Both the position numbers and the translations under genes were made by a program. 40,331 nucleotides of DNA, taken from NCBI GenBank assembly GCA_016793965.1, contig JAEULF010000114.1, positions 1 through 40,331 on the forward strand. The letters are read 5' to 3'. Below the pieces are notes generated by a model, which had not been told where the DNA came from, did not search any database, and saw only the letters and a program-made list of their open reading frames with translations. This stretch comes from Alphaproteobacteria bacterium (lineage in GTDB: Bacteria; Pseudomonadota; Alphaproteobacteria; JAEULF01). This document shows positions 1 through 40,331 of the stretch, in pieces (position 1 is the stretch's first letter; every line of letters starts with the position of its first letter).

Positions 1-494
1 TCCGCATGCCAGAGCCAGAGCGCGGCAAGGCTCGGCACGGCGACGGCAAGCGCGATGCCGGCGGCCGCGGCGACCCAGCGGCGGCGCGGCAGGGACAGGC
101 GGGCCAGCCACAGGCGGGCCTGCGACAGGCCGGACGGGCGCTTGCGCTGGGCGGCGAGGCCGCGCACCACCGCGCCGATCTCGGCCTCGGCCATGTCGGC
201 GTGCAGCAGCGCTACGGCCGCGCCGTCCTGCACGACCACGACCGTCCAGGGCGCTTGCGGCGGCGGCATCGGCAGGCCGCGCAGCCGCGCCGTCGCGAGC
301 AGCCCGTTGGCCAGGCGCCGCGCGCGCTCGCGGTCGACGACGGCGACGTCGGGCACGCCCAGCGCGTGCTCCAGCCTGGCGATCAGGCGGTTGATCGGCC
401 CGCGCTCCGCCTCGGCCGTGGCGAGCACGCAGACGACAGGCCGCGCGCAAGAGCGCGCGAGCAAGGCGTCCAGGCTCGTTTCCCGCTGCCGCAT
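1..494 (-). CDS. Hypothetical protein with a hydrophobic segment, truncated at the window edge
   Basis: Manual translation from ATG at 494 (MRQRETSLDALLARSCARPVVCVLATAEAERG...WVAAAAGIALAVAVPSLAALWLWHA) is open to position 1 with GC3-rich codons. Absent from the ORF track because the stop is outside the window. Confidence 0.6.
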   Translation of the reverse strand, partial: MRQRETSLDALLARSCARPVVCVLATAEAERGPINRLIARLEHALGVPDVAVVDRERARRLANGLLATARLRGLPMPPPQAPWTVVVVQDGAAVALLHADMAEAEIGAVVRGLAAQRKRPSGLSQARLWLARLSLPRRRWVAAAAGIALAVAVPSLAALWLWHA

Positions 495-634
495 CGTCCG
501 GGCCCCCGTCGCTGGCCCGCCGAGCATAACCGGGAAACGTGTCGTGTCGCTGGCGCGTCGCACAGGTTTGGCTTAGGGGAGGGTCGGTTCCCCACCGGGG
601 GGACCTGTCGAGGCCCGATGCCGGGAGGCGCGCG

Positions 635-1090
635 ATGTCCGACGAGCAGAGCCCGCGCGGCTGGGACGCCGTCATGCAGGGGAAGGGGGGGCCGCAGGGA
701 CGCGGCGCCGGCGCGAACGGGCCGACGGTGCTGTCGCGCCTGCCGCCGGTCGCGCTCGGCCTCGGGCTCGTCATCGGCGCGGGGCTGCTGGGGGCGTGGA
801 TCCGCTTCGCCGCGGTCGAGCCGAGCTGGATCGGCTTCCTGTGCGATCCCGGGACGGGTCCCTGGTGGTGCGCGCCGCGGCGCGCGCTGATCTGGGGATT
901 CCACGAAGGATTGCTCGGCCTGCCGGCGCTGGCGCTCGCGCTCGGCGCGCTGGCCTGCGGGCCGAGCCGCGCCAGGGCGGCGCTCGGCCTCGGCGCCCTC
1001 TGCCTCGGCGGCTTCGGCCTCGTGCTCTACAACACCGGCGTCGCGGCGGTGGCGGTCATCCTGGCGCTGCTCTCCGCCGCCAGGCGCTGA
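635..1090 (+). CDS. Hypothetical membrane protein (3-4 TM)
   Basis: GGAGG precedes the ATG at 635. Hydrophobic runs VALGLGLVIGAGLLGAW and LGLPALALALGAL, with a Cys pair in a loop. Overlaps the convergent GH17 gene by 35 bp. Confidence 0.65.
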   Translation: MSDEQSPRGWDAVMQGKGGPQGRGAGANGPTVLSRLPPVALGLGLVIGAGLLGAWIRFAAVEPSWIGFLCDPGTGPWWCAPRRALIWGFHEGLLGLPALALALGALACGPSRARAALGLGALCLGGFGLVLYNTGVAAVAVILALLSAARR

Positions 1091-2726
1091 ACCGCAGCGG
1101 CAGGTCGGCGAGGGCCAGCAGCGCCAGCGTCGCGCACCAGCCGAGCGCTTCCTGGTTGGCGAGGCCCTCGCGCGCCAGGCCGATGGCGGCGAGCGCGAGG
1201 ACGAGGGCCGCCAGGCCGCGCTCCTCGCGCCCGTCCCCTGGCGTCGCCAGGGCTCCCATGGCGCGCAGCGCCAGGAAAGCGATGGCGGGACCGAGATAGA
1301 CCGCGGTCGGGAAGTCGCGGTAGCGCGGGTCGATGGCGAGCGCCAGGGCCGTGGACGCCGCGGCCACCATGACGCAGAGGCGCAAGGCGGCGATGGCGAG
1401 CCCGAGCGCGTCTCGCCGCGTGGCGCGGCGCGCGAGGAGCGCCAGGACGCCGACGAAGGGGACGACGGCGGCCCTGCGCTCGTGGGGCGCCCGTCCGGCC
1501 GCGAGGAGCGCGCAGCACGCCGCCGCCGCCGTCGCAGCGATGCCGGCGACCGCCATGGCGACGTCGAACGGCTCGACGGCGGCGATGCGGATCTGCTTGA
1601 TCTGCAGCGCCACGAGAGCGCCGAGGACCTGGCCGGCGAGGCCGGTCGCCAGAGCGCGCGCGAGGTCGAGGCGCAAGCGCAGCGCCAAGGCGCCGCCGAG
1701 CAGCGCCAGCGAGCCCGCCAGTCCCGCACCCCAGATCCAGCGCCAGTGCGGCTCCTCCGAGACCGGCCCGAGCAGCGGGAACTTCGCCGCGCGGTGCGTG
1801 TCGAACAGGCCCCATTGGCCGCCGACGGTGCCCTCGAGATGGCGCTTCCACGGCTGGTCGAAGGCCTCGATCAGGTTGTAGTCGAGCTGCCGGCGCTCGG
1901 CCATCGCCATGAACTCGCGGAAGAAGCGCGCCTGGTTGACGCGGCCCGGCGCTGCGCCCTCGCGCATGCGGCCGGCGCTCGGCCAGCCGGTCTCGCCGAT
2001 CAGGATCCGCTTGCCCGCGAAGATCCGCCTGACGATGTCGACGATGTCGCTGACATGGGACACGGCGTGGCGGATGGCGATCGGGTGGTCCTCCCAGAAG
2101 GGCAGGATGTGCACGGTCACGAAATCGACGTGATCGGCGAGCGCCGCATGCTTCTCCCAGAACTCCCAGACATCGGCATAGGTGACCTCGACCGGAACCG
2201 CGGCCTTCACCCGCTGCAGCAGCTCCGCCAAGCCGTGCGGCGGCTGCTCGCGGCGCAGCAGCACCTCGTTGCCGACGATGACCGCGCGCACGGTGTCCGG
2301 GTGCTCGTTGGCCAGCCGGATCAGGCCGGCGATCTGCTTCTCGTTGCCGACGGGGTCGCGCCCGATCCAGGCGCCGAGCAGGACCTTCAGCCCGAGCTCG
2401 CGCGCGATCGCCGGCACGGCCTCCAGCCCCTGGTCGACCGCGTAGGTGCGCACGCAGCTCGTCATCCGCGAGAGCGCCTGAAGGTCGGTGCGGATCTGCG
2501 CCGGCGGGACCACCAGGCCCTCCTGGAACGGCGACTGGTCCTGGTTGAACGGCGCGTAGGAGACGCAGCGCAGCCGCTCCGTCGGCGCGTCGACCAGCGG
2601 CACCGGCCGGCCGATCCACGCCCAGGCGCCGTAGCCGACCAGCCCGGCTGCCAGCAGCCCGGCGAGCGCAGCCAGCAGCGGGCGCCTTGGCACGCCGCCC
2701 GTCGACGTCTCCGATGCAGCGCTCAT
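1056..2726 (-). CDS. Membrane-anchored glycoside hydrolase family 17 (beta-glucan transglycosylase, NdvC-like)
   Basis: N-terminal TM; motifs CVSYAPF, CVRTY, VIVGNE (acid/base Glu) and IGETGWPS (nucleophile Glu), YNLIEAFDQPWK; multi-TM C-terminus. Confidence 0.85.
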   Translation of the reverse strand: MSAASETSTGGVPRRPLLAALAGLLAAGLVGYGAWAWIGRPVPLVDAPTERLRCVSYAPFNQDQSPFQEGLVVPPAQIRTDLQALSRMTSCVRTYAVDQGLEAVPAIARELGLKVLLGAWIGRDPVGNEKQIAGLIRLANEHPDTVRAVIVGNEVLLRREQPPHGLAELLQRVKAAVPVEVTYADVWEFWEKHAALADHVDFVTVHILPFWEDHPIAIRHAVSHVSDIVDIVRRIFAGKRILIGETGWPSAGRMREGAAPGRVNQARFFREFMAMAERRQLDYNLIEAFDQPWKRHLEGTVGGQWGLFDTHRAAKFPLLGPVSEEPHWRWIWGAGLAGSLALLGGALALRLRLDLARALATGLAGQVLGALVALQIKQIRIAAVEPFDVAMAVAGIAATAAAACCALLAAGRAPHERRAAVVPFVGVLALLARRATRRDALGLAIAALRLCVMVAAASTALALAIDPRYRDFPTAVYLGPAIAFLALRAMGALATPGDGREERGLAALVLALAAIGLAREGLANQEALGWCATLALLALADLPLRFSAWRRRAAPG

Positions 2727-2956
2727 GCCCAGGTCTTCACCGTTGCGAGCCCTCCCGCGCGACCGGTCTCACCCGTCCGCGCCGTCCCCCGCCGCACCTA
2801 TTCACGATCGGTGCGGCCGGCGCAAGCGCCAGCCTTCGCCATGGTCGCCCTCCGGCTGGTGCCCGGCATGGCACCTGCGCGCGCGCATCGCTTCTCAGGG
2901 CCGGCCCCGCGCTATACCTGTCGCGCGTCAAGCGGCAGGAAAGCGAGAGCGGCGCG

Positions 2957-3391
2957 ATGCGCGAGAAGGCGGAGCGGACGATCCGGGCCTATTACGCGGC
3001 CTTCAACCGGCAGGATCTGGACGGCTTCCTCGACCTGCTGGCGGACGACGTCGTGCACGACATCAACCAGGGCAAGCGCGAGAAGGGCAAGCCGGCGTTC
3101 CGCCGCTTCCTGAAGCGGATGAACGAGCTCTATCGGGAGACGGTCGTCGATCTCGTCGTCATGGCGAGCGCCGACGGCCGCCGGGCCGCCGCCGAGTTCA
3201 CCATCCGCGGCACTTACCTCAAGAGCGACAAGGGGTTGCCGCCAGCATCGGGCCAGGCCTACGTGCTGCCCGTCGGCGCCTTCTTCGCGTTGAAGCGCGG
3301 CAAGGTCGCGCGCGTGTCGAACCACTACAACCTCAACGACTGGCTGGCGCAGGTCGCCAAGCCGGCGCGCGGCACCAAGAAGCGTCGCTGA
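2957..3391 (+). CDS. SnoaL/NTF2-like (ketosteroid isomerase-related) protein
   Basis: IRAYYAAFNRQD...LLADDVVHDINQG...RAAAEFTIRGTY...GKVARVSNHYN, typical of the family. Confidence 0.85.
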   Translation: MREKAERTIRAYYAAFNRQDLDGFLDLLADDVVHDINQGKREKGKPAFRRFLKRMNELYRETVVDLVVMASADGRRAAAEFTIRGTYLKSDKGLPPASGQAYVLPVGAFFALKRGKVARVSNHYNLNDWLAQVAKPARGTKKRR

Positions 3392-3425
3392 GCGGCGCGG
3401 CCAAACGGCGCAAAAGGAGATCGGC

Positions 3426-4121
3426 ATGGTCGACAGGATCGCGCGCGCCCCCGCCGACGGCGGCGGCAGCCTCGGCACCGTCTTCGGCGGCGCCCAGGCC
3501 GGCGTCGGCGGCGCCAGGCAGTCCCTCAACGGCATCACGGTCGAGCGCCTGACCGGCGCGCCGCTGAAGGCGCGGCTCGGCGACCTGGCGCAGCTGCGCA
3601 TCGCCGTGTTCCGCACCTTCCCCTATCTCTACGAGGGCACGCCGGAGTACGAGGCGCGCTACCTGAAGACCTACGCGGCGTCGCCCGACAGCGCCATCGT
3701 CGCGGCCTTCGACGGCGACCGCCTGGTGGGCGCTGCGACAGGCCTGCCGCTGGAGCACGAGCCGGCCTATGTCCGCGATCCCGTCGAGAAGTACGGGCTG
3801 GACGTCGGCCGGGTGTTCTATTTCGGCGAATCCGTGCTGCTGCCGGAGTACCGCGGCCGCGGCATCGGCGTCGCGTTCTTCGAGCAGCGCGAGGCGCACG
3901 CGCGGGCGCTGGGCCGGTTCCGCACCATCCTGTTCTGCGCCGTCGATCGCCCGGCGGGCCATCCGCGCCGGCCGGAGGGATACCAGCCGCTCGACGATTT
4001 CTGGCGCCGGCGCGGCTACCATCCCGTGCCCGGCCTGGCTTGCGCGTTCAGCTGGCGCGACCTCGACGAGAGCGAGGAGAGCCCGAAGCGCATGCTGTTC
4101 TGGCGCAAGGACATCGCCTGA
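3426..4121 (+). CDS. GNAT family N-acetyltransferase
   Basis: LRIAVFRTFPYLYEG; acetyl-CoA motif YFGESVLLPEYRGRGIG; AGGAG before the ATG. Confidence 0.85.
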   Translation: MVDRIARAPADGGGSLGTVFGGAQAGVGGARQSLNGITVERLTGAPLKARLGDLAQLRIAVFRTFPYLYEGTPEYEARYLKTYAASPDSAIVAAFDGDRLVGAATGLPLEHEPAYVRDPVEKYGLDVGRVFYFGESVLLPEYRGRGIGVAFFEQREAHARALGRFRTILFCAVDRPAGHPRRPEGYQPLDDFWRRRGYHPVPGLACAFSWRDLDESEESPKRMLFWRKDIA

Positions 4122-4143
4122 GCCGCGCGCTGTGAGCAGCGCG

Positions 4144-5073
4144 ATGGCCGGGCCGTCGCCCCGGGCGATCCGCGTCGCGCTGGCGCAGTATCCGATCGGC
4201 TGCTTCGCGAGCGCCGGCGCGTGGCGCGACAAGCTGGCGCGCTGGGTCGGCGAGGCGGCGGCGGGCGGCGCCCAGCTCCTGGTCTTCCCGGAATACGGCC
4301 AGGCCGAGCTGGCCTCGCTCCTGCCGCCTGATGTGCGCGGCGACCTCAAGGGCCATCTGGAGCCGCTGCAGGCGCTGGTGCCCGAGGCGCTGGCGCTGCA
4401 CGCCGATCTGGCCGCGCGCCACAAGCTGCACCTGCTGATGGGCAGCCTGCCCGTGCGCGCGCCGGGGCAGCCCGGCCGCTTCGTCAACCGCGCGCACCTG
4501 TTCGGCCCGGACGGGGGGCACGCGGCGCAGGACAAGCTGATGATGACCCGCTTCGAGGCGGAGCAGTGGGGCATCGCGCCGGGCGACGGGCTCAGCGTGT
4601 TCGACACGGCTCTCGGGCGCATCGGCGTCGCCATCTGCTACGACGCCGAGTTCCCGCTGATCCCGCGCCGCCTGGCGGAGGCCGGCGCCCGGCTGATCCT
4701 GGTGCCGAGCTGCACCGACGCGGCGCATGGCTATCACCGCGTGCGCGTGGCCTGCCAAGCCCGCGCCCTGGAGAGCCAGTGCCTGGTCGTGCAGGCGCCG
4801 ACGGTGGGCGCCGCCGATTGGTCGCCCGCCGTGGACGTCAATGTCGGCGCCGCCGGCGCCTTCGGCCCGCCCGACCGCGGCTTCCCCGCCGACGGCGTCC
4901 TGGCGCTCGGCACGATGGACGCGCCCGGCTGGGTCTTCGCCGACCTCGACCTCGCCGCCGTCGACCGCGTGCGCCTGGACGGCGCCGTGCTCAACCACCG
5001 GGATTGGGACAGGCAGGGGCAGGCGGCAGAGGCGGCGCCGCGGGCGCTGACAACGATCGTGAAAGCGGTCTAG
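4144..5073 (+). CDS. Carbon-nitrogen hydrolase (nitrilase/amidase) family protein
   Basis: Catalytic triad contexts LVFPEY (Glu), QDKLMMTRFE (Lys) and IGVAICYDAEFP (Cys); ARALE motif. Start taken at ATG 4144. Confidence 0.88.
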   Translation: MAGPSPRAIRVALAQYPIGCFASAGAWRDKLARWVGEAAAGGAQLLVFPEYGQAELASLLPPDVRGDLKGHLEPLQALVPEALALHADLAARHKLHLLMGSLPVRAPGQPGRFVNRAHLFGPDGGHAAQDKLMMTRFEAEQWGIAPGDGLSVFDTALGRIGVAICYDAEFPLIPRRLAEAGARLILVPSCTDAAHGYHRVRVACQARALESQCLVVQAPTVGAADWSPAVDVNVGAAGAFGPPDRGFPADGVLALGTMDAPGWVFADLDLAAVDRVRLDGAVLNHRDWDRQGQAAEAAPRALTTIVKAV

Positions 5074-5391
5074 ACTGGCAGGAGCATCAGGTAAGTTGCT
5101 GTTCCAAAAGCAATGGAAATGTGGTCTGACCCCTATTACCATGCATACCATGCATGCAGGTTCACGGCCTTGCGTAATTCGCGTTCAATATCTCGCCAAT
5201 GTCTGGGCTCTGCTTGGATGGACGCGGCAGCGGCGACTCGATTTGCATCCCTTCCCCAATGATACTCCTAAGGGAGCGAAATGAATATGAAAAAGAGAGG
5301 GCCGCGTTCACAGCGCCTAGAGATGCGACAGGTGGGAGTGGAAGTTTCCAATGACAGACAAGCTCGTGGCCGACGGTATTCTGGGGGAGGG

Positions 5392-5838
5392 ATGGGCGAG
5401 ACAAAAAGTGAAAGTGTAAATGGAACAGATAGCACTAAGTATCCTTCGCTTCTTTGGAGGATATTCGATAGCTATGTTCTTGTTTTTCCGATATGGTGGA
5501 TTTCATCAATAGTATTTACTATATCATGGATGATCTGGATATTGGGAGAATGTAGGTATATTGAACTTGGGAGTTTTTTCATATGGACTTTTGGAGTTTC
5601 TGAGACAGCAACAATTGTTCTGGGGTTTATCTTCTTTAGATTTTGGAATCGCCGTCTTTTCACAGATGGTCTGACAACTATATTCGGGTCAGGATTTCCT
5701 CTTATGGCGATAGACTATGCAATAATACAATTTGGCATGCAAGCAGTTATATTTGGGTTTGTTGTCGCATCTGACAAATTTTCTACAATAAGTGATTGCA
5801 AGGTGTTAAGCGCGTTGCAATATACATTGGTGTGGTGA
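5392..5838 (+). CDS. Orphan membrane protein (~148 aa, ~3 TM)
   Basis: GGGGAGG precedes ATG 5392; long ORF in AT-rich DNA with hydrophobic segments. An alternative upstream start exists at 5281. Confidence 0.6.
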   Translation: MGETKSESVNGTDSTKYPSLLWRIFDSYVLVFPIWWISSIVFTISWMIWILGECRYIELGSFFIWTFGVSETATIVLGFIFFRFWNRRLFTDGLTTIFGSGFPLMAIDYAIIQFGMQAVIFGFVVASDKFSTISDCKVLSALQYTLVW

Positions 5839-5839
5839 C

Positions 5840-6286
5840 GTGGTGAGTCCCGACGACAAACCGGAGAAAATACCCTACAAAGAGGATACAATCGCTTGGC
5901 ATTTCTATCTATTTATCAAATGCGCGAAGCCATTGCTAGTACCTATGTGTATCTATGTTTTTGTTTCCCCAATTTTTCTAGTAATCGACATGGCGTTGTT
6001 GATGCTCGGTTCTCCTTTGTACTTGGGTCCAGTTCTTTGGGGGACGGTTATGCTAATATTGTTTCATATTTTGTTTTGGTCTAGGCAAGATGCGCTAATG
6101 CCAGACGCTTCTTCCGGGAAATTTTATGATGGAGTAGGCCAGTATGGAATAGTCACGTACATTTTCTTTCTTCCAAGTGCAGCTATCTGCACACTTGGAG
6201 GAATATTGCACTCAATGACGCTGAGTGCATTTTGCAGTAGCGATCTATGCTGCGTAGGCAAGATAATGACAATGTGTGGCCAATAG
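5840..6286 (+). CDS. Orphan membrane protein (148 aa, ~3 TM, Cys-rich C-terminus)
   Basis: GTG start 1 nt after the previous stop (suggests translational coupling); hydrophobic segments. Confidence 0.6.
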   Translation: MVSPDDKPEKIPYKEDTIAWHFYLFIKCAKPLLVPMCIYVFVSPIFLVIDMALLMLGSPLYLGPVLWGTVMLILFHILFWSRQDALMPDASSGKFYDGVGQYGIVTYIFFLPSAAICTLGGILHSMTLSAFCSSDLCCVGKIMTMCGQ

Positions 6287-6389
6287 ATTCTTTCATAATC
6301 TTCAGATAGTTACGTGGACATCATACTTAATTCAGCTCCCCGTGGGAATGACGGGCGTTCGTTGGCATCCTCGGCCCAGGAGGTGGCCT

Positions 6390-6620
6390 ATGGACCTCGA
6401 CACCGACCGCATCGACGAGGCCGTGCTGGCGCTGCTCTATCTCGGCCTGCACGACCACGGCCGCGCCTGGAAGGGCTTCGACGGTGACGCGCTCCGCCGG
6501 CTGCACGCCAAGGGCTTCATCTCCGATCCCAAGAGCAAGGCGAAGTCGGTGGCGTTCAGCGCGGCGGGGGAGCGCGAATCCGAGCGGCTCCTTCGCGCGC
6601 TGTTCGGCAAGCGCGGCTGA
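6390..6620 (+). CDS. DUF6429-like small protein
   Basis: MDLDTDRIDEAVLALLYLGLHD..RAWKGFD...LHAKGFISDPKSKAKSV; AGGAGG RBS. Confidence 0.75.
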   Translation: MDLDTDRIDEAVLALLYLGLHDHGRAWKGFDGDALRRLHAKGFISDPKSKAKSVAFSAAGERESERLLRALFGKRG

Positions 6621-6651
6621 GCGAGCGCTGGGCCCTGCCGCGCGGCCGCCG

Positions 6652-7470
6652 TCAGGCGCCGCTGCGGCGGGCCAGGAGCGGTGCCAGCGCGTCCTGACGC
6701 AGCACCGCGGCGGGCAGGACGAGGAAGCCGGCGCCGATGTCCCGCGCCAGCGCGACCGAGGCCGGCAGCGCCGCGCTGCCGGCGGCGACGGCCTCCCACG
6801 CGATGCGCGCGGCGCCCAGTTCCGCTGCGCCCAGCTCGGCGGCGACGATATCGGCCAGCGCGGCGCGCTGGCCGAGCGGCAGGACGATCCGGCAGATCCC
6901 GTCCTGGGCCGCCGCGAGCAGCCGCGCGGCGACGAGGGCGCGCCGGGCGGAGTCGCCGTCCGCGCACAGGACCACGATGTCCTGCCGGCGCTCGCTCCGG
7001 CCGGCGATGGCGAGGGCGGCGACGGCGCGCTCCCGCTCGCCGGCCTGCCACGGCCCGACGGCGGCGGCGCTCGCTTCCGCGTCGGCGATCAGCAGGTCCT
7101 CCTCGCGCGCCTGCAGCGCCCGGTCGAGCGCCGCAGCGGACGACAGGGTATGCAGCGTCAGGCGCGAGGCCGAGCCGCGCAGCATGGCGCCGAGCGCGTC
7201 CTGCAGCCGGCTGGCAGAGGCCGTCAGCGCCAGCTCCAGTGCCCGCGGCGTCAGCTTCTCGGCCTGGCCGGTCGGGCCGACGAGATGGCGCGTCACCGGC
7301 AGCGCGGCCAGGGTCTCCAGCACCTCGCTCTGCACGAGGACGGCGGCGAGGTCGGCCCGGGATCGCTCGGCCATGCGCGCGGCGAGGCGCAGCAGCGGCG
7401 TCAGCTGGCCGGAAGCCGGCACCGCGGCGACGATGCGCCGGGGCTGGTTGCCGCGCTGGGTCTCAGCCAT
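6652..7470 (-). CDS. Hypothetical protein, possibly degenerate universal-stress-protein-like
   Basis: RRIVAAV...LLRLAARMAER..ADLAAVLV pattern recalls the USP N-terminus; overlaps the Lon-like gene stop by 8 nt, consistent with an operon. Confidence 0.55.
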   Translation of the reverse strand: MAETQRGNQPRRIVAAVPASGQLTPLLRLAARMAERSRADLAAVLVQSEVLETLAALPVTRHLVGPTGQAEKLTPRALELALTASASRLQDALGAMLRGSASRLTLHTLSSAAALDRALQAREEDLLIADAEASAAAVGPWQAGERERAVAALAIAGRSERRQDIVVLCADGDSARRALVAARLLAAAQDGICRIVLPLGQRAALADIVAAELGAAELGAARIAWEAVAAGSAALPASVALARDIGAGFLVLPAAVLRQDALAPLLARRSGA

Positions 7471-9877
7471 GGCTCGCCTTCCCGGCGTCCTGCCCGGCCG
7501 CCGCCATCGCCGCGGCGAAGCCGCGCAGGCGCGCCTCGACGCGCGCGTTGACCGTGCCCTCGGGGAAGCGCCCGTCGGCCTGGCGCGTCCCCGTCGGCAG
7601 CCCGGTCAGCAGCGCGAGGCCTTCGTCGATCGTCGCGACGGCATGGACGCGGAAGCGGCCCGCGCGCGCCGCCGCCACCACGTCGTCGCGCAGCATGAGG
7701 TGGCGGACGTTGGCGCGCGGGATGACGACGCCCTGGCTGCCGGTCAGTCCCTTGGCGCTGCAGGCGTCGAAGAAACCCTCGATCTTCTCGTTGGCGCCGC
7801 CGATCGCCTGCACCTCGCCCTTCTGGTTGACCGAGCCGGTGACGGCGAGGTCCTGGCGCAGCGGCACCTCGGCGATGGCCGAGAGCAGCGCGTAGAGCTC
7901 GGCGGACGACGCGCTGTCGCCGTCGATCATGCCGTAGGACTGCTCGAAGCCGAGGCTGGCGGCGAGCGACAGCGGCTTGTCCGGCAGGTAGGTCGCGCCG
8001 AGATAGCCCGCGAGGATCATCACGCCCTTGGAGTGCGTGGCGCCGCCGAGCTTCGCCGCGCGCTCGATGTCGACCACGGTGCCGCGCCCGGCGCGCACGG
8101 CGGCGGTGATGCGCGAGGGCCGGCCGAAGGCGAAGTCGCCGAGCGCGGTGACTGCGAGGCCGTTGACCTGGCCGATCGTGGACCCCGCGACGTCGATCAG
8201 GATCGTGCCCTGCGCGATCTCGTGGGTGATGCGCTCGTAGATGCGGCTGGCGCGCCGGCGCTTGGCCGCGATCGCCGCGCGCACATGGGCGGCCCCGGTC
8301 GTGCCGGCGCCGTCGCGCGCGCGCAGGTGGTCCGCCTCGGCCAGCAGGTCGCCGAGCCAGCGCAGATCGGCCGAGAGCCGCGTCCCGTCGCCGGCCGCGC
8401 GCGCGGCCTGCTCGACGACCAGCGCCACGGCGGCGCGGTCGAGCGGCTTCAGGGCGAGGGCCCTGACCTGGCGGGCGACGAGGCGGGCATAGAGCGCCGT
8501 GCCCTCGTCGCTGCGCGGCACGTCGTCCTCCAGGTCGGCCTCGACCTTGAACAGGTCGGCGAATTCCGGGTCGAGCTCGCAGAGCAGGTAGTAGAGGATG
8601 CGGTCGCCGACCAGCACGACCTTGACGTCGAGCGGGATCGGCTCGGGGTCGAGCGTGGTGGTGGTGGTCAGGCTGAGCAGCTGCTCGATCGATTCGATGC
8701 GGATCTCGCCCGTGCGCAGCGCGCGCTTCAGCGAATCCCAGGCGAAGCCCGTGGTCAGCACCTTGCGCGCGTCGAGCACGAGGTAGCCGCCGTTGGCGCG
8801 GTGCAGCGCGCCCGGCTTCAGGAGGTTGAAGTCGGTGAAGAGCGTGCCGAAGCGCGCGTAGTGCTCGACGCGGCCGACCAGGTTGTGGTGCGTCGGGTTG
8901 TCCTCCTGCTGCACCGGCGCGCCGTCGCCCGGGGCGCGGCCGACCATGACGTTGACGCGGTAGCGCCTGAGCCCCGGGATCTCGTCGACCGACGGCGGCG
9001 GCCCGGGCTCGTCCTCCTCGCGCTGCTTCAGGAACAGCTCGTCGGCGTGCTCGACGATGTCGTTCTCGACCTCGCCGATATGGCCGGTCACCTGCGGCAG
9101 GTCCTCGTGCGCCCGGCGCAGCCCCTCGGTCAGCGAGGTCACGGTCAGCCGCGTCACCTCGCGGTTGAGCTGGCGCACCTCCTCGGCATGCTCGCGCTGC
9201 CAGTGCGGCACCTGGCGCATGGTCGCCTCCAGCTCCTCCTGGAAGGACTGGAGCAGCTTGTTGATGCGCTCCTGCTCGGCCTCCGGCAGCTTGGCGAAGT
9301 CTTCCGCCTTCATCACCGTGCCCTCGCGCACCGGCGCCAGCGCGAAGCCCATGGGCGTGCGCACCAGGGCGATGCCCTGGGCGCGCGCCTTGCGGTCGAG
9401 CCCGCCGAACGCCGTCTCGTGCCGCTCCTTCAGGTGCTCGTCCACGATCTGCCGGCGGTTGCGGTACTCCTCCGTGGCGAAGCTCGCCGGCAGCACGATG
9501 CGCAGGTCGTCGACCAGGCGCTTGACCGCGTCGCGCAGGCTCGACGCGCGGCCCTGCGGCAGCTGCAGCGCGCGCGGCCGCGAGGGGTCCTTGAAGTTCT
9601 GCACGTAGCACCAGTCTGCCGGCGCTTCCTGGCCGCGCGCGCGCTCCTTCAGCACGTCGAGCACGAGGTCGAGGCGGGCGCTGCCGGGCGTGCCGAGGAC
9701 GAACATGTTGTAGCCCGGCCGCTTCAGGGCGATGCCGAGGTCGAGCGCCGCGACGGCGCGCTCCTGGCCGAGCGGCCGGTCGAGCGGCGCCAGCTCGTCG
9801 GTGCTGGCGAAGCCGAGCCGGTCGGGATCGCAGGCCTTGTAGAGGTCCTCGGGCGAAAGCGCCTGTGCTGGCGGCAT
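7463..9877 (-). CDS. Lon-like S16 protease (LonB/LonC/YcbZ-type AAA protein)
   Basis: LGQERA, GALHRANGGYL, GQVNGLAV; catalytic dyad contexts DGDSASSAEL (Ser) and IGGANEKIEGFF (Lys). Confidence 0.92.
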   Translation of the reverse strand: MPPAQALSPEDLYKACDPDRLGFASTDELAPLDRPLGQERAVAALDLGIALKRPGYNMFVLGTPGSARLDLVLDVLKERARGQEAPADWCYVQNFKDPSRPRALQLPQGRASSLRDAVKRLVDDLRIVLPASFATEEYRNRRQIVDEHLKERHETAFGGLDRKARAQGIALVRTPMGFALAPVREGTVMKAEDFAKLPEAEQERINKLLQSFQEELEATMRQVPHWQREHAEEVRQLNREVTRLTVTSLTEGLRRAHEDLPQVTGHIGEVENDIVEHADELFLKQREEDEPGPPPSVDEIPGLRRYRVNVMVGRAPGDGAPVQQEDNPTHHNLVGRVEHYARFGTLFTDFNLLKPGALHRANGGYLVLDARKVLTTGFAWDSLKRALRTGEIRIESIEQLLSLTTTTTLDPEPIPLDVKVVLVGDRILYYLLCELDPEFADLFKVEADLEDDVPRSDEGTALYARLVARQVRALALKPLDRAAVALVVEQAARAAGDGTRLSADLRWLGDLLAEADHLRARDGAGTTGAAHVRAAIAAKRRRASRIYERITHEIAQGTILIDVAGSTIGQVNGLAVTALGDFAFGRPSRITAAVRAGRGTVVDIERAAKLGGATHSKGVMILAGYLGATYLPDKPLSLAASLGFEQSYGMIDGDSASSAELYALLSAIAEVPLRQDLAVTGSVNQKGEVQAIGGANEKIEGFFDACSAKGLTGSQGVVIPRANVRHLMLRDDVVAAARAGRFRVHAVATIDEGLALLTGLPTGTRQADGRFPEGTVNARVEARLRGFAAAMAAAGQDAGKASHG

Positions 9878-9958
9878 GGCTCCGGCCTGCTCTGGTTGGT
9901 CCAGGCTCGCACGATGGCCGACGCCGGCGGTCTGGTCCTTGATCTGGATCGGGTCGGG

Positions 9959-10270
9959 CTAGCGGGACGGCCGCACAGACGCGTCGCCGAGGAAGAGCCC
10001 GACCAGGAGCGCGAGCGCCAGGTGGGCCAGGGCTTCGTCCCAGCGGTTGAGCGCCGGAGCGGCGATGGGTTCGCGCTTGACCAGCGCGAAGGCCACGGCG
10101 ACGCCGGCCGTCACCAGGAGCATCGCGTGAAGCACGGCCAGCCGTGCCTCGGCCGCGGCCATTGTGGAGAAGAGCAGGGTCGCCGCAGTCATGACCAGGA
10201 AGCGCAGGACGGTGGCGCGGGTCTGGAGAGCGCGCATTTCGGCGGATTCCGTGTCAGGGGCTGGGGGCAT
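9959..10270 (-). CDS. Small hypothetical membrane protein
   Basis: Three hydrophobic segments and LNRWDEA motif; GGAG upstream of the ATG at 10270. Confidence 0.6.
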   Translation of the reverse strand: MPPAPDTESAEMRALQTRATVLRFLVMTAATLLFSTMAAAEARLAVLHAMLLVTAGVAVAFALVKREPIAAPALNRWDEALAHLALALLVGLFLGDASVRPSR

Positions 10271-10451
10271 GGCAGGTCTCCCCGCGCATTTAGAATTCCT
10301 TACCTGTTCCCTCATGAAATAGGGCGCCGGCAACCCGGGATGTAGGGCGTGCATGGACCGCCGGCGCCTTGCCGCGGCCGGCAGGAAAGACTGGTCCGCG
10401 CGCCGGGCGGGAGCTTAGACTCCAACGTCAGCGTGTGCCGAGGAGGAGGCG

Positions 10452-10757
10452 ATGCCCCGTCGCAAGACGCCGCGTGATCCCGAGCAGGCCAGGAAGCTCG
10501 CGATCTATTTTCGCGAGCGCTTCCTGACCCCTGAGGCGCGCGCCGTCGCCGACCGCGAATGGAAGAAGTTCCAGGAGGCGCAGGCCAGGGCTGCGGAGGC
10601 CCAGGTCGTCGCCGAGCAGCGGCCGTTCACCGAGATGCTGTCGCCCAAGGAGCGGGACCTCGTCCCCCAGGACGCGGCCTTCAGCGACGACGAGAAGGCG
10701 CGCGCGGCCAAGGTGCTCGCCGCGATCAGGCAGAAGTACCGCACGACGGTGCATTGA
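10452..10757 (+). CDS. Hypothetical charged, helical protein
   Basis: Strong AGGAGGAGG RBS, host-like codon usage, 101 aa. Confidence 0.65.
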   Translation: MPRRKTPRDPEQARKLAIYFRERFLTPEARAVADREWKKFQEAQARAAEAQVVAEQRPFTEMLSPKERDLVPQDAAFSDDEKARAAKVLAAIRQKYRTTVH

Positions 10758-10785
10758 GCGGCAGCGCGAGCGACAGGGGCGCGGG

Positions 10786-12147
10786 CTATTCCGCGGCGCT
10801 GCCGCGGGCGAGGCGGGCGACGCGGGCGCCGAAGGCGGCGTCGAACAGCGGCCGCAGCTCGGCCATCACCGAATCCAGGACGCGCGTCTTGGAGCTGGCA
10901 TAGGCCTCGGCAGCCCGGCCGATCGCCATGCGCAGCGCCGGATCCGCGAGAAGCGGCGCCAGGCTGTCGGCCAGGGCGTCGGCGCCCGCGATCCGCCGGC
11001 TGCCTCCCGCCGCGGCAAGCTCTGTCGCGATCTGGGCGAAGTTCGTCATGTGCGGGCCGTGCAGCACGGCGCAGCCGAGCCGGGCCGGCTCGAGCGGGTT
11101 CTGGCCGCCTTTCGGCACCAGCGATCCGCCCATCAGGACCAGGCCGGCCGCGCGGAACCAGGCGCCGAGCTCGCCGAGCCCGTCGGCGACATAGACATCG
11201 ACCTGCGGCCCGACCGGCTCGCGCGCCGAGCGGAGCGCGACGCCGAGGCCCTGGGCGCGCAAAGCTGCGGCGACCGCCGGGCCGCGCTCGGGGTGGCGCG
11301 GCACGATGACGGTCAGCAATCCCGGTCGTCCCGCCTTCAGGCGCGCATGCGCGGCCCCGCACAGCTCCTCTTCGCCGGGATGCGTGCTGGCGGCGAGCCA
11401 GCGCGGCCTGTCGCCGATCGCGGCACGGACCTCGGCGAGCAAGGCGGGCTCGGCGGGCAGGGGCGCCGCGGCGAATTTGAGGTTCCCGGCGCAATGGGCA
11501 TGCGCCGCGCCGACCGCGCGCAGCCGCGCCTCGTCTTCAGGCGCCTGCGCCAGGCAGACGGCGAAATGCTGCAGCAGCCAGCGCGCGATCCCCGGGACGG
11601 CGCGCCAGTGGCGCAGGCTGCGGGCAGACATGCGCCCGTTGACCAGGCCCATCGGCACGCCCTGGGCGCCCGTTTCGACGATCAGGTTGGGCCACAGCTC
11701 GGATTCGACCCAAAGCGCCACGCTCGGGCGCCAATGCGCGATGAAGCGCGCCACGGCCGGCCGCAGGTCAACCGGCGCGAACTGGTGCTGGCAGCCCGCC
11801 GGGAGCCGCTCGGCCATCAGCCGGGCGGAGGTGACGGTCACCGTGGTCACCAGCACATGAGCGTCGGGCCATTCCGCGCGGATGCGGCCGATCAGAGGCA
11901 AGATCGACAGCGATTCCCCGACCGAGGAGGCATGCAGCCAGACCAGCGGGCCCTCGGGGCGCGGCGTTCCCGCCACGCCGAACCGCTCGCCGAGGCGTTG
12001 CGGGTCTTCCTTGCCGCGCTGGGCGCGCGACGCCAGGTGACGGCGCACGAGGGGCGCGCTCAGCCTGCCGAGCGCGCGATAGGCGACCAGCGCTGCGCCG
12101 GTGATGCCGGCCGGTGAAGGGGGAGGCGCAGCGGGGGGCGCGACCAA
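10786..12147 (-). CDS. waaA: 3-deoxy-D-manno-octulosonic acid (Kdo) transferase
   Basis: VWLHASSVGE, ESELWPNL, NGRMS, GNLKF, AASTHPGEE, IVPRHPERG, GGQNPLEPA. Start codon (TTG) is uncertain. Confidence 0.95.
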   Translation of the reverse strand: MVAPPAAPPPSPAGITGAALVAYRALGRLSAPLVRRHLASRAQRGKEDPQRLGERFGVAGTPRPEGPLVWLHASSVGESLSILPLIGRIRAEWPDAHVLVTTVTVTSARLMAERLPAGCQHQFAPVDLRPAVARFIAHWRPSVALWVESELWPNLIVETGAQGVPMGLVNGRMSARSLRHWRAVPGIARWLLQHFAVCLAQAPEDEARLRAVGAAHAHCAGNLKFAAAPLPAEPALLAEVRAAIGDRPRWLAASTHPGEEELCGAAHARLKAGRPGLLTVIVPRHPERGPAVAAALRAQGLGVALRSAREPVGPQVDVYVADGLGELGAWFRAAGLVLMGGSLVPKGGQNPLEPARLGCAVLHGPHMTNFAQIATELAAAGGSRRIAGADALADSLAPLLADPALRMAIGRAAEAYASSKTRVLDSVMAELRPLFDAAFGARVARLARGSAAE

Positions 12148-12341
12148 GCGATGGCTTCCGGAAATGCACTTGTGCGGCGCAATATACCCGCGGCCTGCGG
12201 CGGTCCGATAGTGAAGAAGAGCACAGCAACGGCGCCAGGGCCGGTTCGCGCGGCACAGCGCATGGCTCGGTGCATGGCCAAGCGCATGATTGCCGCGGTA
12301 TGGGTCTGGCGAGCAAAGGTGCCAGGCATTAGCTTTCCGCG

Positions 12342-13118
12342 ATGGTCGATACCCTGCTCGCCATCCTCGTCCCGCCGGAGCTGGCGCCCTGGTCCGCGGC
12401 CCTCCTCGTGGCCTTGAGCTTCTTCACCTCGGCGCTGACCGGCGCGCTCGGGCTCGGCGGCGGCCTCCTGATGCTGGCTGTGATGGCGCAGCTCCTGGCG
12501 CCCGCCGTGCTGATCCCCGTGCATGCCGTCGTCCAGGTCGGCTCGAATGCCGGCCGCGCCACGCTGATGCGCAAGGACGTCGCGCGCCACTTGCTCTGGC
12601 CGTTCATCGTCGGCTCGGCAGTCGGCGTCGCTTTGGGCGCCCAGGTCGTCGTCGCCCTGCCGAAGCCGCTCTTGGAGCTGGTGCTCGGCCTCTTCGTGCT
12701 GTGGTCGGCCTGGACGCCCAAGCTCAGGCCCGCCCGCTTGCCCCCGCGCTGGTTCGCGGCCGTCGGCGCGGTGTCGAGCTTCTGCACCATGTTCGTCGGC
12801 GCCACGGGCCCGCTGGTCGCGGCCTTCCTGGTGCCCGATCCCCTGACCCGCCACCAGGTCGTCGCCACCCACGCCGCCTTCATGATGGCGCAGCACGCGC
12901 TGAAGATCGGCGCGTTCACCGCGCTGGGCTTCGGCTTCCTGCCCTGGTTGCCGCTGCTCCTGCTGATGATCGCGCTGGGCTTTCTCGGCACCATGGTCGG
13001 CAAGCGCTTCCTCGACCGCCTGCCCGAGCGGAGCTTCGCCATCGCCTTCAAGTTCACGCTCTCAGTTCTCGCGATCAAGCTGGCGGCAGACGGCGCCTGG
13101 GCGATCGCGGCGGGGTGA
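12342..13118 (+). CDS. TauE/SafE (sulfite exporter family) membrane protein
   Basis: GLGGGLL, IPVHAVVQVGSN and VGATGPL motifs; about 8 TM segments. Confidence 0.85.
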   Translation: MVDTLLAILVPPELAPWSAALLVALSFFTSALTGALGLGGGLLMLAVMAQLLAPAVLIPVHAVVQVGSNAGRATLMRKDVARHLLWPFIVGSAVGVALGAQVVVALPKPLLELVLGLFVLWSAWTPKLRPARLPPRWFAAVGAVSSFCTMFVGATGPLVAAFLVPDPLTRHQVVATHAAFMMAQHALKIGAFTALGFGFLPWLPLLLLMIALGFLGTMVGKRFLDRLPERSFAIAFKFTLSVLAIKLAADGAWAIAAG

Positions 13119-13200
13119 GCGGGGGCCGCGTCCCCATTGGCGGCGCGCGCCGGGCTTGCTATGCGTGCGCGTCCGTCCCCGCCGCGACAGAGGTCTGCGC

Positions 13201-13653
13201 ATGCTGCTGGTGCCGAACGAGCTTCGCTACTCGCCGATCCAGGGCTGCGGCGTCTACGCCAAGGCGCCGATCAAGAAGGGCACGCTGATCTGGAAAGTCG
13301 ACCCGACCTTCGACAAGATCATCGACACCAACCAGGCCTTCCCGACCGAGGTGACGCGCTTCCTCCTCGTCTACGGCGTCGCCTACCGGCATGCCGACGA
13401 CGAGGATTTCATCTACGTCGACACCGACAACGCGCGCTTCATGAACCACGGCGACCCGTGCAACGTGCTGCCGGGCGAGGTCATCGGCGAGGGCATCGCG
13501 GTGCGCGACATCGCGGCCGGCGAGGAGCTGACGGTGGACTACCGCACCTTCGGCGCCTCGGTCGATTGGGAGGTGCTGCACGGCTTCCCGATCGAGGGCT
13601 ATCCGACCTTCAAGGCGCTGCTCCAGGCGTTGAAGAAGAAGCTGCGCGCCTGA
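13201..13653 (+). CDS. Bacterial SET-domain protein (putative lysine methyltransferase)
   Basis: SPIQGCGVYAKAPIKKG, ARFMNH and AVRDIAAGEELTVDY match SET motifs. Confidence 0.85.
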   Translation: MLLVPNELRYSPIQGCGVYAKAPIKKGTLIWKVDPTFDKIIDTNQAFPTEVTRFLLVYGVAYRHADDEDFIYVDTDNARFMNHGDPCNVLPGEVIGEGIAVRDIAAGEELTVDYRTFGASVDWEVLHGFPIEGYPTFKALLQALKKKLRA

Positions 13654-13728
13654 GCGCCTCCTCGAACGTCGCGCCGGGGCCACGGCCAATCCCTGGACAT
13701 GGCCGGCAAGGCGGGCCATCTCAGAGGG

Positions 13729-14484
13729 ATGAGCAAGGATCGCGGCACCCTGGTGCATGAGTCCGGCGCCACGCCGCCCGAGGCGGTCGGGCGCAGCGCG
13801 GATGTCGCGCGCTTCGTCGAGGCCTTGCGCGCCACGCCCCGTGCCGGGAGCGGGCGCGGCCGGCTGATCTTCGCCCTCGACGCCACGGCGAGCCGCGAGC
13901 CGACCTGGGACCGTGCCTGCCACATCCAGGCCGAGATGTTCGAAGCGGCGGCCTCTGCCGGCAGCGCCGCCGGCGGGGCAGGCGGGGCGCTGGAGATCCA
14001 GCTCGTCTTCTATCGCGGTTTCGGCGAGTGCAAGGCTGCGGCTTGGGCCAGCGACCCGGCGACGTTGCTGCGCCAGATGCAAAGCGTGCGCTGCCTGCCC
14101 GGCCAGACGCAGCTCGTGCGCGTGCTCGACCACGCGCGCAAGGAGGCCGCGGCGCGCAAGGTCGATGCGCTCGTCTTCGTCGGCGACATGATGGAGGAGG
14201 ACATCGACGCGCTCGGCCAGGCGGCCGGCGGGCTCGGCCTCGCCGGCGTGCCGTGCTTCATCTTCCACGAGGGCGGCGACCCCGTGGCGCGCCGCGCCTT
14301 CCAGCACGTGGCGCGCCTGACGCGGGGCGCCTGCGTGCCCTTCGACTCGTCCAGCGCCGACCAGCTGCGCGAGCTGCTCAAGGCGGTCGCGGTCTATGCC
14401 GCCGGCGGCTACAAGGCGCTGCAGCGCCACGCCGCCGCGGGATCCGGCCCAGCGGCGCTTCTGACGCACGCGCTGAAGCGTTGA
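13729..14484 (+). CDS. VWA-domain protein
   Basis: GRLIFALDATASRE (MIDAS-like), LVFVGD, CFIFHEG. Confidence 0.85.
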   Translation: MSKDRGTLVHESGATPPEAVGRSADVARFVEALRATPRAGSGRGRLIFALDATASREPTWDRACHIQAEMFEAAASAGSAAGGAGGALEIQLVFYRGFGECKAAAWASDPATLLRQMQSVRCLPGQTQLVRVLDHARKEAAARKVDALVFVGDMMEEDIDALGQAAGGLGLAGVPCFIFHEGGDPVARRAFQHVARLTRGACVPFDSSSADQLRELLKAVAVYAAGGYKALQRHAAAGSGPAALLTHALKR

Positions 14485-14491
14485 GACCGCC

Positions 14492-15247
14492 ATGCAGTGG
14501 CTCCTCCTGGGCATCGTCCTCCTCGTCGTCGTGCTCTGGCTGTCGGGCCGCTTTGCCGGTGCCGACCCGGCGGCGCTCGCGCGCCGGCTGCGCTCCATGC
14601 CCTGGCAAGTCGTCGCGCTCGGCGCTGGCGCGATCGTCGGCCTCGTTCTGCTGCTGACCGGCCGGATCAGCCTGCTGCTGACGCTGGTTGCGGTCGGGTT
14701 GCCGTTCTTCGTGCGATGGGGGCAGCTCTGGAACCGCATCAAGGCTGCGACCGGGCCGACATCGGGCGGGCGCTCCGAGGTCGTGACGCGCACGCTGAAG
14801 GTGGCGCTCGATCATGACACAGGCGCCGTTTCCGGCACCGTGCGCGCCGGTCGCTACGAGGGCCGCGCGCTCGGAAGCCTGGCGCTCGACGAGCTGCTCG
14901 ACCTCCTGGAGACCTGCCGTGCCGACGACCCGGACTCGGCGGCGCTGGTCGAGGCCTATCTCGACCGCGAGCACGGCCCGGATTGGCGCGGCGGCCCAGG
15001 CGGCGGCCCAGGCGGCGGCCAGGGAAGCGGAGCGGGCAGCGGCCCTGTGCCGCCCGGACGCGGGGGCGACATGAGCGTCGCCGAGGCGTTGCGCGTGCTC
15101 GGCCTCGACGAGCAGGCGGATGCAGAGGCGATCAAGGCCGCGCATCGACGCATCCTTCAGCGCGTGCACCCCGACCGCGGCGGCTCGGCCGCTCTCGCTG
15201 CCCAGGCCAACCGGGCGCGCGATGTTCTCCTCAGGCGCGAGCGCTGA
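14492..15247 (+). CDS. Membrane-anchored protein with C-terminal DnaJ (J) domain
   Basis: N-terminal TM segments, Gly-rich linker, then EALRVLGL...IKAAHRRILQRVHPDRGGS with the HPD motif. Confidence 0.88.
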   Translation: MQWLLLGIVLLVVVLWLSGRFAGADPAALARRLRSMPWQVVALGAGAIVGLVLLLTGRISLLLTLVAVGLPFFVRWGQLWNRIKAATGPTSGGRSEVVTRTLKVALDHDTGAVSGTVRAGRYEGRALGSLALDELLDLLETCRADDPDSAALVEAYLDREHGPDWRGGPGGGPGGGQGSGAGSGPVPPGRGGDMSVAEALRVLGLDEQADAEAIKAAHRRILQRVHPDRGGSAALAAQANRARDVLLRRER

Positions 15248-15326
15248 CGGGTCGCGCGCCACCTTCCGGTGTCGCGCCGCGCGCGGAACTACCTTATGGT
15301 CGCGCCGGCATGAGGAGCCTGCGGGC

Positions 15327-15854
15327 ATGGTGCTGCCGATCCGGGCCGAGGAACGGGCGATCGAGAGCCTCGGCGATGAGACCCTTCGTCCGCTGCTGCA
15401 GGCCTGGCGAGCGCTCAAGGGCGAGCGGCCCTGGCTGGATCGCGCGTCGCTTCTGCCGGAGCGGCTGCCCGCAGCTGCCTTGCCGCACATGGCTCTGCTC
15501 GAGCGCGTGCCGCCGGACGCGGAGCATGCGGACACGGCGGATTTCCGCATTCGCATCGTCGGGGACGAGATCGAGAACCGCCGGCTCGGCTACGTGCGCG
15601 GCGCCCTGGTGAGCGGCATCCGGCCGGATTGGTACGCGCAGCACTTGCTGGACGGCTACAGGCAGTCCTGCCGCGAGGCGCGGCCGCTCTACCAGCGCGT
15701 CACCGCGATCCATCCGGAGGAGGACATGCACTACGAGCGCCTTCTCCTGCCGATGAGCGCGCGCGGCGCTGCGGCAGACATGCTGCTCGTCGCGTCCGTG
15801 CGGTCGCGCGCGCTCGTCCGCTTCATGACGTACGAGGAGAAGGACGAGAGCTGA
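15327..15854 (+). CDS. Stand-alone PAS-domain (PAS_5-like) protein
   Basis: LLQAWRALKGER...LPHMALLE...DFRIRIVG...YERLLLPM pattern; GAGGAG upstream. Confidence 0.7.
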   Translation: MVLPIRAEERAIESLGDETLRPLLQAWRALKGERPWLDRASLLPERLPAAALPHMALLERVPPDAEHADTADFRIRIVGDEIENRRLGYVRGALVSGIRPDWYAQHLLDGYRQSCREARPLYQRVTAIHPEEDMHYERLLLPMSARGAAADMLLVASVRSRALVRFMTYEEKDES

Positions 15855-15878
15855 AGCCGGCGAGCGGGCTGCGTCCGC

Positions 15879-16208
15879 TCAGGCGCGCTCCAGTCGGCCT
15901 GCGACCGCCTCCATCCGCGTCGCCGTCGCCTCGAGGCTGGTCGCGAACGTCTCGATCAACGTCGCCGTCGCGGCTTCCACCTCGGCAGTCTTCGATCCGT
16001 GCCGGCGCTGCAGGTCGGCAACCTCGTCGGCCAGCTTCAAGGCGACCATGACGAGCAGGCGCAGCTCGCCGACGTCGCCGACGGCGCCCTTGAGCCCTTG
16101 CAGCTCCGCCTCGATCCGCTCGCCCAGCGCGATGAAGTGCGCCTCCTCGCCGTCGGCGCAGCCGATGCGGTAGGTCTTGCCATTGATGGTGAGGGTGACG
16201 TTGGCCAC
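15879..16208 (-). CDS. zapA: Cell division protein ZapA
   Basis: GTG start; ANVTLTINGKTYRIGCADGEEAH...VGELRLLVMVALKLADE matches alphaproteobacterial ZapA. Confidence 0.88.
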   Translation of the reverse strand: MANVTLTINGKTYRIGCADGEEAHFIALGERIEAELQGLKGAVGDVGELRLLVMVALKLADEVADLQRRHGSKTAEVEAATATLIETFATSLEATATRMEAVAGRLERA

Positions 16209-16218
16209 GGTGCCGCCC

Positions 16219-16692
16219 TCAGCCGCCGGCGCGCGCGGGCGGCGCGCCGCTGTGCTCGCCAGGAGCCTCTGCGTCTCCTGCGCCGTCCTGCAGCGCCCCG
16301 TCGTCGTCTCCTGCGTCGTCGTCGCCTGCGTCGCCCTCGGGCAAGGGCTCCGGATCGGCCAGCGCCTCGTGCGCGCGCAGCAGCGCCTCGTCCAGCCGGT
16401 CCGCTGCCTGGCGCACGAGCGTCTTGAGCGAGTCCCGCTCTGACTGGACCACGCGCAACGCTTCCGCCAGGTGACGCCTGTCCGTCTCGACCGCTGATTT
16501 CCGCGCGAGGATGCCGACGGCCGCCGTCTCCAGCCGCGCCAGCGCGACGTCGAGGCGCATGCGCGCGTGCTCCAGGGCCCGCTCGGGCGACACGCGCGGC
16601 GCGCTAGCGCCGGCGGCGCCTGCCACGGCACCAGGGGGCGATCCCGCGGCATCGGCAGGTGCGAGCAGCGTCTGCGTCTCCTTGCGCGTCAC
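16219..16692 (-). CDS. Coiled-coil protein upstream of zapA (DUF4164-like position) with acidic tail
   Basis: ALEHARMRLDVALARLETA coiled coil; ends 10 nt before zapA; GAGGTGG upstream of the GTG. Confidence 0.65.
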   Translation of the reverse strand: MTRKETQTLLAPADAAGSPPGAVAGAAGASAPRVSPERALEHARMRLDVALARLETAAVGILARKSAVETDRRHLAEALRVVQSERDSLKTLVRQAADRLDEALLRAHEALADPEPLPEGDAGDDDAGDDDGALQDGAGDAEAPGEHSGAPPARAGG

Positions 16693-16716
16693 CGAGCAGA
16701 CCCACCTCGTGCGGCG

Positions 16717-16783
16717 GCGGCGCCGACAGCAGCGCCGCTGCCGCGACCAGAGGGGGCGCGCGGCAATGGGGTCAATCAGGGGG
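16717..16783. repeat. 67-bp direct repeat, left copy; contains the putative minus-strand promoter of the zapA operon
   Basis: 62/67 identical to 28701-28767. Minus strand reads TTGACC-N18-TCTGGT. Confidence 0.9.
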
Positions 16784-16902
16784 GGAAGGCGCCGGTCCGG
16801 CGCGAGGCCTGGGAGCTCGCCGCGGCTCGCCGCGGCTGCTCGGCCGGCGCAGGCTGGCGCCGCGTCCGCGGCGCCAGCCTGGCGCGCTCGTCGCGCGGAT
16901 CG

Positions 16903-17109
16903 TCAGCGGACGAGGTCGAGGATGCGCTGGTACATCGGCATGTCGGCATGCCCTGCTGCATAGAGCAGCACGCGGCCGAGCACGATGGCGGCCACCGCCA
17001 GCGCGCTTGCCGACGCGATCAGCACCGCCTTCAGCACCGGCCGGAGAGCCGCCACGGCCTCCGGCTGGAGCGCGTTGAAGCCGACGTGACGCAGTGTCAG
17101 GGCGAACAT
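16903..17109 (-). CDS. Small hypothetical single-TM protein divergent from kdp
   Basis: 68 aa with hydrophobic VLIASASALAVAAIVLG; GGAG upstream. Confidence 0.5.
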   Translation of the reverse strand: MFALTLRHVGFNALQPEAVAALRPVLKAVLIASASALAVAAIVLGRVLLYAAGHADMPMYQRILDLVR

Positions 17110-17207
17110 CGGAAGGTACTCCGGAACGTTGTGCCGCCCCGATCGGGCGGTACGCTGAAGGTCGTGCCGGGCGCATCAATCTTCGATGGGATTCGGCGCC
17201 TCCGTTG

Positions 17208-17316
17208 ATAAGCAGGTCATAAGGAAGATCGCTGCCGCTCTTGAGCTTTCGCATGGCCGCGGCCGCCTTTACGTGTCCCTTACAGGCGCATCCGGGGTTT
17301 CCCATCGACCCTTTAC
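17208..17316. promoter_or_regulatory. Putative KdpE (OmpR-family) binding repeats
   Basis: CTTTAC (17267) and CCTTAC (17278) are 11 bp apart, with a third CTTTAC (17311) in helical phase. An opposite-strand CTTAT pair (17208, 17219) is also 11 bp apart. Confidence 0.5.
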
Positions 17317-17365
17317 GGGCGACTCCCCTAATCCTCGTCGCGCTCGCGAAACGCGGAGGCAAGCC

Positions 17366-17449
17366 ATGAGCGACCTCTACTTCCTGCTGCTCGGCCTCGG
17401 GGTGTTCGCCCTGATGGCGCTCTACGCGCGGCTCTGCGCGCGGCTCTGA
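17366..17449 (+). CDS. 27-aa hydrophobic peptide upstream of kdpF
   Basis: GGAGG RBS; MSDLYFLLLGLGVFALMALYARLCARL. Confidence 0.65.
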   Translation: MSDLYFLLLGLGVFALMALYARLCARL

Positions 17450-17459
17450 GGAGGTTCCT

Positions 17460-17546
17460 ATGCTCGACCTGATCGTCGGCGCCGTCGTGGCGGCCGGCTT
17501 GGGCGCTTACTGCCTGTATGCGCTGCTCAATCCCGACAAGTTCTGA
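17460..17546 (+). CDS. kdpF: K+-transporting ATPase subunit F
   Basis: GAGGAGG RBS; [28 protein letters not shown] has the KdpF YxxYALxxPxKF ending and lies directly before kdpA. Confidence 0.9.
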
Positions 17547-17594
17547 GCCGCGGCACGCCCGAAACCCGGCGTGCCCTGAGCGTGGAGACCCGTC

Positions 17595-19322
17595 ATGACC
17601 CCGAACGGCTGGCTGCAGATCGCCGTCTTCTTCCTTCTCGTCCTCGCCACGGCGAAACCGCTCGGCGCGCTGATGGCGCGCGTCTTCGCCGGCGAGCGCA
17701 CCTGGCTCGATCCGGCGCTGGGCCCGGTCGAGCGCGGCCTCTACCGCGCGGCGGGCGTCGACCCGGCGCGCGAGCAGGGCTGGCTCGGCTACACCATGGC
17801 CATGCTGGCGTTCAACGCGCTCGGCTTCGCGAGCCTGTACGCGATCCTGCGCTTGCAGCACCTGCTGCCGTGGAACCCGCAGGGCCTGCCGGCGCTCTCG
17901 CCGCATCTCGCCTTCAACACGGCCGTCAGCTTCACCACCAACACGAACTGGCAGTCCTACGGCGGCGAGACGACCATGAGCTACTTCTCGCAGATGGTCG
18001 GGCTGACCTTCCACAACTTCGTGTCGGCCGCGACCGGCATCGCGCTCGCCATCGCGCTGGTGCGCGCCTTCGCGCGCAGCTCGGCGCAGACGGTCGGCAA
18101 CTTCTGGGTCGACCTGACGCGCGCGACGCTCTACGTGCTCCTGCCGCTCTCGCTCGTCGTCGCGCTCGTCCTGGTGGCGCTGGGCATGCCGCAGACGCTC
18201 GGTGCCTATGTGGACGCCGTGACCGTCGAGGGCGCCAAGCAGTCGATCGCCGTCGGGCCGGTGGCGAGCCAGGTCGCGATCAAGCAGCTCGGCACCAACG
18301 GCGGCGGCTTCTTCAACGTCAACTCGGCGCATCCCTTCGAGAACCCGACGATCTGGACCAACCTGGTCCAGTCCTGGGCGATCCTGGCGCTCGCCGCGGC
18401 GCTGGCCTGGACGTTCGGGCAGATGGTCGGCGACCGCCGGCAGGGCTGGGCGGTGCTCGCCGTCATGGGCGTCATCCTGGTCGGCGCCACGGGCGTCGCC
18501 TACTGGGCGGAGGCCGGCGGCAACCCGATCCTCGCCGCGCAGGGCGTCGACCAGGCGGCGATCGCGCTCCAGTCCGGCGGCAACATGGAGGGCAAGGAGG
18601 TCCGCTTCGGCGTCGCCCAGTCGGCGATCTGGGCGGCGGCGACGACCGGCGCCTCGAACGGCTCGGTCAACTCCATGCACAACAGCTACATGCCGCTGGG
18701 CGGGCTGGTGCCGCTCGTGCTCATCCAGCTCGGCGAGATCGTGCCGGGCGGGGTCGGCTCCGGCCTCTACGGCATGCTGGTGATGATCGTCATCGCGGTC
18801 TTCGTGGCCGGGCTCATGGTCGGACGCACGCCCGAGTACCTCGGCAAGAAGATCGAGGCCAGGGAGGTCAAGATGGCCATGCTCGCCGTCCTGATCCTGC
18901 CCTTCTGCATCCTGGGATTCACCGCGATCGCCGCGGCGCTGCCCGGGCCGCAGGAAGGCCTCGCCAACGCCGGCGCCCGCGGCTTCACGGAGATGCTCTA
19001 CGCGTTCTCCTCGGCGACCGGCAACAACGGCAGCGCCTATGCCGGGCTGACCGCCAACACGCCCTTCTGGAACACCACGCTGGGCATCGCGATGCTGCTC
19101 GGCCGCTTCGCCTACATCGTGCCCGTCATGGCGATCGCCGGCTCGATGGCGGGCAAGGTGCGCGTGCCGACCAGCTCGGGCACCTTCCCGACGCACGGGC
19201 CGCTGTTCATCGGCCTGGTCGTCGGCGTGATCCTCATCCTCGGCGGGCTGCAGTTCTTCCCGGCCTTGGCCCTCGGTCCCGTCGTCGAGCACTTCCAGAT
19301 GCTCGCCGGCAGGACCTTCTGA
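17595..19322 (+). CDS. kdpA: K+-transporting ATPase subunit A
   Basis: [43 protein letters not shown]. Confidence 0.98.
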
Positions 19323-19351
19323 CCGCACGCAATCAATCGAGGCGCACTCCC

Positions 19352-21397
19352 ATGAAAGCGCAAGCCATCTCGCTGTTCGACGCGGCCATCCTCAAGGAGG
19401 CCGCCGTCGCCGCGGTCCGCAAGCTCGATCCGCGCACGCTGGTGCGCAACCCCGTCATCTTCGTGACCGAGGTGGTGGCGGCGCTTGCCACGGCGGTGCT
19501 CGTCCGCGACCTGCTCGCCGGCCCCTCCGGAGCTGGCGGCTCGCACGCCTTCACCGGCCAGATCGCCGCCTGGCTGTGGTTCACCGTGCTGCTCGCCAAC
19601 TTCGCCGAGGCCGTCGCCGAGGGCCGCGGCAAGGCGCAGGCGGCGACCTTGCGCCGGACGCGCACGGACACCAAGGCCAAGCGCCTGCTGCACGAGGGCA
19701 CCGACATCTTCGAGCCGGTCCCGGCGCGCGAGCTGCAGAAGGGCGACCTGGTGCTGGTCGAGGCGGGCGACGTCATCCCGGCCGACGGCGAGGTCTTCAT
19801 GGGCGTCGCCTCGGTCAACGAGTCGGCGATCACCGGCGAATCGGCGCCGGTCATCCGCGAGGCCGGCGGCGACCGCTCGGCGGTCACCGGCGGCACCACC
19901 GTGCTGTCCGACTGGATCCGCGTGCGCATCACCGCGACGTCGGGCAGCTCCTTCCTTGACCGCATGATCGCGCTGGTCGAGGGCGCGCAGCGCCAGAAGA
20001 CGCCGAACGAGCTCGCGCTGAACGTGCTGCTCGCCGGCATGACGCTGATCTTCCTGATCGCCGTGGTGACGCTCTGGAGCATGGCGGCCTACGCCAAGAC
20101 CGAGCTGTCCGTGCCGGTCCTCGTGGCGCTGCTCGTGACCCTCATCCCGACCACGATCGGCGGGCTCCTCTCGGCCATCGGCATCGCCGGCATGGACCGC
20201 CTGGTGACGTTCAACGTGCTCGCGATGTCCGGGCGCGCCGTCGAGGCGGCGGGCGACGTCGACACGCTGCTGCTCGACAAGACCGGGACGATCACCTACG
20301 GCAACCGCATGGCGACCGAGCTGCTGCCCGTGCCGGGCGTCTCCCGCGAGGAGCTGGCGCGCGCCGCGCTGCTCTCCTCGCTCGCCGACGAGACGCCGGA
20401 GGGCCGCTCGATCGTCGCCCTGGTCGCCGAGCGCACCGGCATCGCCGCGCCCGACCTGGCCGGCCGCCAGGCCAAGTTCGTGCCGTTCTCGGCCCAGACG
20501 CGCATCAGCGGCGTCGACCTGGACGGCACGCCGATCCGCAAGGGCGCCGTCGATGCGATCCTCGCGACGGCCAGCGACACGCCGCCGAACGAGTTCCGCG
20601 CCGCCGTCGAGCGCATCGCGCGCACCGGCGGCACGCCGCTCGCGGTGGCGCAGGGCGGCCGCCTCCTCGGCGCGATCCACTTGAAGGACGTGGTCAAGCC
20701 CGGCATCAAGGGCCGCTTCGAGGCGCTGCGCCGGATGGGAATCCGCACGGTCATGGTGACCGGCGACAACCCGGTGACCGCCGCCGCGATCGCCGGCGAG
20801 GCCGGCGTCGACGACTTCATCGCCGAGGCGACGCCCGAGCACAAGCTCCGCTACATCCGCGCGCGGCAGGACGAGGGCAGGCTGATCGCCATGTGCGGCG
20901 ACGGCACCAACGACGCGCCCGCGCTCGCCCAGGCCGACGTCGGCGTCGCCATGCAGACCGGCACGCAGGCGGCGCGCGAGGCCGGCAACATGGTCGACCT
21001 CGACTCCAACCCGACCAAGCTCATCGAGGTCGTCGAGATCGGCAAGCAGCTCCTGATGACGCGCGGAGCCTTGACGACCTTCTCGATCGCCAACGACGTC
21101 GCCAAGTACTTCGCCATCATCCCGGCGCTGTTCGTGGCCTCGCTGCCCGAGCTGGGCGCGCTCAACGTGATGGGCCTGGCCTCGCCCCAGAGCGCCATCC
21201 TGTCGGCGGTGATCTTCAACGCGCTGATCATCGTCGCGCTGATCCCGCTGGCGCTGCGCGGCGTCGCATTCCGCCCGGCCTCGGCCGCGTCGGTGCTGCG
21301 CCGCAACCTGCTCGTCTACGGCGTCGGCGGCGTGGTGCTGCCCTTCGTCGGCATCAAGCTCGTCGATCTCGCCCTCGTCGCCCTCGGACTCGCGTGA
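19352..21397 (+). CDS. kdpB: K+-transporting P-type ATPase subunit B
   Basis: TGES, DKTGT (phosphorylated Asp), [23 protein letters not shown]. Confidence 0.98.
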
Positions 21398-21408
21398 GGA
21401 GTTGCACC

Positions 21409-21975
21409 ATGCTCGCCCATCTCCGCCCCGCCATCGTCATGGTCGCCGGCTTCACTCTGCTGACCGGCGTCGCCTATCCGCTTGCCGTCACCGGCATCGC
21501 GCAGGTCGCCTTCCCGGCGCAGGCTTCCGGCAGCCTGGTCGAGCGCGACGGCAAGGTCGTCGGCTCGCGGCTGATCGGACAGGCCTTCGCGAGCGACAAG
21601 TACTTCCGCCCCAGGCCGTCGGCAGCCGGCGAGAAGGGCTGGGACGCCGCCGGCTCGAGCGGCTCGAATCTCGGCCCGCTCTCGGCCAAGCTCGTCAAGC
21701 GCGTGCAGGAGGACGCCGCCGCGCTGCGCGGCGCCGACGCCGGCGCCCGCGTGCCGGTCGATGCGGTCACGACCTCGGGCAGCGGCCTCGACCCGCATGT
21801 CACTCCGGCCAACGCGCTCGGCCAGGCGAAGCGCGTCGCCGCTGCGCGGGGCCTCGCCGAGGACAAGGCCCGCGCCCTCGTCGAGCGGCATGTCGAGGAG
21901 CGCGCGCTGGGATTCCTCGGCGAGCGGCGCGTCAACGTGCTGCAGCTCAACCTGGCGCTCGACGGCCTGAGGTAA
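21409..21975 (+). CDS. kdpC: K+-transporting ATPase subunit C
   Basis: LRPAIV...[38 protein letters not shown]. Confidence 0.96.
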
Positions 21976-22061
21976 GGCGCCGGGCGTTAAGGCGCGGGGC
22001 GGCGATGCTGGCGCGTTGACGCCGGCCCGCGCCGGGCGCAGCTTGCCGCAGAGGAGGACGC

Positions 22062-24782
22062 ATGGCCGATCGCGCGGACCAGGAGCCGGCCCGGCCGTCG
22101 CCGGAGGCGCTGCTCGCGGCGGCCTCGAAGGAGGGCAGGGGCAGGCTCAAGGTCTTCCTGGGAGCGGCACCGGGCGTCGGCAAGACCTACGCCATGCTGC
22201 AGTCCGGGCGCCGCGCCAAGGCGGACGGCGCGGACATCGTCGTCGGCATCGTGGAGACGCACGGCAGGCGCGAGACCGAGGACCTGCTCGCCGGGCTGGA
22301 GATCCTGCCGCGCCGCGCCGTCGAGTACCAGGGGCGGGTCCTCACGGAGCTCGACCTCGACGCGGCGCTCAAGCGCAAGCCGAAGCTCGTCCTGGTCGAC
22401 GAGCTGGCGCACACCAACGCGCCGGGATCGCGCCATCCCAAGCGCTACCAGGACGTCGGCGAGCTGCTCGACGCCGGCATCGACGTCCACACGACGCTCA
22501 ACGTCCAGCACCTGGAGAGCCTCAACGACGTCGTGCAGAAGATCACGCGCATCCGCGTGCGCGAGACGCTGCCGGACCGCGTGCTCGAGGAGGCCGACGA
22601 GGTCGAGCTGGTCGACATCACGCCCGAGGAGCTGATCAAGCGGCTCAAGGAGGGCAAGGTCTACGTCCCCGGCAACGCGCAGCGGGCGCTCGACCACTTC
22701 TTCAAGGCCGGCAACCTGACGGCGCTGCGCGAGCTGGCGCTGCGCCGCACCGCCGAGCGCGTCGACAGCCAGATGGTCGACTACATGCGCCGGCACGCCA
22801 TCGAGGGTCCCTGGCCGGCCGGCGAGCGCATTCTCGTCTGCGTCGGGCCGGACCCGCTCGGGCCGGAGCTGGTGCGCACAGCGCGCCGGATGGCCGACCT
22901 GATGAGCGGCTACTGGGTCGCGCTGCACGTCGAGCGGCCGGGCCAGGCCGGCCTCGCCGAGGCGGAGCAGGCGCGCGTCGACGAGACGCTGCGCCTCGCC
23001 GAGCACCTCGGCGGCGAGGCGGTGCGCATCCTCGGCGACGACCTGCCGGGCGAGCTGCTGCGCTACGCGCGCGGCCACAACATCACGCAGGTCGTGCTCG
23101 GGCGGGTGCGCAGCTCGCGCTGGGCCGTGCTGACGCGCCGCTCGCTGGTGCACGAGGTCGTGCGCCGCAGCAGCGGCATCGCCGTGCACGTCATCACGGG
23201 CGAGCCCGGCGAGGCGGCGGCGCCGGTGCCGGATAGGCGGCCTGCCGCTGAGGGCTGGCTTCCCGCCTCCCTCGCGGCGACGGCCGCGGTCGCCGCCGCC
23301 GTCGGCGTCGCGGTCGGCATCGACGCGATGCTCGACCTGCCGAACCTGTCGATGATCTTCCTGGCGTCCGTCCTGTTCTGCGCGATCCGCTACGGCATGG
23401 CGGCATCCGTCCTGGCGTCGCTGCTCTCCTTCCTCGCCTACAACTTCTTCCTGATCGAGCCGCGCTACACGTTCAGCGTCAGCGACGGCAGCGACCTGCT
23501 CTCGCTGCTCGTGTTCCTGGCCGTCGCCATCCTGACGAGCGGGCTGGCCGGGCGCGCGCGCGACCATGCCGCGGCGATGCGCGCGCGCTTCAAGTCGACC
23601 CAGGCGCTCTACGACTTCAGCCGCAAGCTCGGCGCCACGGCGCGGGCCGACGACCTGCTCTGGGCGGTGGCGCAGCAGGTTGCCGCCGCGGCCGGCGGAC
23701 GCAGCGTCGTGCTGCAGCCGGAGACCGGCGAGCTGGCATTGGCCGCCGCCTTCCCGCCCGACGAGGCGCTGGAGGTGGCGGACTGGGCGGCGGCGCGCTG
23801 GGCCTGGGAGAACGGCGAGGTCGCCGGCCGCGATTCGGCGACGCTACCCTCGGTCAAGTGGCAGTTCCGCCCGGTGCGCACGGCGCGCGGCATGGTCGCC
23901 GTGGTCGGCGTCCGCCCGAAGGACGACGGGCGCGCGCTGCGCAGCGAGGAGCTGCGCATGCTCGACGCGCTGCTCGACCAGGCGGCGGTGGCGTTGGAGC
24001 GCGCCGACCTGGTCGCCGAGGCGGCGGAGGCCGAGGCGATCGCCCAGACGGAGCGCCTGCGCACCGCGCTGCTCTCCTCGATCTCGCACGACCTGCGCAC
24101 GCCGCTCGCTTCGATCCTCGGCTCGGCGACGAGCCTGCTCGCATACGGCGAGAGCTTCTCTCCGGCCGCGCAGCGCGACCTGCTGGTCACCATCCGCGAC
24201 GAGACCGAGCGGCTTTCCCGCTTCGTCGCTAACCTGCTGGACATGACGCGGGTCGAGTCCGGCGCGCTCGAGATCAAGCGCGACTGGGTCGACATTGCCG
24301 AGCTGTGCGGCTCGGCGGCCGGCCGCGTCGCCGGATTCCTCGGCGCCCGGCGCCTGCAGCGAAGCGTGGCGGCGGACCTGCCGCTGCTGCGGCTCGACTT
24401 CGCCCTGATGGAGCAGGTGCTCTTCAACCTGCTCGACAACGCCGTCAAGTATGGCCCGGACGGCAGCGCCATCGCGCTGCGCGCTGCGCGCGACGGCAAC
24501 GCCGTGACCATCGCGGTGGAGGACGAGGGGCCGGGCATCCCGCCTGGCGACCTGGAGCGCGTCTTCGACAAGTTCTACCGCGTGCACCGCGGCGATGCGG
24601 CCGTCGCCGGCACCGGCCTCGGGCTGTCGATCTGCCGCGGCATCGTCGAGGCGCTGGGCGGCACGATCAGGGCGCGCAGCCCGGTGCGCGCCGGGCGCGG
24701 CACCGCTGTCGAGATCCGCTTCCCGGCGCCGGCTGCCGATGCGGCGCCGGCCGCCGCCGGCGCCGAGCGGCCCGTCGCCTGA
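22062..24782 (+). CDS. kdpD: Sensor histidine kinase KdpD
   Basis: GAAPGVGKTYAML (KdpD domain), USP-like region, 4 TM, GAF-like region, SHDLRTPL H-box, GTGLGL G-box. Confidence 0.97.
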   Translation: MADRADQEPARPSPEALLAAASKEGRGRLKVFLGAAPGVGKTYAMLQSGRRAKADGADIVVGIVETHGRRETEDLLAGLEILPRRAVEYQGRVLTELDLDAALKRKPKLVLVDELAHTNAPGSRHPKRYQDVGELLDAGIDVHTTLNVQHLESLNDVVQKITRIRVRETLPDRVLEEADEVELVDITPEELIKRLKEGKVYVPGNAQRALDHFFKAGNLTALRELALRRTAERVDSQMVDYMRRHAIEGPWPAGERILVCVGPDPLGPELVRTARRMADLMSGYWVALHVERPGQAGLAEAEQARVDETLRLAEHLGGEAVRILGDDLPGELLRYARGHNITQVVLGRVRSSRWAVLTRRSLVHEVVRRSSGIAVHVITGEPGEAAAPVPDRRPAAEGWLPASLAATAAVAAAVGVAVGIDAMLDLPNLSMIFLASVLFCAIRYGMAASVLASLLSFLAYNFFLIEPRYTFSVSDGSDLLSLLVFLAVAILTSGLAGRARDHAAAMRARFKSTQALYDFSRKLGATARADDLLWAVAQQVAAAAGGRSVVLQPETGELALAAAFPPDEALEVADWAAARWAWENGEVAGRDSATLPSVKWQFRPVRTARGMVAVVGVRPKDDGRALRSEELRMLDALLDQAAVALERADLVAEAAEAEAIAQTERLRTALLSSISHDLRTPLASILGSATSLLAYGESFSPAAQRDLLVTIRDETERLSRFVANLLDMTRVESGALEIKRDWVDIAELCGSAAGRVAGFLGARRLQRSVAADLPLLRLDFALMEQVLFNLLDNAVKYGPDGSAIALRAARDGNAVTIAVEDEGPGIPPGDLERVFDKFYRVHRGDAAVAGTGLGLSICRGIVEALGGTIRARSPVRAGRGTAVEIRFPAPAADAAPAAAGAERPVA

Positions 24783-24791
24783 GGATGCCCG

Positions 24792-25487
24792 ATGAGCGAA
24801 TCCCTGCCGCGCGTCCTGGTGGTCGACGACGAGCCGCAGATCCAGCGCTTCCTGCGCCCGAGCCTCGGCGCCAACGGCTACGACATGATCGAGGCGGCGA
24901 CCGGTGCGGAGGCGCTGCGGCGCGCCGCCGCCGACGCGCCCGATGTCGTGGTGCTCGACCTCGGACTGCCGGACATGGACGGCAAGGACGTGATCCGCCA
25001 GCTCCGCGCCTGGTCGGAGGTGCCGGTCATCGTGCTCAGCGCGCGCGACCGGGAGGCCGAGAAGATCGAGGCGCTCGACCTTGGCGCCGACGACTTCGTC
25101 AACAAGCCCTTCGGCATCGGCGAGCTGATGGCGAGGCTGCGCGCCGCGCTGCGCCACCGCCTGCGCAAGGCCGGCGAGACGCCGGTGTTCCGCGCGGGAT
25201 CTCTCGTCGTCGACCTGGTGAAGCGTCTGGTGACGCGCGACGGCGAGCCGGTCCGCATGTCGCCCAAGGAGTACGACCTGCTGCGCGTGCTGGTGCAAGC
25301 GGCCGGACGCGTGGTGACGCACCGCCAGCTCCTTGTCGCGGTGTGGGGGCCTGCCCATGTCGAGGACACCCAGTACCTGCGCGTCTATGTCGGCCAGCTC
25401 CGCCACAAGATCGAGGACGACCCGACGCAGCCGAGGCTGGTGCTGACCGAGCCGGGCGTCGGCTACCGGCTGTTCGTCGAGGAGTGA
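24792..25487 (+). CDS. kdpE: Response regulator KdpE
   Basis: VVDDEPQI, LDLGLPDMDG, YLRVYVGQLRHKIE, TEPGVGYR. Confidence 0.96.
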   Translation: MSESLPRVLVVDDEPQIQRFLRPSLGANGYDMIEAATGAEALRRAAADAPDVVVLDLGLPDMDGKDVIRQLRAWSEVPVIVLSARDREAEKIEALDLGADDFVNKPFGIGELMARLRAALRHRLRKAGETPVFRAGSLVVDLVKRLVTRDGEPVRMSPKEYDLLRVLVQAAGRVVTHRQLLVAVWGPAHVEDTQYLRVYVGQLRHKIEDDPTQPRLVLTEPGVGYRLFVEE

Positions 25488-25589
25488 ACGGAGACGCGTC
25501 GCGAGCCATGCGGAGAGGCGAGGCCAGGTCACGCGTTCCGGCGAAGCGATCGATCGGCTATTGTCGAGACGGTTGAACGGGTGGAGAGC

Positions 25590-25994
25590 ATGGCGAACGT
25601 GGTCAGCAGGGCGAAGGCAGGGGAGGGGCAGGCGCGCATCGTGCCGGTGCTCGCCGCTGCGCTCTCGCTGCTCGTCGCCTCCTTCGCCGGCACGATGCCT
25701 GCCCCGCTGCCGATCTTGGCGCAGGCGGAGCGAAGCAGCCCCGGGATCGATGCGCCGCGACCCGGTGCGGCGGCGGCGATCCGGCAGTTCGTCGGGCTGC
25801 CATCGGCCGGCGACGCGCGCGATCGATCGGAGCGCGCGCTATGGCGCGGCGGCGAGGCGTCGGCAGTTCGGCCCGACGCCGCTCCTGGCCTCGACCTGCG
25901 GCGCGCGGCGACCGCTTCGGCGCCGATCGCGGAACCGCAGCGCGCTTCGGTGCCGGTAGCGGCGGCGCGGCCGCGCGGGCCGCCCGCGGCGTGA
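25590..25994 (+). CDS. Putative translation-arrest leader peptide (ApdP-like) upstream of secDF
   Basis: GGAGAG RBS; N-terminal signal-like segment IVPVLAAALSLLVASFAG; low-complexity linker; C-terminus ...AARPRGPPAA-stop. Confidence 0.7.
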   Translation: MANVVSRAKAGEGQARIVPVLAAALSLLVASFAGTMPAPLPILAQAERSSPGIDAPRPGAAAAIRQFVGLPSAGDARDRSERALWRGGEASAVRPDAAPGLDLRRAATASAPIAEPQRASVPVAAARPRGPPAA

Positions 25995-26001
25995 GCGATC
26001 C

Positions 26002-26034
26002 GCGCGCCGGCCGCAGCACCTGCGATCGGCGCGC
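26002..26034 (+). promoter_or_regulatory. GC-rich hairpin between the uORF stop and secDF
   Basis: GCGCGCCGGCCGCAG-CAC-CTGCGATCGGCGCGC: 13/15 Watson-Crick pairs plus one G-U; no U-tract. Confidence 0.45.
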
Positions 26035-26159
26035 CTGCATCGCCGTCGCGTTCCAGCACTAGAGCCATCGCCCCTGCGACCGTTCGCGGCCGTTGGCGCG
26101 CACGCGCTCCGCTGCGGCCGCAGACGGCTCCGCCGCCCCCGAATTCGAGAGCAAGCCCC

Positions 26160-28736
26160 ATGTTCCCCTCCCGCTGGAAGATCGCGGCCTACGCGATCGT
26201 CGTCCTAGCCGGCTGTCTGCTGGCGCTCCCCAACCTCCTGCCGCGCGAGGCGCTGTCGGCGCTCCCGTCCTGGCTGACGCGAGCCCAAGTGACGCTCGGC
26301 CTTGACCTGCGCGGCGGCTCGCACCTCGTGCTCGAGGTCGATGCCTCGGCGCTCAAGCGCGAGCGGATCGAGGCGCTGGCGACGGCGGCCCGCCCGGCGC
26401 TCAAGGAAGTTGGCCTCGGCGATGCCGAGGTCGCTTTCGACGCCGATGCCGTCACGGTCCGCCTGGCGGACGCCGCCAGGCGCGCGGACGCGCGCAAGGC
26501 TCTGCGCGGCCTCGGCGCGCCCGTTGGCAAGGCCGCGCTCGGCACCCTGCGCCCGGACATCGAGCTCGTCGAGGCGGGCGAGCGCGAGATCAAGGTCACG
26601 CTCAGCGAGGCCGGCATGGTCGAGCGGACCAATGCCGCCGTCGACCAGAGCCTGGAGATCATCCGCCGCCGCATCGACGAGGTCGGCGTCACCGAGCCGA
26701 CGATCCAGCGGCTCGGGCGCGACCGCATCGTCGTGCAGCTCCCGGGCGTGCAGGACCCCGGCCGCATCAAGGCGCTGCTCGGCAGCACGGCCAAGCTGAC
26801 CTTCCACCTGCTGCCGCCGGACTCGACCTCGCTCTCGGCCGGTCGCATGCGCCTGCTGCCCGGCGTCGAGCTGCTGCCCTATGCCGACGGCCGCGGCAAG
26901 CTGGCGATCGAGCGCCGGCCGATGCTCGGTGGCGACAGGCTGACGGACGCGGCGCCGGGCTTCGACCACCGCACCGCCGAGCCGCTGGTCTCGTTCAAGC
27001 TCGACGCTGCAGGGGCCAGGCGCTTCGCCGAGATCACCAAGGCGAACGTGGGACGGCCCTTCGCCATCGTGCTCGACGGAAAGGTGCTGAGCGCGCCTAT
27101 CATCCGCGAGCCGATCACCGGCGGCTCCGGGCAGATCAGCGGCAGCTTCACCGTCGCCGACGCCACCCAGCTTGCCGCCCTGCTGCGTGCCGGGGCGCTG
27201 CCAGCACCGCTCCAGGTGATCGAGGAGCGTACGGTCGGCCCCGACCTCGGCAGCGACGCGATCGCCGCCGGCACGGCCACCGGCCTGGCCGGCTTCGGCC
27301 TGGTGCTCGCCTTCATGGTGCTGCTCTACGGAAGCTGGGGCCTCGTCGCCAGCCTGGCGCTCGCGCTCAACGTGGTCCTCACCTTCGCCGCCCTCGGCTT
27401 GGTCGGCGCCACGCTGACGCTCCCCGGCATCGCGGGCATCGTGCTCGGCATCGGCCTCGCTGTCGACGCCAACGTGCTGATCAACGAGCGCATCCGCGAG
27501 GAGACCCGGCGCGGGCGCAGCGCCGTGGCGGCGCTCGACGCCGGCTTCAAGCGCGCCTATGGCACGATCGTCGATTCAAACGTCACGACGCTGCTCGCCA
27601 CCGTGCTGCTCTTCGCCTTCGGCTCCGGGCCGGTGCGGGGATTCGCCGTCACCATGGGGCTCGGCATTGCGATCTCGATGTTCACCGCGGTGGCAATCGT
27701 GCGCGCGATCATGGCGAGCTGGGTCAAGATCGCGCGGCCGAAGGCGTTCGCGATCGAGCCGCTGCTCTGGCGGCGCGGCGGCGGTGCGCCGCCGAAGATC
27801 GCCTTCATGCGCGGGCGCTTCCTCGGCATCGCCGTATCGCTCGTGCTGTCGCTCGCCTCGATCGGGCTGGCCGTCAAGCCGGGCCTCAACTTTGGGGTCG
27901 ACTTCCTCGGCGGCACGGTGATGGAGGTGCGCAGTCCGGCCCCGGCCGACCTCGGCCGGCTGCGCGGCACCCTCGATGGGCTTGGCCTCGGCGAGGTGGC
28001 GCTGCAGGAGCTTGGCTCGGCGTCCAACCTTCTCGTGCGCCTGGAGCGCCAGCCGGGCGGCGAGGCGGCGCAGCTCGACGCCGTCGCGCGCGCAAAGGCG
28101 GCGATCGCCGCCGATGCGCCGGGGGCGAGCTTCGAGCGCGTCGACATCGTCGGGCCGAAGGTCAGCGGCGAGCTGGCGCGCACCGGGATCCTCGCCGTCG
28201 TGCTCGCGAGCCTCGCGATGCTGGCGTACATCTGGTGGCGCTTCGAGTGGCAGTTCGCGGTCGGCGCCATCGCCACCCTGGTGCTCGACGTCACCAAGAC
28301 CATCGGCTTCTTCGCGCTCACCGGGCTCGACTTCAACCTCACGGCCATCGCGGCGCTGCTGACGCTGGTCGGCTACTCGGTCAACGACAAGGTCGTCGTC
28401 TACGACCGGATGCGCGAGAACCTGCGGCTCTACAAGGCGATGACGCTGCGCGACCTGATCGACATCAGCATCAACCAGACGATCGGGCGCAGCCTCTTCA
28501 CCTCGGCGACGGCCTTCCTGGCGCTGCTGCCGATGGCGGCGGCCGGCGGCACGGCGGTCGGCAGCTTCGCCGTGCCGATGCTGTTCGGCATCGCCGTGGC
28601 GGCGAGCTCGTCGATCTTCATCGCGGCGCCGATCCTGCTGTTCCTCGGCGACCGGCGGTTCGGGCGGCGAGGGCCGGGGGCGCATCCGGCCCCGGCAGAA
28701 GCGGCGCCAACAGCAGCGCCGCTGCCGCGACCATAG
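26160..28736 (+). CDS. secDF: Fused protein translocase subunit SecDF
   Basis: LGLDLRGG, VGPDLG, AVDANVLINERIREE, GVDFLGG, GYSVNDKVVVYDRMRE. Confidence 0.96.
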   Translation: MFPSRWKIAAYAIVVLAGCLLALPNLLPREALSALPSWLTRAQVTLGLDLRGGSHLVLEVDASALKRERIEALATAARPALKEVGLGDAEVAFDADAVTVRLADAARRADARKALRGLGAPVGKAALGTLRPDIELVEAGEREIKVTLSEAGMVERTNAAVDQSLEIIRRRIDEVGVTEPTIQRLGRDRIVVQLPGVQDPGRIKALLGSTAKLTFHLLPPDSTSLSAGRMRLLPGVELLPYADGRGKLAIERRPMLGGDRLTDAAPGFDHRTAEPLVSFKLDAAGARRFAEITKANVGRPFAIVLDGKVLSAPIIREPITGGSGQISGSFTVADATQLAALLRAGALPAPLQVIEERTVGPDLGSDAIAAGTATGLAGFGLVLAFMVLLYGSWGLVASLALALNVVLTFAALGLVGATLTLPGIAGIVLGIGLAVDANVLINERIREETRRGRSAVAALDAGFKRAYGTIVDSNVTTLLATVLLFAFGSGPVRGFAVTMGLGIAISMFTAVAIVRAIMASWVKIARPKAFAIEPLLWRRGGGAPPKIAFMRGRFLGIAVSLVLSLASIGLAVKPGLNFGVDFLGGTVMEVRSPAPADLGRLRGTLDGLGLGEVALQELGSASNLLVRLERQPGGEAAQLDAVARAKAAIAADAPGASFERVDIVGPKVSGELARTGILAVVLASLAMLAYIWWRFEWQFAVGAIATLVLDVTKTIGFFALTGLDFNLTAIAALLTLVGYSVNDKVVVYDRMRENLRLYKAMTLRDLIDISINQTIGRSLFTSATAFLALLPMAAAGGTAVGSFAVPMLFGIAVAASSSIFIAAPILLFLGDRRFGRRGPGAHPAPAEAAPTAAPLPRP

Positions 28737-28767
28737 GGAGCGTGCGGCAATGGGTTCAATCAGGGGG
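28701..28767. repeat. 67-bp direct repeat, right copy; overlaps the secDF 3' end and stop codon
   Basis: 62/67 identical to 16717-16783. Minus strand reads TTGAAC-N18-TATGGT. Confidence 0.9.
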
Positions 28768-28813
28768 CTGACGCGCCCGGGCGCCGCAGCGCCGGGCGGC
28801 CGAGGAGGGGTCG

Positions 28814-30496
28814 CTACCCCTGGCGCACGGTCCGGACGAAGGTTCCCACTTGGCCGCTCAGGGCGTCGGACTGGGCGGCGAGGGCCTGCGCGGCGGCGAG
28901 CACCTGGCTGGCTGCGGCGCCGGTCTCCTTGGCGGCCTGCTGGACCGACGCGACGTTGGCGGAGACCGTTCCCGTCCCCTGGGCCGCCTCCTGGACGTTT
29001 CGGGCGATCTCGGCCGTGGCGGCGCCCTGCTCCTCGACAGCCGAGGCGACCGAGGCCGTCACTGAGGTGATCTCCTGGACCGTGCCGGTCACGTGGGCGA
29101 TCATGCCCACGGCCTTGCGCGTCTCCTCCTGGATGGAGCCGATCTGAGCCTGTATCTCGTCGGTGGCCTTGGCCGTCTGGCCCGCGAGCGACTTCACCTC
29201 GGAGGCGACGACCGCGAAGCCGCGCCCGGCCTCGCCCGCGCGCGCCGCCTCGATCGTCGCGTTGAGCGCCAGCAGGTTGGTCTGGCCGGCGATCTGGTTG
29301 ATCAGCTTGACCACGTCGCCGATCCGCCCGGCGGCGCCGCTGAGGCTGTCGATCACGGCGTTCGCCGACTGCGCGGCCTCCCGCGCGCGTGCTGCGGCGT
29401 CCGATGCGGTCGTCATCTGGCGCGAGATCTCGTTGCTGGATGCCGACAGCTCCTGGGCCGCGGTCGCGACCGTCTGGACGTTGGCGTTCGCCTGCTCCGA
29501 AGCGGACGCGGCCGACGCGGTCTGGTGGCTCGTCCTCTCCGAGGCTGCCGAGAGGGCCGACGCCGTGCCCTGGAGCTGGGTCGCGGCGGCCGTCACGGCC
29601 TGCACGATGCCGCCGACGTCGCGCTCGAAGCTCTCGGCCAAGCGCTGGAGCATATCCCGCCGCTCCTGCTCGGCCCGCTGCTTCGCCGCATCCTGCTCCG
29701 AGCGCAGGCGCTGCGCCTCGGCCAAGCCGCGCTTGAACACCTCGACGGACCGCGCCATGCCGCCGACCTCGTCCTGGCGCTCCGTTCCCGGCACGGCGAT
29801 GCCCAATTCGCCCGCCGCGAGCGCCTGCATGGTGCGGGTCATGCCCAGCACGGGCTGCGCGACGGAGCGCGCGACGGCCCAGGCCAACGCGCTGCCGCCG
29901 CCGAGGCCGAGCGCGAGGAGGGCGACTGTGACCCAGAGCATCCAACGCGCGGCAGCTTCGGACGCTTCGAACTCCGTGCGCGCGACATCGAGCTGCAGCT
30001 CGACGAGCTGGCCGATCTTCTCCGACACCGGGTCGATCGCGGGATAGAGCCGCCTCTCGGCGAACTCCGCGAGCGCGCGCTGGTCGGCGCGCAGAAGGAT
30101 GCCGCGGAGCGCTTCGACGGAAGCGTCCGCGTCCCTCATCAGCGGAGCCAGTTCCGAGACCAGCTTGCGCTCGCGCTCGACCAAGAACGTCGCCAAGTAG
30201 CTCGCCATCTTTCCGCGTATCAAGGAGCTGGCCTTGTCGACCGATTCGACTCCCGCTGTCGCGGAGAGCGAGCCGCCGCGCACCTTGTGCGCCGTGTCGA
30301 CGATCGATACGGCGTAGGCGTCGGCGATGTCCTTGAGGTCGCGCAGCGGGACGACGCGGTCGAGATACACGGTCTCGAGGCCCTGCGCGGCGCGGCGCGC
30401 ACTGAGGATTCCCACGGCGCCGGAGATCGCGAGAATGGCGAGGAGCGATGCGACGAGCACGGCCAGGCGGCCGGTGATGCCGAGCTTCAAGTGCAT
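28814..30496 (-). CDS. Methyl-accepting chemotaxis protein (4-helix-bundle sensor, HAMP)
   Basis: TM-sensor([12 protein letters not shown])-TM-HAMP architecture; [34 protein letters not shown]; GGGAG RBS. Confidence 0.95.
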
Positions 30497-30924
30497 TGCT
30501 GTTCTCCCCCGCAAGGTAAGCGCGCCTTCGGGCTCCGCCACCCCACGCAGCGGGAGCGCCCGCCTGCGGACGATTAGAGTTCTTGAACCGCCGAGAACAT
30601 CAGGCGTCGGTGCTATGCCCGACGGCAGCATGAGCTCGAAAAGGGCTCTGACGTCCGGTCTAGGCGCTGCACATGCTCAACCGCGCAGGTTCAACCAACG
30701 GATAGCGAGGCGACGGCGCAGAGCGCGCGCAAGGTGCGCAACGCGCCGTCGGCTCCTCAAGAGGTCGACGTCGAGTGTCGGGCAAGGGCATTCGGGCATC
30801 AAGCGGCAGCCCCGTGTCTGCCGAGGCCGGCGGCTGCGCCGCGATCCGACCGGGCCCGGTCGCGCTGCCACGCGGAGAAACGTGTGGGCGTGCCGGGCCG
30901 CAGCGAGCGGGACTGTCCCGGCTG

Positions 30925-32127
30925 CTACGCCTCGGCCTCGCCCTGGCGGAACGGCGCGTACTCGGCCAGCGCCGCCATCTCGCGCGCGACGGCGCGCTTC
31001 TCGCGCTCGACGAAGTCGGCGACGGCGCGGCGGAAGCCGGGGTCGGGGATGTGGTGGGCGCTCCAGGTGGCGACGGGCAGGTAGCCCCGCTGGATCTTGT
31101 GCGTGCCCTGGGCGCCGGCCTCCACGCGCTTCAGCCCGCGGGCGATGGCGTGGTCGATGGCGGCGTAGTAGCAGGCCTCGAAATGCAGGAACTTGTACTC
31201 GCCGCGGCAGCCCCAGTTGCGGCCGTAGAGCGTGTCGCTGCCCTGGAAGTTGAGCGCGCCGGCGACCCAGTCGCCGTCCTTCTCCGCCATCACCAGCACG
31301 ACCCTGTCGGCGTAGCGCTCGCCGATCAGCTCGAAAAAGCCGCGCGTCAGGTAGGGCACGCCCCATTTGCGATCGCTGGTGTCGGTGTAGAAGGCGTAGA
31401 AGGCGTCCCAGTGGACGGGCTTCAGGTCGGCGCCCGACAGCAGGTGCAGCCGGATGCCCGATGCGAGCGCCTGCGCGCGCTCCTTGCGGATCATCTTGCG
31501 CTTGCGCGACGCGAGGCTGCCCAGGAAGTCATCGAAGGTCGCGTAGCCGCGGTTCTCCCAGTGGAACTGCTGGCCCTGTCGCAGCAGCCAGCCGCGCCGC
31601 TCGAACGCCGCGCGATCCGCCTCCTCCAGGAACGTCGCATGCGCGGAGGAGAGGTCGAAGCGGCCGCAGATCGCCTCGACCGCGTCGATCAGCAGGGAGC
31701 GCAGCGCGTCGGGCGTCGGGTCGTCGGGCAGCAGATCGGCGCGGACGAGGAGCCGCGGCCCCGTCGCCGGCGTGAAGGGAACGGAGAGCTGCAGCTTCGG
31801 GTAGTAGCGCCCGCCGGCGCGCTGCCAGGCCTCCGCCCAGCCATGGTCGAAGACGTACTCGCCATAGCTGTGGCTCTTGAGATAGGCGGGGGCGCAAGCG
31901 AGAAGCCGCCCGTCGCCGGAGCGCACCAGCACGTGCTGCGGCTGCCAGCCGGCCTCGGCCGACACCGAGCCGCTCTCCTCCAGGGCCTGCAGGAAGGCAT
32001 GCGCGAGGAAGGGATTGGCCGCGCCGGCGCAGGCGTCCCATTCCGCCGCGCCGACGGCGGCCAGGCGCGGCACGGCCGTGACGGCCGGCCCGCCGCTCAT
32101 GTTCGTCACGGTCGCCGCGCGCTTCAT
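30925..32127 (-). CDS. GNAT / FemAB-like (DUF482-type) protein
   Basis: NPFLAHAFLQALEESG, KSHSYGEYVFDHGWA, YYPKL, LYGRNWG, LHFEACYY, EAGAQGTHK. Start could be 32127 or 32100. Confidence 0.9.
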   Translation of the reverse strand: MKRAATVTNMSGGPAVTAVPRLAAVGAAEWDACAGAANPFLAHAFLQALEESGSVSAEAGWQPQHVLVRSGDGRLLACAPAYLKSHSYGEYVFDHGWAEAWQRAGGRYYPKLQLSVPFTPATGPRLLVRADLLPDDPTPDALRSLLIDAVEAICGRFDLSSAHATFLEEADRAAFERRGWLLRQGQQFHWENRGYATFDDFLGSLASRKRKMIRKERAQALASGIRLHLLSGADLKPVHWDAFYAFYTDTSDRKWGVPYLTRGFFELIGERYADRVVLVMAEKDGDWVAGALNFQGSDTLYGRNWGCRGEYKFLHFEACYYAAIDHAIARGLKRVEAGAQGTHKIQRGYLPVATWSAHHIPDPGFRRAVADFVEREKRAVAREMAALAEYAPFRQGEAEA

Positions 32128-32179
32128 GGCGCGAGGATGGAGAGAGACGGGCCGCGCGTCCAGCGCGCTGCGGCGAAGT

Positions 32180-32284
32180 GCCCCACCCCGGCCCTCCCCA
32201 TCGCTGTCGCGACGGGGAGGGGGAAGTCCGGCGCGCTTCCTTCCCCCTCCCGGTGCGAAGCATGGGGAAGGTCGGGGTGGGGCC
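32180..32284. repeat. REP-like palindromic intergenic element (two inverted units)
   Basis: CCCCACCCCGGCCCTCCCC...GGGGAGGG followed by CCCCCTCCC...GGGGAAGGTCGGGGTGGGG; the outer ends are mutually inverted. Confidence 0.7.
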
Positions 32285-32288
32285 TTGA

Positions 32289-33191
32289 TCAGCCGGCGGC
32301 GGCGCCGGCCATGTGCCGGCGCAGCGGGGCGCAATCGACGACGTGGCGGTCGAGCGCCAGTTCCTCGGGCGCGAGGCCGATCGCCAGGCCGACGAGCTGC
32401 GAGACGTGCAGGATCGGCAGGCCGAGGCTGCGGCCGCGGTTGCGCTCGATGTCCGGCTGGTAGGCGTCGAACACGGTGTGGCAGAGCGGACAGGGGGTGA
32501 CGACGCACTGCGCGCCGGAATCGGCGGCGTTGGCGAGGTGGCTGCCGCTCATGGTCAGCGCGATCTTCTCTTCCGTCGAGACGACGTGGAAGCCGCAGCA
32601 CTTGCTGGCGCCGGCATAGGGGACGGCGGTCGCGCCGACGATCTCGATCAGCCGGTCCAGCGCCGGGCGCGTGTCGGCGCCGCGGCCGAGCACGCCGGCC
32701 TGGACGCTCGGCGGCCGCTGGATGTGGCAACCATAGAAGGGCGCCACGCGCAGACCCGCGAGCGGTCGCGTCACCTTGGCGCGCAGCCCCTCGCCGCCGA
32801 GGTCGTCGGTCAGCACCCAGAGGAAATGCTTCACCGCGACGGAGCCGCGGAAGGCGAGCCCGTCCGGCGCCAGCGCGCGGTTGACCATGGCGCGCGCGGC
32901 CGCGTCGCGCTTCAACCGGGCGTTCGCTTCGACGAGATTGAGCAGGCAGGTGTCGCAGACGGCCACGAGGTCCCGCCCCATCTCCTCGGCCAGCGCCAGG
33001 ATGCGGCCATTGGCCGTCAGGTGCAGCTCCTCGGAGATCGCGCGGAACTCGCGAGCACCGGTGCAGCCGGGGTTCTCCAGCGGCGTCAGGGTCAGCCCGA
33101 AGCGGCGGGCGACGGCCGCGGTGCTGACGTCGAGCTCGCGGCAGGTGCCCTTGGCCGAGCAGCCGGGGAAATAGGCGTAGCGGAGCGTCAT
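32289..33191 (-). CDS. CCG-domain protein (HdrB / type-E SdhE-like)
   Basis: YAYFPGCS, GCTG, VCDTC; second repeat PFYGCH, KCCGF, TPCPLCH. Confidence 0.9.
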   Translation of the reverse strand: MTLRYAYFPGCSAKGTCRELDVSTAAVARRFGLTLTPLENPGCTGAREFRAISEELHLTANGRILALAEEMGRDLVAVCDTCLLNLVEANARLKRDAAARAMVNRALAPDGLAFRGSVAVKHFLWVLTDDLGGEGLRAKVTRPLAGLRVAPFYGCHIQRPPSVQAGVLGRGADTRPALDRLIEIVGATAVPYAGASKCCGFHVVSTEEKIALTMSGSHLANAADSGAQCVVTPCPLCHTVFDAYQPDIERNRGRSLGLPILHVSQLVGLAIGLAPEELALDRHVVDCAPLRRHMAGAAAG

Positions 33192-34159
33192 GGGGATCCC
33201 TCGCCGTGCTCGTATGTGCGCCGGACGCTGTCGGCGCCGGGAGCGCGGCGCGCGCGCCAGGCTCCGAGGATGTCGGCCTTGCCGCGCCGGAAGAGCCTGA
33301 GGCCGAGCCGCAGCGCCCGCAGCGTCAGCCCGTTGAGCTGGAAAGCGACGCGGGCGCCGTCGGCGAAGCCGCGCTCCTTCACGACGGCGAGGAAGGCGGC
33401 GGCTCGGCGCGCGCCGGCGACATGGCCCTGCGCCGTGGCGAGCCGCTTCAGCGGCTCGATCGCCTCGCTGACGATCGGGATCTCGGCCGGGCAGACGCGC
33501 TCGCACTCGTAGCAGGAGACGCAGCTGAACACCTTGGCGACGGAGCCGGCGGTCGCGCCGCGCGCGGCGCCGTCGCGCGGGTCGAGTGCCAGCTCGGCGA
33601 GCGCCACCAGCACGGCCGGGCCGGCGAAGCCCGCGTCCTTCTGGGCGATCACTGGGCAGACGGACTGGCAGGCCAGGCACTGGATGCAGTCGCGCAGGTG
33701 GACGGAAGGCGCGAAGTCGTCGGCTGCGAGCGGCTCCGGGAAGCCGGGATACTCCTCGCGGCGCTGGAGCTGCGGCGCCACCGCGGCGAGCGTCGCCTCG
33801 TAGCCGTCCCGCGACGTCACGAGGTCGCGCACGACGGGCATGTTGCCGATCGGCTCGATCGTCATGCCGTCCTGCGCCTCCTCCCAGCAGGCGAGGACGG
33901 GCGAGCCGTTGACGTTGACGGCGCAGGTGCCGCACTTCTTCGACGTGCACAGCCAGCGGTATCCCAGGTCGACGCCCAGCGCCTCGTGCACGTGGTCGAG
34001 CACGTCGAGCACGCGCATCAGGCGCGTGCGCGGCACCTCGTAGCTCTCGAAGCGCGGCGCGGCATCGACCGACGGGTCGAAGCGGCGGATGCGGACGCGG
34101 ATCGACCCGCCGGGCGCTACCCCAGGCGCTTCAGTAGTCGGCGTCGAAGAAGGGCTCAC
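33188..34159 (-). CDS. SdhB/FrdB-like iron-sulfur subunit
   Basis: CTSKKCGTC...LAC (2Fe-2S), CIQCLACQSVCP and CVSCYECERVCP. GTG start at 34159 has a GGAG RBS and overlaps the flavoprotein 3' end. Confidence 0.88.
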   Translation of the reverse strand: MSPSSTPTTEAPGVAPGGSIRVRIRRFDPSVDAAPRFESYEVPRTRLMRVLDVLDHVHEALGVDLGYRWLCTSKKCGTCAVNVNGSPVLACWEEAQDGMTIEPIGNMPVVRDLVTSRDGYEATLAAVAPQLQRREEYPGFPEPLAADDFAPSVHLRDCIQCLACQSVCPVIAQKDAGFAGPAVLVALAELALDPRDGAARGATAGSVAKVFSCVSCYECERVCPAEIPIVSEAIEPLKRLATAQGHVAGARRAAAFLAVVKERGFADGARVAFQLNGLTLRALRLGLRLFRRGKADILGAWRARRAPGADSVRRTYEHGEGSP

Positions 34160-35855
34160 GGAGCTTCTCCGGCTTGAGATGCGGCGTCGGGATCGGCGCG
34201 GTGCGCGAGCGCCATTCGCCGCCCTCGCGGCGCAGCAGCGTCTTGCAGAGCCAGGTCTCGTTGTCGACGAAGGGATAGTCGTCGCGGAAGAAGGGCCCGC
34301 GGCTCTCCTTGCGCAGCAGGCCCGAGCGCACCGTCGCCTCGCAGGCGTCGAGCATGGCGGCGACGTCGAGCGCGTCCTGCCAGCCGGTGTTCCAGGCGCG
34401 CGACGCGCTCTCCAGGCGGAAGCGCGGCACCATCTCCGCGCGCACCTGCAGCAGTCCGTCGAGGGCGGCGTTGAGCTTCGCCTCGTTCTTGACGTAGCCG
34501 AGCTCCCACATGATCTCACGGATGCGCAGCTTGGCTGCGATCGGGCGGACCGCATCGGGCCCGGCCGGGCCGGCTTGCAGGAAGCCGAAGACGCGCTTCT
34601 CCTCGTCGGCGACGGCGCCCGCCGGCAGCGGCGCATCCGGGCGGCCGAGCGCCTCCTCGGCCGCCGCCTCGCCGGCCACCTTGCCGTCGTAGCTGACCGG
34701 GCCGACGCCGCCCAAGTAGTGGGAGCCGATGCCGCCGGCGAGGTAGAGGCCGGGCAGGCTCGTGGTCATGCGCTGCGTGTCGACGTCGATGCCGCCCTGG
34801 CGCATGTGCATGGTGATGCCGCACTCGATGCGGTCCTTGCCGACGTCGAGGCCGAGCTTGCCCCAGATCTTCGCCTGGTGCTGGTAGGCCATGATGGTCT
34901 CGGCGGGTATGTGGTCGTAGCCCGACCAGTAGCCGCCGTCCCAGCGCGCCTTGCCCGCCATGACCTCGCGCGCCAGCCGGCGGATCTGCTCGACATAGGG
35001 GGCGGAGGAGGCCGGGCTGTGCGTGCGCTGCTCGTAGAACATCTCGCCGGCCTGGTTGTAGAGGCGCGAGGTCTCCTCGGTGCCGAGCAGCGGGTTCGGG
35101 TAGAGGTGGTAGCGCATCCACGAGCGCGGCTCGAGGACGTCGCTGATGTGCCACCATTGGATCTCCAGGTTGGCGGTCTCGGCCCCCGCGCGCAGCGCCA
35201 TGGCGATGCCGTCGGCCGACTGCTCGCGCGTGCCGGTGGAGCGCGTCGCCAGGTAGTCGGAATGCCCGGTCGCGAGCACCACCGCCTTGGCGCGCACGGC
35301 GAAGAACCGGCCGGACTTCAGGTCGAGCAGCGTCGCGCCGACGATCCGCCCCCCTCCCTGGCCCCCGTCCTGCAGCAGGCCCGTCGCGGCGCATTCCTCG
35401 TGCACGGGAATGCCGCGGCCGAGGATGGCGCGCCGCCGCTTGTCCATGATGATGACGCCCGAAGCGCCCTGCTTGTGCGAGACGATGGTGGGCGTGCGCG
35501 TCGCCGTCGCCATCAGCCGCCCGTCCTCGCCGCGCCGCCAGTAGACGCCGAGCTTCTCGAGGTCGGGGAAGAACTCCGTGCGCATGTACTTGCCCATGCG
35601 CAGGCAGTAGTCCTGGTCGGTCAGGTAGTGGTTGTAGTAGCGCACGGAGTAGCGCAGCCGGTCGTGGCCCTTCTGCTCCGTCGAGGTGTCGTGATAGGGC
35701 AGGTGGCTGGCGAAGATCGAGCAGCCGCTCTTGCCCATCAGGCCTTTCACGACGACGGCGACGCGGGCGCCCTTGTCGGCGGCCTTGAGCGCCGCGTTGG
35801 TGCCGGCAGCGCCGCCGCCGATCACCAGAACGTCCGTGTCCACCGACTCGATCAT
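34131..35855 (-). CDS. SdhA/FrdA/NadB/AprA-superfamily FAD-dependent oxidoreductase, substrate uncertain
   Basis: DVLVIGGGAAG, AKAVVLATG, DGIAMALRAGA, TSLPGLYLAG; C-terminal RKESRGPFFRDDYP. Confidence 0.9.
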   Translation of the reverse strand: MIESVDTDVLVIGGGAAGTNAALKAADKGARVAVVVKGLMGKSGCSIFASHLPYHDTSTEQKGHDRLRYSVRYYNHYLTDQDYCLRMGKYMRTEFFPDLEKLGVYWRRGEDGRLMATATRTPTIVSHKQGASGVIIMDKRRRAILGRGIPVHEECAATGLLQDGGQGGGRIVGATLLDLKSGRFFAVRAKAVVLATGHSDYLATRSTGTREQSADGIAMALRAGAETANLEIQWWHISDVLEPRSWMRYHLYPNPLLGTEETSRLYNQAGEMFYEQRTHSPASSAPYVEQIRRLAREVMAGKARWDGGYWSGYDHIPAETIMAYQHQAKIWGKLGLDVGKDRIECGITMHMRQGGIDVDTQRMTTSLPGLYLAGGIGSHYLGGVGPVSYDGKVAGEAAAEEALGRPDAPLPAGAVADEEKRVFGFLQAGPAGPDAVRPIAAKLRIREIMWELGYVKNEAKLNAALDGLLQVRAEMVPRFRLESASRAWNTGWQDALDVAAMLDACEATVRSGLLRKESRGPFFRDDYPFVDNETWLCKTLLRREGGEWRSRTAPIPTPHLKPEKLREPFFDADY

Positions 35856-36080
35856 CGTCACGTCCCCAGCGCGGCGCGGCAGGTTTCCTTGCGCCCCACG
35901 CCGGGCAGCGCGGGCCGCGCATGAGCCGCGGGCAGCGCAGGCAAGCAGCGCAGGCAAGGCGTCTCGAGCCATGCGGCGAGCGACGGACCGGGATCCGCCC
36001 TGACCGAAGCCAGCATGCGCCGTGCCCGCCGGCCCCGGCCCTGCGAACCGGGGCTGGCTCCCATGCGCGCTGAGGCGCTT

Positions 36081-36671
36081 CTAGCGCTTCCGGCGAGCGG
36101 CCTTCGGCTTGCTCGCCTTGGCGGCCTTGCGCTTGGGCGCTGCGGCCTTCTTGGCGACCTTCTTGGCGACCTTGCGCGCGGCCGGACGGGACGCCGCGCG
36201 GGCAGGCGCGGCGATCTCGGCGATGCAGTCGATCTCCACCGCGCAGTTGGCCGGAAGCGCTGCGGCGCCGAGCGCGACGCGCGTGTGCTTGCCCTTCTCG
36301 CCGAACACCTCGACCATCAGGTCGGAGCAGCCATTGATGACCTTCGGGTGGTCGGTGAACTCCGGCGGCGCGTTGACGAAGCCGACCAGCTTGACGATGC
36401 GCGCGATGCGGTCGAGGTCGCCGACTGCGCCCTTCAGCGCGGCCAGGATGTTGAGCCCGACCTGGCGCGCCGCCTGGGCGCCCTGCTCGATCGAGTACTC
36501 GCGGCCGACCTTGCCCAGCCATTCCAGCTTGCCGTCCTTGAAGGTCACCTGGCCGGAGACGAAGACGAGGTTGCCGGTAACGACCCAGGGCACGTAGTTG
36601 GCGACGGGCTTGGCGACCTGCGGCAGGACGATGCCGAGATCCTTCAATCGGGCGTCGATGCGGCCGGGCAT
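36081..36671 (-). CDS. Rid (YjgF/YER057c/UK114) family protein with Lys/Ala-rich tail
   Basis: PVANYVP, LVFVSGQ, VKLVGFVN, INGCSDLMVEVFGEKGKHTR, AVEID. Confidence 0.9.
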   Translation of the reverse strand: MPGRIDARLKDLGIVLPQVAKPVANYVPWVVTGNLVFVSGQVTFKDGKLEWLGKVGREYSIEQGAQAARQVGLNILAALKGAVGDLDRIARIVKLVGFVNAPPEFTDHPKVINGCSDLMVEVFGEKGKHTRVALGAAALPANCAVEIDCIAEIAAPARAASRPAARKVAKKVAKKAAAPKRKAAKASKPKAARRKR

Positions 36672-36758
36672 GGGCGGGCTCCTGTTGGGACGAGGACGGC
36701 GCGCACGCCTCTTAGCCTGGCGGCGGCGGCCCGCCAAGGGCCGTGCGCCGTCGCCCGC

Positions 36759-36830
36759 GCCTTACGGCCCCGCGCCTCACCGCCCCGTGCCTCATCGCCC
36801 CGTGCCTCACGGCCCCGAGCCTCATCGCCT
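36759..36830. repeat. Tandem array of ~5 x 15-bp units at the alginate lyase stop
   Basis: gccttacggccccgc / gcctcaccgccccgt / gcctcatcgccccgt / gcctcacggccccga / gcctcatcgcct. Confidence 0.85.
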
Positions 36831-38240
36831 TGCGTAGCGCAACGTGAGGTCGCCGCCGAGCCAGCGGACGGCGAAGGGGCGCTGCGGTGCAACGCGCGCC
36901 TCCAGCGCCGCGTCGGGCCGCAGCGCCAGGGCGAGCTCCGCCCAGCTCCAGTCGTTGCGCCCGATGGCGCGCGTGCCGTCCTGGCCGCCGACGAAATCCT
37001 GCGCCTGCCCGGTGCGCGCCTGGAAGGGCGCCGGGTCGTCGAGGCCGGCGCGGACGCGCGCGATCAGGCGGTCGAGCGCTGCCTGACCATCAGGTGCGAC
37101 GGCGACGGCGTTGGCGCGCGCGACCAACGCCAGGAAGAGCAGCGGCTCGATGGAGAAGCGGTGGTAGTGCAGCGCCTTCGAGCCGCGCATCAGCTCGCGC
37201 TCGAGGAAGCCGTCGGCATCGACGTCGCCGAGCGCGGCAGCGAACCGCGTCAGGCCCCAGTCGAGCAGGTCGCGATCGCCGGCCGCGATGCCGGCGACCG
37301 ACGTCGCCAGCGCCGCCCAATAGGCATGGTTGTTCGCCTTGTCCGACAGGCCGGGGCGCGGCGGGCGCATGTAGTACTGGGCGACCCGGTCGCCGATCGC
37401 CCGCAGCCAGCGCGCGATCCGAAGCGCCTGCGCCGGCGTCGCCGCGTCGCGGTTCTCGATGAAGGCAAGGGCGAAGGCGATGCTGCTCCATTTGCGCTCG
37501 TAGCCGCCCTGGGAGGTGACGGTGCCGAGCAGCGCCTCGGCCTCTGCCCAGGTGTCGAGCAGCGCCAGCACGCAAGCGGCGGCGCCCGGCACCCTGCGCA
37601 TGGCCTGGTCGGCCTGCGTGGAGACCGCGCTCTCGTAGGCGCGCAGCGGCTCGAGCGCGCGCCGGTAGCTCGCCATGCGCTCGGGGTCGACCTCGGAGTA
37701 GTGGCCGCCGGCGCGATAGAAGGGCTCGACGATGACGTCGCGCAGCGGCGCGATGGGCGCCGGGCAGGGCCGCGGCTTTGCGGGTGCGGCCGCGGCGCGG
37801 ACCGCCGCAGGGTCATAGGGAAGTCGGTAGGGCGGCTGTGCGCCTGACGGACCGGGGCGCGCCAGGCTCAGCCGGCAGTCGCGCGGGCCGCGTCGGCCGC
37901 TCGCGACGATGCGGCGATCATCGATGCGGCCGGCGAGCGCCAGCGGCTTGCGCTCGCTGCCGACGAGATAGTGGCCGGTCACGGTGACGGTGCCGTCCGC
38001 CGCCAGGGCCAGCGCCGACTCGTTGTAGCCGTCGGTGCCCGGACTGCCGCTCGCCCACGTCGCGCGCCCGTCGCGCAGCGCCGCCACGATGTCCATGCGC
38101 ACGGCCGCCGACCCAGGCAGCGCCTGGCAGTCGAGCGCGCCGGCATAGAGACCATCGGCGGCGTCGGCCGGCGCCCCGACGAGCGCGGCGGCGGCGCATA
38201 GCGCGGCTGCTGCGCGGCGCGCCGCGCGTTCGCGAATCAC
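36822..38240 (-). CDS. Secreted alginate-lyase-family polysaccharide lyase (AlgL/PL5-like) with extra N-terminal domain
   Basis: GTG start with GGAG RBS; signal peptide; NNHAYW and ELMRGSKALHYH motifs; RWLGGD C-terminus. Confidence 0.8.
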   Translation of the reverse strand: MIRERAARRAAAALCAAAALVGAPADAADGLYAGALDCQALPGSAAVRMDIVAALRDGRATWASGSPGTDGYNESALALAADGTVTVTGHYLVGSERKPLALAGRIDDRRIVASGRRGPRDCRLSLARPGPSGAQPPYRLPYDPAAVRAAAAPAKPRPCPAPIAPLRDVIVEPFYRAGGHYSEVDPERMASYRRALEPLRAYESAVSTQADQAMRRVPGAAACVLALLDTWAEAEALLGTVTSQGGYERKWSSIAFALAFIENRDAATPAQALRIARWLRAIGDRVAQYYMRPPRPGLSDKANNHAYWAALATSVAGIAAGDRDLLDWGLTRFAAALGDVDADGFLERELMRGSKALHYHRFSIEPLLFLALVARANAVAVAPDGQAALDRLIARVRAGLDDPAPFQARTGQAQDFVGGQDGTRAIGRNDWSWAELALALRPDAALEARVAPQRPFAVRWLGGDLTLRYARR

Positions 38241-38322
38241 TGCCGTAGCTCCGTCGCTGCCAAGGCAAGGCGGTCGTAGCACGCCAGCGCTCCCCGCTCC
38301 ATGGGCGCCACGAGCACGGCGC

Positions 38323-38706
38323 TCAGCCGGCCGCGCCGGGCGGCCAGTCGCGCATCTCCACGCGCCCGTCGGCGTGGACCTCGAGGACGCGGTTGACGAG
38401 GTGGTCGAGGCGCTCGGCCGCATCGAGCGCCAGGTTGAACAGGCTGATCTGTCGCGTCCGGCCCACTTGCGGGATGATGATGATCAAGCCGTTGCGCACG
38501 TCGCGTCGGCCGAGCAGCGGCAGGAAGTCGCGCGCGTTGTTCGCGACGAAGACGAAATCGCGCGCCCGCAAGAGCGGCATCACGTTCCAGTCGCTGACGC
38601 CGGCTTGGCCGATGAACGTCACATGGGTCGCCGCGGGGCCGCGCCCCTTGGCGACGGCGACCAAGCCCGGGGGCCGGCACTCGTCGATCAGGATGCCGTC
38701 GATCAC
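38323..38706 (-). CDS. DUF5615-like PIN-domain toxin
   Basis: ILIDEC...SDW...VFVANNARDF...GLIII; GTG start overlaps the DUF433 stop (GTGA). Confidence 0.75.
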   Translation of the reverse strand: MIDGILIDECRPPGLVAVAKGRGPAATHVTFIGQAGVSDWNVMPLLRARDFVFVANNARDFLPLLGRRDVRNGLIIIIPQVGRTRQISLFNLALDAAERLDHLVNRVLEVHADGRVEMRDWPPGAAG

Positions 38707-38930
38707 TCCGCCGCCTTCGGGCGGGCCTCGTCCCAGCGCTTCACCGCGTCGATCCCGTCGACCGGCAAGCTGGGGTAGTCCTCGAAGATCTGGACGTTGC
38801 TGTCGCCCTCGCGCAAATAGGCGAGGATCGTCTCCGCGGGCACGCGCGTGCCGCGGACGCAGGGCATGCCGCCGAGCATGTCCGGGTTGCTGACGACCGC
38901 GGCCTTGAGGCCCCGTCGCTTCGTCTGCAT
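38703..38930 (-). CDS. DUF433 antitoxin-like protein
   Basis: VVSNPDMLGGMPCVRGTRVPAETIL...IFEDYPSL; GAGGAG RBS. Confidence 0.85.
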   Translation of the reverse strand: MQTKRRGLKAAVVSNPDMLGGMPCVRGTRVPAETILAYLREGDSNVQIFEDYPSLPVDGIDAVKRWDEARPKAAE

Positions 38931-39023
38931 CGCTCGGCTCCTCTTCGCCGACGGTGTGCGGAGGATATGCCGCCTCCGAGATGGCATCAATCGGCGACAG
39001 CCCGGCGTGCAGCGCAGCCCCCG

Positions 39024-40331
39024 CTACCCCGCGCGGACCTCCTTGAGGAAGCCCGCCATCTCGCCCTGCAGCACGCGCGACTGCTGCGCGAGCTGCTCGG
39101 TGTGGCGCAGCATCTCGGCGGTGGCGCCGCCGGTCGAGCGGGCGGCCTTGCTCACCGCCTCGATGCGCTCGGCGACCGCGCGCACGCCGTCCACCGCCAT
39201 GGCGATGTTGCGCGCGATCTCCTGCGTCGTCGCGTTCTGCTCCTCGACCGCGCCGGCGATGGCCGTGTTGGCCTCGGTGATGCGCTCGATGGTCAGGCTG
39301 ATCTCGGTCATGGCGGTGACGGTCTGGCCGATGACGCCGCGCATGCTCTCGATCTGGCCGCCGATCTCGTCGGTCGCGCGGCCGGTCTGGGTCGCCAGGT
39401 TCTTGACCTCCGAGGCGACGACGGCGAAGCCCTTGCCGGCGTCGCCGGCGCGCGCCGCCTCGATCGTCGCGTTGAGCGCCAGCAGGTTGGTCTGCGCCGC
39501 GATGTCGGAGATGAGCTTGACCACCTCGCCGATGCGCTGCGAGGCGTTGTTGAGGCCCTCGACCAGCCCGACGGTGCGCTGCGCGGAGAGCGAGGCGTCC
39601 TGCGCCACCCTGGTCGCGTTGTTGACCTGCTTGGCGATCTCGCCCGAGGCGGCGTTGAGCTCCTCGGTCGCGGCGCCGACGCTCTGCACGTTGGCCGAGG
39701 CGTCCGTGGCGCTCCTCGCCACGGCTTCCGCGTCGCTGCCCGTGCGCGCCGCCGTCTCGGACACCGTGCGGGCGGTCCCGGCCAGCGTGCCGGCCGCGCC
39801 GGCGACGGTGCCGATGGCGCCGCCCATGGCCGTCTCGAAGCGCTGGGCGAGCGCCTGGATGCCGGCGCGCCGCTGCGCCTCGGCCTCGCGCTTGGTCTCC
39901 TCCTCGGCGGCGCGCAGGCGCGCGACCTCGGCCGCGTTGCGCTTGAACACCTCGAGGGTGCGCGCCATCTGGCCGATCTCGTCGCCGCGCTCCAGGTGCG
40001 GCACCTCGACCGCCTGGTCGCCGTGGGCGAGGCGCTCCATGGCCGCATCGATCTCGATCGTCGGCCGGGTGATCGAGGCGGCGAGGAACCACGCGGCGAG
40101 AATCACGAACAGCCCGGCGCCGGCCGAGATCAGCAGCGCGTCGCGCTCCGAGCCGGCGACGGTCTCGTCGGCCGAGCGCGCCTTGGCCGCCAGCGTTGCC
40201 GCAGCCGCCGCCAGGCTGTCGCGCTGCATCTGCGGCGCCTTGATCGCGGCCTCGACCGCGGCAGTCTGCGCCCGCAGCGCCTTGGCGTCGGCCTCGAAGC
40301 CGCGCAGCGTCGCCGACATCGCGACCATGGT
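39024..40331 (-). CDS. Methyl-accepting chemotaxis protein (5' end outside the window)
   Basis: TM-HAMP; [34 protein letters not shown]. Confidence 0.93.
   Translation of the reverse strand, partial: TMVAMSATLRGFEADAKALRAQTAAVEAAIKAPQMQRDSLAAAAATLAAKARSADETVAGSERDALLISAGAGLFVILAAWFLAASITRPTIEIDAAMERLAHGDQAVEVPHLERGDEIGQMARTLEVFKRNAAEVARLRAAEEETKREAEAQRRAGIQALAQRFETAMGGAIGTVAGAAGTLAGTARTVSETAARTGSDAEAVARSATDASANVQSVGAATEELNAASGEIAKQVNNATRVAQDASLSAQRTVGLVEGLNNASQRIGEVVKLISDIAAQTNLLALNATIEAARAGDAGKGFAVVASEVKNLATQTGRATDEIGGQIESMRGVIGQTVTAMTEISLTIERITEANTAIAGAVEEQNATTQEIARNIAMAVDGVRAVAERIEAVSKAARSTGGATAEMLRHTEQLAQQSRVLQGEMAGFLKEVRAG

Follow-up and report, generated by a model that had tools for sequence, protein, structure and literature searches.

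Degenerate islands and integrase-less cis-mobilisable elements, such as those of the streptococcal ICE/CIME group, are flanked by att-type direct repeats. Direct repeats are also found as the join scars of tandem duplications and as short ectopic templated duplications, and to our knowledge such scars are seldom documented at a distance of 12 kb. Here we analysed a window of 40,331 nucleotides from an alphaproteobacterial metagenome assembly, in which a block of about 12 kb lies between two copies of a 67-nt direct repeat. The locus resembles ICE/CIME-type elements in that a multi-kb cargo devoid of recombinase genes lies between direct repeats some tens of bases long. It differs from them in that the gene whose 3' end is overlapped by the repeat belongs to the block itself, rather than being a chromosomal target gene or tRNA, and in that it shows no compositional contrast, mobility-gene remnant or partner element. 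With tandem-duplication and ectopic scars it shares a two-copy, lineage-specific, non-dispersed direct repeat in intergenic or gene-end sequence, with no enzymes, whereas its neat placement at the borders of complete operons is unexpected for such scars.

The cargo recalls two described systems. All six genes of high-affinity K+ uptake (KdpFABC with KdpDE) are present in the usual order, but the block has an additional 27-aa hydrophobic ORF ahead of kdpF, and the adjacency to secDF2 was seen in none of 80 related SecDF2 loci. The other part of the block resembles the ApdP-secDF2 units of Alphaproteobacteria, presented as monitoring-substrate systems in the accounts of Sakiyama et al. 2021 (PMC7897499) and Fujiwara et al. 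2024 (PMC10987492), in that a small uORF, hydrophobic near its N-terminus and RAPP-like at its C-terminus, stands just ahead of a second fused secDF. This likeness bears on one part of the block and not on the repeat.

Gene content of the block and its flanks

The features of the block and its borders are as follows.

15882-16205, minus strand: zapA (PF05164, E 1.8e-17 on a longer frame)
16219-16692, minus strand: coiled-coil ORF of 157 aa upstream of zapA (DUF4164 match far below threshold, E 0.43)
16717-16783: left repeat copy; in minus-strand sense, 24 nt separate it from the GTG start of the coiled-coil ORF, which lies downstream
16784-16812: may be a decayed continuation of the left copy (in register, 17/29 identical to 28768-28796)
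16903-17109, minus strand: hydrophobic ORF of 68 aa, divergent from kdp (weak CbtB-like match, E 0.0088, below cut-off)
17366-17449, plus strand: hydrophobic ORF of 27 aa directly upstream of kdpF (no family match)
17460-17546, plus strand: kdpF (PF09604, E 4e-08)
17595-19322, plus strand: kdpA (PF03814, E 1.6e-248)
19352-21397, plus strand: kdpB (E1-E2 ATPase and HAD hydrolase domains)
21409-21975, plus strand: kdpC (named by its translation and its place between kdpB and kdpD)
22062-24782, plus strand: kdpD sensor kinase (PF02702, E 1.5e-100)
24792-25487, plus strand: kdpE response regulator
25590-25994, plus strand: uORF of 134 aa (N-terminal hydrophobic segment; RGPP 2 residues before the stop)
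26160-28736, plus strand: fused secDF of SecDF2 type, 858 aa
28701-28767: right repeat copy, its first 36 nt being the last 11 secDF codons and the TAG stop
28768-28798: spacer separating secDF from the convergent MCP gene, with a GC hairpin at positions 28774-28798
28814-30631, minus strand: methyl-accepting chemotaxis protein, MCP (4HB_MCP, HAMP and MCPsignal domains), convergent with secDF

An earlier note on this DNA had the repeats enclosing exactly the small ORF, kdpFABCDE, the uORF and secDF. The gene content between the copies is as it described, but secDF is not fully enclosed: its TAG stop (28734-28736) and the 11 codons before it sit within the right copy. Its placing of the MCP gene, the coiled-coil ORF and zapA on one strand was correct. 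The block is made up solely of complete transcription units, with internal spacers of 122, 256, about 100 and 165 nt, and an inverted repeat (16850-16881) comes after the 68-aa ORF. Judged from its sequence, the GC hairpin at 28774-28798 is likely a bidirectional terminator, one that the consensus scan did not call. Another short GC hairpin (16789-16803) falls within the possible decayed left extension.

The host genome is a fragmented metagenome assembly of 4.28 Mb in 481 contigs, 75% complete with 2.7% contamination. Both its sole kdp operon and its sole SecF domain lie in the block. The organism was the only genome of its order among the genomes searched, and its nearest protein relatives were 50-76% identical. 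Proteins of block and flank were equally far from their nearest database relatives, SecDF being 72-76% identical and the Lon-like protein of the flank 71%, and the closest MCP relative in JGI metagenome contigs was 50% identical. An MCP gene stood directly upstream of zapA in none of 20 class-level loci, which are non-syntenic and so distant that the count is little informative.

The Kdp and apdP-secDF2 modules are accessory and normally unlinked. At none of 80 loci was KdpA present in a 10-kb range around the closest SecDF homologue, and no place in plasmids covered at least 80% of the 21400-28800 query; in the best 15 of 677 plasmid records, the match stopped at the end of kdpE.

The repeat pair and its copy number

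The two copies matched without gaps at 62 of 67 positions, as the earlier note had it, giving a divergence of 7.5%. The mismatches (left/right) are at 16725/28709, 16750/28734, 16755/28739, 16759/28743 and 16771/28755, and at all five the left copy has G/C and the right copy A/T. The longest exact run common to both copies is 24 nt. When the 67-mer was compared by BLAST with its own assembly, the second copy was recovered at E 4.5e-22, so the match is not due to chance; the remaining matches were at most 45 nt long, with E of at least 2e-4. Further copies, which the earlier note had advised looking for, were sought with a two-copy profile (nhmmer, filters off), and only these two were returned (E 2.4e-19 and 4.9e-17), the next-best match in the 75%-complete assembly having E 1.1. 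A dispersed intergenic repeat family of REP or MITE type was rejected, as BLAST and nhmmer found just two copies in this assembly.

The outer edges of the similarity differ in character. The left edge is abrupt (13/30 identical immediately beyond the copies), and the right edge is gradual (17/29 identical in register). Gapped alignment of the 200-nt flanks of both copies scored no better than shuffled sequences. In the right copy, the final 31 nt form the 3' untranslated sequence of secDF and end 46 nt short of the convergent MCP stop; at the position of the secDF TAG stop, the left copy reads GAG.

The 67-mer might be a selected cis element, either a promoter/operator or a minus-strand leader RNA, directed to the zapA operon at the left and antisense into secDF2 at the right. 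We consider this improbable. The confinement of similarity (92.5% identity within the 67 nt, then 59%, then chance directly beyond) would agree with it, as would two short hairpins that either copy can form, with four of the five differences lying off the stems and the fifth changing G-C to G-U; the minus strand also has TTGACC (left) or TTGAAC (right). By our estimate five random changes would spare the stems with a chance of about 0.1, which makes the hairpins a weak argument. However, a sigma-70-like promoter was called in neither copy, folding energies were not above those of shuffles (z -1.5, -1.3, -1.3 and -0.1), Rfam gave no match even at E <= 1, the genome has no additional copies, and no similarity was found to 50 zapA-operon leaders or 80 SecDF2 3' ends of other members of the class. 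With promoter-like sites called in neither copy, the earlier proposal of a target duplication at a promoter is likewise unsupported.

That the pair is an artefact, a metagenome chimera joined at the common 24-mer, is scarcely credible. The fragmentation of the assembly into 481 contigs and its 2.7% contamination would allow for such an error, and none of the metagenome contigs listed spans the right junction. However, a contig from another study (run X1; 1028 nt, 16608-17635) crosses the left copy into both flanks with no gaps and with only 2 differences in 1028 nt. The run X3 pieces among those listed are identical or differ by one letter, and an identical one extends 55 nt into the right copy. 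The five differences mean that the copies are not one sequence assembled twice, and composition is uniform over flanks and block.

Hallmarks of integrative islands

Direct repeats in the manner of attL/attR flank the block at both ends (62/67). No gene or remnant of an integrase or recombinase was detected at either end by Pfam or PHROGs. The earlier observation that recombinase, transposase and tRNA are lacking thus held, and for more than the block: no recombinase, transposase or phage-like family was found by Pfam among all long ORFs of the window or by PHROGs among the unassigned ORFs at the block ends, and no tRNA or tmRNA occurs anywhere in the window, for which Rfam also returned no families. 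The block is set neither at a tRNA or tmRNA nor at the 3' end of an outside gene, the overlapped gene end being that of secDF, inside the block. A transposon or IS-bounded element was rejected, there being no transposase family, and the repeats being direct and 67 nt long.

The composition of the block is native. Its tetranucleotide distance from the genome was at the 76th percentile of 158 genome chunks of 12 kb, its flanks being at the 73rd and 89th, and its GC content was 0.72 as compared to 0.71 and 0.73.

The earlier note added that the block could still excise or amplify by recombination between the repeats. This is unsupported, with at most 24 identical bases in a run and a block that holds the only kdp operon and SecF domain. 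A block that is still mobilisable, whether as an integrase-less island excised in trans or as a segment amplified or lost by copy-copy recombination, is therefore very unlikely in our judgement. The cargo is complete, selectable and placed between direct repeats, and a recombinase might be encoded elsewhere, as the assembly is just 75% complete. However, 5 of the 67 positions are not the same in the two copies, the gene end under the repeat is that of a gene within the block and not of a chromosomal target gene, and a cell losing the block would lose the one kdp operon and the one SecF domain seen in the assembly. The 67-mer was absent from viral contigs and gave only short, chance-level matches in plasmids, in unrelated coding genes.

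The significance of the repeat is modest. It offers a clean example that direct repeats around a cargo are insufficient for calling a genomic island, as here recombinase genes, a tRNA or outside-gene target and foreign composition are all missing, and the supposed cargo includes the sole kdp operon and the sole SecF domain found in this assembly.

Origin of the repeat and the secDF tail

The best explanation, which we put forward tentatively and at rather less than even likelihood, is that a single old insertion put an accessory segment into the spacer separating the chemoreceptor gene from the zapA operon, that this segment is now fixed, and that the repeat is the inert footprint left behind. 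A 12-kb segment (small ORF, kdpFABCDE, apdP-like uORF and secDF2) would have landed in a short MCP-zapA spacer, of which a stretch of about 67 nt, perhaps up to 96 nt, would have been present on either side after the event. The secDF2 gene would have shed its own last codons and would now terminate in spacer sequence, with 11 codons and TAG, while the left copy would have been retained as leader region of the zapA operon. The block may since have turned into an ordinary fixed part of the chromosome as the copies drifted by 7.5%, and no enzyme that could move it is encoded locally. Duplication of 67-96 nt of target in the absence of a site-specific recombinase has no mechanism known to us, which speaks against this reading.

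Geometry fits an insertion at this place. Without the block and one copy, what remains is a compact spacer, in which the MCP stop is followed by 46 nt that include a hairpin, then by the 67-mer and, after 24 nt more, by the start of the coiled-coil ORF. The make-up of the block from complete transcription units, and the union in it of accessory modules that are normally apart, also favour insertion. The event would be old because 5 of 67 positions differ between the copies as against 2 of 1028 between this contig and that from the other study, and the 7.5% divergence fits this. That an insertion occurred, which way it went and that the duplicated stretch came from the spacer are all inferred; each of the independent tests of integration was negative or uninformative. 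Counted against insertion are the lack of a mobility gene or tRNA in or beside the block, with no room for remnants, the native composition and the equal relative distances of block and flank proteins. A more elaborate version, in which a module entered a promoter-bearing spacer without a recombinase, duplicated about 70-100 nt of target, left a zapA leader copy antisense to secDF2 and is rarely amplified or lost under potassium or secretion stress, has very little to recommend it in our estimation.

The main rival, which yields the same picture, dispenses with insertion altogether. The left copy would be a stray duplicate of the 3' end of secDF2 (tail, stop, 3' UTR and perhaps terminator hairpin), arising through tandem duplication of the 12-kb segment and later deletion of one copy except for its far end, or through a short templated repair patch, and the bracketing of the block would be mere geometry. 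We regard this as a serious though rather unlikely alternative. The right copy does lie in a natural context for it, with gene tail, stop, 31 nt and hairpin, and the block has a native composition and is the sole place in the assembly where a kdp operon or a SecF domain was found. However, duplication with deletion takes two illegitimate events with all end points in short intergenic spaces. The uniform polarity of the five differences would suit a constrained right parent and a free left copy drifting towards its surroundings of 80% GC, but with a symmetric model its two-sided chance is about 1 in 16, which is marginal.

The secDF tail inside the repeat bears on both readings. Its last 11 codons have a GC3 of 6/11 as compared to 0.946 in the remainder of the gene, a level as low being found in 0.8% of the 11-codon windows of secDF. 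Four of the five A-ending codons in the repeat part are common to both copies, and the ancestral 67-mer was therefore already without codon bias. To judge from their sequence, the codons in the repeat look unlike sequence that has long been coding, and the low GC3 and atypical codons are somewhat better explained as recruited non-coding sequence than as a duplicated native tail. Conversely, the Ala/Pro-rich run passes smoothly over the left edge of the repeat (PAPAE/AAPTAAPLPRP, the stroke marking the edge), which would fit a native secDF tail. This Ala/Pro-rich reading arises in one of the three frames only. On the side of insertion again, Ala and Pro make up 8 of the last 11 residues, a level attained by 1.7% of homologues, and the tail is 31 aa long as against a median of 25 (IQR 22-27) in 119 homologues. 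Among these homologues, however, the length after the last conserved motif varies from 11 to 57 aa, and such variability makes a young, codon-unadapted native tail plausible.

If the favoured insertion is true, it would show that Kdp and ApdP-SecDF2 accessory membrane modules were brought together in a deep, unsampled alphaproteobacterial lineage, and that a gene can acquire its last codons from landing-site sequence.

The uORF and the SecDF2 gene

Likelier to be useful than the repeat are the RGPP-type ApdP uORF, the frequent position of SecDF2 genes beside K+ transport genes, and the canonical sec locus without secF. The uORF is a candidate arrest peptide of ApdP type ahead of a gene of SecDF2 type. 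It agrees with the criteria for such candidates as given in PMC7897499 (small ORF upstream of a sec gene, among others): it is within 80-200 aa, has no Pfam or PHROGs family and lies immediately upstream of a sec gene. Its N-terminus, read by eye from the translation, has basic residues and then the hydrophobic run IVPVLAAALSLLVASFAG, and its C-terminus has the RAPP-like motif RGPP 2 residues before the stop. RGPP supports translation arrest (PMC12992588). In 72 of 79 related loci, RAPP or RGPP occurred 1-11 residues before the ORF stop, with the ORF end 75-145 nt before SecDF. The unit here differs from the described ones in having RGPP and not RAPP, arrest being predicted, and in its spacer to secDF of 165 nt, as compared to 75-145 nt in relatives. 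In the literature on apdP-secDF2, these sets are described as patchy in distribution.

The SecD and SecF halves are fused in one ORF of 858 aa, as is characteristic of SecDF2, and YajC and DUF498 adjoined the homologue in none of 80 related SecDF2 loci. A canonical yajC-secD-DUF498 locus lies on another contig (C469) of the same genome, and this canonical sec locus is without secF. SecDF2 genes were also frequently seen to adjoin K+ transport genes.

Genes bracketed by the 67-nt direct repeat

The two copies of the 67-nt direct repeat, at 16717-16783 (left copy) and 28701-28767 (right copy), were identical at 62/67 positions in an ungapped alignment, and the description of a direct repeat bracketing the kdp and secDF genes in the earlier note was thus borne out. 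The mismatches lie at 16725/28709, 16750/28734, 16755/28739, 16759/28743 and 16771/28755, and the longest run of identity between the copies is 24 nt. At all five mismatches the left copy carries G or C and the right copy A or T; one of them creates the secDF stop, which reads TAG in the right copy and GAG in the left.

Features in and around the segment between the two copies (the block)
15882-16205, minus strand: zapA (PF05164)
16219-16692, minus strand: coiled-coil ORF, 157 aa, DUF4164 match below threshold
16717-16783: left copy, beginning 24 nt upstream of the GTG of the coiled-coil ORF
16850-16881: inverted repeat following the 68-aa ORF
16903-17109, minus strand: 68-aa hydrophobic ORF, within the block
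17366-17449, plus strand: 27-aa strongly hydrophobic ORF, 10 nt upstream of kdpF, no family match
17460-25487: kdpF, kdpA, kdpB, kdpC, kdpD and kdpE in this order, within the block
25590-25994, plus strand: uORF, 134 aa, within the block
26160-28736, plus strand: fused secDF, TAG stop at 28734-28736
28814-30631, minus strand: MCP (chemoreceptor) gene, convergent with secDF, right of the block
39024-40331: MCP paralogue sharing its signalling domain with the MCP at 28814-30631

In the right copy, the last 11 codons of secDF and its TAG stop (28734-28736) make up the first 36 nt. Of the claim that the copies enclose exactly these genes, the gene content therefore stood and the exactness did not, since the 3' end of secDF lies inside the right copy. 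The 27-aa ORF before kdpF may encode a leader peptide, or a second peptide resembling KdpF.

Copy number, edges and assembly of the repeat

When more copies were sought in the organism's own assembly (4.28 Mb, 481 contigs, 74.9% complete), as the earlier note had proposed, the BLAST-type search and nhmmer gave two copies in total and no dispersed repeat. The 67-mer found the second copy with E 4.5e-22, the remaining matches being GC-rich fragments of at most 45 nt with E of at least 2e-4, and an nhmmer search without filters, with a profile built from both copies, returned no others (E 2.4e-19 and 4.9e-17 for the pair, 1.1 for the next match). The match scores and the count of two signify that the repeat is real, beyond chance, and no dispersed repeat in the assembled part. 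Identity falls sharply at the left edge, to 13/30 immediately outside, and fades at the right edge, with 17/29 in register; gapped alignment of the 200-nt flanks of both copies was no better than that of shuffles.

The sharp drop in identity outside the 67 nt is the one pointer to a functional cis element, which we consider improbable. Promoter and terminator scans, with consensus sequences of E. coli type, found nothing in either repeat region, and folds of these regions were no better than those of shuffles. Rfam showed no family at gathering threshold in the window and none at E <= 1 around either copy. Neither these analyses nor the copy number support such an element.

Near-identical sequence is present in runs of 12 studies, and activated sludge, bioreactors and lakes are among the sources of samples with the organism. 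For four runs, each from a different study, Logan contigs were aligned to 13000-32500. A 1028-nt contig of sequencing run X1 (16608-17635), with 2 differences and no gaps, contains the whole left copy and sequence on either side of it. Of the eight contigs listed for run X3, one has a single-letter difference and the other seven match the window exactly, so X3 may be the source sample. One identical X3 contig (27722-28755) extends 55 nt into the right copy, and the right junction is spanned by none among the contigs listed for the four runs. The five differences show that the two copies are not a single sequence that was assembled twice. We regard an assembly chimera as very unlikely.

Origin of the repeat

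Our favoured explanation, held tentatively, is one old insertion, in which an accessory segment would have landed once in the spacer between the MCP gene and zapA, so that spacer sequence would now stand on both sides. We propose that selection for intact genes would account for copies that border complete units. What weakens the insertion explanation is that it has no enzyme and no known mechanism. The main rival, possible though doubtful in our judgement, holds that the left copy is a stray duplicate of the secDF2 3' end, arising through tandem duplication and then deletion or through a templated patch, and that the block never moved.

Several features of the coding part count for recruitment of formerly non-coding sequence into secDF. 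The 11 secDF codons in the repeat have a GC3 of 6/11 against 0.946 in the rest of the gene, which places them in the lowest 0.8% of windows, and 4/5 of the A-ending codons in the repeat are common to both copies. The SecDF tail, of 31 aa, is longer than the median of 25 (IQR 22-27) in 119 homologues, and 8 of its last 11 residues are Ala or Pro, a content matched by 1.7% of these homologues. Other features speak for a tail native to secDF: the run rich in Ala and Pro carries on unbroken over the left edge of the repeat, and SecDF2 tails range from 11 to 57 aa among homologues, so that young tails are normal. The polarity of the mismatches, only marginally unusual in itself, would agree with constraint on the right copy and drift of the left. 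Naming the parent copy from tail length, Ala/Pro content, GC3 and mismatch polarity was given up, as the clues conflict. The repeat itself is confirmed, and the insertion interpretation is neither shown nor excluded.

Hallmarks of mobility and of foreign origin

Recombinase, transposase and phage-like families were not found in the long ORFs of the window, nor in ORFs without assigned family near either end of the block, and no tRNA or tmRNA was found in the window. The ORF family scans and the tRNA/tmRNA search agree with the earlier note, which had seen no recombinase, transposase or tRNA inside the block, and the spacers within it are too short to leave room for hidden mobility remnants. 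The pattern of the 24-nt core had 0 matches in viral contigs, and a 141-nt query against plasmids gave only five matches, of 36-45 nt, all in unrelated coding genes. With degenerate islands and integrase-less cis-mobilisable elements the block has flanking direct repeats as the sole defining feature in common, but it differs from them in recombinase, target type and composition. A joint skipping 11,984 nt was absent among the 15 listed of 951 joints; this does not argue against excision, as these are a part of the joints and Logan contigs drop rare variants. The suggestion that the block could still excise or amplify found no support, and present mobility is very unlikely.

Ranked among 158 chunks of 12 kb, the tetranucleotide distance of the block from the genome falls on the 76th percentile, and those of the flanks on the 73rd and 89th; GC is 0.72 in the block and 0.71 and 0.73 in the flanks. 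One block protein and one flank protein are equally far from their nearest database relatives (72-76% identity for the C-terminal half of SecDF, 71% for the Lon-like protease of the flank). No kdp operon other than that of the block is present in the assembly. The SecD_SecF_C domain has two matches in the window secDF and is also present in a secD on contig C469; an AcrB-type pump gave a weak match. The canonical sec locus on C469 (L026:1079-3549, minus strand) reads yajC-secD (533 aa)-DUF498 and is without secF, and in the assembled 75% no SecF domain was therefore seen outside the window secDF.

Comparison with other genomes

The order is represented by this genome alone in the comparison set, and the forty relatives compared all belong to other families. 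The MCP protein matched 12 loci in JGI metagenomes (best 50% identity), and the Lon-like flank protein reached at most 58% identity in a sample of 400 class genomes. Among all these, no relative usable for recognising an empty site was found. Among 20 zapA loci of the class (+/-8 kb; best-scoring of 209 matching genomes), an MCP-like gene lay within 8 kb of zapA in 4, and directly upstream on the same strand in none; KdpA, SecDF and the FemAB-like flank gene were each found in 0/20, counts that carry little weight for or against the insertion. In GTDB species, the surroundings of the 80 nearest SecDF loci (58-69% identity) were compared, in most cases over +/-10 kb and in some over less. Matches to KdpA, to ZapA, to the coiled-coil ORF, to the small ORF and to the uORF were found at 0/80 each. 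Generic kinase matches (18/80) and regulator matches (4/80) were at about 30-37% identity, and one locus had an MCP-like match. None of 677 matching plasmid records had a place covering at least 80% of the 21400-28800 query, and the best 15 places listed stop at the end of kdpE. The 67-mer showed no similarity beyond the control in other class members: its scores averaged 9.9 in zapA-operon leaders (50 loci, partly of the same genomes) against 10.3, and 9.5 at SecDF2 3' ends (80 loci) against 9.1.

The uORF and SecDF2

Near its N-terminus the uORF (134 aa) carries a hydrophobic segment; at the other end RGPP stands two residues from the stop, and the uORF ends 165 nt upstream of secDF. ApdP is described in PMC7897499 and PMC10987492 as an alphaproteobacterial arrest peptide upstream of secDF2, and RGPP is stated to support arrest in PMC12992588. 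The uORF matches ApdP, and judged from its sequence it is a candidate arrest peptide of ApdP type. Among the 80 SecDF loci, 79 were scorable, one being dropped as it was without upstream sequence. In 72 of the 79, an ORF whose stop lies 75-145 nt ahead of SecDF bears RAPP or RGPP 1-11 residues from that stop. Neither yajC nor DUF498 stood beside the SecDF gene at any of the 80 loci, in line with the identity of the window gene as SecDF2.

A KefB/C-like cation/proton antiporter gene (Na_H_Exchanger and TrkA_N) directly adjoins SecDF2, on either side, in 29 of the 80 loci L027-L106; the loci are phylogenetically clustered, many in Rhizobiaceae. The SecDF2 neighbour in the window is the Kdp K+ uptake system (17460-25487). 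A functional link of SecDF2 with K+ or ion homeostasis is possible from this gene neighbourhood; in a non-exhaustive literature search, such a link went unmentioned in the main text of PMC10987492, which had 0 occurrences of 'antiporter' or 'kdp'.

Other features of the window

A 216-nt direct repeat of 78% identity (29140-29355 and 39350-39565) is the conserved signalling domain of the two MCP paralogues. 6S RNA (ssrS) sits downstream of zapA in many proteobacteria; it had no Rfam match at gathering threshold in 15300-15882, and 15300-15378 gave a weak match to an unrelated sRNA (E 0.32). Matches to DUF5615 and DUF433 adjoin at 38326-40092 and 38703-38990, both on the minus strand, a pairing known from toxin-antitoxin-like modules; the call of the DUF5615-match ORF is doubtful, as its frame overlaps the MCP paralogue at 39024-40331.

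Follow-up and report, generated by a model that had tools for sequence, protein, structure and literature searches.

A candidate ApdP-class secretion monitor with an RGPP motif upstream of a secondary secDF gene in an uncultured, probably alphaproteobacterial lineage

The window analysed here, a stretch of 40,331 nucleotides, contains on the forward strand a small ORF of 134 codons plus stop (25590..25994; ATG at 25590, TGA at 25992-25994) that is followed, after a spacer of 165 nucleotides (25995..26159), by a gene for a fused SecDF protein of 858 amino acids (26160..28736), which is the presumed regulated target. The small ORF, which was taken from the ORF list, is apdP-like and is predicted to encode an exported or membrane-anchored arrest peptide. 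Residues 17-46 (IVPVLAAALSLLVASFAGTMPAPLPILAQA; 25638..25727, forward strand) form a hydrophobic signal or signal-anchor segment according to Kyte-Doolittle hydropathy, on which the N-terminal signal call is based, with the best 17-residue mean of 2.41 at residues 17-33. This segment is preceded by R7, K9 and R16 and terminates in A-Q-A (residues 44-46), a possible signal-peptidase site. At the opposite end, the RGPP motif (R129 G130 P131 P132; 25974..25985, forward strand) is encoded by CGC GGG CCG CCC, with GCG GCG TGA completing the frame. The ORF and its hydrophobic N-terminus, the motif two residues ahead of the stop and the 165-nucleotide distance to secDF thus agree with what the earlier note had described. 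Two of its other descriptions stand in part. A Shine-Dalgarno-like GGAGAG can be read from the sequence at 25583..25588 on the forward strand, and a ribosome-binding site is present in that sense, but its spacing is short, with a gap of 1 nucleotide to the ATG, or 3 nucleotides when counted from the GGAG core (25583-25586). Likewise, Ala (26%) and Pro (12%) are abundant in the linker (residues 47-128), as claimed, but so is Arg (15%), and the linker is more aptly called Ala/Arg/Pro-rich.

In DNA of this composition (72% G+C), chance open frames are common, and all frames in this region are open for 70-210 codons. Hence the alternative that the region is an untranslated secDF leader or read-through from kdpE, and that the ORF is open by chance. 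The short spacing of the ribosome-binding site and the codon-position GC of the ORF as a whole (0.80/0.67/0.85, with weak coding contrast beyond the first 150 or so nucleotides, compared with about 0.72-0.78/0.41-0.51/0.94-0.96 in kdpD, kdpE and secDF) are compatible with this alternative, and so is the lack of a matching family for the ORF in Pfam and NCBIfam; there was no Pfam match at E<=0.1, the SecM family PF06558 included. In contrast, the first 150 nucleotides or so have a gene-like codon-position GC of 0.77/0.50/0.93, and no family is matched by any ORF that overlaps the frame on either strand. The ORF is also less hidden than the earlier note had supposed: a letter-for-letter identical entry is already present, as an unnamed protein, in the protein database and in the ESM Atlas. 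The nearest feature clusters to the peptide in that atlas are unnamed Pseudomonadota proteins of 133-140 amino acids (at 0.95-0.96). The nearest neighbor with a family name is a SecM cluster at 0.89, which we regard as a lead only.

Among 5.8 billion proteins, the only close homolog is P0002, which itself belongs to no Pfam or NCBIfam family. The two sequences are 66% identical over 134 columns, without a gap and with the same end position, so that the frame is retained despite 34% divergence, contrary to the expectation for a chance frame. P0002 keeps the hydrophobic segment, in which 25 of the 30 residues are invariant, including A44-Q45-A46, as well as A-Q-A-E-R and the terminal R-P-R-G-P-P. 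A linker stretch, GIDAPRPGAAAAIRQ.VGLPSA, is also well conserved in P0002. Among public runs, a variant contig of run X5 spans 25846-26572 with 55 differences and no gaps.

The downstream gene matches the Pfam SecD/SecF families and scores 980.7 bits against NCBIfam NF009583 (cut-off 721). The genome encodes a separate yajC-secD, and the yajC-linked SecD is 48% identical to the protein encoded at 26160, which is thus a second copy, or secondary paralog, as reported for ApdP loci. Its best named matches are almost all from Alphaproteobacteria, with a Rhodospirillaceae MAG at 69% followed by Azospirillum, Rhizobiales, Micropepsaceae and Thalassospira; the names of these SecDF matches suggest an alphaproteobacterial origin of the genome. 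The metagenome scan with SecDF yielded at most 68% identity. The protein falls in the secondary (SecDF2) group, and it is 55-69% identical to the SecDF proteins whose genes are preceded by a RAPP-like ORF. A link between kdpDE and secDF was considered and rejected: no kdpD or kdpE ortholog is located beside secDF in 80 relatives, in which only two-component matches at 29-32% were detected.

An upstream ORF that is encoded on the same strand and ends in a RAPP-like motif is found in 75 of the 80 genome loci of the closest SecDF relatives. The motif is RAPP in 68 of these 75 loci, RGPP in four (L032, L035, L044 and L082) and HGPP in three; it lies 1-10 residues from the stop codon, and the stop 75-166 nucleotides before secDF. 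Equivalent ORFs are present in 68 of the 76 usable metagenome loci (RAPP in 59, RGPP in four, QAPP in two, and HGPP, RDPP and RSPP in one each). The earlier note had proposed an alignment of the ORFs upstream of homologous secDF genes; when aligned, these share only the hydrophobic segment and R-[AG]-P-P (or HGPP). A hydrophobic 17-mer was detected in 70 of 74 ORFs, namely 73 family ORFs and the 134-residue ORF, and in the latter the hydrophobic segment and the stall codon are 97 residues apart, compared with a median of 93 in the family. With its length of 134 residues, 2-residue tail and 165 nucleotides between stop and secDF, the ORF fits the architecture of this family. Outside the motif, the likeness to family members is marginal: a profile of the 73 family ORFs aligns end to end with the 134-residue ORF at 12.2 bits, a score that none of 400 shuffled sequences reached. 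A direct protein search of 40 related genomes, which all belong to the same class and none to the same order, gave weak, scattered matches (best E 0.0025), none of them beside secDF, and a metagenome scan with the ORF alignment revealed no closer relatives of the peptide. One of the 40 genomes is unpublished, and none of our conclusions depends on it. The recurrence of equivalent ORFs in both sets of loci also speaks against a frame that is open by chance.

The combination of features in the ORF is rare in the genome itself. In a six-frame survey of the whole genome, R[AG]PP within the last 14 residues was found in 66 of 16,917 ORFs of 60-300 amino acids (0.39%), and only three of these small ORFs, including the one before secDF, additionally have a hydrophobic N-terminal segment. 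This pattern is more than chance, and the reading of the region as an untranslated leader or kdpE read-through with an accidental frame is, in our assessment, very improbable. The same genome contains a second candidate RGPP peptide, ahead of a MotA/ExbB-family gene, in agreement with the published view that regulation by such peptides extends beyond the genes of the Sec system. A RAPP ORF of C419 looks like the shadow of a His-rich frame and was discarded.

A different alternative accepts the ORF as a gene for a small exported or membrane protein in which RGPP causes a brief, non-regulatory pause at most, the position before secDF being inherited context. In 51 of the 73 family ORFs, position -3 before the motif is occupied by Phe, Tyr or His; the 134-residue peptide has Ala there, which would suit a mere pause. 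Pro at position -1 is shared with 25 of the 73. Conservation of the linker stretch could point to a separate function or merely to close kinship with P0002, and no structural link between the stall site and the secDF start is predicted. However, RGPP is four-fold depleted in the probable coding segments of this genome (5 observed against 19.6 expected, compared with 75 observed against 53.2 expected for AAPP), and yet both known homologs, exported peptides ahead of secDF, keep it two residues from the C-terminus, which is unlikely without selection. Moreover, according to the data reported in PMC12992588, RGPP brings about strong arrest when placed in ApdP, works in the ApcA and SecM contexts as well, and is generally the strongest, most robust and least context-dependent of the RAPP-like motifs. 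The ESM Atlas also predicts the peptide to be unstructured (pLDDT 0.50), which speaks against this alternative as well. We therefore consider a pause without regulatory consequence unlikely, albeit less so than a chance frame.

Taken together, these comparisons suggest, with a probability of roughly 0.8, that the ORF at 25590-25994 is a genuine gene and encodes a secretion monitor of the ApdP class. In the classification of Fujiwara et al. (2024; PMC10987492), 293 alphaproteobacterial ORFs upstream of secDF are assigned to ApdP, and RGPP is among the RAPP-like motifs listed. The published definition thus covers RAPP-like ORFs before alphaproteobacterial secDF, those with RGPP included, so that the 134-residue ORF probably belongs to a known class: it lies upstream of secDF on the same strand, has RGPP within about 15 residues of the C-terminus, and carries an N-terminal localization signal as judged by hydropathy. 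The proposal of the earlier note, an RGPP-type arrest peptide before secDF, gains support from the related loci and from the published RGPP data.

As a member of this class, the peptide would be expected to operate as follows. The hydrophobic N-terminal segment would direct the nascent chain to the Sec translocon and, about 97 residues further on, the ribosome would reach R129-G130-P131 with the codon for P132 in the A site. In the predicted stall, the P site is occupied by CCG (25980-25982) and the A site by CCC (25983-25985). This assignment follows from toeprints reported for RAPP-like peptides, which stall when the third codon of the motif occupies the P site (PMC10987492), and from the mutagenesis of ApdP, a protein of 140 amino acids for which R131-A132-P133 are reported to be essential and P134 to be required in the A site (PMC7897499, 2021). 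RGP-tRNA in the P site would then block formation of the peptide bond with Pro-tRNA, in line with the mechanism that has been solved structurally for RAPP peptides (PMC10951233). Under efficient export, the pull on the chain would free the stalled ribosome, whereas under poor export the stall would persist and expression of the downstream fused secDF would increase. The stall, its release by export and the induction of secDF are all inferred by analogy; for ApdP itself, release by export and downstream induction are stated as not shown in the 2021 account (PMC7897499).

A possible route from the stall to secDF was examined by RNA folding. The spacer (73 C, 52 G, 20 A and 20 T) starts with a stable GC-rich hairpin on the forward strand (26002..26034; 9 + 5 pairs), which the earlier note had located at the same position. 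In the minimum-energy fold as well as in the centroid fold it forms the first helix and, at about -26.7 kcal/mol, it is the best local hairpin of the spacer, with its onset 22 nucleotides past the position at which the predicted P-site codon starts. The hairpin lacks a T run and any terminator-like site; a promoter and terminator scan of the spacer returned no sites; and a search of 25400-26300 against Rfam gave nothing at E<=1. Whole-stretch folds of this locus are not stabler than shuffled sequences (z of -0.38 and -1.87). Inverted repeats that link the body of the ORF to the arms of the hairpin were also noted; they show no nesting and are a consequence of GC-rich palindromes.

A weak Shine-Dalgarno-like GAGAG of secDF (26147..26151, forward strand) lies 8 nucleotides before the ATG and is predicted to be about 60% unpaired, whether or not a ribosome is stalled. 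For 76 loci, partition-function folding was performed with and without a 29-nucleotide footprint of the stalled ribosome, with a footprint placed 12 codons earlier as the control. The mean unpaired probability of the segment from the Shine-Dalgarno sequence to the AUG of secDF is 0.518 in the free RNA, 0.529 with the stalled ribosome and 0.517 with the control; the corresponding values for the locus studied here are 0.60, 0.64 and 0.60. The stalled footprint raised this probability by more than 0.1 in three loci and lowered it in two, about as did the control. Folding thus lends no support to unmasking of the secDF ribosome-binding site in the manner of SecM, or to the SecM-like role of the hairpin in secDF control that the earlier note had implied. 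As reported in the work on ApdP, its authors likewise found no structure hiding the start of secDF. Across the related loci, no common hairpin design emerged for the spacers: the strongest spacer hairpin is near the stall site in the locus studied here and roughly 15 others, and near the secDF start in most. A C-rich spacer of the Rho type was rejected as well. Across 76 loci, which are related and hence non-independent, the C/(C+G) ratio is 0.565 for the spacers, compared with 0.554 for the ORF ends and 0.537 for secDF, a bias too small to argue for such a site.

Two contigs from a metatranscriptomic library match the locus without differences, at 25385-25939 and 25915-26090, and give a weak hint of transcription from the end of kdpE through the ORF to the hairpin, weak because DNA can occur in such libraries. 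In the same library 26099-26286 is without cover, which says nothing on transcription. A tentative possibility is that the stall in ApdP-type loci acts via transcription termination, blocked or allowed, or via processing or stability of the spacer RNA, and not by freeing the ribosome-binding site. The conserved-looking hairpin at 26002-26034, just past the leading edge of the stalled ribosome, could be part of such a device. If this is the case, secretion monitors would have a second output mechanism, one that does not involve freeing the ribosome-binding site.

The locus adds one more lineage to those with RAPP-like secretion monitors, an uncultured one that is represented by a draft genome only and has no close relatives among the genomes searched, and it illustrates that the RAPP-like class is recognizable from raw sequence alone. 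The main interest lies in the output of the stall rather than in the peptide itself; with its strong RGPP motif, 165-nucleotide spacer and hairpin abutting the stall site, this locus could help to find the stall readout.

Among known systems, ApdP is the closest counterpart. Both ORFs immediately precede a fused, secondary secDF in the same orientation, and both combine an N-terminal hydrophobic signal or anchor with a long unstructured spacer and R-x-P-P near the stop. The peptide described here is slightly shorter (134 residues with the motif at 129-132, against 140 residues with the motif at 131-134) and has RGPP where ApdP has RAPP, RGPP being found in 4/80 and 4/76 related loci. It also differs from the family in lacking the common Phe, Tyr or His at -3 and in having a tail of only 2 residues; its spacer of 165 nucleotides is close to the maximum of the ApdP-type range, and it has no alignable similarity to named ApdP members beyond the architecture. 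The same RGPP motif and the same class of target, secDF2, are seen in the uDF_RQH and orphan RAPP-RGPP ORFs of Fujiwara et al. (2024), for example the R125-G-P-P peptide of Alteromonas, whose host belongs to a different class. In the published account, arrest of the Alteromonas peptide is shown to induce secDF2, and a stem-loop is predicted to mask the ribosome-binding site of secDF2, with which stem mutants agree, whereas no masking is predicted for the 134-residue ORF or for ApdP-type loci. SecM of E. coli stalls and is released by export, as we propose by analogy for the present peptide, but it has no sequence homology with it, precedes secA instead of secDF, and has a longer arrest sequence, the action of which requires contacts with the tunnel; for SecM it is established that the output works through unmasking of the ribosome-binding site. 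VemP of Vibrio has an unrelated, helical arrest sequence, described in PMC7897499 as lacking proline in both the P and the A site, and nevertheless serves as a monitoring substrate in the control of a secondary secDF (secDF2), much like the role proposed here for the 134-residue peptide.

The small ORF (134 aa; plus strand, ATG at 25590 to TGA at 25992-25994) is located between a kdpD-kdpE pair (22062-24782 and 24792-25487, identified by Pfam matches) and a fused secDF gene (26160-28736, plus strand, 858 aa), 102 nt from the end of kdpE and 165 nt from secDF. It is preceded, at a short spacing, by a Shine-Dalgarno-like GGAGAG (25583-25588; 1 nt from the ATG, or 3 nt counted from the GGAG core). 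The product has an N-terminal basic stretch (R7, K9, R16), a hydrophobic segment (residues 17-46; best 17-residue Kyte-Doolittle mean 2.41) with A-Q-A at its end, an 82-residue linker (Ala 26%, Arg 15%, Pro 12%) and the C-terminus R-P-R-G-P-P-A-A, where RGPP is encoded by CGC GGG CCG CCC (25974-25985, plus strand). A hairpin (26002-26034) is present at the start of the secDF spacer in both the minimum-energy and the centroid folds; no T run follows it, and a scan around the spacer found no terminator or promoter. The earlier note proposed an RGPP-type arrest peptide here, and all its coordinates are correct on re-reading of the sequence.

The draft genome to which the window belongs has 72% G+C, and the six frames of this stretch are all open for 70-210 codons, so that an ORF on its own is no proof of a gene. 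The codon-position G+C, the single homologue, the rarity of the motif and the rare pairing of features speak for a real gene. The G+C pattern of the first 150 nt (0.77/0.50/0.93) resembles that of kdpD, kdpE and secDF; the contrast is weak past this point (0.80/0.67/0.85 for the whole ORF). A search of 5.8 billion proteins retrieved one homologue, P0002, which aligns gap-free across the full 134 columns at 66% identity, with matching start Met and end position, and keeps the hydrophobic segment, A-Q-A-E-R and R-P-R-G-P-P. Non-coding DNA so diverged is not expected to preserve a frame. No Pfam matches were detected for ORFs overlapping it on either strand. In the probable coding segments of the genome, the counts are 5 for RGPP, against a composition-based expectation of 19.6, 19 for RAPP (31.4 expected) and 75 for AAPP (53.2 expected). 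Among the 16,917 ORFs of 60-300 aa in its six frames, 66 carry R[AG]PP within 14 residues of the C-terminus and only 3, including the small ORF, combine the C-terminal motif with a hydrophobic N-terminus.

As one of these three, a second RGPP ORF (142 aa; contig C268, locus L105, 1465..1037, minus strand), signal-like at its N-terminus and with RGPP three residues ahead of the stop, is a candidate second arrest peptide. The ORFs downstream of it are at 899..375 and 426..4; it is upstream of a MotA/ExbB-family gene (PF01618, 24.2 bits, cut-off 22.9) and of a DUF2149 gene (95 bits). A RAPP ORF on contig C419 (96 aa; locus L109, 2840..2550, minus strand), which contains a hydrophobic stretch and has the motif close to its end, is antisense to a His-rich plus-strand frame (2070..2843), of which it is probably a shadow, and was rejected. 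The minus strand nearby also has two small ORFs with signals, at 2368..2018 and 1863..1456.

A search for relatives of the small ORF in 40 related genomes gave nothing convincing, and the comparison was therefore made via secDF loci. Within the best 80 genome loci encoding SecDF relatives (58-69% identical to the SecDF of the window; almost all named Alphaproteobacteria, with a few Betaproteobacteria), 75 contain a same-strand upstream ORF with a C-terminal motif, namely RAPP in 68 (L045 and L072 among those ending so), RGPP in 4 (L032, L035, L044 and L082) and HGPP in 3; the motif is 1-10 residues from the stop, and the stop 75-166 nt from secDF. The motif is missing from the other five (L022, L054, L057, L080 and L083), with RASP in its place in L080. 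Of 80 metagenome loci, the 76 with at least 300 nt upstream of secDF were counted; 68 have a motif ORF (RAPP 59, RGPP 4, HGPP 1, QAPP 2, RDPP 1, RSPP 1) and 8 have none. The count is loose: one or more records duplicate a genome-set locus, and at least two entries (L150 and L155) resemble chance frames.

As the earlier note anticipated, the ORFs upstream of secDF share no more than the signal segment and R-[AG]-P-P, and the middle varies freely. A hydrophobic 17-mer is present in 70 of 74 ORFs (73 family ORFs and the small ORF), and its distance to the predicted stall codon is 97 residues in the small ORF (family median 93, range 20-104, 73 ORFs). The tail past the motif is mostly 3-4 residues; in 5/73 it is 2, the same as in the small ORF. 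A profile of the 73 family ORFs aligns the small ORF from the hydrophobic segment through the motif with 12.2 bits, a score reached by 0/200 full shuffles and 0/200 shuffles keeping the last six residues. Position -3 to the motif is Phe, Tyr or His in 51/73 family ORFs and Ala in the small ORF; position -1 is Pro, as in 25/73. The closest SecDF relatives (L021, L110, L112, L116 and L129; 66-69% identity) have ORFs with a different end, RAGY-x-RAPP followed by 10 residues. Going by the names of the SecDF hits, the host is probably an alphaproteobacterium. The 40 genomes nearest to that of the window match it at class level only, which leaves this lineage poorly sampled. The same secDF type with a RAPP-ending upstream ORF is found in betaproteobacterial loci of Ottowia (L045 and L066, the type being present there in two copies) and Acidovorax (L055), at 60-62% identity, which suggests that the pair moves across classes as one unit.

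The secDF of the window matches Pfam SecD_SecF_C, SecDF_P1_head and SecD_1st, and NCBIfam NF009583 (980.7 bits, cut-off 721). The same genome (75% complete, 481 contigs) encodes, on the minus strand of contig C469 (locus L107), yajC (6959..6585) and secD (6527..4926), a canonical pair followed by a carbonic anhydrase (4386..3610) and not by secF. This SecD and the SecD half of the window's SecDF share 48% identity. The window's SecDF resembles ORF-bearing SecDF of other orders more closely than it does this paralogue, which fits the description of a secondary SecDF. Querying the 75%-complete assembly by tblastn with the SecF half of the window's protein detected no separate secF, which may lie in the unassembled part; alternatively, SecF may be supplied solely by the fused SecDF.

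Two metatranscriptomic contigs from one library are identical to the window (25385-25939 and 25915-26090). The first spans the kdpE end and the small ORF, a weak hint that the latter is transcribed, possibly jointly with the kdpE end; such libraries may contain DNA, and the contigs give neither strand nor ends. Among the 80 relatives, kdpDE is not a conserved neighbour of secDF. Many Rhizobium-type loci contain a histidine-kinase-like gene directly 3' of secDF (approximately 5190-5880 in L062, L067, L070, L071, L074, L075, L078, L081, L082, L085, L086, L088 and L091), and two Aminobacter loci (L041 and L100) have a kinase and a response regulator upstream; these are 29-32% identical to KdpD or KdpE of the window. 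Two-component genes may recur as neighbours of the apdP-secDF pair.

ApdP is reported as a 140-aa protein with an N-terminal signal-anchor, in which R131-A132-P133 are essential and P134 is uniquely needed in the A site (PMC7897499). In a screen of >30,000 genomes, 293 upstream ORFs of Alphaproteobacteria with a RAPP-like motif were classed as ApdP, RGPP being included in the motif list; ribosomes were shown to stall with the third codon of the motif in the P site (PMC10987492). Structurally, the A-site Pro-tRNA is accommodated and the peptide bond fails to form (PMC10951233). ApdP with RGPP swapped in retains its arrest activity in vivo and in vitro; RGPP is described as generally the strongest and least context-dependent RAPP-like motif and as being avoided, in many phyla, more than any other four-residue word, the arrest is not rescued by EF-P, and sec genes are among those enriched downstream (PMC12992588). 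By the published definition, the small ORF, as judged from its predicted product, falls in the ApdP class, its motif being the RGPP variant, and adds a member to an already described class rather than a new kind. The comparative evidence supports the earlier proposal of an arrest peptide preceding secDF; by analogy, predicted stalling, export release and secDF induction are its candidate functions.

According to the SecM model, the stalled ribosome opens a structure that hides the ribosome-binding site (RBS) of the next gene. We folded 76 loci (the window and 75 others), each from 60 nt 5' of the stall codon through the first 30 nt of secDF, either free or bearing a 29-nt ribosome footprint. 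In the free state, the segment from the Shine-Dalgarno sequence to AUG had an unpaired probability of 0.518 across the loci, compared with 0.529 when stalled and 0.517 for a control footprint; in the window the three values were 0.60, 0.64 and 0.60. The hairpin at 26002-26034 starts 22 nt downstream of the P-site codon's first base, just beyond a stalled ribosome, and lies 126 nt ahead of secDF; the spacers of the loci are somewhat structured (mean z -1.27 vs shuffles) and only slightly C-rich. The structure prediction described by the ApdP authors likewise contains no hairpin sequestering the RBS, and they consider another mechanism possible (PMC7897499). It is possible, though less likely than not, that the stall is read out by a route other than RBS unmasking. 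The peptide itself is of modest interest; what still merits experiment is how the stall is read out across the class. In the case of the Alteromonas RGPP peptide, secDF2 is reported to be induced in an arrest-dependent manner via a stem-loop (PMC10987492), whereas folding of the small-ORF locus predicts no unmasking of the RBS.
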